Below, piece by piece: positions 1 through 64,000 of a DNA stretch of 64,000 bases. Position numbers and translations under genes: made by a program. Numbering within the stretch: position 1 is the first letter of the stretch; every line of letters starts with the position of its first letter. Under the pieces are notes generated by a model that did not search any database, was not told where the DNA came from, and saw nothing but the letters and a program-made list of their open reading frames with translations. The stretch is taken from the NCBI GenBank assembly GCA_963783575.1, contig CAWAOD010000014.1, positions 64,001 through 128,000 on the forward strand, read 5' to 3'. The DNA comes from an uncultured Spirochaetota bacterium. GTDB lineage: Bacteria; Spirochaetota; Brevinematia; Brevinematales; JAOACQ01.

Positions 1-1
1 T

Positions 2-205
2 TCTTCCTTAAAAAATAAATATCCTGCAGTCAGGGCCTGGGTATGGTTTGATATAAGAAAGGAGACTGATTGGCGTTTTGACTCTGATTCTGAAAGCCTT
101 GATGCTTTTAAGAGTGGTATTTCGGATCAAATTTATTCGACTAATCTTGATTTATTAGAAACCTTCAATCGAAAATTTTTAATTCAAAAAAATGAGCAGC
201 AATAA
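2..205 (+). CDS. 3' end of a probable GH26-like glycoside hydrolase (truncated by window edge)
   Basis: Frame +2 reads KYPAVRAWVWFDIRKETDWRFDSDSESLDAF...EQQ*, matching the YPxxxAxVWF..KETDWR tail of GH26-like enzymes. Confidence 0.6.
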   Translation, partial: SSLKNKYPAVRAWVWFDIRKETDWRFDSDSESLDAFKSGISDQIYSTNLDLLETFNRKFLIQKNEQQ

Positions 206-285
206 AATGTTTTCAGCTATATTAGTCATTTCGAACTTGAGTTTTAAAACCGCCCTAAACATTTTATTCAAAATGGAGGAATATA

Positions 286-1374
286 ATGAAATTATGCGGT
301 GTTAACATTGGCGGACTATTTTCTCAGAATAAAGATTTTTCAGATCAATTTATCGACCAATTTATTACAAATGAAGACATTAAAATGATTTCAGAATGGG
401 GATTCAATTTGATCCGCCTGTCTGTTGATTATAATTACTTGGAAGACGGTTCAGCATCATTTAAAAATAATCAAAGAAAAATAAATAAGATTGACCGGAT
501 TATTCAATGGGCGGGAAATTATAATATTCATGTAATTCTAGATTTCCATAACGTTCCAGGTTTTACTTTTGAATGGAACCTTTTAAATAAAAATGATATC
601 TGGGATAAAAATTCCTTGAACAGGAAGATGTTCTTGGATTTTTGGGAATTCTTTTCGGAGCATTATAAAGACTACGATAATATCATCTATGAACTTTTAA
701 ACGAGCCTGCCGCACCAGATAATAATGATTGGATGAAACTTGCGGAGGAAACTATTCATGTGATAAGAATAAATGATCCGCATCATTTTATCGTTGTTGA
801 ATCCAACAACTGGGGAAAAACTGAAACTTTTACAGAATTGAAGAAGTTCGAAGACAATAAAATCATTTATAGCTTTCATTTTTATGAACCTCTTCTTATC
901 ACTCATCAATTAGCTCCTTGGACACCGTTTTTTAAATTTTACAAAATGAAGCTAAGTTATCCCGGTTCAATAATTCCCCTGGATAAAGAAGTGACTGAAG
1001 AAATAAAAAATGAAAATTTTTATTACAATGATTACCTAAAGTTAATTAATAGTTTCTGGGATAAAGAAGCCCTTCAATTATTAATGAAACCGGTTTTTGA
1101 CTTTAAAAAAAAGTATGACGTACCAGTCCTTTGCGGAGAATTTGGCTGTTATGTAATGGCGGATCCTAAAACAAGGCAAAACTGGCTGGAGGATATAATT
1201 TCTATTTTCAGAGAAAACGATATCAGCTATTCATACTGGACATATAAAAACATGGATTTTGGAATCTATGATTTCACTGATCTATATCTGGATAACCCAA
1301 ATTATGATCCGGCAAGCCGTCTTGACATTGATACTCTTAAAATTTTACAGAGTGGAATCAATATTGAGATCTAA
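286..1374 (+). CDS. Glycoside hydrolase family 5 (cellodextrinase/endoglucanase-like, no signal peptide)
   Basis: GVNIGG, WGFNLIRL, ILDFH, YELLNEP (acid/base), YSFHFY and CGEFG (nucleophile) motifs; GGAGG RBS. Confidence 0.9.
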   Translation: MKLCGVNIGGLFSQNKDFSDQFIDQFITNEDIKMISEWGFNLIRLSVDYNYLEDGSASFKNNQRKINKIDRIIQWAGNYNIHVILDFHNVPGFTFEWNLLNKNDIWDKNSLNRKMFLDFWEFFSEHYKDYDNIIYELLNEPAAPDNNDWMKLAEETIHVIRINDPHHFIVVESNNWGKTETFTELKKFEDNKIIYSFHFYEPLLITHQLAPWTPFFKFYKMKLSYPGSIIPLDKEVTEEIKNENFYYNDYLKLINSFWDKEALQLLMKPVFDFKKKYDVPVLCGEFGCYVMADPKTRQNWLEDIISIFRENDISYSYWTYKNMDFGIYDFTDLYLDNPNYDPASRLDIDTLKILQSGINIEI

Positions 1375-1572
1375 ATATTGCTTAATGTGGTATATATGAT
1401 AGGGCAAAGTTTATCTTTATTACGGAATGAGGCTTTAATATTACTTTTTTTTATTGTTGAAAGTTCAGTACTTTTTTTTTGTGTTGCGGATCAAAGGAAA
1501 ATAAGCAATATTTTCTTTAGAACTTAATTGATGTTGATTAAAATAAAAAAATATTTTGAAAGGAGTGTAAGT

Positions 1573-2877
1573 ATGAGGAAAAAAAGCTTGTTAGCAGTTC
1601 TTTTGGCTCTTACTGCTGTCACGTTGATTACGAGTGTTTCCTTCTCGGAAGTGAAACCTTACAATGGAGAAAAAGTGCATCTCACTGTTGCCGTATTTCC
1701 AAGTCTTGATATTGCTTACAATGCTCTTCTGCCAGAATTTAGCAAAGCATATCCCAACATTACCGTGGAGGTAAAGTCTCTCGGTTATGGCGACCATCAC
1801 AACAACCTTATCACAGTTATTGCAGCTGGCAAGGGCGCTCCCGATGTAGCTGCTATTGAAATCGGATATATTGCTCAGCTTGGTGCCGGCGGCGGTTTTG
1901 AAAATCTTCTTAAGCTACCTTATAATGCCGTCCAGTATAAGAAAGACTTTACACCCTACAAATGGGCTCAGGCGTCTACAGGGCCCAATGAACTTATCGC
2001 TCTTCCTGTAGATATAGCTCCCGGATGCGCATTCATATATCAACCTACCTGGGCATCTAAAAAGGTCGATATCAACAGCATCAAGACAATGGATGATTTA
2101 TTTGCTGCTGGAAAGAAGCTCACATTTGATTCTAAAGGTGATGGGGTAATCGACCATTGGTTACTTTCTCATGCCCAGTACATTTTCAACATGATCTTCT
2201 ATTCCGACAGTCAGAGATATTTTGACAAAGAAGGAAAACCAGCTCTCAATACTCCCAGAATCAAAACCGCTTTTACCTGGGCAAAGAAATTCAGAGACGC
2301 CGGACTTGATGCCAAGATAAGCGACTGGTCGAACGAATGGTTTGCTATGTTTCAAAAAGGCACAGCAGCCTATGTTCCTTCAGGCGCCTGGCTTGCCGGA
2401 CATTTAAAGACCTGGATCGCAACTAATCAGAGTGGCAATTACAGGGTTGCTTTGCTGCCATCTATTAACAAAGGTGAAAAAAGGATGATGCTTAATCAGG
2501 GTGGGTCTTTCCTTGCTATTCCTTCCCAGATTCCAGATGTTAATAAAGCGGCTGCCTGGGAATTCATCAAGTTTGCTTGTACCAGAGTCAATTCCCAGAT
2601 CATCTCTTTTGAAAAAGCAGACGCTTTTCCAGCCTGGATGCCTGCCTGGAAGGATGAGGGTTTCTCAGAGGGAGTAGAGTATCTCGGCGGACAGAAAGCC
2701 AGGATGATTTGGATCGATATTGCAAAAGCTATTCCTGAAGTTTATGTCAATCCCAAGGATAGTCTTGCCCAGAATATTCTACAAACGGCCCTGTTCGATG
2801 TTCTTGATGGAAAGAAAGGAATCGACGCAGCTTTAGCTGAAGCTCAGAAAGAGCTTGAAACAAAGATGGAACAATAA
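1573..2877 (+). CDS. Sugar ABC transporter solute-binding protein (CUT1)
   Basis: Start at ATG 1573 after AGGAG; signal peptide without lipobox; AAGKGAPDVAAIE and GGSFLAIP motifs; followed by two permeases. Confidence 0.9.
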   Translation: MRKKSLLAVLLALTAVTLITSVSFSEVKPYNGEKVHLTVAVFPSLDIAYNALLPEFSKAYPNITVEVKSLGYGDHHNNLITVIAAGKGAPDVAAIEIGYIAQLGAGGGFENLLKLPYNAVQYKKDFTPYKWAQASTGPNELIALPVDIAPGCAFIYQPTWASKKVDINSIKTMDDLFAAGKKLTFDSKGDGVIDHWLLSHAQYIFNMIFYSDSQRYFDKEGKPALNTPRIKTAFTWAKKFRDAGLDAKISDWSNEWFAMFQKGTAAYVPSGAWLAGHLKTWIATNQSGNYRVALLPSINKGEKRMMLNQGGSFLAIPSQIPDVNKAAAWEFIKFACTRVNSQIISFEKADAFPAWMPAWKDEGFSEGVEYLGGQKARMIWIDIAKAIPEVYVNPKDSLAQNILQTALFDVLDGKKGIDAALAEAQKELETKMEQ

Positions 2878-2887
2878 TTTAAACAAA

Positions 2888-2922
2888 AAAAGGGTTTGCG
2901 GGACAATCACGCGAACCCTTTT
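2888..2922 (+). terminator. Intergenic stem-loop after the SBP gene (terminator or mRNA-stabilising hairpin)
   Basis: AAAAGGGTTTGCG-N10-GCGAACCCTTTT inverted repeat. Confidence 0.7.
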
Positions 2923-2951
2923 AATTAAAATATCTCCGGAGGTTAATAACA

Positions 2952-3923
2952 ATGGAAAGAAATAAAGCTGCAGAAATAAAAAACTATGGTGGATGGGTAA
3001 CTTTCGCAAGAAAATCCGCTCCCTACGTCTTTATTGCCCCTTTTTTTATTTCATTCTGCATTTTTTCCATTTATCCGATCTGCTATTCTTTTTATCTGAG
3101 TCTTGTTAAATGGAACGGTTCGGCGGGAGTCAAAATGATTTTCGTTGGTTTTCGTAATTACTATAATCTTCTGATGAAAGATTCGCTGTTCTGGAAATCC
3201 TTATTAAATACGATGGTTATGGCAGTTATTGTTACAATCCCACAGCATTCTTTTGCTCTCTTTTTCGCTTTTATATTGAATCAAGCTATTATCAGATTCA
3301 AGAATTTCTTCAAGGCAATTCTTTTTATGCCTTATGTGACATCTACTATCGCCATCGGCATTGTATTCGGTGTTATTTATGGCAGAACATACGGTTTATT
3401 GAATTGGGGGCTTATTTCACTGGATAAATTGAGTATTTTTCATAACTTATTTAACACTTCGCTGTTAAATACTTCCCTGCCTATCTACTGGATCCGCGAT
3501 TTTTGCTGGTGGGCCATTTCTTCGATCGCCGTCTGGCAGTGGACAGGATGGAATGCAATTATATATTTCGCCGGTTTACAGGCCATTCCGAACAATCTTT
3601 ATGAAGCGGCCCGAATTGATGGTGCAGGTTGGGGCCAGGTCTTTTTCAATATCACTCTTCCCCTGCTCCGTCCAATCATATTCTTTGCGACCACTTTGAC
3701 GATCATAGGCCAGATACAGTTCTTCAATGAACCTATGATCCTTGCCGGGGGTGTAGATGGGATGTCAGTCCTATCTAATGCCAGTATGACTCTTGCTGTC
3801 TATCTTTATGCACATGCATTCAAGTGGGGAAGTTTCGGCACAGCAGCCGCACTTTCCTATATTATGTTTGTGTTCATCATTATCCTAACCTTTATCAACA
3901 GAAGATTACTGAAAGAAAAATAA
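2952..3923 (+). CDS. Sugar ABC transporter permease (MalF/UgpA type)
   Basis: Multiple TM segments; EAA loop LYEAARIDGA. Confidence 0.92.
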   Translation: MERNKAAEIKNYGGWVTFARKSAPYVFIAPFFISFCIFSIYPICYSFYLSLVKWNGSAGVKMIFVGFRNYYNLLMKDSLFWKSLLNTMVMAVIVTIPQHSFALFFAFILNQAIIRFKNFFKAILFMPYVTSTIAIGIVFGVIYGRTYGLLNWGLISLDKLSIFHNLFNTSLLNTSLPIYWIRDFCWWAISSIAVWQWTGWNAIIYFAGLQAIPNNLYEAARIDGAGWGQVFFNITLPLLRPIIFFATTLTIIGQIQFFNEPMILAGGVDGMSVLSNASMTLAVYLYAHAFKWGSFGTAAALSYIMFVFIIILTFINRRLLKEK

Positions 3924-3938
3924 AAGAGGTTTTTCCAT

Positions 3939-4853
3939 ATGTCTAACATTAAACAATCACATAATTTAAAAATCAGGAAAGAAGAATATGAAAATAGTCA
4001 TCTCAAAATAAAACCTGTGAAGGCGTTTTTCATAAAACTATTATTATATTTTCCTTTAATTATATGGGCGTTTATCACAATCTATCCTTTCTGGTATATG
4101 ATTGTTGTGGCTGGTAAAAGCCAAGCTCAGATCTTCTCATTTCCCCCTCCTATGACAATAGATAAAGATTATATAAATCAATTTATCAATAACTATAAGA
4201 ATCTAATTACCAGAATACCGTTTTGGCGTAATGTTTGGAACACCTTTTATATTGCCTCCATGTCCACATTGCTGTCCATTTTCTTCTGTTCTCTGGGCGG
4301 ATTTGGTTTTGCAATGTACAAATTCAAAGGAAAAAATATACTTTTCACTATAATGCTAATAACCTTAATGATTCCTCCATGGATCGGAATTGTTCCCTAT
4401 TTCCTGATGATGAAGACCTTTGGCTGGTACAATACCGCAAAGGCCATCTATATCCCCGGCATTGCCAATGCATTCGGTGTCTTTATGATGAGCCAGTATA
4501 TCGAAGCATCCATACCGATAGATCTTATCGAGGCAGCCCGCATGGACGGATGCTCAGAATTCAACATCTACTGGAAAATTGTTTTCCCTCTAATTACCCC
4601 GGTGATCGGTTCTTTCAGCATTATCACCTTCCTGGGCACATGGAATAATTTCATGGGGCCTCTTGTTATATTCAACTCCAAAGAAACTTACACCATTCCG
4701 GTCGCCTTGAATGCCTTGAAAGGGCTGCAAAATGTTGATTACGGCGCCATTATGGCCGGTACCTGCATTTCTGTTTTACCGATAATTGTTGTGTTCATCG
4801 TTATGTCCAAGCTTATTATCTCAAAGGTTACAGAAGGTGCTTTAAAAGGTTGA
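3939..4853 (+). CDS. Sugar ABC transporter permease (MalG/UgpE type)
   Basis: EAA loop LIEAARMDGC; WNNFMGPL; C-terminal GALKG. Confidence 0.92.
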   Translation: MSNIKQSHNLKIRKEEYENSHLKIKPVKAFFIKLLLYFPLIIWAFITIYPFWYMIVVAGKSQAQIFSFPPPMTIDKDYINQFINNYKNLITRIPFWRNVWNTFYIASMSTLLSIFFCSLGGFGFAMYKFKGKNILFTIMLITLMIPPWIGIVPYFLMMKTFGWYNTAKAIYIPGIANAFGVFMMSQYIEASIPIDLIEAARMDGCSEFNIYWKIVFPLITPVIGSFSIITFLGTWNNFMGPLVIFNSKETYTIPVALNALKGLQNVDYGAIMAGTCISVLPIIVVFIVMSKLIISKVTEGALKG

Positions 4854-4907
4854 AAAATTTATAACCAAATGAAAAGATATTAAAATAATTATGCGGGAGA
4901 TTGTTTT

Positions 4908-6197
4908 ATGTTCAAATTAAAAGAACTGTTTTTCCTATTTTATATTTTTATATTTATTTTTATTGGATATCAATTCTGCAGAGCACAAAGCTATCAGATC
5001 AAAGTTGATTTTTCACAGAAAACTGTAAAAATTAAACCGGAATCTATACGTGGTGTCAATGTAAACAATGCTATGCAGATAGCCCTTATAAAAGATAAAA
5101 TAAGGCTTCTAAATATCCCGACAATTACTTATCCGGCAGGCAATGCTGCTGACGAACAGGATGAGAACAGTCAGGACAATATGAGTTTTTTCTCACTCCA
5201 GCAAGGCATGCTTGGCAATCCTTTTACTTTTGTCCAGATAAGAGTATTTAACGGCACCGTTGAAGGGGCCCTCAAATCAATAAAAATTGCCGAATCTAAC
5301 CAGGTACGCGTAGACGTTTGGAGTATCGGAAATGAACCTGACCTATATTACAGGAATGCGACTCCAGATTGGACATTAGATAAATACAATCGGGTTTTTC
5401 GTGAAATTGTCTCTGTTATGAGGAAAGATTATCCTGATATTAAGGTAGCTGGTCCAATGACCAGTAATCCTAATGATGATTGGATTAGAAGTTTTATTAA
5501 AGAAAATGGAGATCTTGTTGATGTTTTAGCCTGGCACTGGTATCCCACAGATGGAACATGGGACAATGATAAAGCAATAGCCACTGCACCTATGATTACT
5601 AATCAAATAAACACTTACAGGAAATGGTTGAAGGATCCTTTGTATAATCCAAAAGGCTATCAAAGAGATATTAAGCTTGCTTTGACTGAATATGCAATTC
5701 ACTGGAATACACCTAAAGCAACCCAACTGGCAGATATGACTGGTGCGGTCTGGACAGCGGAAGTGTTAGGTTACATGGCTCAGGAGCAGATTGATTACTC
5801 TCATTATTTCTGTCTTGGAACTTATGGGGGCCATTCTATTTTTGAACCCGTTTCATATTTCAGGAGACCTATTTATTACGTTTTTATGTTTTATAGTACT
5901 CATTTTGGGAACCAGATGGTTTCCACAATTTCTGAAGACAGCGATGTCAAGGTTTTTGCATCTACTGGGGAGAATGCCAGTAAATATCTCATTGCCATAA
6001 ACGATAGTGAAACAAATGCCAAGGAACTTTCAATATTGTTGGGTGGAATTCCGGAAAAAATAAAAAAAGTAAAAGGCTATCTTCTTTCTAAAGAATCCAA
6101 CGGTAAGGATATTGATTCCGGAAAGTTCAACTTGTCAGGGGATAAGCTTTTAATTGATATACCGGCCTTATCAATAGAGGCTTTTGATATTGAATAA
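4908..6197 (+). CDS. Secreted clan GH-A glycoside hydrolase (GH39/44/51/79-like)
   Basis: Signal peptide; WSIGNEPD acid/base and LALTEY nucleophile motifs; C-terminal beta-sandwich-like region. Confidence 0.75.
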   Translation: MFKLKELFFLFYIFIFIFIGYQFCRAQSYQIKVDFSQKTVKIKPESIRGVNVNNAMQIALIKDKIRLLNIPTITYPAGNAADEQDENSQDNMSFFSLQQGMLGNPFTFVQIRVFNGTVEGALKSIKIAESNQVRVDVWSIGNEPDLYYRNATPDWTLDKYNRVFREIVSVMRKDYPDIKVAGPMTSNPNDDWIRSFIKENGDLVDVLAWHWYPTDGTWDNDKAIATAPMITNQINTYRKWLKDPLYNPKGYQRDIKLALTEYAIHWNTPKATQLADMTGAVWTAEVLGYMAQEQIDYSHYFCLGTYGGHSIFEPVSYFRRPIYYVFMFYSTHFGNQMVSTISEDSDVKVFASTGENASKYLIAINDSETNAKELSILLGGIPEKIKKVKGYLLSKESNGKDIDSGKFNLSGDKLLIDIPALSIEAFDIE

Positions 6198-6315
6198 AAG
6201 GTATGTATAGCCGTATTTATACTTATGTGCTTCCTTGTTGAGCCAAAGGCTTGAAGGTTAAATAAAATTGTCATTTAATGAGAGAAACAATAAAAATATT
6301 TGAGGAGTTAATAAA

Positions 6316-6615
6316 ATGGGCTCAATAAGTATGATGATTTCATTTATGGGCATGATAGTTACATTTTTATGTTTTATTTTTGATATTAAAAATATTCCCC
6401 AGGAATTTCTCGATTTGAAAATACCAGTTCTATCCGCAACCCTTCCCCTATTAATGATTTTACTTGTTATAGTTACAATTCTCGGTATAATAGCGTATAT
6501 CAGGGATTCAAAAAGGGATCATGCCCTTACATCTATTGTCATATCCCTGTTTTTGTTGTTAGTAAATCTTAATAATATAATTATTACATTTCAAATTCTG
6601 GATAAGTTAAAATAG
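6316..6615 (+). CDS. Small hypothetical membrane protein (about 3 TM)
   Basis: GAGGAG RBS; three hydrophobic stretches. Confidence 0.55.
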   Translation: MGSISMMISFMGMIVTFLCFIFDIKNIPQEFLDLKIPVLSATLPLLMILLVIVTILGIIAYIRDSKRDHALTSIVISLFLLLVNLNNIIITFQILDKLK

Positions 6616-6846
6616 GGTATTTTTCTGGTTGATAATTTTGCAGGCGTTACTCGAGATTGCCCTGCGTTTGGTATATCGTAATGGAAAGACACCGGATTGT
6701 GCCTGCTCGACAAGATTAGCCGCTTTAAGGCTCGAAGCCATCGCATAGCTGATAAAGTTAAACGCACGCTCGGTCGAAGTTATTGCATTTTTAATGGTCA
6801 GCTTAACCATCCCTTATTGTTCTATTGAGAGCTATATCTTTAAAAT

Positions 6847-6965
6847 CATACTAAAGGTTGCCTATTGAAAAATTCTTCTTCATTATAATAAATGAGATTT
6901 AAATATATTTATTTTGCATAAATAAAAATTGAACCTATCTTCAAGAACCATACTAAAGGTTGCCT
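6847..6965. repeat. 17-bp direct repeat CATACTAAAGGTTGCCT upstream of the CBM lipoprotein gene
   Basis: Identical copies at 6847-6863 and 6949-6965, each preceded by TATCTT. Confidence 0.75.
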
Positions 6966-7072
6966 GAAAAACCATACTTGACGGCCTTCTAATATAAAAG
7001 ACAATTAATTAAAATTTTAGTGTTTGTAAGTTGAATCTGTAAAAAAATAAATTCATTTTAGGAGATGTTGTC

Positions 7073-7729
7073 ATGAAGACTATTAAGAATTTAAGTTTGA
7101 TTGCACTTGTTGTTACGGCGATATTTTTATTCGCCGCTTGTGGCGGCTCTGTAACAAGTAAGAGCACAGTAAAGCAGGAAAAGCCTGCAGAAAAAAAGTC
7201 TGCTGTTGCAAATACCGAGGTCAATGGTAATCTCATTAAAAACGGGACTTTTAATGGTTTGACAGATATAAAAAAATTAGCCGGCTACGAAGTTGTTGGT
7301 TTGAGTTTGCTTGAAAAAATCGAACAAATAGGTTATTGGCATGTGCTTTGTGGAGCAAACGGCGATGGTAAAGCTGATGTTGTTAACGGTGGATGCAAAA
7401 TTACAATATTTGCTCCAGGCACGGAGGTCTATGGTGTTCAGTTGTCACAGCTTCCATTAATGATGGAAAAAGGAAAAAATTATAAAGTGAGTTTTGAAGC
7501 CTGTGCCGATGATCCCAGGAGTATTGTAGTCAGGATAGGTATTGTAGGGAACGGCTGGGCCCCTTATTCCGGCGATCAAAAGATCAACATAACTACAGAA
7601 ATGAAAAACTATTCCTTTACCTTTACCATGAATCATCCGACGGATGAAAAAGCCCGTCTGGACTTCAATGTTGGCCTTTCCATGGCATCAGTTACCATTA
7701 GTAATGTAGTTGTAATGAAAGTCGACTGA
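7073..7729 (+). CDS. Lipoprotein with a carbohydrate-binding (CBM4/9-like) domain
   Basis: Lipobox FAAC; NLIKNGTF, VQLSQ..L..GKNYKVSFEA and ARLDFNVG motifs typical of CBM4/9; no catalytic domain. Confidence 0.75.
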   Translation: MKTIKNLSLIALVVTAIFLFAACGGSVTSKSTVKQEKPAEKKSAVANTEVNGNLIKNGTFNGLTDIKKLAGYEVVGLSLLEKIEQIGYWHVLCGANGDGKADVVNGGCKITIFAPGTEVYGVQLSQLPLMMEKGKNYKVSFEACADDPRSIVVRIGIVGNGWAPYSGDQKINITTEMKNYSFTFTMNHPTDEKARLDFNVGLSMASVTISNVVVMKVD

Positions 7730-7933
7730 TATAACTGGGATTTTTTCCCTCTGTTAAAGCTAAACCAGATTTTTTTAATTTGAGGACAGGTTTCTTATTT
7801 TCAGTCTCTCTAAGGAATCTTTCCTTAAAGATTTTGCTTACCAGTTTTTTATTATAATCAAATAGCTTCAGTGTAGTTTTTTGTAAGTAGTAGAATTCAA
7901 TATTTTTCCCTTCAATCATCCGCTTGTAATGAT

Positions 7934-8170
7934 CCCAAACTGAGCGATTTTTCTATCAAAAAACCTGCTAATAAAATGGGGTAAGGAAATGGTTGCAGCC
8001 ATCCTTACCCCAAAATAATAAGCATTGGGTGCTAAAGCTGGTAAACTATGTCAGAAAAAAAAGGAAATCGCAAAAATCAGAAAAATATCCTTCGGCAGAA
8101 CTCAGGAACCAAGATTCAGGAAATCGGAGTCACTCATGATTCCTTAACAGGACGCGGGGTATTAGCATTC
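7934..8170 (+). mobile_element. Truncated 5' end of an IS1380-family element
   Basis: Starts with CCCAAACTGAGCGATT (the IR of the element at 58464-60171). Shares its leader hairpin and transposase N-terminus (IQEIGVTHDSLTGRGVLAF vs IQKIGITKDCLTSRGGLTF). Confidence 0.85.
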
Positions 8171-8274
8171 GATAAGAATTTAGGCAAAAAATTTCAGCTT
8201 GAAAGAAAAAGTGCGATAGCTAAAATATAAATCAATAATTCTTCCAATAAAAGGTAAAAAAAAGGGGAAATAAA
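8171..8274. repeat. About 104-bp dispersed repeat, copy 1 (copy 2 at 34877-34980)
   Basis: GATAAGAA.TTAGGCAAAAAATTTC...GTGCGATAGCTAAAATATAAATCAATAATTCTTCCAATAAAAGGTAAAAAAAAGGGGAAATAAA nearly identical at both sites. Confidence 0.85.
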
Positions 8275-8283
8275 TCCCCCCTT
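8256..8283 (-). terminator. Rho-independent terminator (minus strand)
   Basis: Minus strand AAGGGGGGATTTATTTCCCC followed by a T run; lies downstream of istB and of the interrupted small gene. Confidence 0.6.
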
Positions 8284-8313
8284 GGTAATGGTCAATCTTC
8301 AGACTGGAAATGT

Positions 8314-8426
8314 CAAGAGTTTTTCCCATATCTGCGCTCGGGTAATTTCCCACCCCTTCCACAAGAGTATTTCCCATATGCTTCACAAGAGTTTTCCCCA
8401 TACCTTCCACGTGAGTATTTCCCATA
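8314..8426. repeat. IS21 subterminal transposase-binding repeats (about 5 x 23-24 bp)
   Basis: Tandem units such as CAAGAGTATTTCCCATATG and CAAGAGTTTTCCCCATACC; inverted counterparts (TATGGGAA...) at 10793-10850. Confidence 0.85.
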
Positions 8427-8445
8427 GTGAGGAGGCAAAGAATGG

Positions 8446-9195
8446 TTACTCAACCTCCTTATTCAAATTTTGTATTCTGTAAGATTCTCCGCTCAAGTTA
8501 TAAATATTTGAATGATGTAAAAGCCTATCCAGAAGAGCGGTTGTCATAATCGGGTCTCCCATCATTTCAGCCCAATCCTGAAATCCCTTATTCGATGTTA
8601 TCACAATTGATGTCTTTTCATACAATTCACTTACAAGACTAAAGAATAGATTTGCCTCCTTCTTTTCGATAGGTGTGTAACCTATCTCATCAATGATTAA
8701 TAAGTGTGACTTCATCATCCGGTTCAGCCTGAAAGCAGAGCTTCTCTGGATGTCCGCCGTTTTCAGAAACTTAATGAGAGTAGTCATCCTTTCAAAGCAG
8801 ACAATATATCCCTTTTCAACTGCCCGGATTCCGATACTAATTGCCAGATGCGTTTTCCCCAGCCCCGGAGACCCAAAGAACAACAGGTTATGATGATTAT
8901 CAATCCAGCAGAAATCCAATAGCTGTGAAACATCCATTTTAGATATTCCATTCACTTTTTCAAAATTAAAACCTTCCACATCTTTGCGGACCGGGAAGTG
9001 TGCTCCTGCCATATTCCGCTGAAAACGTTTTTCCACTCTATAATTCAATTCCAGAGAAAGCAGCCTCTGCAGAAAACTCAGATAAGACTCTTTTGCCTTT
9101 TCAGCCTCACCAATTTCCTCATCAATCCGTTTTATCATACCCTTCAACCCGAGAGTTGTAAGCGCAGTTATGATTTGTTCTCTTATCTTCAACAT
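8446..9195 (-). CDS. istB: IS21 helper AAA+ ATPase IstB
   Basis: Walker A GSPGLGKT, Walker B LLIIDEIGY, ITSNK, ALLDRLLHH, GESYR. Confidence 0.95.
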   Translation of the reverse strand: MLKIREQIITALTTLGLKGMIKRIDEEIGEAEKAKESYLSFLQRLLSLELNYRVEKRFQRNMAGAHFPVRKDVEGFNFEKVNGISKMDVSQLLDFCWIDNHHNLLFFGSPGLGKTHLAISIGIRAVEKGYIVCFERMTTLIKFLKTADIQRSSAFRLNRMMKSHLLIIDEIGYTPIEKKEANLFFSLVSELYEKTSIVITSNKGFQDWAEMMGDPIMTTALLDRLLHHSNIYNLSGESYRIQNLNKEVE

Positions 9196-10751
9196 TGCCG
9201 GCCCCCGATGGAGTCACAGAAACTCTGGTATTTCCCGATGTCTGATTTAGCTACTTCAAGATAGTGTTCAGGATTCACTGAAGGCCTGACAATCTTTTCA
9301 ACATTCAAGGGTATTTCTGCCTTTTCTGTTATAAAACAGTTCAGGTAATTATCCCACAAATCCTTCATGGAATAACTATCACTCTCCAGGCAGTTTGAGA
9401 TCGCTTGTGTAAGCTTCCCGGTATCAATTATCTTGTCCCTGAAGTATTTTCTTCCGGAAAGACATTGGTCCCTTACATAACGATTGAACTTCCTGAAATT
9501 ACATTCAAGAAAATCCTTCCAGCCGGGAATATCAAAGTACCCGCTTACTTCTTCTTTCAATAACTGCACACTCTTTCCCATTTCCCGGATCATTGCCCTG
9601 TTGGTTACAATCTGCCCCGGAATCACTGAAAGCCGGTATTCGGCGATTTGCTCTCCCGTTATCCTGTCAAAGACAAAAAGCCGACTGCCCGTCTTGTAGA
9701 TGTCCACCGAACCGTTCCTGTATTTTTCGGGAATATCATACTGGCTTGCATCAACTGCGATCCGGCATTTATCGCTTACACTGCGCTCTTCCCTTGCTCC
9801 TATCCTGTCTTTACGGAATATCGAATTCCTGACAGATTGGAGATATGGTCTTTCCGTTTCAATCTCTATCAGTGGTATTTTCATTGTAGCCTGGGATATT
9901 CTCCCGTTGGCTTTTCTTTCCAGCCATTTCATCAGGCTTTCTTCCGCTTCCATTAAACTGTTGAACTCCCGGACTGAGAAGAAACCGTGCTTGATGAATT
10001 TGACTACGTTTTCAATCTTTCCCTTACTTTCCGGGTCAGCAGGTCGGCACACATACATTTTAAGACCCATTTCCCCGATGAAATACTGAAAGTCTTTCGT
10101 GTAGATGATATCGCCTGAGTTCTCACTCGCAACCATCGTGCAGTCCTGATCGATGACAAGTTCATGCGGTATCCCGCCCATATATGCGAAACAGTCCAAC
10201 AGATGATTGATCAGGTCTTCTGTCCGGAATGGCCTCTCCTGGAGGGCCGCATACTTAAAACGACTGGCGGATAACACCGCGGCAAATATGTAATACCTTC
10301 TGCCATATCTGTCGGTATATTGACCGAAATCAAGCTGGAGCTGCTTTCCATATGGCATGTCAGGCACTTTTGTGTAATACCGTCGCTTTTCATTCAAGGT
10401 AAGCTGCCCGCTTTCAATCAGGTAATGTACGAAATTCCTCATCGTATTTTCATTCGCCGGTAGTTTGCCTTTTACCTCCAATAAATAGTCATACAAAGCA
10501 GACATATTCAGCCGGATGTAATCATTCTTTGCATATACTTTCAATATATCTGTTTTTATTCCTTCGAATTCTTTTTCACGGAAAGAGAATTCCATCAGGC
10601 TTTTCTGGTATTCAGCATCGTTCATAGTCCAATATTTCCGGACTGTCTTAATATCTATTGACAGTTCCCGGGATACACCATTTTTACTTTTCCCCAAAAG
10701 TTTCAGTTTTTTTATGTCCTGATACATAATATTTTTCACCATTCCTGCCAT
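9189..10751 (-). CDS. istA: IS21 DDE transposase IstA
   Basis: N-terminal HTH; QLDFG, LVIDQD and PESKGKIE motifs; overlaps istB. Confidence 0.95.
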   Translation of the reverse strand: MAGMVKNIMYQDIKKLKLLGKSKNGVSRELSIDIKTVRKYWTMNDAEYQKSLMEFSFREKEFEGIKTDILKVYAKNDYIRLNMSALYDYLLEVKGKLPANENTMRNFVHYLIESGQLTLNEKRRYYTKVPDMPYGKQLQLDFGQYTDRYGRRYYIFAAVLSASRFKYAALQERPFRTEDLINHLLDCFAYMGGIPHELVIDQDCTMVASENSGDIIYTKDFQYFIGEMGLKMYVCRPADPESKGKIENVVKFIKHGFFSVREFNSLMEAEESLMKWLERKANGRISQATMKIPLIEIETERPYLQSVRNSIFRKDRIGAREERSVSDKCRIAVDASQYDIPEKYRNGSVDIYKTGSRLFVFDRITGEQIAEYRLSVIPGQIVTNRAMIREMGKSVQLLKEEVSGYFDIPGWKDFLECNFRKFNRYVRDQCLSGRKYFRDKIIDTGKLTQAISNCLESDSYSMKDLWDNYLNCFITEKAEIPLNVEKIVRPSVNPEHYLEVAKSDIGKYQSFCDSIGGRQC

Positions 10752-10866
10752 CCTTTAATGAATTTTCATTAAAGGTAATCTTCAAGCTTCTCTATGGGAA
10801 ATCTGTTTGTGACAGGTATGGGAATTTCATTTATTGCTACCCTGGTAAATTAGTTTATCATTTCCA

Positions 10867-11035
10867 CAGACTGTTTGTTTTTCCCTGAAAGGCAGTTTAT
10901 AATCACACCAACTAATACGCCCACAGCTCCGTTTATATACTTGAGTGGTGGGCAAAGATTGTCGATGATTGTCTCGCTTGCTTCATGAAGCCCTTCCAGT
11001 ACTGTTTGACCAACTTCCATTAAATCAAAGCCCAT
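10867..11035 (-). CDS. Small protein (58 aa when reconstructed) whose last codons are cut by the IS21 insertion
   Basis: GGAGG RBS before ATG 11035; removing the IS and one TSD gives ...KNKQSED* followed by the terminator at 8256-8283. Confidence 0.55.
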
Positions 11036-11062
11036 AAATATTACCTCCGGGTTCTTCTTAGA

Positions 11063-11395
11063 ATGACCGATATTACGGCAAAAACCGCACTTGCGGTTGT
11101 GATTCAGGACGTGATTAATGGAAAAATGCGAAATGAAGATTATTCCGATGGACTATGGAAAAATATTATGTTACATCAGAAAGAATTTCAGACTTATTTA
11201 AAAAATCTCGGTAATTTTGTTGCGTTGACATTTGTAGAACATAGCAATGAAGACAACCAGCGCAGCTATCATTATCGAATAGAATTCAAAAAGGCTATTT
11301 TGCTCCAAAACTTTGTATTTGATGATAATAACAAAGTGTCATATCTCCAGTCAGAGGATGATTTAGTGATAACTCATTCAGGTTCCAATAAGTAA
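11063..11395 (+). CDS. Hypothetical protein, possibly a C-terminal domain fragment
   Basis: 110-aa ORF with no clear RBS. Confidence 0.35.
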   Translation: MTDITAKTALAVVIQDVINGKMRNEDYSDGLWKNIMLHQKEFQTYLKNLGNFVALTFVEHSNEDNQRSYHYRIEFKKAILLQNFVFDDNNKVSYLQSEDDLVITHSGSNK

Positions 11396-11572
11396 CTGTT
11401 TTATTCTTATTAAGTTAAGGATTATTGATGAAGAAAGATTGGGGAATGGGAAATGATACTATAAATACTTTGTTTAAATTTACACAAAGTAAATAATGAT
11501 TTAGAGACAATTTTATATTTCATTACCTTACTTGTCGATATTATTGTGTTCTGATTTTAATAAGAAGGGTTT

Positions 11573-11737
11573 ATGAACATATCATCAATCACAACAAGTA
11601 CTGCAATTGATATGGGTGATTTATTGAAGGACATAAATGATATTTCAAACCAATTTCAGGATAAACTTATTAATGTTAATATAAAAGAAGAATTAATTGA
11701 CGAAAACCTTGGCCAAACGATTAATATGATGGCTTAA
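11573..11737 (+). CDS. 54-aa protein resembling the YjfB-like putative motility family
   Basis: MNISSITTST...LIDENLGQTINMMA*; AAGAAGGG before ATG; sigma28-like GTCGATAT at 11534; below the ORF-track length cutoff. Confidence 0.5.
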   Translation: MNISSITTSTAIDMGDLLKDINDISNQFQDKLINVNIKEELIDENLGQTINMMA

Positions 11738-12091
11738 TAAAGAGAGTTGTAATTGATAACTATTCGAATAGAAGAGTAATATTGAATTCCTAAAGGCCCA
11801 AAATTTTAATTCATCCTATCTTCTTTTAGTAACAAACCATTCATTATCGCGGTTTATTTTATTCAGGTTTCGGCTCATCCAATCGCCGGTCAAAAACAAC
11901 ATTTTATCAGGATTATTATTCTTTGTGAAAAATAATTTAATTATAAAATCAAATGCCATTGATAAACCGCCTTTTTATGTAACCGATTATTATATCTTGT
12001 TTGTCTGGTTTAAACATAATTTGGAGAGGAATTTACTTTGTTCAAAATTGGACAAGGTCAAAAAGCTGAAAAGACATAATTTAAGAGAAAT

Positions 12092-12892
12092 TTACTTGCA
12101 CATTGAAAATAAGTCATTTAATTCTTTTAGTTGCTCATTTTCTGTTTGTAATCGCCATCTATTAGTATCAATTGTCGTAGAAAAGTTCCATGAATTCACT
12201 AATAGGGCATCCATAAAAAGTGGGTTAATTGAACCAAATAAATAATACCTAGAATGAACGTTAGGATCATTAACAACATTAAGAAGCAATTCTAATACTT
12301 TAGGGGTTATACTATTTTTTTGTATCCATCCAGATACTTCAATTTTATTTATCCAATTAGAATCAGAAATATCTAAAAAATCCATATCTCTGATTGGTAT
12401 TGAAATCATATTATTTTTAGTTTCATTAAGTTTTTGAAAGAAAAAATTCCTTCTTGCATTATCATATTTAGCATAATATTCATTAAGAGTAATTACTTTT
12501 AACTTTCTATTACTGTCTAATTGATTCCAAAATACTTTTATCTGTTGAAGTGTTAAAACAGAATTAGGATCTAATAGATTAATACTATTATTAAACATCC
12601 AATTTGCATGAGATGATTTTACTCCAAATGAAATAACTTTATTATTATCTATTATTTGAAATTGCTGGTTTTTAATTTTTTTCTTTGCTAATTCACTATT
12701 AATATAATCAACTATCTTATTAAAAAAATAATTTTGATCTTTTGAAGAAAAATATGTTTTAATAAATTTCAAATCTTTTAAAGCATGATCCACATCTGAG
12801 CTTCTATACAAAATAAGAGAAAATAAAATTATTATTGATACAATAGATATATTAAAAGATATTCTTTTGGCCTCTTCAAATAAACTTTTCAT
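12092..12892 (-). CDS. Hypothetical protein with an N-terminal TM anchor
   Basis: 266-aa very AT-rich ORF; GAAGGA RBS. Confidence 0.55.
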   Translation of the reverse strand: MKSLFEEAKRISFNISIVSIIILFSLILYRSSDVDHALKDLKFIKTYFSSKDQNYFFNKIVDYINSELAKKKIKNQQFQIIDNNKVISFGVKSSHANWMFNNSINLLDPNSVLTLQQIKVFWNQLDSNRKLKVITLNEYYAKYDNARRNFFFQKLNETKNNMISIPIRDMDFLDISDSNWINKIEVSGWIQKNSITPKVLELLLNVVNDPNVHSRYYLFGSINPLFMDALLVNSWNFSTTIDTNRWRLQTENEQLKELNDLFSMCK

Positions 12893-12931
12893 ATTATTTC
12901 CTTCACATATTTTAAAACTAATGATAAATCA

Positions 12932-13264
12932 TTATTTTTTTCCTTTCTCCTCCATAATCCGCTTCACCACCTCTTTCAACGTTTCATCTGCCTGATAATC
13001 ACTTTTATTGGTAAGTACCTGCTTTAGCATTCTTCTCCCAGAACTTTTCTTCAATTCTTTTTCACGCAATAGCGCTTCTTTAAAAGAATCAAAACATTCC
13101 AGATAAAACAAGCGAACCGGTTTATATTTTTTTGTCCAATTGGCTCCTCTGCCGGATAAATGCTGATTCCAGCGGTTGATTACATCCTCAGTCTGTCCGA
13201 TATATACAGATTTATTCTCACACTCAATAGCATAAACAAACCAATGCTTATTTTCAGTGGGCAC
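12932..13264 (-). CDS. GIY-YIG nuclease family protein with an HsdS-like tail
   Basis: FVYAIEC..SVYIGQT..RWNQH..GANWTKKYKP..ALLREKELK motifs. Confidence 0.85.
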   Translation of the reverse strand: MPTENKHWFVYAIECENKSVYIGQTEDVINRWNQHLSGRGANWTKKYKPVRLFYLECFDSFKEALLREKELKKSSGRRMLKQVLTNKSDYQADETLKEVVKRIMEEKGKK

Positions 13265-13269
13265 TATTT

Positions 13270-13450
13270 TTAATCCTTGATTTTTTTATTGTAGTTTTCT
13301 AACTTTTGCTTTTCTTCTAAAATACATTTAAGGAGTTTTTCAGCAGTTTCATCATTCGGGGCTGGTTCTAATTCAATTTCTTTCCACAATTTTAATTTCC
13401 TCTTCAGCCAGTCTATACAGTTCATAAACCAGCTTATCTATTTTATTATC
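13270..13450 (-). pseudogene. Restriction-modification remnants (type IIG-like C-terminus plus type I HsdS-like C-terminus)
   Basis: Minus-strand peptides IDKLVYELYRLAEEEIKIVE and ELEPAPNDETAEKLLKCILEEKQK. Confidence 0.6.
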
Positions 13451-13998
13451 CGGAAATTCCATAAATTAATTCCAAATGATTTTTAATGATTGATTATACA
13501 TCTAACGTTTCTTTCTGGCAAGACATAAAATTAATTTATAATGATAGTTTTTCAAACTTCCCTTATAGCCCTACTTTTTCATTAAGATTATTTTATACAC
13601 AAACTATGTTTCCAGTGACTATAAGACAAGAAAAACATAAAATTGAGGGTTAGGGGAATTATAAAATTCAAATACTGGATTTGACTTTCCCTTATTAAAA
13701 TTATAAGAATTTTCACCAGGAGATTTTATGGAGTCCCGTTATATTGAATACAATGGCAAGTAATACCAGGTGCAAATTAGTAAAGTATCACATGGCTATG
13801 TTACTGAAATTTTGGATAATGATAATATTCTCACTTCTTTCAATTCTAGGAAACCAGCTACAGATGAAGTGATTAATGGGACACTTGAAACTAAAATCTA
13901 AGATGGGTAATGAGAAGGAAGGGGATTAGATAATTTACTCATGGCGGGAAATTTGTTTTGTTTTTCACGTTGTTGTGATGTTTGCAAAAACATATTCA

Positions 13999-14826
13999 TC
14001 ATAATATTTCTTTTATAAAATTTTCTAAATTATAAGTTTTACATTTTATTGTAACCAGGAAATTATATAAGTTTTCAACTTGCTTAATTTTTTTATCATT
14101 TTTCATTCTATTAATTAAATTGAATCTTTCATTATCCAAAATAGCATAATCATAATAGGGTATATAAGTTAGATGCCAATAATCTCCTAAATCAGAATCT
14201 TTTGCTTTTTTATTTTGAATATAATATTCATAAAATATTGATATAGTTACAATATTACGAGATTTAAAACATTCTTCTATTATATTATCTTTATTCCTAT
14301 ATTTATCTATAAACCATTTATGATATATATATAAATCTTTTATTAAATTAGTTTTAAGATATAACCAAGTTTGAAAAACTGAGTATTTACCATCTTTCTC
14401 GGGCAAAAATTTTTTCTTTTCATTAATTATGTCACTCAAAATTTCTTTACTATATATTCTATATTCATTTTCAAATTCAGATATTTTATCATTAAAATTG
14501 ATTTCAAAATCTTTTTTAACAATCCATTTATTATTTCCTAATTGAGAAGAATGCAAAGCAACAGGTAACTCAATCTCATTTGGATAATTATCTACTTCTT
14601 CTTTAAATAACACATCAATATTTTTTGTAATAACAAATGGAATTGAAACAAAAAAATCTAATATATTACCCCAACTTGATTTCCATTTATAAATTTCTAT
14701 TAAAACAAGAATATTTATTGCTAACGTTAATTTATTAGAATCAATGAAATCAATAACTTTATTTCTAAATTCACTATTTTGGGTTATCTTTGCTAAAGCA
14801 AAAGTATCAATAAAAATAAAATTCAT
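13999..14826 (-). CDS. Hypothetical protein with a PIN-like acidic motif pattern
   Basis: IFIDTFAL at the N-terminus, LIEI, and DSDLGDYWH..IPYYDYAILD near the C-terminus. Confidence 0.5.
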   Translation of the reverse strand: MNFIFIDTFALAKITQNSEFRNKVIDFIDSNKLTLAINILVLIEIYKWKSSWGNILDFFVSIPFVITKNIDVLFKEEVDNYPNEIELPVALHSSQLGNNKWIVKKDFEINFNDKISEFENEYRIYSKEILSDIINEKKKFLPEKDGKYSVFQTWLYLKTNLIKDLYIYHKWFIDKYRNKDNIIEECFKSRNIVTISIFYEYYIQNKKAKDSDLGDYWHLTYIPYYDYAILDNERFNLINRMKNDKKIKQVENLYNFLVTIKCKTYNLENFIKEIL

Positions 14827-14923
14827 TACTTTTCCTTAAATATGCAGTTGTTTTCTGAATTGTTCACACAACAAAATGGTCAGAATGGATTGATGAAGCA
14901 ATAAAATAATAACTTTATTATAA

Positions 14924-15428
14924 TTATAATTGTTTTCTAAGTATTAACTTAGGAATAAATTTACCATTATTATCATTATAAACAATAATTAGAAATCTAT
15001 CACTACTATTTCCTAAGATATAACTATTTATAGATTGTTCAAAATTATTAAATAGGACTTCTATTTCTTCTTTTATTTTTGTTTGACATATCATTATTCT
15101 TTTTTCTGCATTTGATAAAAGTAATTTTTCGAAGTCATATTTTATTGCAGGCCAATTCATTTCCCATTCAGATTCTAAAGTTAATGAAACTGTTATTAAT
15201 CTTTCATTCAAATCATTTTTATACCATACTAAATCATATAACCACCCTGGGGAAAATCCAGGAGTTGCACAGACACTATAACCTAATCCTTCACCCAATT
15301 CTCCCTATTATTTCTTTAATTTTATTAGTCCATATTTTATTACTTCTCCAACTGTTCTGATGTGCTTGTGTGGAAAACTCATTTAATGAATCAACGATTC
15401 TTTGTTCAATATCATCTAAATTTATCAT
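14924..15428 (-). pseudogene. Hypothetical PD-(D/E)XK-like protein, frameshifted near 15303
   Basis: AGGAGG RBS and ATG 15428 (MINLDDIEQR...) join the 14924-15298 ORF after a 1-nt shift; WLYDLVW..LESEW..YDFEKL motif. Confidence 0.55.
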
Positions 15429-15488
15429 ATAAACCTCCTACTTATTATATTTTTTCTATTGAGTAATTCGTCAACTTTATTACTATCT

Positions 15489-15511
15489 GGGAAATTAGTT
15501 TATCATTTCCA
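15489..15511 (-). mobile_element. Orphan IS21-type terminal IR
   Basis: GGGAAATTAGTTTATCATTTCCA vs GGTAAATTAGTTTATCATTTCCA at the IS21 end (10844-10866). Confidence 0.8.
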
Positions 15512-15559
15512 ATTAGGAGCACAGCTTGTAGCGGTTGTTAGATTACATTGGCCGTTGTT

Positions 15560-16438
15560 TTATTCATTTTTTTTTAATTCACTAAAATACTTTTTATTTA
15601 TTTCATAAATTTTTAGAAATTTACTATAATTACCTAAATCTGAATATACTTTCAACTTATCAATATCTTCTTTTTTATATTTTATCATAATATTTGTGAT
15701 CATAAAAATTGTCATAATTAAAGAAAATAATAGTGTAACAAAGAGTAAAATAACTCCCTTTATGGATAGCATTGATTGATAATTTAGAATATTTGGATTA
15801 TTATTATCTACGGGTAAAAGGCATAAAGGAAAAATAACACCTATATAAAATAGAATCAATATAATTATAATTGACCAAAATATCAATATAGATGATTGAG
15901 GATTTATCTTTATTTCATTTATAAAATTATTGATTAATTGTATGTTCTGACTAATCTCTATTATAAGATTATTTATTGATTCTTTTTCTTCATTTATTTC
16001 GTTAGTATTTAGCATTGACAAATGAGGAAATGAAGTAGGTATAAGACTCCCAAACATTGCTTTTTTTTCTTGTGTTTTTTTATAATTTTTTATTCGTGAG
16101 TCAATTTCATGAAGAATTTCGACTCTATCATCGAATAAAGAGAATTTTAATGAGTTATAATATTCCAAACTACTTTTTTTTATTCCATTCTTTTCTAAAT
16201 TATCATTTAGTTCTTCAAATTCTCTTTTTCTAATATTATTATTGTACCAAGTAAAATATCTGTTATTAATCTTTTCTTTTAAACTTTTAGAATTTAAAAT
16301 AAATTCAGATAATTTATCATTATTAACTTTATAAATAGCTTGATTTGAAATAATTTTTGTTATAATGAATGATCCTATTAAACCAACAATTGCCGCTATT
16401 GATTGTGATAATGAACTATAAAGCCAATTCCAATCCAT
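15560..16438 (-). CDS. Hypothetical membrane protein (N-terminal TM, coiled region, two C-terminal TMs)
   Basis: Start MDWNWLY after GAGG RBS; bounded by GTTAGAT/ATCTAAC boxes. Confidence 0.65.
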   Translation of the reverse strand: MDWNWLYSSLSQSIAAIVGLIGSFIITKIISNQAIYKVNNDKLSEFILNSKSLKEKINNRYFTWYNNNIRKREFEELNDNLEKNGIKKSSLEYYNSLKFSLFDDRVEILHEIDSRIKNYKKTQEKKAMFGSLIPTSFPHLSMLNTNEINEEKESINNLIIEISQNIQLINNFINEIKINPQSSILIFWSIIIILILFYIGVIFPLCLLPVDNNNPNILNYQSMLSIKGVILLFVTLLFSLIMTIFMITNIMIKYKKEDIDKLKVYSDLGNYSKFLKIYEINKKYFSELKKNE

Positions 16439-16756
16439 AATTACCTCAAATAAAAAAAAACTAGGGCATAATGTCATCTAACTCGATTTATTGAAGTTTG
16501 TATATCCCGGAAAATTATGGGTAATATTCGAACTTATTATATTACATTTAATAACCTTATTATTACAATGTAGTTTATTTAAATTTTTTATAATCAATCA
16601 AGAACTATTTTTATTAATAGGTTATAGTGTATAACGTTCTTATAATATACCCTTTCAAAAATTAAGTCAAGCGAAAAAACTAGGAACAACACTTATTACT
16701 TTTTAATCTAATAAGCTAGACTAATATTTAAACTTTGGAAGAGACAAATAGGGAAT

Positions 16757-17581
16757 TTAGTTTATTATTTCTAATTGTTCAACATTATTTTTTCTCTGGA
16801 AAATCTCCTTTTCTATGGAACCTGCTACTATATCAATTTCTGTTTTATTTACTTTAATTTCTTCTTCCAGGGTTGAAATCTTTTTAAAAACATACTGAGA
16901 AATAGTTTCTCTAATCTCTGGTGTCATGTTCATAAACCGAAAAGCACAAAAATTCTCCTGGTAGGACACAACAATACCATTAATAAATATATTTTTTCCA
17001 TCTAAAATGAATTGAATGTTTTTAACTTCTAAGCCAACTATTAATGAATCAACTGGGAATATCCCGATTAATTTGGCTGCAACACCGCCAATACTTATAT
17101 CTTTTATCTGGCCTATAATCAACTTCGAATTATTTGGTGAGCGAAATTTCATTCCAATATTATCATCTATTGATATTCGAACAAACTTCCTTTCAGGCGG
17201 AACGCCAAGAACTTTTTGATATGTATTTATAATATATTTGTAAATAAAATCTTCAGAGGAATCATTCTTAATAAATCCTATAATGCCGCATTGAATTGCA
17301 GATATAATGTCATTTTTATCTATAGAACCTATGTGAAGAATTACAGTTGTTTTATTCACTAATTCAGATGAATGCTTTTTAATTTGCCTCACTAGTTCAA
17401 AGACAGTTGCAAAATTCTCTTGTATAGCATCCAAAATTACTATTTCGGGATTGAGTTGCAAGATTTTGTTGTTTATATTTTCAGGCCGTACCGTGTGAAA
17501 TAGATTTATTCCTGATGGTATCAATGCATTGACAAATGTATTTCTAGTATAGTATGACTGTGTGTATATTAAAACATTCAT
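16757..17581 (-). CDS. Receiver-like plus PilZ domain protein, paralog 1
   Basis: ERKFVR (RxxxR) and DISIGG PilZ motifs; N-terminal receiver-like fold (IVILD...GFIK). Confidence 0.8.
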   Translation of the reverse strand: MNVLIYTQSYYTRNTFVNALIPSGINLFHTVRPENINNKILQLNPEIVILDAIQENFATVFELVRQIKKHSSELVNKTTVILHIGSIDKNDIISAIQCGIIGFIKNDSSEDFIYKYIINTYQKVLGVPPERKFVRISIDDNIGMKFRSPNNSKLIIGQIKDISIGGVAAKLIGIFPVDSLIVGLEVKNIQFILDGKNIFINGIVVSYQENFCAFRFMNMTPEIRETISQYVFKKISTLEEEIKVNKTEIDIVAGSIEKEIFQRKNNVEQLEIIN

Positions 17582-17700
17582 ACTTTATCCAATCCTTATA
17601 TTTCCACTATTAAATTATTATAACACAATTGATTTGAAAACGTATCACCCATGAGGGGTGATATTGGCAAAAAATTTCTTTAATAAAAGATAAGGGTTGT

Positions 17701-17767
17701 ATGGAAATTTTATTTGTGACGGGTATGGGAAAATTGCTTGTAACTACCCTGGGGTTTATCATTTCCA
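17701..17767 (-). mobile_element. Orphan IS21-type left end with subterminal repeats
   Basis: TTTGTGACGGGTATGGGAAAATTG..CTACCCTGG.GTTTATCATTTCCA closely parallels 10800-10866. Confidence 0.8.
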
Positions 17768-17831
17768 CTATTTTCCTGGGGAATCCATAATTCTTTATTT
17801 CCGGGATAGCACAATTTTATTTATCTTCTGA

Positions 17832-18659
17832 CTATACAATAGAATCTTGTTCATCATTATTTTGGCCCTGGGGATTTTCCTTTTCTCCAGAAACAGCAGT
17901 ATCGATGGTTTCTGTCTTACTTACTTTAATCTCTTCTTCAATAAGCGCAATCTTCTTAAAAATATACTGAGAAATGGTTTCTTTAATCTCGGATGACATA
18001 CCAACAAAAAGAAAAGCACAAAATTTCTTCTGATAAGCTACGATAACGCCATCAATAAATATGTCTTTCCCATCTAAAATAAATTGCATATTCTTAATTT
18101 CTGAACCAACTGTAAAAGAATCCTGCGGAAATGTTCCAATCAATTCGACAGCGATACCGCCAAGACTGATATCTTTTACTTGACCAATAATCAACTGTGA
18201 ATTATTCGGCGAGCGAAATTTAATTCCAATACTATCATTATGGTCGATTATTACTCGAACATATTTCCTTTCAGGCGGAACCCCTAGAACTTTTTGATAG
18301 GTGTCCATAATATATTTATAAACAAAATCTTCTGTGGAATTACTTTTAATAAATCCAATAACGCTGCACTGAATAGCAGATGTTATATCTTGTTTATCAA
18401 TAGAACCTATTAGAAGAATTATAGCTGTCTTTTTTACTTCTTCAGAGGAATGTTTTTTTATTTGTTTCACGAGTTCAAATACTGTAGCAAAATCATCATG
18501 TATCACTTCAAGAATTACTATTTCTGGGGAGTGCTGTAAAATTTTATTATTGAGATTTTCAGGTCGTTCTTCATGATATAAATTTATTCCAGCTGATAAT
18601 AATGCATTAACAAAAATGTTTCTGACATAGTATGACTGTGTGTATATTAAAACATTCAT
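17832..18659 (-). CDS. Receiver-like plus PilZ domain protein, paralog 2
   Basis: ERKYVR and DISLGG; highly similar to 16757-17581 along its whole length. Confidence 0.8.
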   Translation of the reverse strand: MNVLIYTQSYYVRNIFVNALLSAGINLYHEERPENLNNKILQHSPEIVILEVIHDDFATVFELVKQIKKHSSEEVKKTAIILLIGSIDKQDITSAIQCSVIGFIKSNSTEDFVYKYIMDTYQKVLGVPPERKYVRVIIDHNDSIGIKFRSPNNSQLIIGQVKDISLGGIAVELIGTFPQDSFTVGSEIKNMQFILDGKDIFIDGVIVAYQKKFCAFLFVGMSSEIKETISQYIFKKIALIEEEIKVSKTETIDTAVSGEKENPQGQNNDEQDSIV

Positions 18660-18780
18660 ATTTTATCCAATCAATATTTTACCTATTAATTCAGATATAA
18701 GTCAATAGAAATCACATAATTATAATTGTATTATTTGGGAATTTCAATATTCTTACTATTGGTAATACTACCATAGGGGC

Positions 18781-18868
18781 TATGGGAAAAACACTCGTAA
18801 TATGTTGGGCTTGGAGTAGGGCGGAAATTTATTTGGAAGCAAGGGTGGTATTTAGTTTATTATTTACA
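18781..18868 (-). mobile_element. Degenerate orphan IS21-type end
   Basis: TATGGGAAAAACACTCG repeat-like unit and GGTATTTAGTTTATTATTTACA terminus-like sequence. Confidence 0.5.
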
Positions 18869-19009
18869 ATAATCTAGTTGATTTTAATTTGCCAAAGTTT
18901 AATGGTAACTAGGGTAATATTAGGTGCTTTTGTTAAGGGAATAGAACAGATATACCTTATTGAACAGTTATATGATGTATTGGTGCCTATATTGGAAAAT
19001 AACTCTATT

Positions 19010-19582
19010 TTAATAAATAAAAGGTATTAATCGCTTTGTTTTATTCATATATTCAATATATTTTGAACCAAAATGTTCTATTAGTGCTTTTTCTTCAGCA
19101 TATATTCGGTAACTTATTGAAATAAAAGTTGGAATTATCATAATACAAATACAAATCCAATTATTCATGGCTATACCGCTGCCTGATAAAGCTAATAAAC
19201 TCCCTAAATATGCAGGATGTCTGATAAATTTATATATGCCTCTGTCATATATTTTATGGTTCTGAACAATGGTTACAGAATATGTAAATTGTCCCTTTAA
19301 TGTTAATATGGCACTAATTCTAATAATAATTCCCAATATAATAAAGAATAATCCAAATATCAACAGATAAATCGGATTTCGAAATAATATTCCATAATGT
19401 TGATTAAAGTAAATATTAAATGAAATAACATATCCTAATCCAATAGATACATTAAATAAGATTAGACTTCCCTTATCTTTATTCTTTTCAACTTTTGAAC
19501 TAATTTGTCTTTTAATACCATTAATTAATTCAAATATTCCCCAAGATAAGGCTACCACAGGAACAATATATTTCTCTAACAT
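19010..19582 (-). CDS. Isoprenylcysteine carboxyl methyltransferase (ICMT/PEMT) family protein
   Basis: GIYKFIRHPAYLG, RIYAEEKAL and RLIPFIY motifs; TM segments. Confidence 0.85.
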   Translation of the reverse strand: MLEKYIVPVVALSWGIFELINGIKRQISSKVEKNKDKGSLILFNVSIGLGYVISFNIYFNQHYGILFRNPIYLLIFGLFFIILGIIIRISAILTLKGQFTYSVTIVQNHKIYDRGIYKFIRHPAYLGSLLALSGSGIAMNNWICICIMIIPTFISISYRIYAEEKALIEHFGSKYIEYMNKTKRLIPFIY

Positions 19583-19843
19583 AAAGACTAACTCCTTTAT
19601 TGCATTTTTATATTAATCGAAAATATTTTTTTATTTTAAACTTGCCAACGGTCCGACTTCAGAAAATGGGTAGCACTTTTTCTAAAGGTTTGATGTTGCT
19701 GGCTGCTGTACAAATTAAAAAACTTAAATCTTCTATTTTAGCAATATTTTGAACTATTATCGGTTTAAACCCTAATGCTTTCCAGGTATTTTCAGCATCC
19801 ATTATTTTGAAATTGACATTAAAATTCATTTTTTAATTCCTTT

Positions 19844-20359
19844 TTAAAGAGCTATCCAGTATCTTTGCTTAATTTTGTCTCCTTCAGTAACTTCATTTTC
19901 AAGAACACCTCCGTTAGCTATTATTGTTTTAGCTGAAGCGATGTTATCATTATCACAAGTAATAAGAATTTTTTTTATATTCATTTCAAAACATTTTCTT
20001 AATGCCAGATTTAGCATTATCTTTGCATATCCCTTCTTACGTTCTGATGGGCGGATTCCATATCCTATATGCCCTCCATAGTTGAACAGATAGTCATTTA
20101 ATATATGACGTATTTGTATTCCTCCTATTATTTATCCAAAATCATTTATCATAAAATACGAGCTTGCAGTGACCAAATCAGAAGGACAGGTTTCCTTTTT
20201 TTGAAAAGATAAGACATAATTCAACCGCGTTTTATAATCCTTATCTAATTGATTTATAAAACCCGGAACAATTTTTTCACCAGAATTCTTAAACTCATTA
20301 ATATAATCATTAAATGAAGATTCCATTTCTAATTCTGGGAAGACGAGCTTAAAACCCAT
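19844..20359 (-). pseudogene. GNAT acetyltransferase (COG3981-like) with an in-frame TAA at 20132
   Basis: The same frame continues IIGGIQIRH..GGHIGYGIRPSERKKGYA..ITCDNDNIASAKTIIANGG..RYWIAL*. Confidence 0.8.
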
Positions 20360-20573
20360 ATGATTTTATACCTCTTTATTACTAATTATTCTATTTATCC
20401 TTGGTTGGAACTTTTATCCAAATTTCAATAATTGTCTTTCATCAATAGGATATTATCCCACAATTAATCCAACAATCCAAAATAACAAAAATATCATTCA
20501 GAACCACCTCCAATCTTATTATTTCCCTTTATTATCAAAATTCCCTTGAGTCTGGCAAAGCTGTAAAAAGGGA

Positions 20574-20595
20574 AAGCAGGCAAAGCAAGGGGGAA
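20574..20595. repeat. 22-bp repeat AAGCAGGCAAAGCAAGGGGGAA, copy 1
   Basis: Identical copy at 21244-21265. Confidence 0.8.
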
Positions 20596-20639
20596 ATAAC
20601 AAATATCTATTATAATGGAAAATTCCGATTTATATACCT

Positions 20640-21138
20640 GTTTATATTGAACTAATAAAATAGATAACCATAATTATAAAGATAAAAATATTTGAAACCA
20701 GAGTAATTTTTTCATTAAACTCTTTCGGTTTATTTATAATATGCTGGATTCCAGCAAACCCTAAAAAAAGACCTCCCAAAAGAGCCCTACTATTCTCCAT
20801 GAAGGAACAAATATTGAAATTATTCCTACCAGCCCCATACTAATATTTGCAAAGCCTAATTCCTTAATAATGACGTAGCTTTCTGTCGTCTTCATATTAA
20901 AAATATTAATAGCTGTATATGAAGGAGAAATTGACTGCCTCAAACCTGCCGTAAAAAGTCTTATCCCAACCCAAAAAACAAACCATTTGCCAATTAAAGA
21001 CATAATTCCTTGATTACTTTTAGTTAACAATATTTCTAAAACAATAGAAATTATTGGCAGCATCAGCATTAACATAATTACGGAAAATAAGTAAAAATTG
21101 AAAGATCTTCTTTTCGTATTAACCATATATAACTCCAT
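20640..21138 (-). pseudogene. DUF6790-like membrane protein, frameshifted near 20780 (3' end approximate)
   Basis: GKWFVFWVGIRLFTAGLRQ and ELGFANISMG motifs; continuation GGLFLGFAGIQH..FNEK in a shifted frame. Confidence 0.55.
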
Positions 21139-21243
21139 TTTACCAAATTTACAAAAAGATACAACCTTTATAATATAAATGGTATAGTTATTTGAAAGTC
21201 AATAACATAACTTTTATAAGTTCTTCCGGTTATCTCATAAGTT

Positions 21244-21265
21244 AAGCAGGCAAAGCAAGGGGGAA
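21244..21265. repeat. 22-bp repeat, copy 2
   Basis: Identical to 20574-20595. Confidence 0.8.
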
Positions 21266-21396
21266 GAGCTACTTACTATTATTGAAATAGCCCTGTGTCC
21301 TCTGTAGATTGAGAATATCATTCTGTTTTATAATAGATAAAACCATTTCTTCTCTGGGTTTGAAATTATCAGCAAGTTCAAATTCATTAATATGCT

Positions 21397-21699
21397 TCAA
21401 TAATGTGCCGTCTTTATGCTCAAAAAATGTTTTAATAGATAATTGATATACAAAAGAGTTAACGGCGGTCTTCTTATTAAGACTATTGTGAAATTTTCTG
21501 GAATGATAACTATCTCTAATTCCACATCACCCGATGGCGTTCCTCTCGATATAGTATGAATCAATCTTTCATTTTGGAATAATATTTCCTGTGTTACAGC
21601 TATTGGGTCAATCTTCTTCATAAAATCCACTTTTGAAATTTCATTAAAAGCCTTTTCTCTGGAGCAGTTCAAAATTATTTCTTCATTTATCTTAGGCAT
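21397..21699 (-). pseudogene. SRPBCC-like hypothetical protein, probably frameshifted at the 3' end
   Basis: AAGGAG RBS; MPKINEEIILNCSREKAF N-terminus. Confidence 0.4.
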
Positions 21700-21729
21700 A
21701 ATGGCTTCTCCTTATTATTAGTTATTTTA

Positions 21730-22197
21730 TCAATAATTCAATGATAAAACTTTTCTAAGAGCAGGAACGGGAAGTCCCGATTTTTCAACCAAAACCTTAA
21801 GCTCTCCAGCAAGAAAGTTCATTTCATCAGGTGCTTGAGAAACATGATAGACCCCGCCAATTTCTAATAATTTTGTTTTCAGCAAAATTCGTAAAATTCC
21901 AACTATAATGAAACGAGGAATAATATAAACGATATTTGTTTCTTTAAGAAATATTCTATATCCGAGAGCCTTGATAACAGAATATGATTCCCGTGTTGCG
22001 TCCACCATAAGTTTTAAGTCTTCGGTAGATTTGGCCAATTCTCGTACATTCAATTTATATTTCATAACCAATAGGGCTATTCCAGCCTTGTATAATTCAG
22101 TAGCGCATGCACAACCATTTACACCAGCGCCTATCACAAGTATTCTTGCATTATCGGTTTTTATTATATGAATCCTAATAAAAATATAATTGAGCAT
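21730..22197 (-). pseudogene. Ketopantoate reductase-like gene with a large internal deletion
   Basis: RILVIGAGVNG Rossmann start joined directly to a C-terminal helical domain (..APDEM..LAGEL..GLPVPAL). Confidence 0.5.
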
Positions 22198-22270
22198 ATG
22201 TATTTTTTCTTTTTGCGACTAATTGTTGTTCAAATTTAGACAAAATTAACTTATTAAACTGGCAATTGGC

Positions 22271-22314
22271 AATTAAATGGCACTTCTTCAAAAATGAGCA
22301 AGTGCCATTTAATT
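22271..22314. terminator. Long hairpin or terminator downstream of the SDR gene
   Basis: AATTAAATGGCACTT...AAGTGCCATTTAATT, 15-bp perfect arms. Confidence 0.7.
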
Positions 22315-22370
22315 TTATTGTAAACATTCAACTTGTTATTGTGTATCGTGGTTTGCTAATTATAATGTTT

Positions 22371-23090
22371 TTATTTTATTCTCATACCTCCGTCACACTC
22401 AATAACAGTTCCTGTCATATAAGTATTTTCAAGAAGTAATAAAATTGCTTGAGCTATATCTTCTGGCTGCCCAATACGACCTACTGGAGTATTGGCTGCA
22501 ATTTGAGCAAACATTTCTTCACGTTGTTCTTTAGTCCATGTATCCCACCATGAAGTCTCGATTATACCAGGAGAAACAGCATTTATACGCATTGGTTTGA
22601 TTTCCAGTGCTAAAGTTGGAATCATAGACTCTAATGCACCATTAATAGCCGCAAGACCACTGGTACCAGCAAAAGAACTGCGTGCTGAACCAGCAGTAAC
22701 AAGTACTATTGATCCATTATCTCTAAGTGTTTCTAAACCAAATTGAATAGCCATAAAATAAGTAAAAAATTTTGCATTAAAAGCCTCTTTTAATAATTCA
22801 CTATTCAAATTTTTAAAGGGTCCACCTCCACCTTTCCCGCTGATTGATAACACTAAATGGTCAAAATTTCCTAAATTCTTGTAAAAATTTTTTAATGCTT
22901 CAGATGATATTGCGTCAACAATGACTCCTTTTGTTGTGCTAGGTAATTCAGCAATAGCACTCTTTAATTTTTCTGGATTTCTTCCGGTAATTACTACTAT
23001 TGCTCCAGCAGAAGTAATTAGTTTTGCCGTTGCTAATCCAATTCCTGATGTCCCTCCCATAATTACAACTTTTTGGTTTTTTAAACTCAT
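22371..23090 (-). CDS. Short-chain dehydrogenase/reductase
   Basis: GGTSGIG, RINAVSPG, GRIGQPEDIA, DGG. Confidence 0.92.
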   Translation of the reverse strand: MSLKNQKVVIMGGTSGIGLATAKLITSAGAIVVITGRNPEKLKSAIAELPSTTKGVIVDAISSEALKNFYKNLGNFDHLVLSISGKGGGGPFKNLNSELLKEAFNAKFFTYFMAIQFGLETLRDNGSIVLVTAGSARSSFAGTSGLAAINGALESMIPTLALEIKPMRINAVSPGIIETSWWDTWTKEQREEMFAQIAANTPVGRIGQPEDIAQAILLLLENTYMTGTVIECDGGMRIK

Positions 23091-23204
23091 AACTATGCCT
23101 CCAAAATTAAATTATTGACATTATAACTCATATAGACTATAATTACAAGTATGCACTTTTATGTAAGTTAGTATATAATATATACCTTAATTAAGGAGAA
23201 AATT

Positions 23205-23534
23205 ATGAAAGAATTCATTTGTTCATTAGATACTGCTATGTATATGATTGGTGGAAAATGGAAATTATTTATAATCTGGAACTTAAAAGATGAAAAAAAA
23301 AGGTTCAACCAACTATTAAAAATTATTCCCAATATAACTCAAAAAATGCTTACTCAACAGTTAAGAGAATTAGAAAGAGATAATATTGTTAACAGGAAAT
23401 TATACCCTCAGATACCACCAAAAGTTGAATACAGTTTATCTGAAATTGGAAAGAAGCTTATTCCTATTATAACAAGCCTTTGTTTATGGGCATACGAGAC
23501 TGCTGATATTAATAATTTTAAAATTAATAATTAA
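23205..23534 (+). CDS. HxlR-family winged-helix regulator, divergent from the SDR gene
   Basis: IGGKWK..RFNQL..ITQKMLTQQLRELE..PPKVEYSL. Confidence 0.92.
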   Translation: MKEFICSLDTAMYMIGGKWKLFIIWNLKDEKKRFNQLLKIIPNITQKMLTQQLRELERDNIVNRKLYPQIPPKVEYSLSEIGKKLIPIITSLCLWAYETADINNFKINN

Positions 23535-23745
23535 TTTAATATAACGAAATAATTACAAATTTTGTCATATAAATCTTGTTAGATGCAATAGTATCTATTA
23601 TATTTGTAGAATTTGATTAATTGAAGTAAATTAATGATTGATAAGTTTCACAAAGTAAATTATTTAAATTTATTTTCTAATTCTTGATACAAATATCTAG
23701 ACTTCATCTATCACTAATGATTTTATCAATAATAAAGATTAGATA

Positions 23746-24918
23746 TTAACTTTTTAATATATTCATACCCTGTTCAGTTATTTTAAGAATATTGTCCTTT
23801 ACCAGTAGTTTATTTTCAAAAAGTTTCTCGATACAATTTTCAACCGCTTTTTTTAAACCTCTATTATTATTAATTCCGAATCCCTTCAAAAATATATTCT
23901 GGCTTGTATCCAGTTTTGAATATGCTAATTTCTTTAGATTGTCTACAGAGGCAAATTCATTATCCTTAATGAGTGTAAGCAGAAATCTGGTATATTGATT
24001 AACTTTAAACCTTTCATAGATTCCGAAACGGTATTTGGAAAGGTCAATTTCTTCTGAATTTGTGCTTTTAATAATATCAATTATTAATTCAACAGCACTT
24101 TTACAGATAATTAAAGCAACAACTAAACCCACAAAAATATCAAGCCACACAAATTTTAATACAGCCGCGGTGAGACCTATTAAAACACCAATCGCAGTAA
24201 TTACATGATTCCTTGAATCAATTGATTGAGTTAATAATGGAGATGAGTGTGTCCTTATACCCACAAAACGCTGATAAAAAAACAATAATCCGCATAATAC
24301 TGCTGAAATAAGCGCCGCTAAAAAAGTAAATTTGCTTATCTCAAGTTTTCCAGGTTGAAATATCCTTATTATCGCTTCGAAAAGAGTAATAGTACCAGTA
24401 ATTACAATAAAAAAGACCAATATATAGTTGGTAATCTTTTCTTTTTTAGTCCGAATACCAATCAAGACAATTAGGCTTGCAATAAAATCGGCCAGGGTAT
24501 CCAGAGAATCATTTAAAAGACCTATACTTCCCGATATAATTGCGGCAGGAAACTTTATGCATGCCAGAACAATATGTGTTATTAAAGTTAATTTGGAAAC
24601 CAGAGTAGGTGATAATATTTTCACAAAAAACTTTTTACTTTGATTCATTTGCTTATATAGAAATTGTGCTTCCGCCATTCCTTTATCGGTTAACTGATAT
24701 TTATCTCCCTGTTTAATAACCCAATTCATACCTTCGAGTTCTTCAATTTTTTCTTTAATCCATTCAGAAAAGGTTTTGTTTGATTTTTTCATTACTGTCT
24801 TATTGAAACTAAGAAAACCAAATCTTATGCCTATTTCATTAAAGTATCTCTCTATATCTGATAAACTGCCAGATCCATTGATTAATGAAATTGCAACTAC
24901 ACGGTTTTCATCACTCAT
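23746..24918 (-). CDS. Cation diffusion facilitator (CDF)-like membrane protein with extra N- and C-terminal domains
   Basis: SGSIGLLNDSLDTLAD (TM2), DSRNHV (TM5), WLDIFVG (TM6). Confidence 0.75.
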   Translation of the reverse strand: MSDENRVVAISLINGSGSLSDIERYFNEIGIRFGFLSFNKTVMKKSNKTFSEWIKEKIEELEGMNWVIKQGDKYQLTDKGMAEAQFLYKQMNQSKKFFVKILSPTLVSKLTLITHIVLACIKFPAAIISGSIGLLNDSLDTLADFIASLIVLIGIRTKKEKITNYILVFFIVITGTITLFEAIIRIFQPGKLEISKFTFLAALISAVLCGLLFFYQRFVGIRTHSSPLLTQSIDSRNHVITAIGVLIGLTAAVLKFVWLDIFVGLVVALIICKSAVELIIDIIKSTNSEEIDLSKYRFGIYERFKVNQYTRFLLTLIKDNEFASVDNLKKLAYSKLDTSQNIFLKGFGINNNRGLKKAVENCIEKLFENKLLVKDNILKITEQGMNILKS

Positions 24919-25063
24919 AATAGAGAACTCCTGATAGCTTGGACTGTAAAAATATATTAAAACTGATAGGATAAATTATAATAAACCGAAATAAAAACCA
25001 CAAAAAACAATTATTAATAAGTATTGAAATCAAGATAAGAAAAATAACTAAATATTGATTGAA

Positions 25064-25113
25064 ATGGGAAAAATTGTTTTTCATTACCCTTGTAAATTAG
25101 TCATACATTTCTA
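25064..25113 (-). mobile_element. Degenerate orphan IS21-type end
   Basis: ATGGGAAAAATTG..TTACCCTTGTAAATTAGTCATACATTTCTA resembles 10818-10866. Confidence 0.6.
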
Positions 25114-25135
25114 TTGATGCTGGCGTAGAAGACAA

Positions 25136-25741
25136 TTATTTATCATTATTAAAATTTTCATACAATCTCATAATTAATTGATTTGAAAAAATAAAAAATA
25201 GAGGAACTATTACAATAATAATGTATGAAACTAACATTGATATAAAAGTAAAGATAATTGAAAGTGAATATAAAACAATTGGTGATAGATGAATAATTAT
25301 AACGATGTTTCGAGCTCTCTTTGAAATTTCTTTAGAATTTTCTTTTAACGATGTAGAATATATCCAAAAAATAGTACCAGTAATATTTACACAAGATAAA
25401 CTTATTGCATATCAGCATATTACAAATTGATTAAATGGGTATTCTCCTAGCATACCAGTGGGATATGGGAGAAAGCAAATAAACATAAGAGTAAATAAAT
25501 TAAGCCAAAGAGCTGTTCGATTAATTTTTTTTATAGGATCCATCATACTATGATGAGCAACCCAATACATTCCAATTATTATAAAGCTAAGAACGAAAGC
25601 AAGAAGTTTAGGAAATTGATTTATTGATGCTTGTAAGATTTTATCTGGTGATACAATAGGGATTTTTAGTTCAAAAATTAATATTGTAATTGCTATTGCA
25701 AATACTCCATCACTAAAAGCTTCCATACGTGATTTATTCAT
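25136..25741 (-). pseudogene. TMEM175-family K+ channel (DUF1211) with an in-frame TGA at 25412
   Basis: RMEAFSDGVFAIAITIL and YWVAHH signatures; the frame continues past the TGA through more TM helices to TAA at 25136. Confidence 0.8.
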
Positions 25742-26254
25742 TATTATTCCTCAATATAAATATTTTGGTCCGACCTTTATCTTTCAACTACCCATTATCA
25801 ACTTTCTAAAACTTTATGATTCCTAAAATAGTACTACCAGCACCAATGACAACAATAATTACTCCTAAATTATTTCATTATAAATCTAAATGTAAAAGTA
25901 TTCAAGTTCAATATATCCAGTATGGCAGGTCAGACTTAATTGAATAAATAATAAAAACAGAGGGTACCAGATGTCAGACTTAGGGGATTATTATTTGTGA
26001 AAATATTTTATTTTCACAATAAAGTGTGGGAAATTATTCAAAATTATAATGATTTCATGACAATTATGGTTGAAAATTTATTATTAATTTGCCCTTCATT
26101 GCACGTTTGCTGCCATAGGGTCATAAAAGGGTGGATTATCGATTACATATCTGATATTGAATTAAGAATGAAGTTATTTCAGGTTCAGGAACAGTTAAAA
26201 TAACGAATTATACCAATAGCAAATTAGTAGGAGAATTGTATTGGCTCAAATACC

Positions 26255-27489
26255 TCACATCCCGTAATAATAATTCGAGATTACCAGGAGTGCCGGCTTA
26301 ATGATTATCTGTCCTGAAGGGTCGGCGATTATCAGGAATTGCGAAAGCCGCCACTTCTCATAGCTGAAGTTATCGTTATACGTAATTGAATTCTCGATCA
26401 GCACCCTTGGGTCGTATCCCGCTACCATGCCAGCAAAGCTGTTCGTAAAATACTGAAAGAATTTATCGTAAGCGTTGGCCTGGTTCTGGTAGTCCCAGGG
26501 GATGCTTGACAACTCCGCTTCCGTCATATTAAAAATGCTGTTGTCCCAGCCGGCCTGAAGTATATTTGTCGTAGCCAGGAAGACGAACTCCTCGAAGAAT
26601 ATTTTTTTCCCGTATTGCATGACCAACGGCGATAGCATTGAGTACATGTCGTATCCCGGAAATCCAGGGCCGCTATACTCAACGTTTGAATAGAGATAAT
26701 TGGCGGTGTAATCCGCGAACATTCCAGGAAGGCCGGGCCAAGTCGGGTAGAAACTGAGACCGATAAAATCGAGAGCGTCCCAGAAGCCGACAGTGCGAAA
26801 GTCGCTTGGGATAGTCTGATAGAGGCGCACCGATGCGCCATAGGTGAGTTTGCCTGAAAAAATCGTTCGGATTCCGGCGATGATGCCCCTCCATGTGGAA
26901 TCGTTCACACCCCCGGTCAATCCGTCGGCTTCCGTACCGACAGAAAAGATGCTCACCCCATTAGTCTGTGCCATTTGAGCGAAAGAATTCAACTGTGCAG
27001 TGTAGTCAGTAAAGAAATTGCTGATATTAAAGGTCGGATAGGGGGGGAGCTGTAATCGGCAACATTTCCGACACTGGTCGGACCTCCCGGAGCCAGGGGA
27101 TTATAGATCGATGTCATCGGCTTGATCATGACATTAAGATTCTTTTGACTAATAAGTCTGATCACTGGAATAAGATGTTCCGGATGAATGGAGATGTCAC
27201 TACCATAGATCGGCGCAGAATTGAGGTAGTGTCCATTCGTATCGAAGGGAATGTTGTAGGCTATACAGATCGTGTTTGCGCCGCTCGCTTTGGCCAGATC
27301 AATGAGCTTGCCGATGACATTTAGGTTCGATAAACGGTCTCTGGACCACGCATCCAGAACAATGGACTTAACCATTGTTCCTGACTGGGAAATTGTATTG
27401 GTTCCCAGTGAAGAACCTTTATTCATTGAGGGCTGTGGAAAACAACCGGCATATAAAACAGCCAGGAATAGAATTAAAACTTGTTTCAT
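26255..27489 (-). pseudogene. GH113-like (beta-mannanase-type) lipoprotein split by a frameshift in the G7 run at 27041-27047
   Basis: Lipobox YAGC; VMIKP, SVGTE, WRGIIAGIR..GKLTYGA, FWDALDFIG and KIFFEE motifs; one extra base joins the two ORFs; GC-richer than flanks. Confidence 0.7.
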
Positions 27490-28147
27490 AATTACTTCCA
27501 ATCTTAGAATGTCTCTGAGAGTAAATATTTATATAAAGCATGGCAAAGCATATTAATTACTGAAGAAGTTTCATTCTAAAGAGAACTATTTTGAATATGC
27601 AAGCCGAATTCTTTTATATAATTAAAAAAAACCCGGAATCGGTATATAAGCTGTGTTATTTTTTAAGCATAATTGACCATGGCGAGAAAAATGCCTCTGT
27701 CATTTTAATCAAAATAATTTAAATAATGTAAAATGTTAATTTTTTTCTTTTCATCATATTTTACCAAATCGGGGATTTTATTATATTCCTCCATAAAAAA
27801 CTCCAATTTAAGTTATTAATAAGAAAAAATTAAAATCCCACTGGCAGAAATTCTAATCTGCAAGTTAAATATTGTCAAAAAAGGTGTCACTTTCAAAATT
27901 CCCTGTGAGCTTAAGAACGATGGATTGGAAACTTAGTTATAACTTCATAGGTTATTTAGGAAATGAATTTTCTTCTCAATCATATCGCTTTACAAAACCC
28001 GCATAAATGGCGATTTAATATACAATAAATACTTTATTTAGTTGAAATAATTGGAAATAACCGTTATAATCATGTTTTATTATACTGTGTTTTCCAATCG
28101 TAAGGAAACTTGTTATAATAATTGTTTATTGGTTAAAATAAGAATTT

Positions 28148-29916
28148 ATGGCATTTAAATGGATCTGGTCTTATCTGAAGAACTACCGGTTCAGGCCCCA
28201 ATCGGGCTTCTGATGGCCCTGGTTGTCTCGATTTTAAATATGGTCAATCCCTATTTGTCGGGAATCATTGTTGACAGAGTCATAATCGGCGGACAGAGGA
28301 ATCTATTGACCGTCATACTGTCCGTGATGATCGGCGTAACGGTGGTAAAGTCGCTGATGCGTTATACCTATCAATTGATCTATGAAACAATTTCACAATC
28401 CATAATTTTAAAAATACGCAGGAATCTTTATGCCAAGGTCCAGGAACTGGATTTTGATTTTTTTGACCGTACCAAGACCGGGGACATCATGACAAGGATG
28501 ACCGGCGATATAGACGCCGTCAGGCATTTCGTCGCTTGGGTGATTTATATGGTCTTTGAAAACGCCTCCGTATTTATCCTAGCCATGGCAATGCTTTTTA
28601 TCATCAATTATAAACTTGCCTTGCTGATGGCCGCTGTAACACCGTTAATAGGTTTTTTTACTTACAAATTCGCGGGGGCTGTCAAACCGACATTTATGGC
28701 GATCCGGAACCAGTTTTCCAGGCTGAATACCGTTGTCCAGGAGAATATCAGCGGAAACCGTGTCATTAAAGCCTTTGCTCGCGAGGATTATGAGATCGAG
28801 AAGTTTTCAAAGGAGAATTATGATTATTATCAGAAAAATATCGAGTCTGCAAAAGTCTGGGAAAGATATCTGCCTGTTCTCGATTCGCTCGCCGGTATTC
28901 TGACTATAGTTTTATTGCTGGCAGGGGGCATAATGGTGATCCGGAAAACATTGACACTGGGAGAACTGGTCACATTCAGCAGCTTTATCTGGGCTCTAAA
29001 CAATCCGATGCGTATGGCCGGGTGGCTTGTAAACGATATCCAGCGCTTTGCCGCCTCGGGGGAAAAGATCATCGACCTGCTTAAAACGGAACCCGGGATA
29101 AAAAACGACGCCGGCTATCAGATTAAAGAGCCAATCCGGGGCGAGGTGATTTTCAAAGATGTTTCATTCAGTTACCGGGATGAGCCTGTACTTGAAAATA
29201 TATCATTTAAAGCAGTTCCAGGCCAGACCATCGCGATCATCGGAGCGACGGGTTCCGGCAAGTCCACGCTAATCAGCCTGATCTGCAGATTTTATGACTG
29301 TGATAAGGGTGAAATCCTGATTGACGGCAAACTAATCCGGAACATTGATCTGAAAACCCTCCGTAATCATATTTCCGTGGCTATGCAGGATATATTCCTG
29401 TTTTCAGACACGATTGAGGGAAACATTGCTTACGGTGTTCCGGAGGCGAGCGATGACGATGTGAAATGGGCGGCCGGGGTCGCGGAAGCGGATGATTTCA
29501 TCGATGATTTTCCGGAAGGCTACGATACCATCATCGGTGAACGGGGAGTGGGTCTTTCAGGCGGCCAGAAGCAGAGGATAGCCCTTGCCCGGGCGATATT
29601 GAAAAATCCGTCAATACTGATACTGGACGATACGACATCCAGCGTGGATATGGAAACGGAACACAGGATACACAACACCCTGCGTTCCTATTACCGTGAT
29701 AAAACCACTTTTATCATAGCACATAGGATTTCTTCGGTAAAGAACGCCGACCAGATATTGGTTCTGGACGGTGGAAGAATAATTGAACACGGGAGGCATG
29801 AGGAATTGATCGGGAAAAAGGGTTATTATTACCAGGTTTATATCAGCCAATACGGTGACTTTGATAATATCTACTCTAGCAGCACTGTTTTGGAAGGTAC
29901 CTATGGCAAGGAATAA
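28148..29916 (+). CDS. ABC exporter half-transporter (TMD+NBD), MdlA-like; true start 28148 with an apparent frameshift near 28195
   Basis: MAFKWIWSYLKNYRFR in the upstream frame; GATGSGKS, LSGGQKQR and degenerate Walker B ILDD. Confidence 0.9.
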
Positions 29917-31699
29917 ATTCGATATAGATGAGGAACTGGAATCGAAGTTCAATATCCATCATTTTATACGTTTAGTAGGTTATATCAGGCCGTTTTTAGT
30001 TCCCATCATAATCACTGTTTTACTAATGCTGATAGCCAGCGCTGCTGCTCTGACCGGGCCTTATTTAATGAAGGTCGCCATTGATGACAAGATTCCGGGG
30101 GGCGATATCAAAGGCCTGATAGAAATCTCTTCGCTTTTTTTATTTTTACTGATTGTCAGCGGTGTGTGCCTCTTATTCCGGATTCGCATGATGACACATG
30201 TGGGGCAGAGCGTCATAAAAAACATCCGTTACGATCTGTTCACGCATCTCCAGAAACTGCCTTTCAACTACTACGATTCCAGACCGCATGGCAAAATACT
30301 GGTGAGGGTGGTGAATTATGTAAATTCGCTCTCCGACCTTCTCTCAAATGGAATGATCAATCTTGTAACGGACCTTTTCAGCCTGTTCGTAATAGTGGTT
30401 TTTATGCTTCTGATCGATGTTCACCTGACCCTTGTCAGCCTGGCCGGACTTCCGGTATTAATCGCCATCACTATGATACTGAAGAATATGAACCGCGAGG
30501 CCTGGCAGGCTGTCAGCAGAAAGCAGTCCAATCTAAACGCCTATATTCATGAATCCATCACTGGCGTCAAGGTTATACAATCCTTTGCGAGGGAAGAGGA
30601 AAATCACAGAATATTTAAAAAGCTTCAAATGGAATACCGTAAAAAATGGATGAAGGCAGTTGCGATTAATTTCGCGCTATGGCCGTTTATCGAAAATATT
30701 TCAGTTCTGGTTGTATCCCTTGTTTACATGGTTGGAATAAGCTGGCTGGATAAAGGGATTACGGTCGGCATCCTGGTCGCATTTATAGGCTACATTTGGA
30801 GGTTCTGGCAGCCGATTCAAAACATCGGTAATTTCTACAACCAGATCGTAATAGCCGCCGCTTATCTGGAGCGGATTTTTGAGACCATGGATGAGGACGT
30901 TCTTGTGAAGGACCGTCCGGATGCGCCAGAGATGCCCCTGATCCGGGGGAATGTCGAGTTCAGCCATATCGATTTTGCTTATGAATCCGGCCAGCCGGTG
31001 CTCCGTGACATCAGCTTTACCGTAAATCAGGGGGAATCCATCGCCCTGGTCGGGCCTACAGGCGCCGGCAAAACAACCGTAGTGAATCTTCTCAGCCGTT
31101 TTTATGAAACGGAAACGGGAAGAATTTTGATCGATGGAATGGAGATCAAGTCATCGACATTGAAATCTCTCAGGAAGCAAATGGGAATCATGCTTCAGGA
31201 TACCTTTCTGTTTTCCGGGACTATTATGGACAATATACGTTACAGCCGTCTGGATGCAACGGATGAGCAAGTAATGGAAGCGGCGAAGGGAGTCTGCGCG
31301 CACGATTTTATAATAAAAATGAGGGATGGCTACCAAACCCAGATCAATGAAAGGGGAACAAGACTTTCCGCCGGGCAGAAACAGCTGATCTCATTCGCCA
31401 GGTCGCTTCTGGCCGATCCGCGAATCCTGATCCTGGATGAGGCCACATCCAGTATAGATACACAGACAGAAATGGCCCTGCAAAAAGGCCTCGCGAGGCT
31501 TCTGGCCGGGAGGACTTCTTTCATTATTGCACACAGGCTTTCGACTATAAAGAACTCCGACCGGATTTTTTATATCGACCATGGAAAGATCATTGAAGAG
31601 GGGAATCATCAGGAATTGATCGGAAGAAAGGGAGCTTATTACAAACTTTACCAGTCACAATACAGCTTTTTGGGTTCAAGTGCAAAAATCAAAAAATGA
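29903..31699 (+). CDS. ABC exporter half-transporter (TMD+NBD), MdlB-like partner
   Basis: Start MARNKFDIDEEL; GPTGAGKT, LSAGQKQ, ILDEATS, IAHRLSTI. Confidence 0.92.
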   Translation: MARNKFDIDEELESKFNIHHFIRLVGYIRPFLVPIIITVLLMLIASAAALTGPYLMKVAIDDKIPGGDIKGLIEISSLFLFLLIVSGVCLLFRIRMMTHVGQSVIKNIRYDLFTHLQKLPFNYYDSRPHGKILVRVVNYVNSLSDLLSNGMINLVTDLFSLFVIVVFMLLIDVHLTLVSLAGLPVLIAITMILKNMNREAWQAVSRKQSNLNAYIHESITGVKVIQSFAREEENHRIFKKLQMEYRKKWMKAVAINFALWPFIENISVLVVSLVYMVGISWLDKGITVGILVAFIGYIWRFWQPIQNIGNFYNQIVIAAAYLERIFETMDEDVLVKDRPDAPEMPLIRGNVEFSHIDFAYESGQPVLRDISFTVNQGESIALVGPTGAGKTTVVNLLSRFYETETGRILIDGMEIKSSTLKSLRKQMGIMLQDTFLFSGTIMDNIRYSRLDATDEQVMEAAKGVCAHDFIIKMRDGYQTQINERGTRLSAGQKQLISFARSLLADPRILILDEATSSIDTQTEMALQKGLARLLAGRTSFIIAHRLSTIKNSDRIFYIDHGKIIEEGNHQELIGRKGAYYKLYQSQYSFLGSSAKIKK

Positions 31700-32028
31700 G
31701 CATTTTAAAGACTCAGAATATTGATTGTTTGCAACGCTACCAATATTTTTTCGATATTAACTTAACCCTGAATGTTGTTCCATTACCTATTTTGTTTCAA
31801 CTTTAATAACACCATTATGTTTTTTGATTATCTCATAACACAAAAGAATGAATTTTACTGTTTTTCAGTCTTTCTTAGACTGGAAAGAGATGGAAATTAT
31901 GTTGACATGTCCTGATAAGGTTGATAAAATATTGGCAGAATGCATTGGGAGCTTACATTTTTGGAGTTTCAATATGCTTATGGGAAATCTTGAATAAATA
32001 TTAAATATAATTAGTTAGGAAATTTTCT

Positions 32029-33846
32029 ATGAAGTTAAAAATAAAACTTTTCACTTATGTCATATTATCAGGAGTAGTTTTATTAACAGGGTTAAGCTGT
32101 ATGGCTTCGCCCGGCGGTTCCAGCAACAGCAGCAGTAGTACTTCCAGTACAAGCAATTCATCGTCTTCGACAAATGGTTTGACAGTCACATATAATCCTA
32201 ACTTAGGCGGTTATGGTATAGTGCCATCAGACACAAATTTCTATTTACCCGGGCAAACGGTTAATGTTAAATATCCGGAAGACCTTATGACGGCCTTTAG
32301 CAACGTCAACAACGAAGCCTACTCAGGAAGTGCCCCTAACATGTCCGGAGCTTTTTCAGTGTGGAATACCATGCCAGACGGCAGCGGAACCTCATATAAT
32401 CCGGGTTCGTCATTCAGGATTGGTAGCTCGAATGTAACTCTTTTCGCCATTTGGTCTACAATGCCTGGAAATACAGTAAGTTCATATAATGTAGGCAGTG
32501 TCAGGAATATGGATACACGTGGTGTACTTTCGTCCGTCCCGGGTTCTGTTTAGAGCGGACTTTCAACCGATCCCGCGGACTATCTGCCCCTGCTTGTAAA
32601 TTCGTTAGTTTTGTCAGCTTCCGATCCGCTGATAAAAATGAAGTATATTCATGACTGGATAGCATACAATATATTCTATGACGATGATGCATTAAATTCC
32701 AACTGGTCAAACTATGATCCTTCACCATTCGTGACCCTTTCCAGGATGAAGACAGCCTGTAACGGTTATTCGGCTCTTTTCGCCTCTATGTGCCTCCTTG
32801 CCGGGATAAATGTAGGTTTCGTAGAAGGAGTACCTCTAAATCGGCCAAATCAAACAACGTGCCATACCTGGAACATAGTCCAGATAAACGGGAACTATAT
32901 GTTCGTAGATGTTACTTTTGACTCAAGAAATTATTTCTCGAATAATACTTATTTTACAATCGTTCACGATTCCAGTTATCTTTTCGTTCCTCCGCAGTAT
33001 TTAATACTTGATCATTATCCCTTTTCCCAGTGTTATCAGTGCCTTACTACACCAGAAAGTTATGCTGCATTTAATGCTGCTCCTGCAACTTGTCATGGCT
33101 TATCCAGTCTGAAAAGCACTTTCTATTCGAAAGGTTATACTTTTTCCGGGACCGTTTCAGGAGTTTACCAATCCGGTTCAAGTGGTGCTTCTTTGCAGGT
33201 TTATATACCGGCAGGAACTGTCCCATATGTGGGTGCTGTAACTACATGGACTAACTTTTATGAAAATTGGACTTTTATTTCAAGACAAGGTTTACTAGCG
33301 ACCATACAAATGCTACCGGCTGTTCCGGGTTATGCTACTGTTCAATTGTTTGACAGTTATATAAGCCCTACAAATGTGCTGGCAAATTTCCTTGTTTATG
33401 CAAGCAGTTATTCGGCTACATCTGATCCTTTTCCCTATGAATACGAACCATGTTTTTCAGAAGATTTTTCCCTCACATCTCCGCTTCAGGGAGATCTGAC
33501 GATTGGGTCCTCATACAATTTCGTATATTCAGCCCCGAATGAATATGCTTCCCTGCTTTTTTACTGGAATACAAATAATAGCACCAGTTCAAACAATGGT
33601 GGGATGGAAACGTCCTTAAATGGAACTTATAATTATATCGAAACAGTCATGGCAACACCTTCAGGTTTCGATAGTATATTATATGACTGGCTGTCTGTAA
33701 GTCCTACAAACAGCAGCGGCTCATATATCGGGTACAATATAGTTTCACCGGGGATTGGTTCTGGTTCCGGCCATAGGATAATAAACCCCCACGGTCTCGG
33801 CATTCCAAAGATGCGGGCACAAAGACAGTTTGTGAAAATACCATGA
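32029..33846 (+). pseudogene. Lipoprotein with an InlB-B-like repeat and a transglutaminase-like domain; in-frame TAG at 32551
   Basis: Lipobox GLSC; Ser linker; TVTYNPN..WNT.PDGSGTSY.PG..NVTLFAIW repeat; catalytic triad TACNGYS/HTWN/FVDVT; both ORFs share one frame. Confidence 0.75.
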
Positions 33847-34364
33847 ATTCACAATTACGGGAGTATAGGGAAATGTGAAAAAAGATGTAGAATGTCAAAA
33901 CGCGTTGACTGATTGAGGTTATAGCAATGAGACTGATGAATGAAAATATCAAGGATTAAAATATTAAATAATTAAAGTACCTAGAATGTTTATTATTAAG
34001 AATAATATATAATAATTATTATAATATAAAGAGGTATCTTAGGAGGATTTTAATAAGAAGAATAATTCAAAGTATTAAAGAAAATATGTGTCTTAATATA
34101 TTTGGTTTAATAATGATAGAATTTTCTGTTTTATGCTCATAGTCGTAAAATATTATAATCCGACAAATACTAATAATAGTATGAACATGTACTATGATTG
34201 GTCATTAGATTTGATGCCAACTGGCGCTACATTAATAAGATATAATATTAATTCATGTACAGCTAAATTAGGTAAAAATACTTTTTGATCTCAAGAAATA
34301 ATGCTGGAATAATGAATTACAATGTAAAGACAATAGAAATTAATTCTAATGCGGCTTATTGTCC

Positions 34365-34549
34365 ACAGATAATAAAGTAGTAGAATGAAAAATAATGTTA
34401 TAGATGGCTTTGATTTTACTGGTTTTCATAATTACAGCCGATTATAATAATAATCTATTACAATACTTTGTTTTACATGAAAATAATAACTATTATGGCA
34501 AAAGCTTTATCATCAGTTGGCCATTACACAATATTTTTATATATCAACA
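34365..34549. repeat. About 185-bp imperfect direct repeat, copy 1
   Basis: ACAGATAATAAAGTAGTAGAATGAAAAATAA...GGTTTTCATAATTACAGCCGATTATAATAA...CCATTACACAATATTTTTATAT also found at 35005-35190. Confidence 0.85.
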
Positions 34550-34659
34550 CTATACTCCCATTGGGCCTTCATCTGAGTGTGAATCTGTCAATACCTTAAC
34601 ATGCCCTTACATTACCGATTACGGGGTCCACTATTGCTATAATTAAATCTGAGTGATTA

Positions 34660-34858
34660 CAAATCGTACACAGTGAATCCCATGATTTTCCTAACTATTT
34701 GATATGATATGAATTAGATGAAGAAAGGTATCGGAGAGAGGGGGATTCTGAAAAAATTTGTATTTCTTCTAAGTCCTTAATTATCAAATAGATAGAAACT
34801 TGAACTATAAAAATTTCTTAAAAATACTATACTCAAATCGTACACAATCTGTACACAC
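34660..34858. other. attP-like site: tRNA-Ser 3'-end core flanked by arm-type repeats
   Basis: CGGAGAGAGGGGGATTC (34732-34748) is the reverse complement of a tRNA T-arm/acceptor end; CAAATCGTACACA at 34660 and 34834, plus tandem GTACAC units. Confidence 0.6.
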
Positions 34859-34876
34859 AAATATATTATAATATAT

Positions 34877-34980
34877 GATAAGAACTTAGGCAAAAAATTT
34901 CGATTTGATAGAAAAAGTGCGATAGCTAAAATATAAATCAATAATTCTTCCAATAAAAGGTAAAAAAAAGGGGAAATAAA
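34877..34980. repeat. About 104-bp dispersed repeat, copy 2
   Basis: Near-identical to 8171-8274. Confidence 0.85.
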
Positions 34981-35004
34981 ATAAATTAACATCTACAGGG
35001 CACT

Positions 35005-35190
35005 ACAGATAATAAAGTAGTAGAATGAAAAATAAAGTTCTATATGGAGTTGATTTACAAGGTTTTCATAATTACAGCCGATTATAATAATGATCTATTA
35101 CACAACTATGTTTTACATGAAAATAACAACTATTACGGCAAACGCTTTATCATCAATTGTCCATTACACAATATTTTTATATCTTCAACA
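35005..35190. repeat. About 185-bp imperfect direct repeat, copy 2
   Basis: See 34365-34549. Confidence 0.85.
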
Positions 35191-35333
35191 AATGAAAGCA
35201 CTTTGTAAATTAGAAAATAATAATAAAAGAGTTTATAGCTTAACCTCATTTAAATGGATTATTAGTTTCCTATAGATAACTACTTGGTATTATTTACAAG
35301 AAAGTAGTTTCTTGGGGATTTTTGTCGTCTCTA

Positions 35334-37171
35334 TTAAGTGTCTAATAGATTATCATTTTTTAAAGGAAAGCGAATAACAAATTTTGTTTCCTTTTCTGGG
35401 GTGCTAACGAAAAACATAATACCATTATGTTCTTTTACTATTTGTTGGCAAATTGAAAGTCCTAGACCTGTATTTTTTTTATTAATTTTAGTACTAAAGA
35501 ATGGTTTAAATATTTTTTCCTTTATATCATCCGGTATTCCATAACCATTATCAATAACAAAAATCTCGAAAAACTCTAATTGAGAGTTCTGAGAGATGAT
35601 TATTTTTATCAAACCACCATCTAAAACAGCTTCTATACTATTCGTGATTAAATTTAAAAAAAGCTGTTTAATCCTGTTTTCATCCCCAATAATTTCTGCG
35701 GTTTTAATTTGAAAGTTCTTTTTTAGATTTATTTTCTTTAATGTAAAATTATGATTTAACAGAATAATCACTTCTTCCATTATTTTCACAAGATCAATTT
35801 TGTTTTCAGGAATTTCTTTCATCCGTGAAAATGATAAAAGATTTCCGATGATCTCAACGATCCTGCCTAGTTCTTTTTCAATCTTTAACAATTTTTCCTC
35901 TTCCTTTTTACCAGTAATCTTGCTTTTAAGCAGGATAATGTAATTTTGTATAATGAATAGCGGATTATTGATTTCATGAGCAACACCTACAGCCACCTCC
36001 GCAATAGAAGCCATTTTTTCAGACTGTAAAATATAATTATTAAGGTATCTTGAGATTGAAATATCTTGTATTATCATCACAGAACCTGAGAAGGCATTAT
36101 CATTATCACTTAGTGGAAACACTTCTATTTTCAATATTTTATTTTCACCAAAATGGATATCATCCCAACAATATTTTTCACGTTCCATTATTTTATTTTT
36201 TATTGTTTCCTTAAAACTGATATTAAATTCATCTATAATTTCATTGACGGTTTTATTATTCAAATTGCTTTGTTTTAATTCAAGAATCTCATGTGTCGCA
36301 TAATTTGCTAATTGGATTATATTTTGAGTATCGAAAATAATTACTCCCATTGGAAGATGTTGAATTATATTCTCTATGGACTTTATTATTAGATAAAACT
36401 GGGTGTTCCTTTGCTTTATTTCTTCCTGATTCAATATATATGAATATGTCAATTCAATAAGTCTGTAGTTGTCAAGATCCTTTACATATTCAGTTCCGCG
36501 CCGATAACCGTCTTTTAAAATTGTAACCCTGTCTCCAAGATCCCGTATTTCATCCATATTATGAGTGATATAGATAATACTTTTTCCTGTTTTTTTATAG
36601 TCAAATATAATCTGATAAATTCGTTTCATCTCATCGGGAGTCAGCTTGCTGGAAATCTCATCCAGTATTAGAATACTGGGATTCATAAATAAGACACGAA
36701 CGACTTCTATTATATATTGCTGACGTCCTGGTAATTTATAAAGAGGGATCTTTAGATTAATATTCAGATTAAACTGCTCAATATATTCTTTGCATTTTTT
36801 TAACATTTGATTTCTATGTAAAAAACCAAGAGGATTATTGATTAATTGACCGATAAAAATGTTTTCAACAGAATTTAACTCGGGAATGATGTTTAAATCC
36901 TGATACATCATTCCAATTCCATGTTTTTGAGATGATTTGGGTGTAAAATAATTTATTTGTTTTCCATTTAAAATTATTTCACCCTCTTTTTTTTTATAGC
37001 TCCGCTTAATAATTTTACTAAAGTGGTCTTACCGGCTCTATGCTCGCCGACAAGAGCATGGATTTCTCCCTGATATAAATCAAAATCGACACCTTTCAAA
37101 GCTTTTATATCATTATAAGACACATGTATATTTTTCATATGTAAAATGGGGTTTTGATTTTCGTAGTTCAT
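35334..37171 (-). CDS. ABC-ATPase(NBD)-PAS-histidine kinase fusion (about 612 aa after +1 A in the run at 36987-36995)
   Basis: KALKGVDFDL..GEIHALVGEHRAGKT, YQDL, ILILDE, YITH; PAS (IIQHLPMGVIIFD); AHEINNPL, LNLITNS, DNGYGI, PFFSTK, TGLGL; no TM segment. Confidence 0.85.
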
Positions 37172-38481
37172 TTTATTTGTAATTTCCTCATTTTGTTATA
37201 AAGGGTTTTTCTATTTATATTAAGAAGTTTTGCTGCTTCATTTTTTATACCGTCAGTTTTTTTCAATGCATCCAGAATAATTTCCTTAGTGAAATTTTCA
37301 TAAGATTCAGATAGGTTTTTTTGCTTTGTATTTGTGATTACAGTTTTATATTGATCCGGTAAATTCTCAAAATCGATTATGTCACTAGAACAGAAAATAA
37401 CAGCCCTCTCCTCAAAATTCTGAAGTTCTCTAATATTTCCAGGCCAGCTGTAACTAAGAAGCAACAACTCAACTTTTTCCGATATCTTTTTTACACTTTT
37501 TGAATATACTTTATTGAAATGATTGATGAAATAATTAGTTAGAGGAATAATATCATCACTTCTGTCTCTTAAAGGAGGCAAATTAAGGGTAATAACAGAA
37601 AGCCTGTAATAAAGGTCCTCTCTAAATAAACCCTTTGCAACAATATCCTGGAGGTTTTTGTTAGTTGCCGAAATAATCCTGAAGTCAGCTTTTATTATTT
37701 CCGAACCTCCAAGCCGGGTAAACTGCTTTTCTTGTAAAATACGCAGCATTTTTGCCTGAGTACTTACACTCATATCGCCTATTTCATCTAGAAAAATTGT
37801 CCCATTTCCGGCAAGCTCAAATTTCCCTTTTTTTTGTGTTTTTGCGTCAGTAAATGCTCCTTTTTCATATCCAAATATCTCGCTTTCAAGCAAATTGTCC
37901 GGAATAGCCGCACAGTTGATCTTAATATATGGTAAGTTCTTTCTATTACTGTAATTATGAAGGATATCCGAAATCAATTCTTTGCCTGTCCCGCTTTCAC
38001 CGCTAATAATAACGGAAGCATTTGTTGGGGCAGCCTTTTTTGAAAGTTCCAGAAGAGATATCATATTGGTATTTTGTGTAATCAATTCGTTGTTGTTTAT
38101 TACATCGTGTTTTAAACTCAAAGAAATCGATAAATTCTTTATTTCTTCCAGAAGCTTTGGAATTTTAATAGGTTTTGTGTAAAGATTTAAAGCGCCATAT
38201 TTAATCGATACTACAGCTTCTTCAACCGTGGCATAACCGGAAATTACAATGATTGGTATTGATTTGATCTCACCCTTTATTATTTTTAAAAGTTCGATCC
38301 CGCTAATGTTCGGCATTTTGATATCGATGATGACCAAATCGATCTTATTATTTTTTATGATATCTATAGCATTAAGAGGATTTGTATCATAAAGTGTTGT
38401 AAAACCTTCTGAATTTAATATTTCAGACAATGACAAGCAAACTTCTAATTCGTCATCTAATATTAATATTGTAAATTCCAT
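37168..38481 (-). CDS. Sigma54-dependent NtrC-type response regulator
   Basis: Receiver (LDDE, IDIKMP, KP); AAA+ [28 protein letters not shown]; Fis-type HTH; ATGA overlap with the kinase gene. Confidence 0.95.
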
Positions 38482-38547
38482 GATTTATATTCTAATAAAT
38501 AAATTTCTGGATGTCAAGGGAACCAAATTTTATAGATCCTTTGTTAA

Positions 38548-38600
38548 TTTGGGTAATATTAACCCCAAAATTTAATTTACAATGGGGCGAAAGTTGCACA
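38548..38600. promoter_or_regulatory. Candidate enhancer (UAS) pair for the NtrC-type activator
   Basis: TTTGGGTAATATTAACCCCAAA and TGGGGCGAAAGTTGCACA imperfect palindromes, about 110-160 bp upstream of the sigma54 promoter. Confidence 0.5.
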
Positions 38601-38707
38601 AATATCAATATTATAAAAATTATTATTGGCATTGTTTTATTTATTTAAATTAATATTTTCTTAATTGATAATGAATTGTAAGTTAAAGTAAAAATTATTT
38701 TTAAATA

Positions 38708-38723
38708 TGGTATAAACTTTGCA
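38708..38723 (+). promoter_or_regulatory. Sigma54 (-24/-12) promoter of the sugar ABC operon
   Basis: TGGTATAAACTTTGCA has exact GG-N10-GC spacing. Confidence 0.75.
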
Positions 38724-38847
38724 AACTACTATAGTTATGTTTTTAATTAGAATTATTTACAAATAAATTATAAAATTTATTTTTGATGATAATAAAATAA
38801 CTTTTTAGTTTGTTTTGTTAGCGACTATAAAAATAGGAGGATTTTAA

Positions 38848-39879
38848 ATGACGCGGGATAATGAAACACCAATTATAAGAAAAAGTGGATTTAGTTTATT
38901 AAGTGGAATAATTGCAAGCCCATGGGGAGCAGCATTATTTGCTCTTGTTTTGGTTTTAGCATTAGGTATGGTTTTTAATGCTGATGGTGCTTTTTTCAAA
39001 ATTGGCACACATAGGGATAGTTTAAGACAAGCTTCAGTCTATGGTATTCTTGCTATTGGAATGACGATGGTTATCATTAGCGGTGGTATTGACCTATCGG
39101 TTGGGAGTGTCCTGGGCGCAACCGCTGTTTTGTTTTCTTTGATGAGTATACATTGGGGATGGAATCCAGTAATTTCAATTATACTTTGTTTATTATTTGG
39201 ATCAGCTATCGGTGCAATATCAGGTTCTTTAGTCGCTTTTTTTAAAGTTCAGCCGTTTATTGCCACACTTGCAATGATGTCTTTTGCGCGGGGAATTGCA
39301 AAAATAATCAGCGGAGGAATAAAAGTTTCTACAGTTGTTCCATTGAGTGATGGAACTTTTCGTCAGGCTGATGTTCCTCAGATTTTTAGAATGATTGATT
39401 CAAGAGTATTTGGTGGCAATTTAACAGTCGTGAGTCTTATATTTTTATTCTGTTTAATAATATTTTTTGTGATTTTAAGTTATCACCGCTGGGGAAGACA
39501 GCTTTTTGCTATTGGAGGAAATGAAGAGGCGGCAAGGCTCTCGGGTGTACCTGTTAGATTTACAAAATTAATTGCTTATGTTTCTGGGGGGCTTTTAAGC
39601 GCTGTAGCGGGATTATGCCAGGCAGCTCAGGAACAGCAAGGTGATCCGGAGGCTGGAACGACTTATGAATTGATGGCAATAGCAATGGTAGTTATTGGCG
39701 GTACAAGCTTAATGGGGGGACGGGGGGGGTTAGTTTTAACATTGATAGGGGTCCTGGTAATGGGTTATCTTGACAAAATATTAAGTATAAATGCAGTACC
39801 CGAAGCATGGAGATTTATGCTGACAGGAGTTGTAATTATTTTAGCGGTATTAATTCAAGGTAGAAAGCAAAAATATTGA
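38848..39879 (+). CDS. Monosaccharide ABC permease (RbsC/CUT2 type)
   Basis: GGIDLSVGS, PFIATLA, AIGGNEEAARLSGV, VIGGTSLMGG. Confidence 0.92.
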   Translation: MTRDNETPIIRKSGFSLLSGIIASPWGAALFALVLVLALGMVFNADGAFFKIGTHRDSLRQASVYGILAIGMTMVIISGGIDLSVGSVLGATAVLFSLMSIHWGWNPVISIILCLLFGSAIGAISGSLVAFFKVQPFIATLAMMSFARGIAKIISGGIKVSTVVPLSDGTFRQADVPQIFRMIDSRVFGGNLTVVSLIFLFCLIIFFVILSYHRWGRQLFAIGGNEEAARLSGVPVRFTKLIAYVSGGLLSAVAGLCQAAQEQQGDPEAGTTYELMAIAMVVIGGTSLMGGRGGLVLTLIGVLVMGYLDKILSINAVPEAWRFMLTGVVIILAVLIQGRKQKY

Positions 39880-40025
39880 TTAGATATAAAAAATATAAAT
39901 ATTTTGTTAGGGTTAAATATTAAAAATAGAAAAATAATGTAAGGTTTAATAGTTTAATGGGTTGATATTAAGATCGAAGGAGGGTGTTAATATCAAAGAT
40001 AGGAGAATATATATTAGGAGGAAGC

Positions 40026-40976
40026 ATGAAAAGAGTTTTAAGTATGATTAGGTTGATTGTTGTTGTTAGCTTTGCATTGTTGTTTTCAGCGAGTTTATTT
40101 GGGGCTACAGCTGCTAAAAAGAGTACTTATATTATCGGAATGAGTCAGTGCAATTTAGGTGAACCGTGGCGTGTTCAAATGAATGCAGATGTTAGAAATG
40201 AAGCAGCTAAGTATAAAAACATTAAGGTAATTTATAAGGATGCGCAAAATGATTCATTAAAACAAAGAGCGCATGTTGAAGAATTTATCAGCTCAAAAGT
40301 TGATTTGCTTATTATCAGTCCTAAAGAAGCACAGCCTCTTACTGATCCTGTTGCTAAATGTATCGATGCTGGTATTCCAGTTATCGTTCTTGACCGGGCG
40401 GTTATAGGTGATAAATATACCCAGTTTATTGGCGCTGATAATGTTAAGATCGGTACAGCTCTTGGAAAATGGGTTGTATCAAAATTAGGCGGAAAGAAAG
40501 CGAAAGTTGTGGAATTAGAGGGATTGATGACTTCTACTCCCGGACAGGACAGGCATACCGGGTTTATGAATGCGATCCAAGGTTCTGATATTAACATTAT
40601 TTTTGCCGCGGATTGTGCATGGCTAGAGCCAAATGCGACAAAAGAAATGGAATCAGCTCTTTCCCGCTTTAATCATATTGACCTCGTATACGGTCATAAT
40701 GATCCGTCTGCTCATGGCGCTTATTTAGCGGCTAAAGCTGCCGGCCGTGAAAAAGAGATGATGTTTGTTGGTATTGATTCTCTTCCGCAAGAAGGTGTTG
40801 CATATGTAAAGAGTGGGATTCTTGATGCGACATTCCAATATCCTACAGGTGGTAATATTGCGATTCAGCAGGCATTGAAGATTTTTAATGGCGAACAGGT
40901 AGAAAAGAAAATTGTATTAGGTTCTAGAATGTTTACAAAAGAAAATGTTGCAAGCGGCGGCGAAGCTATAGAATAA
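40026..40976 (+). CDS. Monosaccharide ABC periplasmic binding protein (RbsB-like)
   Basis: ATG 40026 after AGGAGG; signal peptide; GIPVIVLDR, IGADNVKIG, HND. Confidence 0.9.
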   Translation: MKRVLSMIRLIVVVSFALLFSASLFGATAAKKSTYIIGMSQCNLGEPWRVQMNADVRNEAAKYKNIKVIYKDAQNDSLKQRAHVEEFISSKVDLLIISPKEAQPLTDPVAKCIDAGIPVIVLDRAVIGDKYTQFIGADNVKIGTALGKWVVSKLGGKKAKVVELEGLMTSTPGQDRHTGFMNAIQGSDINIIFAADCAWLEPNATKEMESALSRFNHIDLVYGHNDPSAHGAYLAAKAAGREKEMMFVGIDSLPQEGVAYVKSGILDATFQYPTGGNIAIQQALKIFNGEQVEKKIVLGSRMFTKENVASGGEAIE

Positions 40977-41025
40977 AGACGTTTGCTCATAAATATCCTT
41001 TAAGATTCCTCCTTCGATTAACAAT

Positions 41026-41052
41026 AACACCCCGGATTGCCCCCGGGGTGTT
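41026..41052 (+). terminator. Hairpin after the SBP gene
   Basis: AACACCCCGG-ATTGCCC-CCGGGGTGTT. Confidence 0.7.
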
Positions 41053-41333
41053 TAAAATAAAGAATATACATTAGATGCTAATATATTATAATAAATGAAA
41101 TAGTAAGTTTTTTCAAGTTTTAAAGAAGTATTAAAGTATATAAGGTTAAAATGTATTTTTTATGAGGCAAGTTTATATTAAGTTATATAATAATTTTTCT
41201 AATGATGAGCATAATAAGCATATTTTCATGTTTTTATAATGGAATTAAGAAATAATTGAGGAATGTTGAAAGTGTATAGAATAAAAATGATTATAAAAAG
41301 AAATTATACTTTATAAGATTCAACATAAGGAGG

Positions 41334-42858
41334 TTGAAAATGGAGACAGATAAAATTAAAAGTAAAATATTTGAAATTAAGGGATTAAGTAAAAGTTATC
41401 CGGGTGTTTTAGCATTGGACGATGTAAATATATCTTTATATGCCAATGAAATAGTTGCTTTGGTTGGGGAGAACGGGGCTGGGAAATCGACTATGGTTAA
41501 GGTTATTTCCGGAGCCATAAAACAGGATAAGGGAAAAATGTTTATTGAGGATGATATATATGAAATAAATAATCCTATTGATGCAATTAATAAGGGTATT
41601 AGCGTGATTTATCAAGAATTTAACCTGGTGCCCAATTTATCTGTTTCAGAAAATATATTTCTTGGCAGGGAACTGCAAAATTATTTGGGTTTTGTTGATT
41701 ATAAAAAAATGAGAAAAAAAGCTGAAGAACTAATAAAAATTATGGATGTAGCTATTGATGTTAAAAGTTTAGTTGGGTATTTAAGCGTTGCCCAGCAGCA
41801 AATTGTTGAAATAGCTAAAGCATTATCTGTAGACAGTAAAATAATCATTATGGATGAGCCGTCGGCAACCCTCACTCTGGAAGAAATTAGTAATCTTTTT
41901 AGAATTGTAAAGGATTTAAAAAAAGCTGGAAAGACTATTGTCTATATTACTCATCGATTGGAAGAGATATTTGAAATTGCGGACAGAGTAATTGTTTTAA
42001 GGGATGGCAAATTAATTGGTATAAATAAAGCGTCTGACGTTACAAAGCGGAGTTTGATAAAAGATATGGTCGGTAAAGAAATAGAACAGGAATTCCCAAG
42101 AGAATATTTTAATAAAGGAGATACGGTCTTGAGAGTGGAGGATTTTGCATTAGCCGGACTATTTGAGGGCATTAATTTTGAATTAAAGAAGGGAGAAATC
42201 TTCGGTATTTCAGGACTTGTTGGGGCCGGGAAAACAGAATTTGCAAAAGCTATATTCGGTGCTTTTGGTTCTAAGGTAAAAGGTAAAGTGTTATTAAACG
42301 GTAAAGCATTTAGAATAAAAAGTCCATATACTTCTATTAGACAGGGTCTTGGATTGGTTGTTGAAGACAGGAAAAATGAAGGTTTGGTGATGACAATGAG
42401 CATAAAAAATAATATAACTCTAACCAATTTAAAAAAAATATCTAACGGGTTCTTTATTAGTAATAAAAAAGAAGATGCTGAAGTTAATAAATTTGTTAAA
42501 AGTGTTAGAATAAAGGTGTATGATATTAATAGAGGAGTAAAAGAATTAAGTGGAGGCAACCAGCAGAAGGTATGTTTAAGTAAATGGTTATATTCAGATG
42601 TAAAAATTATGATATTTGATGAACCCACAAGGGGCATTGATGTTGGGGCTAAACATTGAGATTTATCTGTTATTAAATGAACTGGTTAAAAACGGTATTG
42701 GAGTTATTATCATAAGTTCAGAATTAGAAGAAATAATAGGTTTATGTGATAGAGTTATGGTATTATATGAAAGAAAAATGAATAAGATAATTGATAGAAA
42801 TGATAAAAATAGTTTTATCAAAGAAGAGATTATGAGATTGGCGACTGGTGGGCATTAG
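41334..42858 (+). CDS. Monosaccharide ABC ATPase (RbsA-like, two NBDs); apparent frameshift near 42655
   Basis: GENGAGKS, IMDEPSA, YITH, LSGGNQQK, FDEPTRGIDVGAK, then EIYLLLNEL..ISSELEE in the shifted frame. Confidence 0.9.
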
Positions 42859-42905
42859 GAGTTTGAAAATGTTTTAAAACAGATAAGCTTTGCTTCTATA
42901 AAAAT

Positions 42906-43087
42906 ATGGATGAGTTTATTGAGGAAATTTCACATAAGATTATACCGGCATTAACGGCAGAGGGGAAGAAATCCCTATAGGTGAGTCCGGAATCGCGGTA
43001 TTGGACTGGCTGAATGGAAGAAGGATCCCCGACGACAACCAAGCTTTGAAACGCGCAATAACCGGTTTGAATCTCGGAAGTGAGTGA
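42906..43087 (+). pseudogene. araB: Internal fragment of a ribulokinase
   Basis: Translates to IPIGESGIAVLDWLNGRRIPDDNQALKRAITGLNLGS, matching the AraB DWLNGRRTP..N..LKGAI.GL.L motif. Confidence 0.75.
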
Positions 43088-43150
43088 TAGCATTGAAAAA
43101 GACTATAGAATATAAGCATTTTACAGTTAAAGGTATAGACAGTAATATTT

Positions 43151-45061
43151 ATGTTGAAAATTTTTAAAAAACTTCCCATTCTTTTAGTACCAATAATCTT
43201 ATTATCGGTTGCTCTTAATTTTATCTTTTTATCCCGGGAAGGATTGGGTAATCTGTATTACGCTGCGGCAATTAAGAGTATGCTGACAAGTTTTAAGAAT
43301 TTTTTCTTTGTTTCCTTTGATCCGGCGGGATTTGTCTCTGTAGATAAACCTCCTTTGGGGCTTTGGATTCAGGCATTATTTGCTTTATTGTTCAGATTGA
43401 GAGGCATTTCTCTCATATTGCCCCAGGCTATTGCGGGAGTTTTATCTGTATTTTTCCTGTATGTTTTAATAAATGATATTTTTGATGAAAGAGCAGGTTT
43501 AATTTCAGCTTTTGTTTTAGCAATAACACCGATTTTTGTCGCATTAAGCAGGAATAACACAATGGATATGCAGGTAGTCCTCATTATTATTCTTGCAACG
43601 CTCGCCTTTTTTCAGGCGATTCAAAAAAAATCGTTTAAATATCTTCTATTCACTTTTATTTTAATCGGTTTAGGATTTAATATAAAAATGCTTTTGGCTT
43701 TTATAATCCTGCCGGCTGTCGGTATAGTATGGTTATTAAACCGGCATATTCCCATAAAAAAAAGATTAATGCAAATTACCACTGCAGGATTAGTTCTCCT
43801 GGTTGTTTCTTTAAGCTGGATTTCAATTGTGGAGCTTTACCCCAAAGAAAACAGGCCGTATATCGGTTCCACAGAAAATAACTCCGCATTTGAGCTTGCT
43901 TTCTCCTACAACGGACTCTTAAGAATAGCATCACCCTTTTATAATTATAAAAAACAGTTTCCTTCATCTTCTTTTTATTCTTTTGCACCCGGCGGAGTTC
44001 CTTTAGAATTGGGTGAAACCGGTGCACCCGGTATTCTAAGGCTTTTTAATAAAGAGTTAGCTGGGCAGATAAGCTGGTTTTTCCCGATTATTTTTATAGG
44101 ATTATTTCTTTTATTCATGGATATTAATAACAAATCCGGTGCTGATATAAAAAAACTTTCAATTCTATATTGGTTTTTATGGCTGATTCCCTATTCTTTT
44201 TATCTTAGCTTTACAACAGGAATTTTTCATCGCTATTATGTAGCAGCTTTAGCTCCTCCAATAGCAGCTCTTTGTGGTGTAATTTCAACGTGGCTTTGGG
44301 ATTTATACTCCAGTAATGAGGAATCCGGATTTTTATTTCCGGCCGCTATTTTTCTTACCGGACTTCTTCAATTTTATATTATTAACAATGAAAATTATGG
44401 CATCCCAAAATATTCCGGATTTATAATTTTGATAATTGTTTCCGTAATTTCGACTCTTTTGATTTTAAAAAAATTATCGGTCAGACTTATAAATAAATTA
44501 CCGGATAGGTTTTTATATATACCTGTTATACTTGTTCTTTGTGCTGCGCCTTTTTACTGGGCCTGTACCCCTCTGGTTTACGGCGGAAATTTTGTCCTGC
44601 CCTATGCCTCCCCGGAATTATCAAATGATATAGCAAAAGGCGCCAATTTTATAAAAAATGATCAAATCCGGGCATATTGGATTAAGCCGTTGTATGATTT
44701 TCTTGCAAAAAATAGAAATAACGAAAAGTATCTCGCTGCGGTTCCCAGTGTTTACGCTTATGCAGTGCTATTGATTTTATTCAATGAAAATAAAAATATT
44801 CCTGTAATGGCAGTTGGCGGTTTTGCGGGCAAAGACCCGGTAATAAATCTGGAAGAGTTAAAAAAATACATCAAGGATGGAGATATACGCTTTTTCCTGG
44901 TTCCCTCTTTTCTCGAACACTCGAAGGAAAAAGGAAACATGCAATTATACCAATGGGTAATTGAGCATGGAAAATTAGTGGATAAGAAGTTGTGGAATGA
45001 TTACTATATACCCAATCTCTTTATTCCTGATTCATTGGACCTATATGATTTAAAAATATAA
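43151..45061 (+). CDS. GT39/ArnT-like polytopic glycosyltransferase (YkcB-like)
   Basis: YYAAAIKSM..FDPAGFVSVDKPP, SRNNTMD, GFNIKML, HRYY, VMAVGGF.G.DP; many TMs. Confidence 0.85.
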   Translation: MLKIFKKLPILLVPIILLSVALNFIFLSREGLGNLYYAAAIKSMLTSFKNFFFVSFDPAGFVSVDKPPLGLWIQALFALLFRLRGISLILPQAIAGVLSVFFLYVLINDIFDERAGLISAFVLAITPIFVALSRNNTMDMQVVLIIILATLAFFQAIQKKSFKYLLFTFILIGLGFNIKMLLAFIILPAVGIVWLLNRHIPIKKRLMQITTAGLVLLVVSLSWISIVELYPKENRPYIGSTENNSAFELAFSYNGLLRIASPFYNYKKQFPSSSFYSFAPGGVPLELGETGAPGILRLFNKELAGQISWFFPIIFIGLFLLFMDINNKSGADIKKLSILYWFLWLIPYSFYLSFTTGIFHRYYVAALAPPIAALCGVISTWLWDLYSSNEESGFLFPAAIFLTGLLQFYIINNENYGIPKYSGFIILIIVSVISTLLILKKLSVRLINKLPDRFLYIPVILVLCAAPFYWACTPLVYGGNFVLPYASPELSNDIAKGANFIKNDQIRAYWIKPLYDFLAKNRNNEKYLAAVPSVYAYAVLLILFNENKNIPVMAVGGFAGKDPVINLEELKKYIKDGDIRFFLVPSFLEHSKEKGNMQLYQWVIEHGKLVDKKLWNDYYIPNLFIPDSLDLYDLKI

Positions 45062-45146
45062 CCTGCTATTTTTTTACATTGAATAAGCCGTTATGTGAGA
45101 AGCTATTCGGAAGGCAGGATTTGAGCAGATCGAAAAATGTTGAAAA

Positions 45147-45160
45147 TGTAATCGATTACA
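45147..45160. promoter_or_regulatory. Perfect palindrome resembling a LacI-family operator
   Basis: TGTAATCGATTACA with central CG. Confidence 0.45.
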
Positions 45161-45300
45161 CTAGAAACATATCGCCCGCATAGGAATCTGATCCAAACAT
45201 TATATGGAACCCGAAACTGTTGCTCTGTTTTAAAGAAGCATGCAAAGGAGAATCAAACAATACCAATGTTCTATGTTAATAATTTTGTAAGGGTAAAAAA

Positions 45301-45450
45301 ATGGAAGTTATTTACAGGAACTATTGCGGACTTGATTTACATAAGGGAAATATATCAGCCTGTCATAGAGAAATTGACGCTAAGTGCTGGAGGAATCGAT
45401 ATATTTACCGAAAAAAACGGTTTGATATGTTAATAGTTGTCATATATTAA
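45301..45450 (+). pseudogene. IS110-family transposase N-terminal remnant
   Basis: MEVIYRNYCGLDLHKGNISAC matches the IS110 N-terminal CGLDVHK motif; similarity ends after about 25 aa. Confidence 0.65.
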
Positions 45451-45502
45451 AGTCTAAAAAATGATTTTAATAATAATGTATAGGTAATCTGGAGGCAATA
45501 TA

Positions 45503-47050
45503 ATGTTAAGGTTATTGAGTATGTATTGGATAATTTTAATTATATTTTTTTACTTTACGGTTCCTGTTTTTGCAGATGAAAACACAGATTATTACCCCGG
45601 CGATACATGGCGTACATCAACACCGGAAGCGCAGGGTATTGATTCGAAGTACCTGGCCGAGATGATGGATAACATACAGTCGAATAATTTAAATTTCCAC
45701 AGTATCATAATTATCCGTCATGGATATATTGTTATGGAAGCTTACGCGGAACCTTTCGATAAGGATGTTATCCATGTCCTTAAATCATGCACTAAAAGCG
45801 TCGTGTCAGCTTTGACCGGTATCGCTTTAAGAGAAGGCTATATTAAAAGCCTGGATCAAAAAGTCATGGATATATTTTCCGGTCAGAATATAAAAAATAT
45901 GGATGATAATAAACGGCTGATAACAATTAAACACCTGCTGACAATGAGTTCGGGAATCACCCAGCAAGATGTAAATTCGAGTAGTTATTTAGGATCAACC
46001 AACTGGAGCCAATATTATCTCGACCAGCCGATGGTGGCAAAACCTGGAGAATTATTTGCTTATGATAACGCAGGGGTTAATCTGTTTATGTCAATTTTAC
46101 ATAAAACAAGCGGCATGAAAAATTCGGATTTTGCCGATAAATTTCTCTTCAAACCGCTTGGAATTACCAATTACTTCTGGTCGGCTGATCCGCAGGGAGA
46201 TTATATCGGAGCAGGGGGATTGGCTATGACACCTATAGATATGGCCAGGTTCGGCTATCTCTATTTGAAGAAAGGAAATTGGAAAGGGAAGCAGATAATA
46301 CCGGCCGATTGGGTTGAAACATCCATGTCAAGCCATATCAAACCATCGAAGTGGATATCATCCATAGAGCCGAATTGGATATCGGATAAAGGATACGGTT
46401 TCCTATGGTGGGAGCTGCAGTTTGGCGGTTTTACGGCAGTCGGCTATGGAGGGCAGTATATAATGGTCATTCCTGAAAAGGACATGGTAGTTGTAGTTAC
46501 CTCAGGTTTTTCCCTTCAAGATGCAGGAACGCCATTAATTTTTTTAGCTGAAAAATTCACAAACGAATCCTACGTTTCCAGAAGCAGTCTTCCGGAAAAC
46601 CCGGCAAAACAAGCTAAGCTTGCAGCAGCCATCTGGAATTTTGATAATCCAACAAATGATACAAATATTACTATTCCTGAAATGGCGAAAAATATTTCCG
46701 GTAAAAAATATATCATATATCAGAATCCACAGAATCTAAAATCCGTTATCTTAAGCTTTAATGGAAACAGTGAAAGCATTTGCGAAATCAATTGGCCCGA
46801 TAATTTAAAAATATCGGTAGGATTAGATGGGAAATATCGGGAAAATAATCCTTACAATGATTTACATAAACGGTTATTTACACGTGGAAAATGGATAAAT
46901 AAAAACACTTTTGTTTTAGAAAATTATACTCCATGGGTTGACAGTAGTAAAATTCAATATATACTTCAATATAAAGATGATAAACTTAAAATAACAGCAG
47001 AATCAACTATTGGAGAATGGGTATGGGAATTTACAGGTAAGATAGAATAA
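45503..47050 (+). CDS. Secreted serine hydrolase, beta-lactamase/AmpC-like family
   Basis: SCTK (SxxK), LLTMSSG, FAYDN, YGFLWW, AVGYGGQ. Confidence 0.88.
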   Translation: MLRLLSMYWIILIIFFYFTVPVFADENTDYYPGDTWRTSTPEAQGIDSKYLAEMMDNIQSNNLNFHSIIIIRHGYIVMEAYAEPFDKDVIHVLKSCTKSVVSALTGIALREGYIKSLDQKVMDIFSGQNIKNMDDNKRLITIKHLLTMSSGITQQDVNSSSYLGSTNWSQYYLDQPMVAKPGELFAYDNAGVNLFMSILHKTSGMKNSDFADKFLFKPLGITNYFWSADPQGDYIGAGGLAMTPIDMARFGYLYLKKGNWKGKQIIPADWVETSMSSHIKPSKWISSIEPNWISDKGYGFLWWELQFGGFTAVGYGGQYIMVIPEKDMVVVVTSGFSLQDAGTPLIFLAEKFTNESYVSRSSLPENPAKQAKLAAAIWNFDNPTNDTNITIPEMAKNISGKKYIIYQNPQNLKSVILSFNGNSESICEINWPDNLKISVGLDGKYRENNPYNDLHKRLFTRGKWINKNTFVLENYTPWVDSSKIQYILQYKDDKLKITAESTIGEWVWEFTGKIE

Positions 47051-47105
47051 TAACTGTCAAATGTGAATTCAAAACAGCCTTAAATATTTCAAATAGGAGG
47101 ATTAT

Positions 47106-48923
47106 ATGTCTAAAGCCATTGGTTTCGGTAAGGTTCAACCGGTAAACAGGTTGAATGGTTCAATGCCCAGGATAGGAATCAGACCGGTTATTGACGGGCG
47201 CAGAAAAGGTGTGAGAGAATCACTGGAAAAACAAACTCTTTATATGGCTAAAAGAGTAGCAAAAGTACTGGAAGAGGAATTAAGACATTCAAACGGTCTA
47301 CCTGTGGAATGTGTGATTACGGATATTATAGGCGGGGGAGCAGAAGCAGCTAGGGCAGCGGAACTATTCGCAAGAGAGAGAGTTGGTGTATCTATTTCAG
47401 TTACTCCCTGCTGGTGTTATGGAACTGAAACGATCGACATGGATCCTTTCCTGCCGAAAGCAATATGGGGCTTTAACGGTACTGAAAGACCCGGCGCAGT
47501 TTATCTGGCTGCGGCTTTAGCCGGCCATGACCAGAAAGGGCTTCCGGCTTTCGGAATATATGGGAGAGATGTACAGGATGCCGGAGACAATAAAATACCG
47601 GACGATGTAAAAGAAAAATTGCTGAAATTCACTAAAGCGGCGCTGGCTGTTGCTACAATCCGGGGCAAATCCTATCTTTCCATGGGAAGCGTGTCCATGG
47701 GGATTACCGGTTCGACGGTGAACCCGGATTTTTTCCAGGATTATCTTGGAATGCGTAACGAATATATCGATATGTCGGAATTCATCCGCAGGATTGATGA
47801 AGGAATTTTTGATAAAGAGGAATTTGAAAAAGCAATACAATGGGTCAAAAAATACTGCAAGGAAGGCAAAGATTTAAATCCAAAAGAAATCCAAACATCA
47901 AGAAAGAAAAAGGACCAGGATTGGGAAACGGTTGTAAAAATGAGTATGATCGCCAGGGACTTGATGACAGGGAATAAAAAATTAGCTGAACTCGGGTTCG
48001 GTGAAGAAGCTGAAGGGCATAATGCCATAATTTCCGGTTTCCAGGGTCAGCGTCAATGGACAGACCATTTTCCGAATGGCGATTTTATGGAGGCTATTCT
48101 CAATTCGTCATTCGATTGGAACGGAATAAGGGAGCCTTATCTTATTGCGACTGAAAATGATAGTCTTAATGGAATCGCAATGCTGTTCGGACACTTAATC
48201 TCAAAGTCTGCATCGATTTTTGCAGATGTAAGGACTTTCTGGAGCCCTGAATCGGTAAAAAGGGTCACCGGTAAGGCTTTAACCGGAAAAGCTGCAAATG
48301 GATTAATCCATTTGATTAATTCCGGCTCCGCGGCACTCGATGGAACGGGTGAACAGAAAGAAAACGGGAAATCCGTGATGAAGCCATTCTGGCATATCTC
48401 TCCCGATGAGGCAGAAAAATGCCTGAATGCTACAACCTGGATGCCTGCAGATGTCGGTTACTTCAGAGGTGGTGGTTTTTCATCCTGCTTTATCACAAAA
48501 TCAGAAATGCCCGTCACTATGATTCGAGTAAATTTAATCAAAGGTCTTGGCCCTGTATTTCAGATCGCTGAAGGCTATACAATTAATTTACCCAATGATA
48601 TTCATAGTATTTTGGATAAAAGAACCAATCCAACCTGGCCTACAACTTGGTTTGCACCAAATTTAACCGGAACGGGAGCTTTTAAAGACGTTTATTCCGT
48701 TATGAATTCCTGGGGAGCGAACCATGGAGCCATTAATTTTGGACATGTCGGCGGGGAATTGATAGCACTTGCTTCAATGCTTCGAATCCCTGTTTCCATG
48801 CATAATGTTCCCGAAGAAAATATTTTCCGTCCAAAAGCCTGGATGGCATTTGGAACAGCAGATCTGGAAAGCGCCGATTTCAGGTCCTGTAAGAATTTTG
48901 GGCCTCTGTACGGCCTTAAATAA
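47106..48923 (+). CDS. fucI: L-fucose/D-arabinose isomerase
   Basis: [44 protein letters not shown]. Confidence 0.96.
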
Positions 48924-49264
48924 ATGATAGTGTATTAATATGACAAATATGCTTGCATGATTTTGGGTGGCCAGCGGAAGAGCGATTTTAAGGAGTCTTG
49001 AGAAGGAAAAGCTAAAATTCAGGAAGTACACAGTTTCCCACACAATATTTTTATATATCAACGCAAGTAACATTATTTTCAATATATATTTTCATGATTA
49101 TTGATATTGGGCAAATGTTAATCTTATTAATACCAGTATTGCCATTTATAAATTTGAAGTTTCTTCACCAATATAGTCTGAAAACGATTTAAACTTTACT
49201 TCAAATTATCACAATTTATCTGACAAAGAATAATATTTCAAGAATTATTAGTTATTTTAATAAA

Positions 49265-49306
49265 ATCCACCAATTGGTGGATATGAAAATCCACCACATA
49301 GTAGAT
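49265..49306. promoter_or_regulatory. Tandem palindromic operator sites upstream of the Omp85 operon
   Basis: ATCCACCAATTGGTGGAT (perfect 18-mer) and ATCCACCACATAGTAGAT, 24 bp apart. Confidence 0.65.
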
Positions 49307-49362
49307 GAAAAAGTAAATCATACTCAATAAACTTTATGTGAAAAGAAAAAGGAAAATTATTT

Positions 49363-50669
49363 ATGAAACAACAGCTTAATGTATTTTGTATTTTGTTCTT
49401 TTTTTTATAATCTCTCCAGGTTATTCATAGGAAGATAAAATTTCAATAAAACGGGTAAAAATCCAGATTGATGATATCAGTTATTCCTGGGAAAATGAAA
49501 TCCCTGAAAAAGATCCGCAGGGATTAACAGAACCCGCAACTGTCGTTTCATATTTATCCTTTAAACCGGGTAGTGTATTTTCTCTATCGGAATTGTCAAA
49601 TGAAGTCCGTTTATCTCAGAAAAGACTCATAGATTCGGATTTTTTCTATGATGCAAAGGTTTTGATAATTCCGCCAAAATCGGTGAGTAATACAAGAACA
49701 ATTTCTGTGATAATACAGGAAGGATTTCGTTACCGTTTCGGCGGAGATAAAGCTTATGGTTCTTTCGGGATGGATAATCTTTACGGGCAGAAAAAATCAT
49801 ACAGGATTCAAGCCGGTATTAATCTTTTTTCTGTTTCATACCTTGACGACCTAGCAAGATATCCTGTTTCATTAACATGGCTTCCGTCATTTTGGGGTTT
49901 AAATGCGGCATATATGAATTCAACTATGGACGAGGATAAGATAGCCGATTATAATACATTTTCCTTGAAATTTGACGCTGGTTATGCAATAAATCCTGAT
50001 CAGCAGGCAGGTATAACTGCAGAAGGAAGACTATCGTTTATCAGCGGATTAACACAGGCGGATAATGGAATAGTACCGTCATCCATTAATAAAGATCTTG
50101 TCATTTCTGCTTTTTATAATTCAATATTTAATTATTACCCGGCACCGGCCGATGTTACTCTCTTCTTCAAACCGTCAGCAGGTATGCTCTTTGAAATTGG
50201 AGGAAATTCAAATATTCCACTTTTAACCTGCAATTCCGGAATAAAAACGGATTTTTTCAGACAATCGATCGATTTTCAGGCTTCTGCAGGTTATGCGTTT
50301 AATGAATTACCGATTTTATCAAGATTTGACCTTTTTCAAACCCCGGACCTCTCGGTACGCGCAGGGTATAGGCATTTCGACCTTCTTGCTGACCGGTTTG
50401 TTCTTTTCAATCTGGAATACCGCTTTCCCGTTACAGAGTTTTTCCTCCCTCCGTTCCTTAATATTAAACTGAAAGGTTTCCTTTATTCAGATCAGGCCTT
50501 TTTGGGGAATTATCATGAAGCGTCGGTATTTCCTCACTTTTTTGACGGTTATGGAGCAGGATTGAGATTGATTTTCGATAATCCCATTTTTGCCTATTTT
50601 TCATTTTCTTATGGAATAAGTCATTAGGGGTTTACCCGGTTTGTATTTACCGGTACTGCCGGTTATTAA
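49363..50669 (+). pseudogene. Omp85/BamA-TamA-like outer-membrane protein; T8 frameshift at 49399-49406 and in-frame TAGs at 49428 and 50625
   Basis: POTRA-like RLIDSDFFYDA, VRAGY, FNLEYRFP, GYGAGLRL; read-through ends in a beta-signal RFVFTGTAGY*. Confidence 0.65.
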
Positions 50670-50696
50670 ATAATTAAATTTAAGTGGAGGAAAATT

Positions 50697-51422
50697 ATGA
50701 AACGGTTGATGGTTCTTTTTATTTTTTTGTTTATTGGTTCAGGTACTGTTTATTCAGAGAATACACTTTTAAGAAAGGCTGAAGCTATAAATACTGAGGT
50801 TACAGCTAAGGCGCTGATAATTGAAATAAAGACTAATGGAGGAAAAGATAAGGAATTACTTCTCGGAATAATATACCACAATCTTGCACAGGCAAATCCG
50901 GGGAAATATCTTACCCTGGCTTTGACAAACCTTTTATCCGGCTACAATAAGACAACAAACGCACTAGCTTACGGATATTACGGCAGCGCATTGACACTTG
51001 AAGCCTCATTATACACCAAAAAAGGTAAAAAGAATGATTTCATAAAGGCATCTTCAGAGGTAATGGCAGGAAGCGATATTATTGACCAGATGGTAAAAAA
51101 AGAACCGGATAATATTGATCTCCGTTTTCTAAGGATCGGTAATATTATAGCTGTAGCGAAAGGTTCCCCTTTCAAGCGTTATGAAACCGCCAGGAAAGAT
51201 CTGGATTATCTTACAAATTTGATGACAAATACTGACAACTATACAAAATCCTGCCTCTATTTATGGTCGGGAGAGATATACATGGGTATGAATCAGGGAA
51301 AAAATGCAGCAGAAAACCTGACTGAAAAAGCAATCGGGGATTTTGAAAAGGCGGTGGATGCGGCCCCCGATTCTATGTCAGCAGCCAGAGCAAAAACTCA
51401 TCTGAAAGAACTGGAAGAATAG
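50697..51422 (+). CDS. Secreted TPR-like protein
   Basis: Signal peptide; AYGYYGSA, PDNIDLRFLR, FEKAVDAAPDS. Confidence 0.65.
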   Translation: MKRLMVLFIFLFIGSGTVYSENTLLRKAEAINTEVTAKALIIEIKTNGGKDKELLLGIIYHNLAQANPGKYLTLALTNLLSGYNKTTNALAYGYYGSALTLEASLYTKKGKKNDFIKASSEVMAGSDIIDQMVKKEPDNIDLRFLRIGNIIAVAKGSPFKRYETARKDLDYLTNLMTNTDNYTKSCLYLWSGEIYMGMNQGKNAAENLTEKAIGDFEKAVDAAPDSMSAARAKTHLKELEE

Positions 51423-51430
51423 GGGTATAT

Positions 51431-52063
51431 ATGATTTTAGAAGCGTTATTTCTGGGTTTATCCACTGGCACTTACTGTGTTATGTATTGCGCACCTGTGG
51501 CCCTTCCATTCTTTGTTTCCGAAGAAATGAACCGGCAAAAGAATGCTGTTTATGTACTTCTCTTTATGGGGGGAAGGCTGGCCGGTTATATATTGACCGG
51601 AGCGATCCTGGGACTTGCCGGAGCATACGCATTGAAGTATATAGATCCTGAGCTTCAGCGGACACTTACTGCTTCCGGATTTTTTGTTGTCGGAATCCTC
51701 ATGCTTTTGTCAGGTCTAATCCATAACTTTCCCGGACTGAAAATCTGTTCGACTCTCCGGAAGATAAGCCGGCCGGGTAGAAACGCCATATTTCTAGGAT
51801 TCTTTACGGCGCTTAACCTCTGTCCGCCATTTTTTGCCGCAGCTTCCAGGGTTTTTGGCGCAAACAACGGAGTTTTACAGGGTATGGAATATTTTTTATT
51901 TTTTTATACGGGCACTTCAATATTTCTACTCCCGCTTTTCGGCGTCCATCTGTTCCAAAAAAAAATAGAGGCCGTGCGGACAGTTTCAAGAATGATACTC
52001 CTCCTTCTGGGGGGATATTTTACATTGATCCTGGGACTGTTTGAGATTTTGAGAATAAAATAA
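51431..52063 (+). CDS. DsbD_2/TauE-SafE-like membrane protein
   Basis: GTYCVMYC, GRLAGY and LCPPF motifs; about 6 TMs. Confidence 0.7.
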   Translation: MILEALFLGLSTGTYCVMYCAPVALPFFVSEEMNRQKNAVYVLLFMGGRLAGYILTGAILGLAGAYALKYIDPELQRTLTASGFFVVGILMLLSGLIHNFPGLKICSTLRKISRPGRNAIFLGFFTALNLCPPFFAAASRVFGANNGVLQGMEYFLFFYTGTSIFLLPLFGVHLFQKKIEAVRTVSRMILLLLGGYFTLILGLFEILRIK

Positions 52064-52076
52064 ACAGGAAGTATTT

Positions 52077-53357
52077 ATGATAGAAATAGTAAAACGATTC
52101 GGATTTAAGGTTTCATTGACTGTGACGGCGATTCTCTGCCTGATTATGGCGAATTTTCTTCATTTTTTAGTAGTATCCACAGCAACGGGTTTAAAGGAAA
52201 CGGCCTCCTGGATATTCTTTATTTATTTTCTCCTAATTTATTTTATGATGCTTTATACCGGAAGGACCGCTTTTTTCAGACAGGTCATGTTTGTTTCTAC
52301 AGCGATGCTTTTGGTACCGTCATTCGTAGCAATTTTATATGAAACACGCGGAAGTATGGCTGTCAATTATCAGGCGGTTTTAACAAATAGTAACCCGCTT
52401 TGCCATATTGTTATCCCATTTTTAATCCTACCGTATATTCTTATTAAATCCGTGATATATTCAGCCAGACCGGTCGGCGGATATGTATCAATTTACTCTA
52501 TGCTTTTGATCTGGCTTCTTTCCACATTGTTCCTGGGTAGAGGATGGTGCAGCTGGGCATGCTTTTACGGGGGCTGGGACGATCTGTTTTCAAGGCTGAA
52601 TAAAAAAGCCTTATTAAAGATCAACTGGGAAATTCCTAAAATTAAATATTTCAGCTTTGCCATGCTTGGTTTTACAGTGCTGGCTTCACTAATAACATTA
52701 ACGAGTGTATACTGTACTTGGCTATGCCCCTTCAAGCTTGTTACCGAATATGCGGCAATTGACGGGCTGAAAACATATTTAGCGGCGATAATGTTCATAT
52801 TAATTTTCTTTACTGTTGTAGCAGTGTTACCACTTCTAACACGTAAACGGGTTCAATGTACTGTATATTGTCCATTTGGAGCTTTTCAAAGCCTCTTGAA
52901 TTCCATCAGTCCTTACCGGATTAGTATAGATACCGAAAAATGCAGCCGTTGTATGCGCTGTGCTGAGATATGTCCCACATCATCCATAGCCAGAATAAAT
53001 ATTGAGGAAAAAACCGGTAAACCAGGCCTTACCTGTACAAAATGCGGCGAATGCGTGGACGCTTGCCCCAGTCAAGCAATATCATACAATTTTGGCGGCC
53101 GTTCCTGCTCTGAAAAAACAATATTTAAGATATGGATAGACAGGCTTTCTTCAAAACCAGAATGGGCAGGACATCTCAGCATTTTTGTACTGAAAACACT
53201 TGATGAGATTCTGTCGCCCAAAGTTTTATTCACTTTCACTGCTTTTCTTCTGGGAACAGTTCTTGGCTTCCGGTTTTGGTGTCGGGACAATAGAACGTTT
53301 ATTGAATCTTGTTCTGCATGGTTCATTTTTATTAAAATAAAAAGGAGAACTCTGTGA
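52077..53357 (+). CDS. Membrane 4Fe-4S binding protein (NapH/polyferredoxin-like); 3' end may be frameshifted
   Basis: GRGWCSWAC, YCTWLCP, CTVYCPFGA and two CxxCxxCxxxCP clusters. Confidence 0.85.
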   Translation: MIEIVKRFGFKVSLTVTAILCLIMANFLHFLVVSTATGLKETASWIFFIYFLLIYFMMLYTGRTAFFRQVMFVSTAMLLVPSFVAILYETRGSMAVNYQAVLTNSNPLCHIVIPFLILPYILIKSVIYSARPVGGYVSIYSMLLIWLLSTLFLGRGWCSWACFYGGWDDLFSRLNKKALLKINWEIPKIKYFSFAMLGFTVLASLITLTSVYCTWLCPFKLVTEYAAIDGLKTYLAAIMFILIFFTVVAVLPLLTRKRVQCTVYCPFGAFQSLLNSISPYRISIDTEKCSRCMRCAEICPTSSIARINIEEKTGKPGLTCTKCGECVDACPSQAISYNFGGRSCSEKTIFKIWIDRLSSKPEWAGHLSIFVLKTLDEILSPKVLFTFTAFLLGTVLGFRFWCRDNRTFIESCSAWFIFIKIKRRTL

Positions 53358-54889
53358 AAAGTTTTATATATATTATCCGTCTGTTTTTTTTGATACTTTT
53401 AACTTTAAGTATCCCTTTTTTTTTTGCTAATTTCCAGATCATTATAAACTTTGCCGATAGAATTTTTCATTTAAAACCTAACCCGGCTTTCAGCGGCGGC
53501 GAAGTTATGGCGGTATTTATGGACGATTTTAATGATGATAACGGAGCCGGTAAATTAAGTTATCCTGCAAATCCCGCTTACCGGCCTGAAGGAACACTGG
53601 ACCTTGTAAAATATGAAGTTTACCGTCCGCAGATAAACGCTCCATGGAACCCTGAAGGTGAGAAGGATTATTGGCAGATTGGGCTTACATTTCAGAATAT
53701 GACCAACACAACGGGCAGTATTCATCCATTTTCACAGGCTGTTATAGAAGTCTATATCTGTTTCGGAGGAATTAATGAGGGTTCCACTAAAACATATTTT
53801 CACGACTCAGCACTTGTGAGCTTTGATAGTAAGCATTCATGGGATATAATGATTCATATTGACGCATATCATAAAACCGGTACGCTCTATTCTTACGATC
53901 ATTCCCTGGAATTGCCCGTACCGGTTTATGTGATTCCCGATAAAAACAAAGTCCTTGCTAGAATACCATTGAACAATAAATTAACAGATAAGATTCTGGA
54001 CGGCAGAAAGACCTGGCATTATGTTCTGATCGGCGCTTATGATGGGCTTGAGAATGGAAATTTCATGAGGGTTGGTCTAAAACCGGTCCGTAATTCAGGC
54101 GGCGGGGCATTATCAAAATACACACCAAGGGTTTATGATATTTTAGTTCCTGAAGGAAAAAATCAAAGTGAAATACTTGCTAATTTTAATGAGAAAAAAA
54201 GCAGCTATGCAGTTCTCTATCCGATTGAAGTAGATCAGAATGAGAAGCCTGCTGAAAAGATGATTATAAATGAAAAATCAGCAATATTACGAAAAGCAAT
54301 AGAAAATAAAAAAGCAGTTGATGCTCAGGCGGCAATTGATAAACTATTAAATCTTGAAAAAGAAGGAGCCGGATATGCAGAACTTTCAGCGGCAGCTTTC
54401 TTTGCAGGGGATGAGGGTAAAGCCTGGGAATTCTGTGTTAAGGCTTTGAAAGAAAATCCTGATAACCCGATGGTTCTTGCCTTCAGAGGAGCATTGACCG
54501 CAAAGAAAGCCGGAATTGAAAAATCGCCAGGGAAAGCGATAAAAATTGTTTATATAGCCTATCGTGACCTTAATAAATCCGTTGAAACTTCCAGGGACGA
54601 TGCTTCATTAATAACCGCATTGATATGCAGGGGCGAAGTATCAATGGCAGTCCCTGAAATGGTATTCCAGAAGAACTTTCAGGGGAGTCTGGATTTTAAG
54701 AAAGCCGCTTTGCTCTGGAAATCTTACGGCGCTTCTTCCACAGAACTTGCCGACCTTTTTATAAAAGCTGCTGTCTGTTATGAAAATTCAGGATTCCGGG
54801 AAGAATCTGGACTGGAATTTTACCGTGCTAAAAGTTTTACCAATCTATCTGCTTATGCTCAATATGAACTTTATAGACATGGTTTTTGA
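53354..54889 (+). CDS. Glucodextranase-C/DOMON-like domain plus TPR protein
   Basis: D..NDDNGAGKLSYP, FSQAVIEVYI, GGG..PRVYDIL.P motifs; C-terminal TPR-like helices. Confidence 0.65.
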   Translation: MKSFIYIIRLFFLILLTLSIPFFFANFQIIINFADRIFHLKPNPAFSGGEVMAVFMDDFNDDNGAGKLSYPANPAYRPEGTLDLVKYEVYRPQINAPWNPEGEKDYWQIGLTFQNMTNTTGSIHPFSQAVIEVYICFGGINEGSTKTYFHDSALVSFDSKHSWDIMIHIDAYHKTGTLYSYDHSLELPVPVYVIPDKNKVLARIPLNNKLTDKILDGRKTWHYVLIGAYDGLENGNFMRVGLKPVRNSGGGALSKYTPRVYDILVPEGKNQSEILANFNEKKSSYAVLYPIEVDQNEKPAEKMIINEKSAILRKAIENKKAVDAQAAIDKLLNLEKEGAGYAELSAAAFFAGDEGKAWEFCVKALKENPDNPMVLAFRGALTAKKAGIEKSPGKAIKIVYIAYRDLNKSVETSRDDASLITALICRGEVSMAVPEMVFQKNFQGSLDFKKAALLWKSYGASSTELADLFIKAAVCYENSGFREESGLEFYRAKSFTNLSAYAQYELYRHGF

Positions 54890-54961
54890 GGGGAAACCTT
54901 TTTTCTTGCCAAATGTGTCCCGTCTTCTTACAATAAAATATCTTGTAATGAAGAGGGCGGG

Positions 54962-55867
54962 ATGCTGCATATCGGGATTTTCTATTGGTTTATTTCTTTT
55001 ACTATGGGATTCGGTTCAATACTATTAGCATTTGTTGTTTATTTAAAAGAAAAAACCATAATCTTACGGTATTATTTAGAAATGATGTTTTGCTTTACAC
55101 TGCTGGTAGTTTCCCAGACCCTGGTATTTTATTTCCGGAATATGAACCTGTTTCCCGGGATGATCATCTGGCTGTTCAGCCTGACTTATATCGGATGCTG
55201 CGGTTTAACAGCAGCTTTTCCGCGGATGGCGCATTCGCTTTTAAATATTAAGGGAAGAAAATGGCTGGAAAAAACTGCCGCTATCTTGGCATTTGTCATG
55301 ATTATACTTTATTTTGCGACACTCCGGACAAGATTCAACAACTGGATTATTAACACTAATTTTATATTGATGACTTTTTCGATCCTTTACATTATTCTTT
55401 CCAATATCATCCGTATGGGCATTCAGAAAAAGGGGAAAGTGGAAAACACAGTTTTTACGTTATCCATATCAATAATTACCCTCATTTTAATGCCGGCTTT
55501 TATAATGCTGGATTTTTTTTATGATTATATTCCGTTTATCCATCCTTATATTCTCAAAGGCTTTTATACACTTCCGGGATTTTATTTTATCTGGAACCTG
55601 CTTTTTCTAATCCAAATGATGAAACAACAGCTTCAAATAAAAACTAAAGTGTTAGCTTTTGAAATAAATGAAACAAATTTAAGCAGATTCGATTTATCCG
55701 TCCGGGAAATTGAAATTTTAAAGCTTCTTATACAGGGTTTCAGCTATAAGGATATTGGAAAAAAAGTTTTTATAGCTCCATCAACAGTAAAAACACATGC
55801 AATTCATATTTATCAAAAAACCGGGGCTAAAAACAAGATAGGGCTGATTCATCTGTTAAATAAATAA
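54962..55867 (+). CDS. Membrane-anchored LuxR-family regulator
   Basis: About 7 TMs followed by LSVREIEILKLLIQGFSYKDIG..STVKTHAIHIYQK. Confidence 0.88.
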   Translation: MLHIGIFYWFISFTMGFGSILLAFVVYLKEKTIILRYYLEMMFCFTLLVVSQTLVFYFRNMNLFPGMIIWLFSLTYIGCCGLTAAFPRMAHSLLNIKGRKWLEKTAAILAFVMIILYFATLRTRFNNWIINTNFILMTFSILYIILSNIIRMGIQKKGKVENTVFTLSISIITLILMPAFIMLDFFYDYIPFIHPYILKGFYTLPGFYFIWNLLFLIQMMKQQLQIKTKVLAFEINETNLSRFDLSVREIEILKLLIQGFSYKDIGKKVFIAPSTVKTHAIHIYQKTGAKNKIGLIHLLNK

Positions 55868-55944
55868 CATATTTATTTATTTGACTGGATTGACAATTAA
55901 CCGCAAGCCCCTGAATTAATTTATGGGGTAAGGGCGTAATACCC

Positions 55945-56712
55945 CGTTGCGTCAAAAAAAAAGGTACTCAAAATTGTATCGTTGCTTCATAAATAAAACC
56001 TACTCCAAATTTATTATCTGAATCATACTTTTTTTTACGGATATTCCATAATTTTCTTTGATATTGCGATATCCTTTTTCTAAGATCATATTAATCCAAT
56101 CCTTCATGAACTTTTTTCAACTTACCCTTTCTTTTAGCAGAGATAGCCGGATGTTCCATTAATCTCTGGCAAGGCGTTTTTATATCATTTGTTTCTTTCT
56201 GACTTTACTACCAATCCTTTCTTTTTCAGTCAACTTCATCACTGGTAGAAAATGGTTAGTATAAAGACGAAGAGACGTGTAGAGTTCATTCAAAATAATA
56301 ACTTCTTTTTCCGTATCATATCGTAAATAACCCACAGTTTTCCGGACTACAGAATAGTTTTTTGTTCTATATAACAGTTGTCATTGGACCTTGTGCTTCG
56401 CCCTCTGGTAAACTTGATGCTGTGTTCCTCACAAAATTTTTTCAAATGATGATTGATGAATTCAGCTCCTGTATCTGAATCCAACCCTAAAATCTGAAAC
56501 GGAAGCTGACCAATAACATTTTCAATGCCCTCTTTCGTCCAGATAGCGGCTTTGTTCTTTATGGCAAAAGTTTCTGTCCAGCCGCTGCATACATCTACCA
56601 TATCCAACGTCTGGGCAAAATCACCCTGACTATTACCGCCTTCATGGCCGACAAGGTCTATCTCCATAAAGCCAGGCATATTTGCATCCCAATCCGGGGG
56701 AAAGTTTACCAT
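55945..56712 (-). mobile_element. 5'-truncated, frameshifted integrase-core (ISNCY-like) transposase with its right end
   Basis: PGFMEIDLVGHEGG, DSDTGAEFIN, NDNCYIEQK(N); repeated end motif CGTTGC(G/T)TCA at 55945 and 55980. Confidence 0.75.
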
Positions 56713-56810
56713 TTTTTACAAACAAAAACAAACCTCAAGAAATTATAAATTAAACGGCATGTTTCATCCAGAATTCTTATTATAAACTTTTCGCACCCCT
56801 TGAGGCGTGC

Positions 56811-57208
56811 CTATTTCATCGCTCCATTGGAAATAAGAAGTTCCGATATATCCTTATAACCTTTTTCAATTGCCAATCGGAGCGGGGTGTAGCCATACAA
56901 ATCTTTAAAATTGATGTCAGCGCCTTTGGAAATTAGCAGTTTCACAATATTTATGCGGTGATATTCTGTTGCTTTATTCAATGGAGTCCTGCCATAATCT
57001 TGTTTACTTTAGCGCCGCCTGAAACAAGCTTTTCCACAATATCTTCCTTTCCACTTTCCACCACACATATCAACGGAGTGTAAAGACGTCTATTTATGTA
57101 CCCAGCCGGGGGTGCCCAACTACTATTTAAGGATATATTTACATCGGCTCCTCTAGAAATAAGCATTTCATCGAGGCTCATAAAGGTTGACTCAATCAAA
57201 TTTCTCAT
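56811..57208 (-). pseudogene. Ankyrin-repeat protein, frameshifted
   Basis: GADVN, TPLI..G..DIVEKL, and in the shifted frame TPLNKA..IVKLLISKGADINFKDLYGYTPL. Confidence 0.7.
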
Positions 57209-57420
57209 AATTGTTTCCTATAAGAGACTTTACTTTATGAGATAAATTACTTCTGGTATCATAGGTTGTCAAATAAAACTTAGACAAGATCAGGAGGTGT
57301 GGATCCTTGGCAATTTTAACAAAATAAATTCCTCTCAACAGATGATAACCATAACAATTATATATGGTTTGTCTCGAAGATCGATTGTTTTTATATTTAA
57401 TTATATTATAGAGATGATAA

Positions 57421-57510
57421 ATGATTAAGGAATTACCTCTTATCTTTTTCCCCGATCGATCCGCATTTCATAACTGGCTGATTGTTAATTACGATTCCGA
57501 AGGTATATGG
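57421..57510 (+). pseudogene. N-terminal fragment of a YdeI/OmdA-like protein
   Basis: MIKELPLIFFPDRSAFHNWL..GIW, cut at an inverted-repeat element. Confidence 0.5.
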
Positions 57511-57622
57511 GGTTACCTTGGAATTTCCGATGTCAATCCAAATATTTTATTTGATCGGATTCTGTAATTATTTATCAGATAAGACTTAACGTACTAAATT
57601 ATCCGAATTCCAAGGTCAACCC
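57510..57622. mobile_element. MITE-like element (about 113 bp) with imperfect terminal inverted repeats
   Basis: GGGTTACCTTGGAATT ... AATTCCAAGGTCAACCC. Confidence 0.55.
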
Positions 57623-57623
57623 T

Positions 57624-57752
57624 TATGGAACTTTCACTGTTACTCTTGATATTACAAAATATACAAAGGTGAAGATTTTTTCTGAAATTGGGAAAAAGAC
57701 CAATTTGTTTGTCAGATTTTCTACTGTCACCGGGGAAAGAAGCACAGCCGAT
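57624..57752 (+). pseudogene. Internal fragment of a monofunctional heme catalase
   Basis: [43 protein letters not shown]. Confidence 0.8.
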
Positions 57753-57831
57753 CCACACCCAATCCATAAATGGTGATTATTTCCCGTATCTACCTTACCT
57801 GTTAATAGTTTTAAACTATAAGTTCATTTTT

Positions 57832-58102
57832 TTCAATTCCTGCATGGGTCTGCATCAGCTTTATGGACCGCTATCTTTAATCCGTATTGTTTCTGAAGGT
57901 AGGCACAGTTTCCGATGTGATCGAGGTCGCCGTGAGTAATTATAACCAGTTTGATATCACCGGGCGCAATGCCTTCCTAATCCAGCATTTTTAAAAGCCT
58001 GATCCGGCTCATTGATAATCTGGTGTCTATGAGGAACGGCCCGTTATCGGTTTTTACCAGTTATGCGTTTACCATCCCAAGGGCGAGATGTTTAATTTCC
58101 AT
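57832..58102 (-). pseudogene. Metallo-beta-lactamase-fold hydrolase remnant with in-frame stops
   Basis: MEIKHLALGMVNA*LVK..FLIDT..IKLVIITHGDLDHIGN..IAVHKAD. Confidence 0.7.
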
Positions 58103-58165
58103 TTTCCACTTCCAGATTTAAATTTTACTTTAAGAATAATTCTTTTTCAACAAGCGTGCCCCTTT

Positions 58166-58339
58166 GGTTCGTCAAGCTCACCAACCGTCCCCGCAGTTTA
58201 CGGAGTTTATCCCGAGCAAGCCGCGGGGCTGCCTATCAATTTGGCTTCCCGCTATTCTGCATTTATAATACCTCGCAGTGCTTGCACTGTGGTTTGGCAG
58301 GCTCACCAACCAAGCTTGTCGAATGAGGGCTGCGGGGAT
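58166..58339. repeat. Degenerate REP-like palindrome cluster
   Basis: GGTTCGTCAAGCTCACCAACC, GGTTTGGCAGGCTCACCAACC and AAGCTTGTCGAA; outer TCCCCGCAG...CTGCGGGGA. Confidence 0.55.
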
Positions 58340-58463
58340 AGTTTATTCTCGAAATCCAGAAAATCCAGCAAACCCTCCGGTAAAATTTTAACGCATTATT
58401 TACTATAAAATAAACCCGCTGAAAAATCAATCGGTTTTTTATAATTTTAACATTTATTTATGT

Positions 58464-60171
58464 CCCAAACTGAGCGATTTTTTAATAAATACCAAAAACA
58501 GGTTTATAAAAGCCAAAATTTATAAAAATTTGGATATATTTTTTTGTCACCGGTTAATTTGCCGAATTTATGCGTTTGAAAGCACTAAAATCATCAATCT
58601 CTGAGATATTTTCAATTTTTGGCGCAATACCCCCTTATTAATCCATGAAAACAGAGCGCATCTTTAAATCGGGGTAACCGTTCCGCATTTCTCCCACAAA
58701 TCTAACAATTTAAACCTGTCAACTACTTCTTCCCTGAATTTTAAAATAGCCCGCCCGCCTGTTTTAACAATCTTTCCCGCAATATCAATAAATATTCGCC
58801 TGACCGTATCCGGATAACTTTCCACTGGTATTTCCGGTATATCCATATCCGCCTGATAAGCCGACAGCAGATTATACGCTATTATCGATAAAAAATAATA
58901 TACACCGTTTGATACAAAACTCTTAAACGGCAGTGTTTCATCCACGAATTCTTTTATTCCACGGTTCACCAGTTCATCTTTTGCCCTCAGATGATAGAGC
59001 CTCACTATTTCCTCTGCCGTCATATATTTCACAAGCCCCTTTTCTTTCAATACTTCCGCTTCTTCAAGATTTGTATAAATAATATTTTCAGGCCTGTCGA
59101 ACGCTAATCTGAAAACCCCGTCTTCACATTCATATTTGGTATAAATGGCACGGTATCCCTTTTCCCAGCTATCCCGTCTGTCCCGAAAGTCCAGGTATTC
59201 AATTACATCTCCTTTTTTCTCAAACCTTCTCCATTCTTCCGGCAATCGCTTCATCAAATCGAGTTTGATTGAATCCAGTATTCTCCCGCCGCATATAAAG
59301 AACAGTTTCAGGTCTTCCAGCTTCTTAAAATACTTTTGGTCAAAAAACCCGCTATCAGACACAACGATAATCGGCACCTCTTTGTCATAGCATTTCCGGA
59401 TTTCCTTCACTGTTTCTTCCAGCATTGTAAACAGATCGTCACCGTGATTCGGGGATTCGCTTCCTTCGTGGAACGCCAGGTTCACGATAAAACCATTCCA
59501 ATACATATGCAGCGGATGATACCCGTTAACCTTTTTGTAGGTATAAGTCACGCCGTTTCGCTTTTTAGCGTCATCATTATTCAGTACCATCGTATCAAGT
59601 CCGAGAATAATAACTTTCGGGTTCTTTATCTTGAGACGCCAGACAAAAAGCTTAATTAGAATCTTTTGAAGCTCTTTAAACATTGTCTTTTTTACCACTG
59701 AAAAAATCTCTTTATCACATGGGATGAGCACATATTGTCTTTGCTGCATTCAATGGCCTTTCTGTGCCCGATATCATTTGCCAATTCATCAAACCGGGTC
59801 ATGGTAAATTTGCTTCCATCTATGAAAAACAGCATCAATTGAGAAATAATTTTTTCTATATCTTTACCTTTGCGGCTCTTGCGAATTCCCTGAAATACTT
59901 CGCTGATCAGGGGAATAACTTTAATATTCTTGAGATATCTCAGGACAAACGTAAGCCCGCCGCGGCTGGTAAGACAATCTTTCGTTATGCCGATTTTTTG
60001 AATCTCATTTCCCTGAATTTTGCGATTTTTATTTTTTTCAGTCATAATTTACCTGCTTTTGCACCCAATGGGTGTTATTCCGGGGTAAGGATGGCTGTAA
60101 CCATTTCCTTACCCCATTTTATTTTGGCATGGTTTTATTTTTATGGATAGTTAAGAATCGCTCAGTTTAGG
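58464..60171 (-). mobile_element. Full-length IS1380-family element (1708 bp)
   Basis: IRs CCCAAACTGAGCGATT / AATCGCTCAGTTTAGG; 5-bp TSD TATGT at 58459-58463 and 60172-60176. Confidence 0.92.
58664..60045 (-). pseudogene. IS1380 DDE transposase split by a frameshift in the A6 run at 59701-59706
   Basis: LTSRGGL, LGLDT, GYHPL, VSDSGFF, YHLRAKDELVNRGIKE; one extra base joins the two ORFs. Confidence 0.88.
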
Positions 60172-60470
60172 TATGTTTATTAGCCGGTGAATTATAATTT
60201 TCATAATTTTATTGACATGGATTCATACAGTAATATATTTTTCACAAATTTGAAAGGATAAGTCAGGATGATTTATAAATAATTGCAAAATTATCCATTT
60301 TATCATTCTGAACTAAAACCTAATTTTGAATTATCTTTTAATCTGCAAAAAATACAAAAATACCACGGCTTTTTTTTGCAATTTAAATAATTTCCCGGTA
60401 CACACTACCATTAGCTCAAGACAAATACCCTGTCAATAATTGAAAATCAAATTTTTAAAGGTTTCATAAT

Positions 60471-61736
60471 ATGGAAAATCTAAAAACAAAATATACCTTT
60501 CAATACGGCATTTTATTTCCAGTGGTTTTCATTCTCGGATACATCTTCAGTTTTATTCAATACCAGTCAATCAGGAACAGCCTTATCGACCCGTATAATT
60601 CTATCATTGATTACAGAGTCCTGATGGGCATTTCCATAGTAAATATCTTTTTTCTGATTCTGTTTTACAAAAAGACCATAAATGTCCTCTTCCTTACAAT
60701 ACAATTGATTTTACTTCTGTTTATAATTACACTGTCAAACAACAATCTGGCAATAACGGTCATACTTTCCTCTGTCTTTCTTTTTTCATCCGGATATTAT
60801 CTTAAAAAACCAGGTAATTTATTTTTTACTGTTTTCGCAAGTTTTTCCATACTTTGTTTCCAGCAGTCCATTAACATTGATAATATTCAGACTCCGACAA
60901 TCAATGCCCGGGAATTTATCATGCTGTTATTTCTGTTTATTTTAATTCTTATCCTCAATTATATTATTTCTTCAATAATAGAATCATATGAGTCGCTCAC
61001 TGAAGTAATAGAAAAACAGAAAAATACAATAATTAATTTAATAGAAACCAATGTCGGCATCCAGAAATACGCTCTGAATAAAAAGGAAGAATTTGAAAAT
61101 GCGGAAAGGTTGAGGATAACACGCGATATTCATGATACCATCGGCTATGTTCTCACGAATAATATTATGCTTATCAGAGCCTGTTCTTATTATGTTCCCA
61201 GGAGATTAAAAAAAGCCCAGACTTTTTTAAGCGACGCTCTGACAAACGCTCAGAACGGACTCAATGAGACAAGAAGCATATTAAGAAAACTCCATAGTTT
61301 CAACAGGATAAAGGGAATCGAGGAGATCGTTAAAATAATCAAGCTCTTTAAGGAATCAACAGGCATTGAAGTTAATTATAATTTCGGTAATACAAAAGGA
61401 ACCTGGGGAAGTCAGTTGGATTATGTTTTTTTCCGGATAATACAGGAAGGGCTGGTGAATTCGGTCAAACATGGCAGGGCCACCAGAATATCCGTTTCGT
61501 TCTGGCAGACTGATAAGGAAATTTTATTAAGCATTTCCGATAACGGCAGAGAGCTCCAGGATGGCGAAATTAAAAAGGGAATCGGATTACAGGGTATGGA
61601 AGAAAGGCTTTCCCGTTTTAACGGAAAACTTGATGCTCAAAGTTACCCTCTCGGTTTTACTTTAAATATTTCGGTGCCTTTGGAATCTATAGAAAAAGAG
61701 GAGATAAATGAAATTAATCAAGCTGATGTTTGTTGA
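60471..61736 (+). CDS. Membrane sensor histidine kinase (HisKA_3, NarX/DesK type)
   Basis: TM N-terminus; ERLRITRDIHDTIG, RIIQEGLVNSVKHG, GIGLQGMEER. Confidence 0.92.
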   Translation: MENLKTKYTFQYGILFPVVFILGYIFSFIQYQSIRNSLIDPYNSIIDYRVLMGISIVNIFFLILFYKKTINVLFLTIQLILLLFIITLSNNNLAITVILSSVFLFSSGYYLKKPGNLFFTVFASFSILCFQQSINIDNIQTPTINAREFIMLLFLFILILILNYIISSIIESYESLTEVIEKQKNTIINLIETNVGIQKYALNKKEEFENAERLRITRDIHDTIGYVLTNNIMLIRACSYYVPRRLKKAQTFLSDALTNAQNGLNETRSILRKLHSFNRIKGIEEIVKIIKLFKESTGIEVNYNFGNTKGTWGSQLDYVFFRIIQEGLVNSVKHGRATRISVSFWQTDKEILLSISDNGRELQDGEIKKGIGLQGMEERLSRFNGKLDAQSYPLGFTLNISVPLESIEKEEINEINQADVC

Positions 61737-62361
61737 TGATCAGAAAATATTCATCGAAAGCCTAACCCAGATCTTGAAAAAAATCGCGAAGTTCATCAGG
61801 GTCACATCGTTTGCCTTCAACGGCAAAGAAGCGGTTGAAGCTGTGGAAAAAGATATTCCAGATATGATAATTATGGACATCCGCATGCCAGTAATGAATG
61901 GAGTGGATGCTGTAAAATTGATCCATCAGAAACATCCGGACATCAAAATTATCATGCTGACCACCTATGATGATGATGAATATGTAAAAGATGCGTTAAA
62001 ATATGGGGCCAGCGGCTACTTATTGAAGGATATACCAATAGAAGACCTGGTAACACAGATAAAAATTGTCTGTACCGGTAAGGTCGCGCCTATTTCCCGG
62101 AGCGTTCTGGAAAAACTGACGCATAATATCTCAGAAACAGATACCGCAGAAGCCCCTTCCTGGCTTGATGAACTGAATAAAACCGAAAAGAAAATATTAA
62201 AACTCATAGCTGAAGGAATGGATAATAATGAAATTACGGAAAGGATTTTTCTGGCCGAACAAACTGTCAGAAACTATATCCATAAAATATATGAAAAAAC
62301 CGGTGTCCAGAACCGGACCCAGGCTCTCAAAACAGGCCGGAAATATATCAGTTTCCTTTAA
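61708..62361 (+). CDS. NarL/LuxR-family response regulator
   Basis: VDDQ, MDIRMP, LTTY, GYLLK, C-terminal HTH. Confidence 0.93.
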   Translation: MKLIKLMFVDDQKIFIESLTQILKKIAKFIRVTSFAFNGKEAVEAVEKDIPDMIIMDIRMPVMNGVDAVKLIHQKHPDIKIIMLTTYDDDEYVKDALKYGASGYLLKDIPIEDLVTQIKIVCTGKVAPISRSVLEKLTHNISETDTAEAPSWLDELNKTEKKILKLIAEGMDNNEITERIFLAEQTVRNYIHKIYEKTGVQNRTQALKTGRKYISFL

Positions 62362-62364
62362 ACA

Positions 62365-62384
62365 GGGGGCTTAAGCCCTTTTTT
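62365..62384 (+). terminator. Rho-independent terminator
   Basis: AGGGGGCTTAAGCCCTTTTTT. Confidence 0.6.
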
Positions 62385-62565
62385 CTATGAGATGTTTTCA
62401 TGGTACAAATTCGGTACAAAATAAGTATTTTTAATCCTATTCAAAACCGGAAATAAAAACTACAATTTATCTGACTTTTTCAAATGCTTAATGAACTAAT
62501 TCATCAAATGGGAAAAGATTCGGAATAAAATTGTAGACTGAAATTTCTCAATAAAGGAGGAAAAC

Positions 62566-63909
62566 ATGAAGAGATTTTTGTTGGTTCTGGTTTCGGCTTT
62601 CCTGGTTTTTTTTACCGCTTCAGTTCTTACTGCTGATAATGTAAAGCTGACTTTTGTTTACTGGGGAAGCCCTAACGAGGATATTGCTATGAAAGACGCT
62701 TTCAAGGCGTTTGAAGCTGCAAATCCTGGGATTACGGTCGAACCGATGTATATCCAGGGCGATATTTCCGGTACCGAATACGCGGCTAAACTAAGGGCTA
62801 TGGCTCAGGCTGGGACCCTGCCCGATCTCGGGTATTTCAGGCCGGATCAGTTCGGCGAGTTTGCCGCGGCTGGTTATATGATGGATCTGACATCAATGGT
62901 TGAAACTGAAAACCTTAAAAAGGATTATCTCCCTCAGGTATGGCTGAAAGTGAATAATAAGATTTATGGTGCTTATACCGCTGCGGAATGCCAGGTAATG
63001 TTTTACAATAAGGATGTCCTGAAAAAAGCCGACGTTCCTATACCACCGGCTGATTATGCAAAGGGATGGAAATGGGACCAGTTTGTTAAATATCTTAGAA
63101 TGGTCACAACCGATGCTAACGGCAAACATCCAGATGACAAGGGATTTGACTCAAAGAGGATTTCAACATACGGCGTCAGCTACCAGCTCTGGCATGCAAT
63201 GCTTACGCCGCCTTTGTGGAGCGGCGGTGGCGCAATCGTTTCAGCCGACGGGAAGCATTTCCTGATGGATTCCCCGGAATCGGTAGATGTAATACAGAAA
63301 ATCGCAGACCTGATTAACAAAGAAAAAGTAATGCCTTATACAAGCCCTTCTTCGACATCGCAGGCAGGGCTTCCCGCACCCCCGGTAATGCTGGCAAATG
63401 GTCAGCTGGGTTTTTATATTACCGGACAGTGGGAACTTCTTGATATCGCGAAAATGAATTTTCCGATGGGTATCGGAGCACTGCCGATAATTAAGAAACC
63501 TGCTCAGATGTATATCAGCGGAGCTTCAGTTATTTTTAAAGCTACAAAACATCCTAAGGAAGCCTGGCTTTTGCATAAATGGATGATGACCCCGGATAAG
63601 ACTTTAAACCTATACACAAGCGGTTTATGGATGCCTACAAAAGCTTCCTGGTATAAAGATCCTGCCGATCTTAAAAAATGGACAGACAATAATGTTCATC
63701 CCGCGGAATTCAAGACGGCAGTCCTGGATTCCATGAATGTCGCCGATCCGATTCCCGAAGTTGTTGTTAAAAATTATCCCCAGATAATTAACGAATGTGT
63801 AAGCCCGCAGCTTGATAAAGTATGGCTGGGCGAAATTTCCGCTAAAGAAGCGCTGAAAACAGCAGGCGACCTGGTCAGAAAGCAGAATTTAATGCAGGGT
63901 ACCTGGTAA
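62566..63909 (+). CDS. Sugar ABC transporter solute-binding protein (CUT1)
   Basis: AAGGAGG RBS; signal peptide; FEAANPGITVE, AGTLPDL, MFYNKD. Confidence 0.9.
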   Translation: MKRFLLVLVSAFLVFFTASVLTADNVKLTFVYWGSPNEDIAMKDAFKAFEAANPGITVEPMYIQGDISGTEYAAKLRAMAQAGTLPDLGYFRPDQFGEFAAAGYMMDLTSMVETENLKKDYLPQVWLKVNNKIYGAYTAAECQVMFYNKDVLKKADVPIPPADYAKGWKWDQFVKYLRMVTTDANGKHPDDKGFDSKRISTYGVSYQLWHAMLTPPLWSGGGAIVSADGKHFLMDSPESVDVIQKIADLINKEKVMPYTSPSSTSQAGLPAPPVMLANGQLGFYITGQWELLDIAKMNFPMGIGALPIIKKPAQMYISGASVIFKATKHPKEAWLLHKWMMTPDKTLNLYTSGLWMPTKASWYKDPADLKKWTDNNVHPAEFKTAVLDSMNVADPIPEVVVKNYPQIINECVSPQLDKVWLGEISAKEALKTAGDLVRKQNLMQGTW

Positions 63910-63933
63910 AAATACAAAATAATTAATATTAAA

Positions 63934-63965
63934 ATACTGAAACGTGTTAAAACACGTTTCAGTAT
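63934..63965 (+). terminator. Long intergenic hairpin after the SBP gene
   Basis: ATACTGAAACGTGTT-AA-AACACGTTTCAGTAT. Confidence 0.7.
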
Positions 63966-64000
63966 CGAATTTATTCAGGAGTTTTTAATGAATGAAAACG

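Follow-up and report, generated by a model that had tools for sequence, protein, structure and literature searches.

In the MalK-MalT system of Escherichia coli, the ATPase subunit of a sugar importer conveys the state of the transporter to a transcription activator. In BceAB-BceRS, as outlined in PMC6978683, a histidine kinase senses through an ABC transporter, whose own genes the system induces; in PstSCAB-PhoU-PhoR, as outlined in the same source, a histidine kinase receives the state of an ABC importer, and regulon expression is set accordingly. In CbrA and CrbS, as presented in PMC7096432 and PMC5715377, an SLC5 transporter domain is covalently fused to the sensor kinase. We analysed a 64,000-nt stretch of a Spirochaetota genome (the window; contig CAWAOD010000014.1 of GCA_963783575.1, positions 64,001 to 128,000), in which a histidine kinase headed by an ABC nucleotide-binding domain (NBD) adjoins a sigma-54 activator and a CUT2 sugar importer operon. 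We propose a conserved, uncharacterised two-component module whose NBD would dock on the importer; taking the module and the whole mechanism together, docking included, we regard the case as evenly balanced. The features are, in window positions:

35334-36911, minus strand: main ORF of the NBD-kinase, 525 aa, with Q-loop, degenerate signature, Walker B, H-loop, linker helices, PAS, HisKA and HATPase_c (Pfam)
36987-36995, minus strand: run of nine A (T on the plus strand), site of the frameshift by alignment to homologues
36974-37171, minus strand: 5' fragment of the NBD-kinase, 65 aa, with the first strand and Walker A (GEHRAGKT)
37168-38481, minus strand: NtrC/AtoC-type sigma-54-dependent response regulator, 437 aa (Pfam)
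38489-38517, minus strand: sigma-70-like promoter TTGACA-17-TAGAAT, a motif match only, just upstream of the regulator gene
38583-38598, plus strand: sigma-54 -24/-12-like motif TGGGGCGAAAGTTGCA, a motif match only
38708-38723, plus strand: sigma-54 -24/-12-like motif TGGTATAAACTTTGCA, a motif match 125 nt upstream of the permease start
38848-39879, plus strand: CUT2 permease (RbsC-like), 343 aa, Pfam BPD_transp_2, E 4e-49
39984-40976, plus strand: periplasmic sugar-binding protein, Pfam Peripla_BP_4, E 7.3e-48
41026-41052, unstranded: G+C-rich hairpin of 11 pairs between the binding-protein and ATPase genes
41334-42659, plus strand: RbsA-type tandem-NBD ATPase, first 441 aa, Pfam ABC_tran in two stretches
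42616-42858, plus strand: 3' fragment of the ATPase in another frame, by alignment to the RbsA of locus L119

On the minus strand the kinase reads ABC NBD, PAS, HisKA and HATPase_c, and the PAS domain and the single N-terminal NBD are its only input modules (Pfam). Within the main ORF, Pfam places the C-terminal half of ABC_tran (profile 64-135 of 137), PAS at 180-284, HisKA at 309-365 and HATPase_c at 409-518; the H-box reads HEINNPL. The 5' fragment carries the N-terminus of ABC_tran (profile 1-37 of 137, E 4.8e-8). Homologue P0002 aligns through residues 1-52 in frame -1 (37138-36983, 75% identity) and through residues 42-593 in frame -3 (37016-35361, 58% identity), which places a single frameshift in the nine-A run; ten A at this site would give GAIKKKEGEIILNG, restoring the frame of all homologues. 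The main ORF aligns over 98% of its length, at 57-58% identity, with 596-609-aa homologues that carry PF00005 together with PAS, HisKA and HATPase_c. As the original prediction had stated, the NBD-to-PAS junction lies inside this single uninterrupted ORF, and the fusion does not depend on repair of the frameshift. The Q-loop (MMYQD), Walker B (ILILDE) and H-loop (YITHN), recognised by eye, are all present, as is Walker A, and the four had been correctly listed before; the earlier list omitted the degenerate ABC signature, LPGRQQ. The parental N-terminal NBDs of CUT2 ATPases are also degenerate at this motif, with L-S-[VI]-[AG]-Q-Q in 20 neighbouring RbsA proteins. We found no transmembrane segment in the kinase, the top Kyte-Doolittle 19-residue mean (1.47) falling on the Walker B strand; by this measure the kinase is soluble, and the membrane-free architecture first described is borne out.

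The best named model for the PAS-kinase half is AtoS (205 bits, profile 271-610 of 616; curated cut-off 646), the best PDB sequence match to the kinase core is the cytoplasmic domain of ZraS, and the input domain matches positions ~3-240 of the ~500-residue CUT2 ATPase models RbsA, AraG, XylG, YtfR, AlsA and MglA. A structure model of an intact homologue is confident over NBD residues 1-232 (block pLDDT mostly 85-94) and continues with two linker helices, PAS, a DHp hairpin and CA. Its NBD half matches solved ABC NBDs (1ji0, TMt 0.83; 6mbn, 0.84), and its kinase half matches the PAS-kinases 4gcz and 9jfj.

The NBD-kinases form a widespread and apparently unstudied family. Absence of homologues with this architecture had been named beforehand as refuting; 116 of the best 120 homologues listed, mostly from Spirochaetia, are full length (at least 580 aa). 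Our literature search found no description of an NBD-histidine kinase fusion, in agreement with the earlier statement that no characterised example was known. Across 23 genome loci with 24 kinase genes, the regulator lies directly upstream of 23 kinases, the remaining one running off its contig, and CUT2 transporter genes adjoin 22 of the 23 loci, with none within about 9 kb at locus L120; the predicted linkage to both ABC transporters and NtrC-type genes therefore holds. Among metagenome loci, the regulator precedes 12 of 13 kinase genes and CUT2 genes adjoin 9 of 12 loci. In a tree with the C-terminal NBDs of CUT2 ATPases as outgroup, all kinase NBDs group in a single clade (SH-aLRT 99) that arises within the N-terminal NBDs of neighbouring CUT2 ATPases; on this phylogeny, the kinase NBD descends from the N-terminal NBD of an RbsA-type ATPase.

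The regulator gene comes first and the kinase follows downstream, its ATG overlapping the regulator TGA (ATGA), which agrees with the coupling originally claimed. The regulator carries Response_reg (5-114), Sigma54_activat (133-299), AAA_lid_14 and HTH_8 (396-434; all Pfam), reads GAFTDA where GAFTGA is expected, and has AtoC as its best NCBIfam model (409.7 bits, under the cut-off of 714). The sigma-70-like match is the top consensus match in 33800-43300, at 11 of 12 positions. Both sigma-54-like motifs, of the pattern TGG-N8-TTGCW, lie in the intergenic region 38482-38847 and face the CUT2 operon. The pattern occurs six times in the whole window against 4.4 expected, with no window-wide enrichment, so that the signal lies in the position facing the operon. 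Related loci show TGGCAC/T-N5-TTGCW at the place equivalent to 38708-38723; 15 of the 22 related loci having a transporter carry the strict -24/-12 motif here, pointing at the transporter genes, and in eight gaps the first gene behind the motif encodes the binding protein (Pfam check). Together with rpoN, found in the same genome, these motifs support sigma-54 control of the transporter operon and the divergent arrangement proposed at the outset. We consider it very probable that the kinase and the sigma-54 activator switch on the adjacent CUT2 operon from such a promoter.

Within this operon, the permease, whose best NCBIfam model is a ribose permease scoring under cut-off, is 61% identical to the permease of locus L001. 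The best models for the binding protein are RbsB and YtfQ, neither reaching cut-off, and its start is likely the ATG at 40026, judging by the signal-peptide-like MKRVLSM.... The ATPase covers positions 3-431 of the 501 in the NCBIfam RbsA profile, with GENGAGKST, LSVAQQQ, IMDEPS and ITH in its N-terminal NBD and GLVGAGKTE and LSGGNQQ in its C-terminal NBD. Residues 6-434 of the L119 RbsA align in frame +3 (41367-42656) and residues 424-495 in frame +1 (42625-42849); the frameshift falls near 42656-42657 (cat-t-gag), with no long homopolymer there.

With one frameshift each in kinase and ATPase, this copy is either mis-assembled at two bases or recently inactivated. That the fusion is a chimeric-assembly artefact, or the whole locus a functionless dead remnant, is a matter separate from the mechanism and not additive with the readings weighed below; we take it seriously, at somewhat under an even chance. 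In its favour stand the two frameshifts, another module of this genome, on contig C3, with a stop-bearing kinase and a split ATPase, the unusually AT-rich kinase-regulator genes (kinase GC 0.288, genome 0.374), and the draft state of the genome (18 contigs, 89.85% complete). The kinase deviates 6 times at 122 columns that are at least 95% conserved, against a homologue median of 1, and only 5 of 116 homologues deviate as often; the frameshifts, base composition and these deviations weigh against the proposed mechanism in this copy. Given the degenerate signature, the frameshifted ATPase and the AT-rich kinase-regulator genes, none of them remarked on in the original prediction, the window copy may be inactive. 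Against decay, however, each gene has just one shift, the catalytic motifs are all intact, the kinase shift is one base short in a nine-A run (a frequent assembly error), the genome elsewhere has intact ORFs of up to 6309 aa, and most window genes span full Pfam profiles. Chimeric assembly is excluded, as the NBD-PAS junction lies within one ORF and the architecture is identical in 116 of the 120 homologues listed.

In the proposed mechanism, the module would consist of a constitutive operon for the NtrC/AtoC-type activator and the soluble histidine kinase, and of the adjacent CUT2 sugar importer operon, which the two would turn on from the sigma-54 promoter. The two ATP-binding NBDs of a kinase dimer would attach to the importer, their Q-loop face most probably meeting the coupling helices of the permease dimer. 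Docking of the liganded binding protein, or the transport cycle, would drive closure or opening of the NBD pair; this change would reach the DHp/CA core by way of the helical linker and PAS, and would set activator phosphorylation. The transporter would thereby induce its own synthesis.

Docking of the kinase NBD on the permease is a tentative reading that we place only just short of an even chance. The Walker A Lys, Q-loop Gln and Walker B Asp are retained in 23/23 kinases, whereas the catalytic Glu is retained in 19/23 and the H-loop His in 14/23, so that part of the family can do without hydrolysis, but not without ATP binding and the Q-loop. The window's own subclade keeps Lys, Gln and Asp-Glu in 116/116 and His in 115/116. 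Furthermore, the same genome encodes a 361-aa NBD-AraC fusion directly upstream of another CUT2 operon, in which Walker A, the Walker B Asp-Glu and the H-loop His are all gone and the Q-loop Gln and the ENIF segment remain. Both the kinase residues and this fusion indirectly favour docking. A complex prediction of two permease copies with the NBD of the cognate kinase, both from locus L001, scored 0.58 against 0.00 for the best of three controls, a verdict of weak support: the mark is reached by 116/157 solved complexes and 2/215 mismatched pairs, yet scores up to 0.60 take in just 18/157 solved complexes and both mismatched pairs that passed. At least 90% of contacts are shared between runs, and the partner has a pLDDT of at least 77; the prediction for the L001 permease and NBD yielded no interface. 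Any ABC NBD may score against a permease through resemblance to solved ABC transporters of other families. The originally envisaged docking on the permease dimer in place of RbsA has weak support from this prediction and indirect support from residue conservation. Several points speak against it: since every complete locus encodes a full ATPase, the kinase would have to compete for the permease; two paired N-type NBDs lack a canonical LSGGQ at both ATP sites, so their closure by ATP may be weak; ligand sensing could in truth belong to the PAS domain; and L120 stands without CUT2 genes nearby. The DEP-motif proline after Walker B, kept in 20/20 RbsA N-terminal NBDs, is lost in 23/23 kinases, and the Walker A Asn is His in 21/23; these changes, of unknown effect, also count against docking.

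Alternatively, the NBD could sense the cytoplasmic energy state (ATP/ADP) or act as a dimerisation switch driven by ATP, and never touch the transporter, the operon linkage reflecting merely what the system regulates. We consider this unlikely. ABC NBDs do dimerise in an ATP-dependent manner, the kinase is soluble, and the Walker A Lys and Walker B Asp persist in all 23 kinases and all 116 close homologues, as such a sensor would have it. Nonetheless, an energy sensor needs neither descent from the NBD of the regulated transporter class nor lasting adjacency to that class; the NBD-AraC fusion retains its Q-loop/ENIF segment and CUT2 neighbourhood without any ATP-binding motif, and the degenerate signature weakens an ATP sandwich dimer.

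It seems quite improbable that the kinase NBD instead pairs with the transporter's own ATPase, for example by reporting free versus engaged RbsA or by joining single-NBD ATPases where present. The N-type NBD lacks a canonical signature and the RbsA C-terminal NBD supplies one (LSGGNQQ in the window ATPase), and single-NBD ATPases of 262-281 aa replace the tandem RbsA at loci L111 and L122, both of which would suit such pairing. However, the two NBDs of tandem ATPases are already paired within one chain, and what the ATP-dead NBD-AraC fusion retains is the Q-loop/helical-subdomain start, which in ABC transporters faces the membrane domain and not the partner NBD. It is very improbable that the kinase also serves as an alternative motor, with its NBD pair powering transport and phosphorylation merely accompanying this. 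The window's subclade does retain all hydrolysis residues, and the dedicated ATPase gene in the window is broken and comes at the end of the operon, past the hairpin; yet the H-loop His is lost in 9/23 kinases and the catalytic Glu in 4/23, nearly all complete loci encode a complete separate ATPase, and the homodimer offers no canonical signature.

With docking on the permease as the preferred reading, the module would resemble BceAB-BceRS, the flux-sensing system of Bacillota, as far as the account cited above describes it, in using the transporter as sensor and in self-induction, here proposed. It differs in that the Bce transporter and kinase are separate proteins and the kinase is membrane-embedded, whereas here the NBD is fused to a soluble PAS kinase; the Bce transporter is a resistance pump with an OmpR-type regulator, in contrast to the binding-protein-dependent CUT2 importer and sigma-54 activator found here. 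PstSCAB-PhoU-PhoR needs the adaptor PhoU, has a membrane-anchored kinase and keeps its NBD (PstB) as a separate protein; Pfam revealed no PhoU-like gene among the scanned locus ORFs. MalK remains a transporter subunit and uses an additional C-terminal domain to sequester MalT, with no phosphorelay, whereas here the NBD has separated from the transporter to serve as the kinase input domain. CbrB, the partner of CbrA, is likewise an NtrC-type activator, but CbrA and CrbS contain the membrane permease of a secondary symporter, whereas the part fused here comes from a primary ABC importer and is its soluble ATPase domain, so that contact with a separate permease would still be required. AtoS and AtoC are the best-scoring named models for the kinase half and the regulator, both far under curated cut-offs, and ZraS of ZraS-ZraR is the PDB match given above; AtoS and ZraS, however, sit in the membrane, sense on the periplasmic side and lack an NBD. 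With the CUT2 (TC 3.A.1.2) ATPases, the kinase NBD shares its place inside the N-terminal NBD clade and a non-canonical signature; it departs from them in the Walker A His and the lost DEP proline described above, and in being a single NBD that lacks the C-terminal partner NBD and is fused to PAS-HisKA-HATPase_c.

The region 35334-42858 consists of two divergent gene groups, with an NtrC/AtoC-type regulator and a kinase fused to an ABC nucleotide-binding domain (NBD) on the minus strand and the genes of a CUT2 operon on the plus strand:

38481..37168, minus strand: regulator, 437 aa, with REC, sigma-54 interaction, AAA lid and Fis-type HTH domains
37171..36974, minus strand: 5' piece of the kinase, a 65-aa ORF with the first strand of the NBD and Walker A (GEHRAGKT)
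36911..35334, minus strand: main ORF of the kinase, 525 aa, with the remaining NBD, then PAS, HisKA and a complete HATPase_c
Plus strand: CUT2 permease, Peripla_BP_4 binding protein and tandem-NBD RbsA-type ATPase, by Pfam and NCBIfam

As originally predicted, the kinase overlaps the regulator, the ATG of the 65-aa ORF sharing ATGA with the regulator's TGA, and is divergent from a putative sigma-54 promoter facing the CUT2 genes. The kinase and ATPase genes carry one frameshift each. An intact kinase homologue, P0002, aligns with the two kinase pieces in two frames (residues 1-52 in frame -1 with 75% identity, residues 42-593 in frame -3 with 58%), which places the single kinase frameshift in a run of nine A at 36987-36995. 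A tenth A in this run would give the kinase sequence found in all homologues of our kinase alignment. In the ATPase gene, one extra base near 42656-42657 breaks the frame, and the GAFTGA loop of the regulator reads GAFTDA. The BPD_transp_2, Peripla_BP_4 and tandem-NBD ATPase domains mark the importer as a CUT2 sugar ABC importer (TC 3.A.1.2); every NCBIfam equivalog scored below its cut-off.

Several features surround these genes. A G+C-rich hairpin with an 11-bp stem (41026-41052) lies within the 357-nt gap between the binding-protein and ATPase genes and could lift binding-protein mRNA over that of the distal gene, or end part of the transcripts. The 1.4 kb 3' of the kinase gene (33950-35333) have a GC content of 0.26, no ORF above 80 aa and no Rfam match, and are possibly the remains of decayed genes; no Rfam match was found anywhere in 33000-43500 at E up to 0.1. 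Four kilobases downstream of the transporter operon, beyond a PMT_2 glycosyltransferase gene and a beta-lactamase-fold gene, stands an L-fucose isomerase gene with all three Pfam domains (47106-48923), which may hint at a sugar handled nearby. Elsewhere in the window are an IS21-type pair (IstB and rve integrase, 8446-10751) and further mobile-element genes (56347-56712, a 121-aa rve fragment; 58664-59749, a DDE_Tnp_1_4 transposase lacking the first 117 profile positions). At 26255-27501, a 245-aa ORF whose GH113 match is confined to positions 117-190 of a 289-position profile shares 4 nt with a 170-aa ORF without a family, and may be part of a broken or diverged gene.

The fusion of an ABC NBD to a histidine kinase is genuine, as the original prediction held. 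By word-indexed search, over 100 proteins, 594-632 aa in length, were retrieved whose precomputed domains are PF00005, PAS, HisKA and HATPase_c. These proteins share 47-58% identity with the window ORF over 96-99% of its length (98-99% for nearly all) and, where named, belong mostly to Spirochaetia, Treponemataceae or Spirochaetales MAGs. Of the 120 homologues listed, 116 are at least 580 aa long. Among 401 sampled genomes of the phylum, 18 matched at E up to 1e-40, with NBD-spanning matches from about a dozen genomes of several families. A scan of the genome collection with the kinase alignment used two patterns, one of them a generic H-box, and 73 of its 80 loci proved to be ordinary kinases; the seven that extend over the NBD, L001-L006 and L009, were the ones used. 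For the intact 603-aa kinase of L003, the structure model (mean pLDDT 79.5) contains a confident NBD, two linker helices, PAS, a DHp hairpin and CA, and Foldseek matched its halves to solved ABC NBDs and PAS-kinases. In some genomes two regulator-kinase modules adjoin one another, and each has a CUT2 operon to itself; the two are divergent in L003 and arranged in tandem in L136.

The absence of a transmembrane segment and the NBD input, with Walker A, Q-loop, Walker B and H-loop, were likewise found in the window ORFs. The 525-aa ORF contains the Q-loop MMYQD, Walker B ILILDE and H-loop YITHN, with LPGRQQ at the signature position. The HisKA domain (309-365), with an H-box (HEINNPL) that is invariant in the alignment, and HATPase_c (profile positions 1-110 of 111, E = 9.1e-24) assign the protein, by predicted domains, to the class I (HisKA) histidine kinases. 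No NCBIfam model reached its cut-off for the fusion; its halves scored best against AtoS and against the N-terminal half of AraG, YtfR, RbsA, AlsA and XylG. The names now in use for such proteins are 'ATP-binding cassette domain-containing protein' and 'AtoS', so the finding bears on annotation. Full-text searches, largely outside the subscription journals, returned no description of an ABC-NBD-histidine kinase fusion.

To place the NBD, 23 kinase NBDs were combined in a tree of 62 with 20 N-terminal and 19 C-terminal NBDs of neighbouring CUT2 ATPases. The split between N-terminal and C-terminal NBDs received a support of 100, and the kinase NBDs formed one clade (SH-aLRT 99) inside the N-terminal group, with a subclade A, including the window, whose Walker A reads GEHR, and a subclade B with GEHG. 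The window Walker A, GEHRAGKT, was scored as GxxGxGK[ST], with His and Arg replacing the usual Asn and Gly. At the position of the LSGGQ signature the window reads LPGRQQ and its homologues L-[TSP]-x-x-Q-Q, the most frequent residues per column nowhere giving S-G-G. This degeneracy is inherited from the N-terminal NBDs: the 20 CUT2 ATPase N-terminal NBDs also read non-canonically, L-S-[VI]-[AG]-Q-Q; LSGGNQQ stands in the C-terminal NBD of the window ATPase. Specific to the kinases are the change of the Walker A Asn to His (21/23) and the loss of the DEP proline (23/23), which is kept in 20/20 ATPases.

Within the window's own subclade, all ATP motif residues are kept: among close homologues, the Walker A Lys, Q-loop Gln and Walker B are each present in 116/116 and the H-loop His in 115/116. 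Across all 23 kinases, the Walker A Lys, Q-loop Gln and Walker B Asp never vary, whereas 19 retain the catalytic Glu and only 14 the H-loop His. This pattern suggests that ATP binding and the Q-loop matter everywhere and that hydrolysis does not.

The original prediction also anticipated synteny with NtrC-type and CUT2 genes, and this is a consistent property of the family. After L125 was set aside, the 24 genome-collection loci fetched left 23 loci with 24 NBD-kinase genes. Of these genes, 23 directly follow an NtrC-type gene on the same strand (the remaining one, in L122, runs off its contig), and CUT2 ATPase and/or permease genes are present within the retrieved DNA of 22/23 loci. The exception, L120, has instead a LacI regulator, FGGY kinase, aldolase and L-arabinose isomerase downstream. 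A further metagenome set of 12 loci with 13 kinase genes gave a regulator upstream in 12/13 (the last contig is 1.9 kb long) and CUT2 genes in 9/12, the other three contigs, of 1.9-7.7 kb, ending a short way upstream of the regulator. L129 and L133-L135 repeat the order permease, gap, ATPase. A mosaic origin of the operon was considered, because the window ATPase groups with those of clade-B loci and the permease is closest to that of L001, and was not adopted.

Sigma-54 is encoded in the genome (rpoN at C16:93388-93852, 192 bits). The 366-bp intergenic region contains two TGG-N8-TTGCW motifs pointing at the permease gene and a near-consensus sigma-70-type promoter motif pointing at the regulator gene; its repeats are many, AT-rich and imperfect, and none formed a convincing activator-binding palindrome. 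The sigma-54 motif is not enriched across the window (6 found, 4.4 expected; 30 of 100 shuffles reach 6), so the information lies in its position alone. Of the 22 loci that bear a transporter, 15 have a strict -24/-12 motif, mostly TGGCAC/T-N5-TTGCW, between the regulatory and transporter genes and facing the latter, with 36 matches in all in 379,294 bases on both strands. The first gene behind the motif encodes the binding protein in all eight gaps checked with Pfam. Together with the regulator domains and rpoN, these motifs mark a putative NtrC-family sigma-54 activator system. The predicted wiring, from activator through a sigma-54 promoter to the CUT2 operon, is well supported by synteny, the strict motif census and the binding-protein gene standing first behind the motif.

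The same genome encodes two further NBD-kinase modules, each with an NtrC-type regulator and a CUT2 operon. The copy on contig C2 (14699-16549; L116:9199-11049) is intact, with 616 aa, and its NBD has Ser in place of the catalytic Glu and Asn in place of the H-loop His. The copy on C3 (about 33750-35200; L124:9750-11198) has a kinase with four stops and an RbsA split into 304 and 189 aa. A candidate fourth paralogue on C5 (L125) matched in the kinase core only and was left out of all counts. C2 also encodes a second kind of fusion, a 361-aa protein of ABC_tran (30 bits, cut-off 25) and AraC-HTH domains (29362-30447; L146:5363-6448, minus strand), directly upstream of another binding protein-RbsA-permease CUT2 operon. 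Missing from its NBD are Walker A, the Walker B Asp-Glu and the H-loop His, and what remains includes the Q-loop Gln and the ENIF segment behind it. The Q-loop of ABC transporters sits at the interface between NBD and membrane domain; the surviving part is therefore the part expected to touch a permease.

For the copy in the window, the two frameshifts, AT-richness (GC of 0.288 and 0.320 for the kinase-regulator pair, 0.374 for the genome, first percentile of 5-kb windows 0.283) and column deviations, together with the broken C3 module, suggest decay. The window kinase deviates at 6 of 122 columns conserved at 95% or more, where the median homologue deviates at 1 and 5 of 116 homologues at 6 or more; five of the six deviations are conservative. 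An assembly error is suggested by intact ORFs of up to 6309 aa in a genome not riddled with indels, by window genes that mostly span their Pfam profiles end to end, and by the 9-A site, where the loss of one base is the kind of error that assemblies typically make. The ATPase gene has its extra T outside any long homopolymer. We judge inactivation of this copy to be a serious possibility that falls a little short of probable. The genome has 1415 A/T runs of exactly 8, 241 of 9, 21 of 10 and none of 11, a steep fall that could be natural or reflect under-calling of long runs in the assembly, and so bears on the 9-A frameshift. The closest genome-collection orthologue, L109 (regulator 65% and kinase core 60% identical), comes from DNA with a GC of 0.27, and NBD-spanning matches are absent from the other 10 sampled genomes of the window's own family, making acquisition of the module from a lower-GC spirochaete possible.

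The original prediction was that the module could sense through the permease, with the kinase NBDs docking on the permease dimer in place of RbsA and relaying transporter state to the kinase. The regulatory wiring is strongly supported; the docking mechanism is a plausible proposal. A permease dimer with the NBD was modelled from two copies of the L001 permease (61% identical to that of the window) and residues 1-252 of its cognate kinase. The prediction scored 0.58 against 0.00 for the best control, a tool verdict of 'weak support', with at least 90% contact agreement between runs and a partner pLDDT of at least 77. Of 157 solved complexes 116 reached the pass mark, as did 2 of 215 mismatches, and scores up to 0.60 were given to only 18 of the solved complexes and to both passing mismatches. 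A search of PDB sequences with the permease found nothing at E up to 0.001, leaving no solved CUT2 complex on which to map interface residues. Since solved NBD-membrane-domain complexes exist for other ABC families, the passing score may come from a general resemblance.

A different reading is that the NBD is a pure ATP sensor. Each complete locus encodes its own ATPase, a docked kinase would present a homodimer of N-type NBDs without a canonical signature, and the PAS domain may carry the real signal; all three points speak against docking. The conservation pattern, the motif loss in the NBD-AraC fusion and the complex prediction together favour permease docking over the pure ATP sensor. With docking, the N-terminal NBD of CUT2 ATPases would be a portable, transporter-reading sensor domain, which, joined either to a histidine kinase or to the DNA-binding domain of an AraC protein, would take the ATPase site on some permease dimers. 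In the resulting dedicated signalling complexes, kinase activity or DNA binding would follow when the liganded binding protein docks, a cytoplasmic ligand playing no part. We offer this whole reading, including both fusions, tentatively, as distinctly short of probable. If the NBD docks, the module would be a tractable model for coupling NBD closure to a downstream conformational output, and a design from nature for sugar biosensors in which a binding protein serves to read a ligand outside the cell.

Transporters that double as sensors, as in the Bce, Pst, Mal and DctA-DcuS systems, are a recurring theme, and the transience of the contacts makes it difficult to study how transport state reaches a signalling protein. 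To our knowledge, such co-sensing has so far been known only between separate proteins, whereas in the NBD-kinase the link is hard-wired, with an ABC motor domain and a kinase core in one polypeptide. The logic is similar to that of MalK-MalT co-sensing. It also resembles Bce and Pst co-sensing (PMC6978683). As transporter-kinase fusions, the SLC5-kinases CbrA and CrbS also resemble the NBD-kinase in logic. A Bce-type module pairs a two-TM intramembrane-sensing kinase with a separate BceAB-type transporter, whereas the window kinase has no TM segment and its transporter is a CUT2 importer, so that the likeness is one of logic only. PstSCAB-PhoU-PhoR relies on a PhoU adaptor between transporter ATPase and kinase, and a Pfam scan of the 11 ORFs of the locus and its flanks found no PhoU family member. 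The NBD-kinase module is a member of none of the Bce, Pst, Mal and CbrA/CrbS systems, and the portable-NBD reading, if true, would make it a covalent solution to transporter co-sensing.
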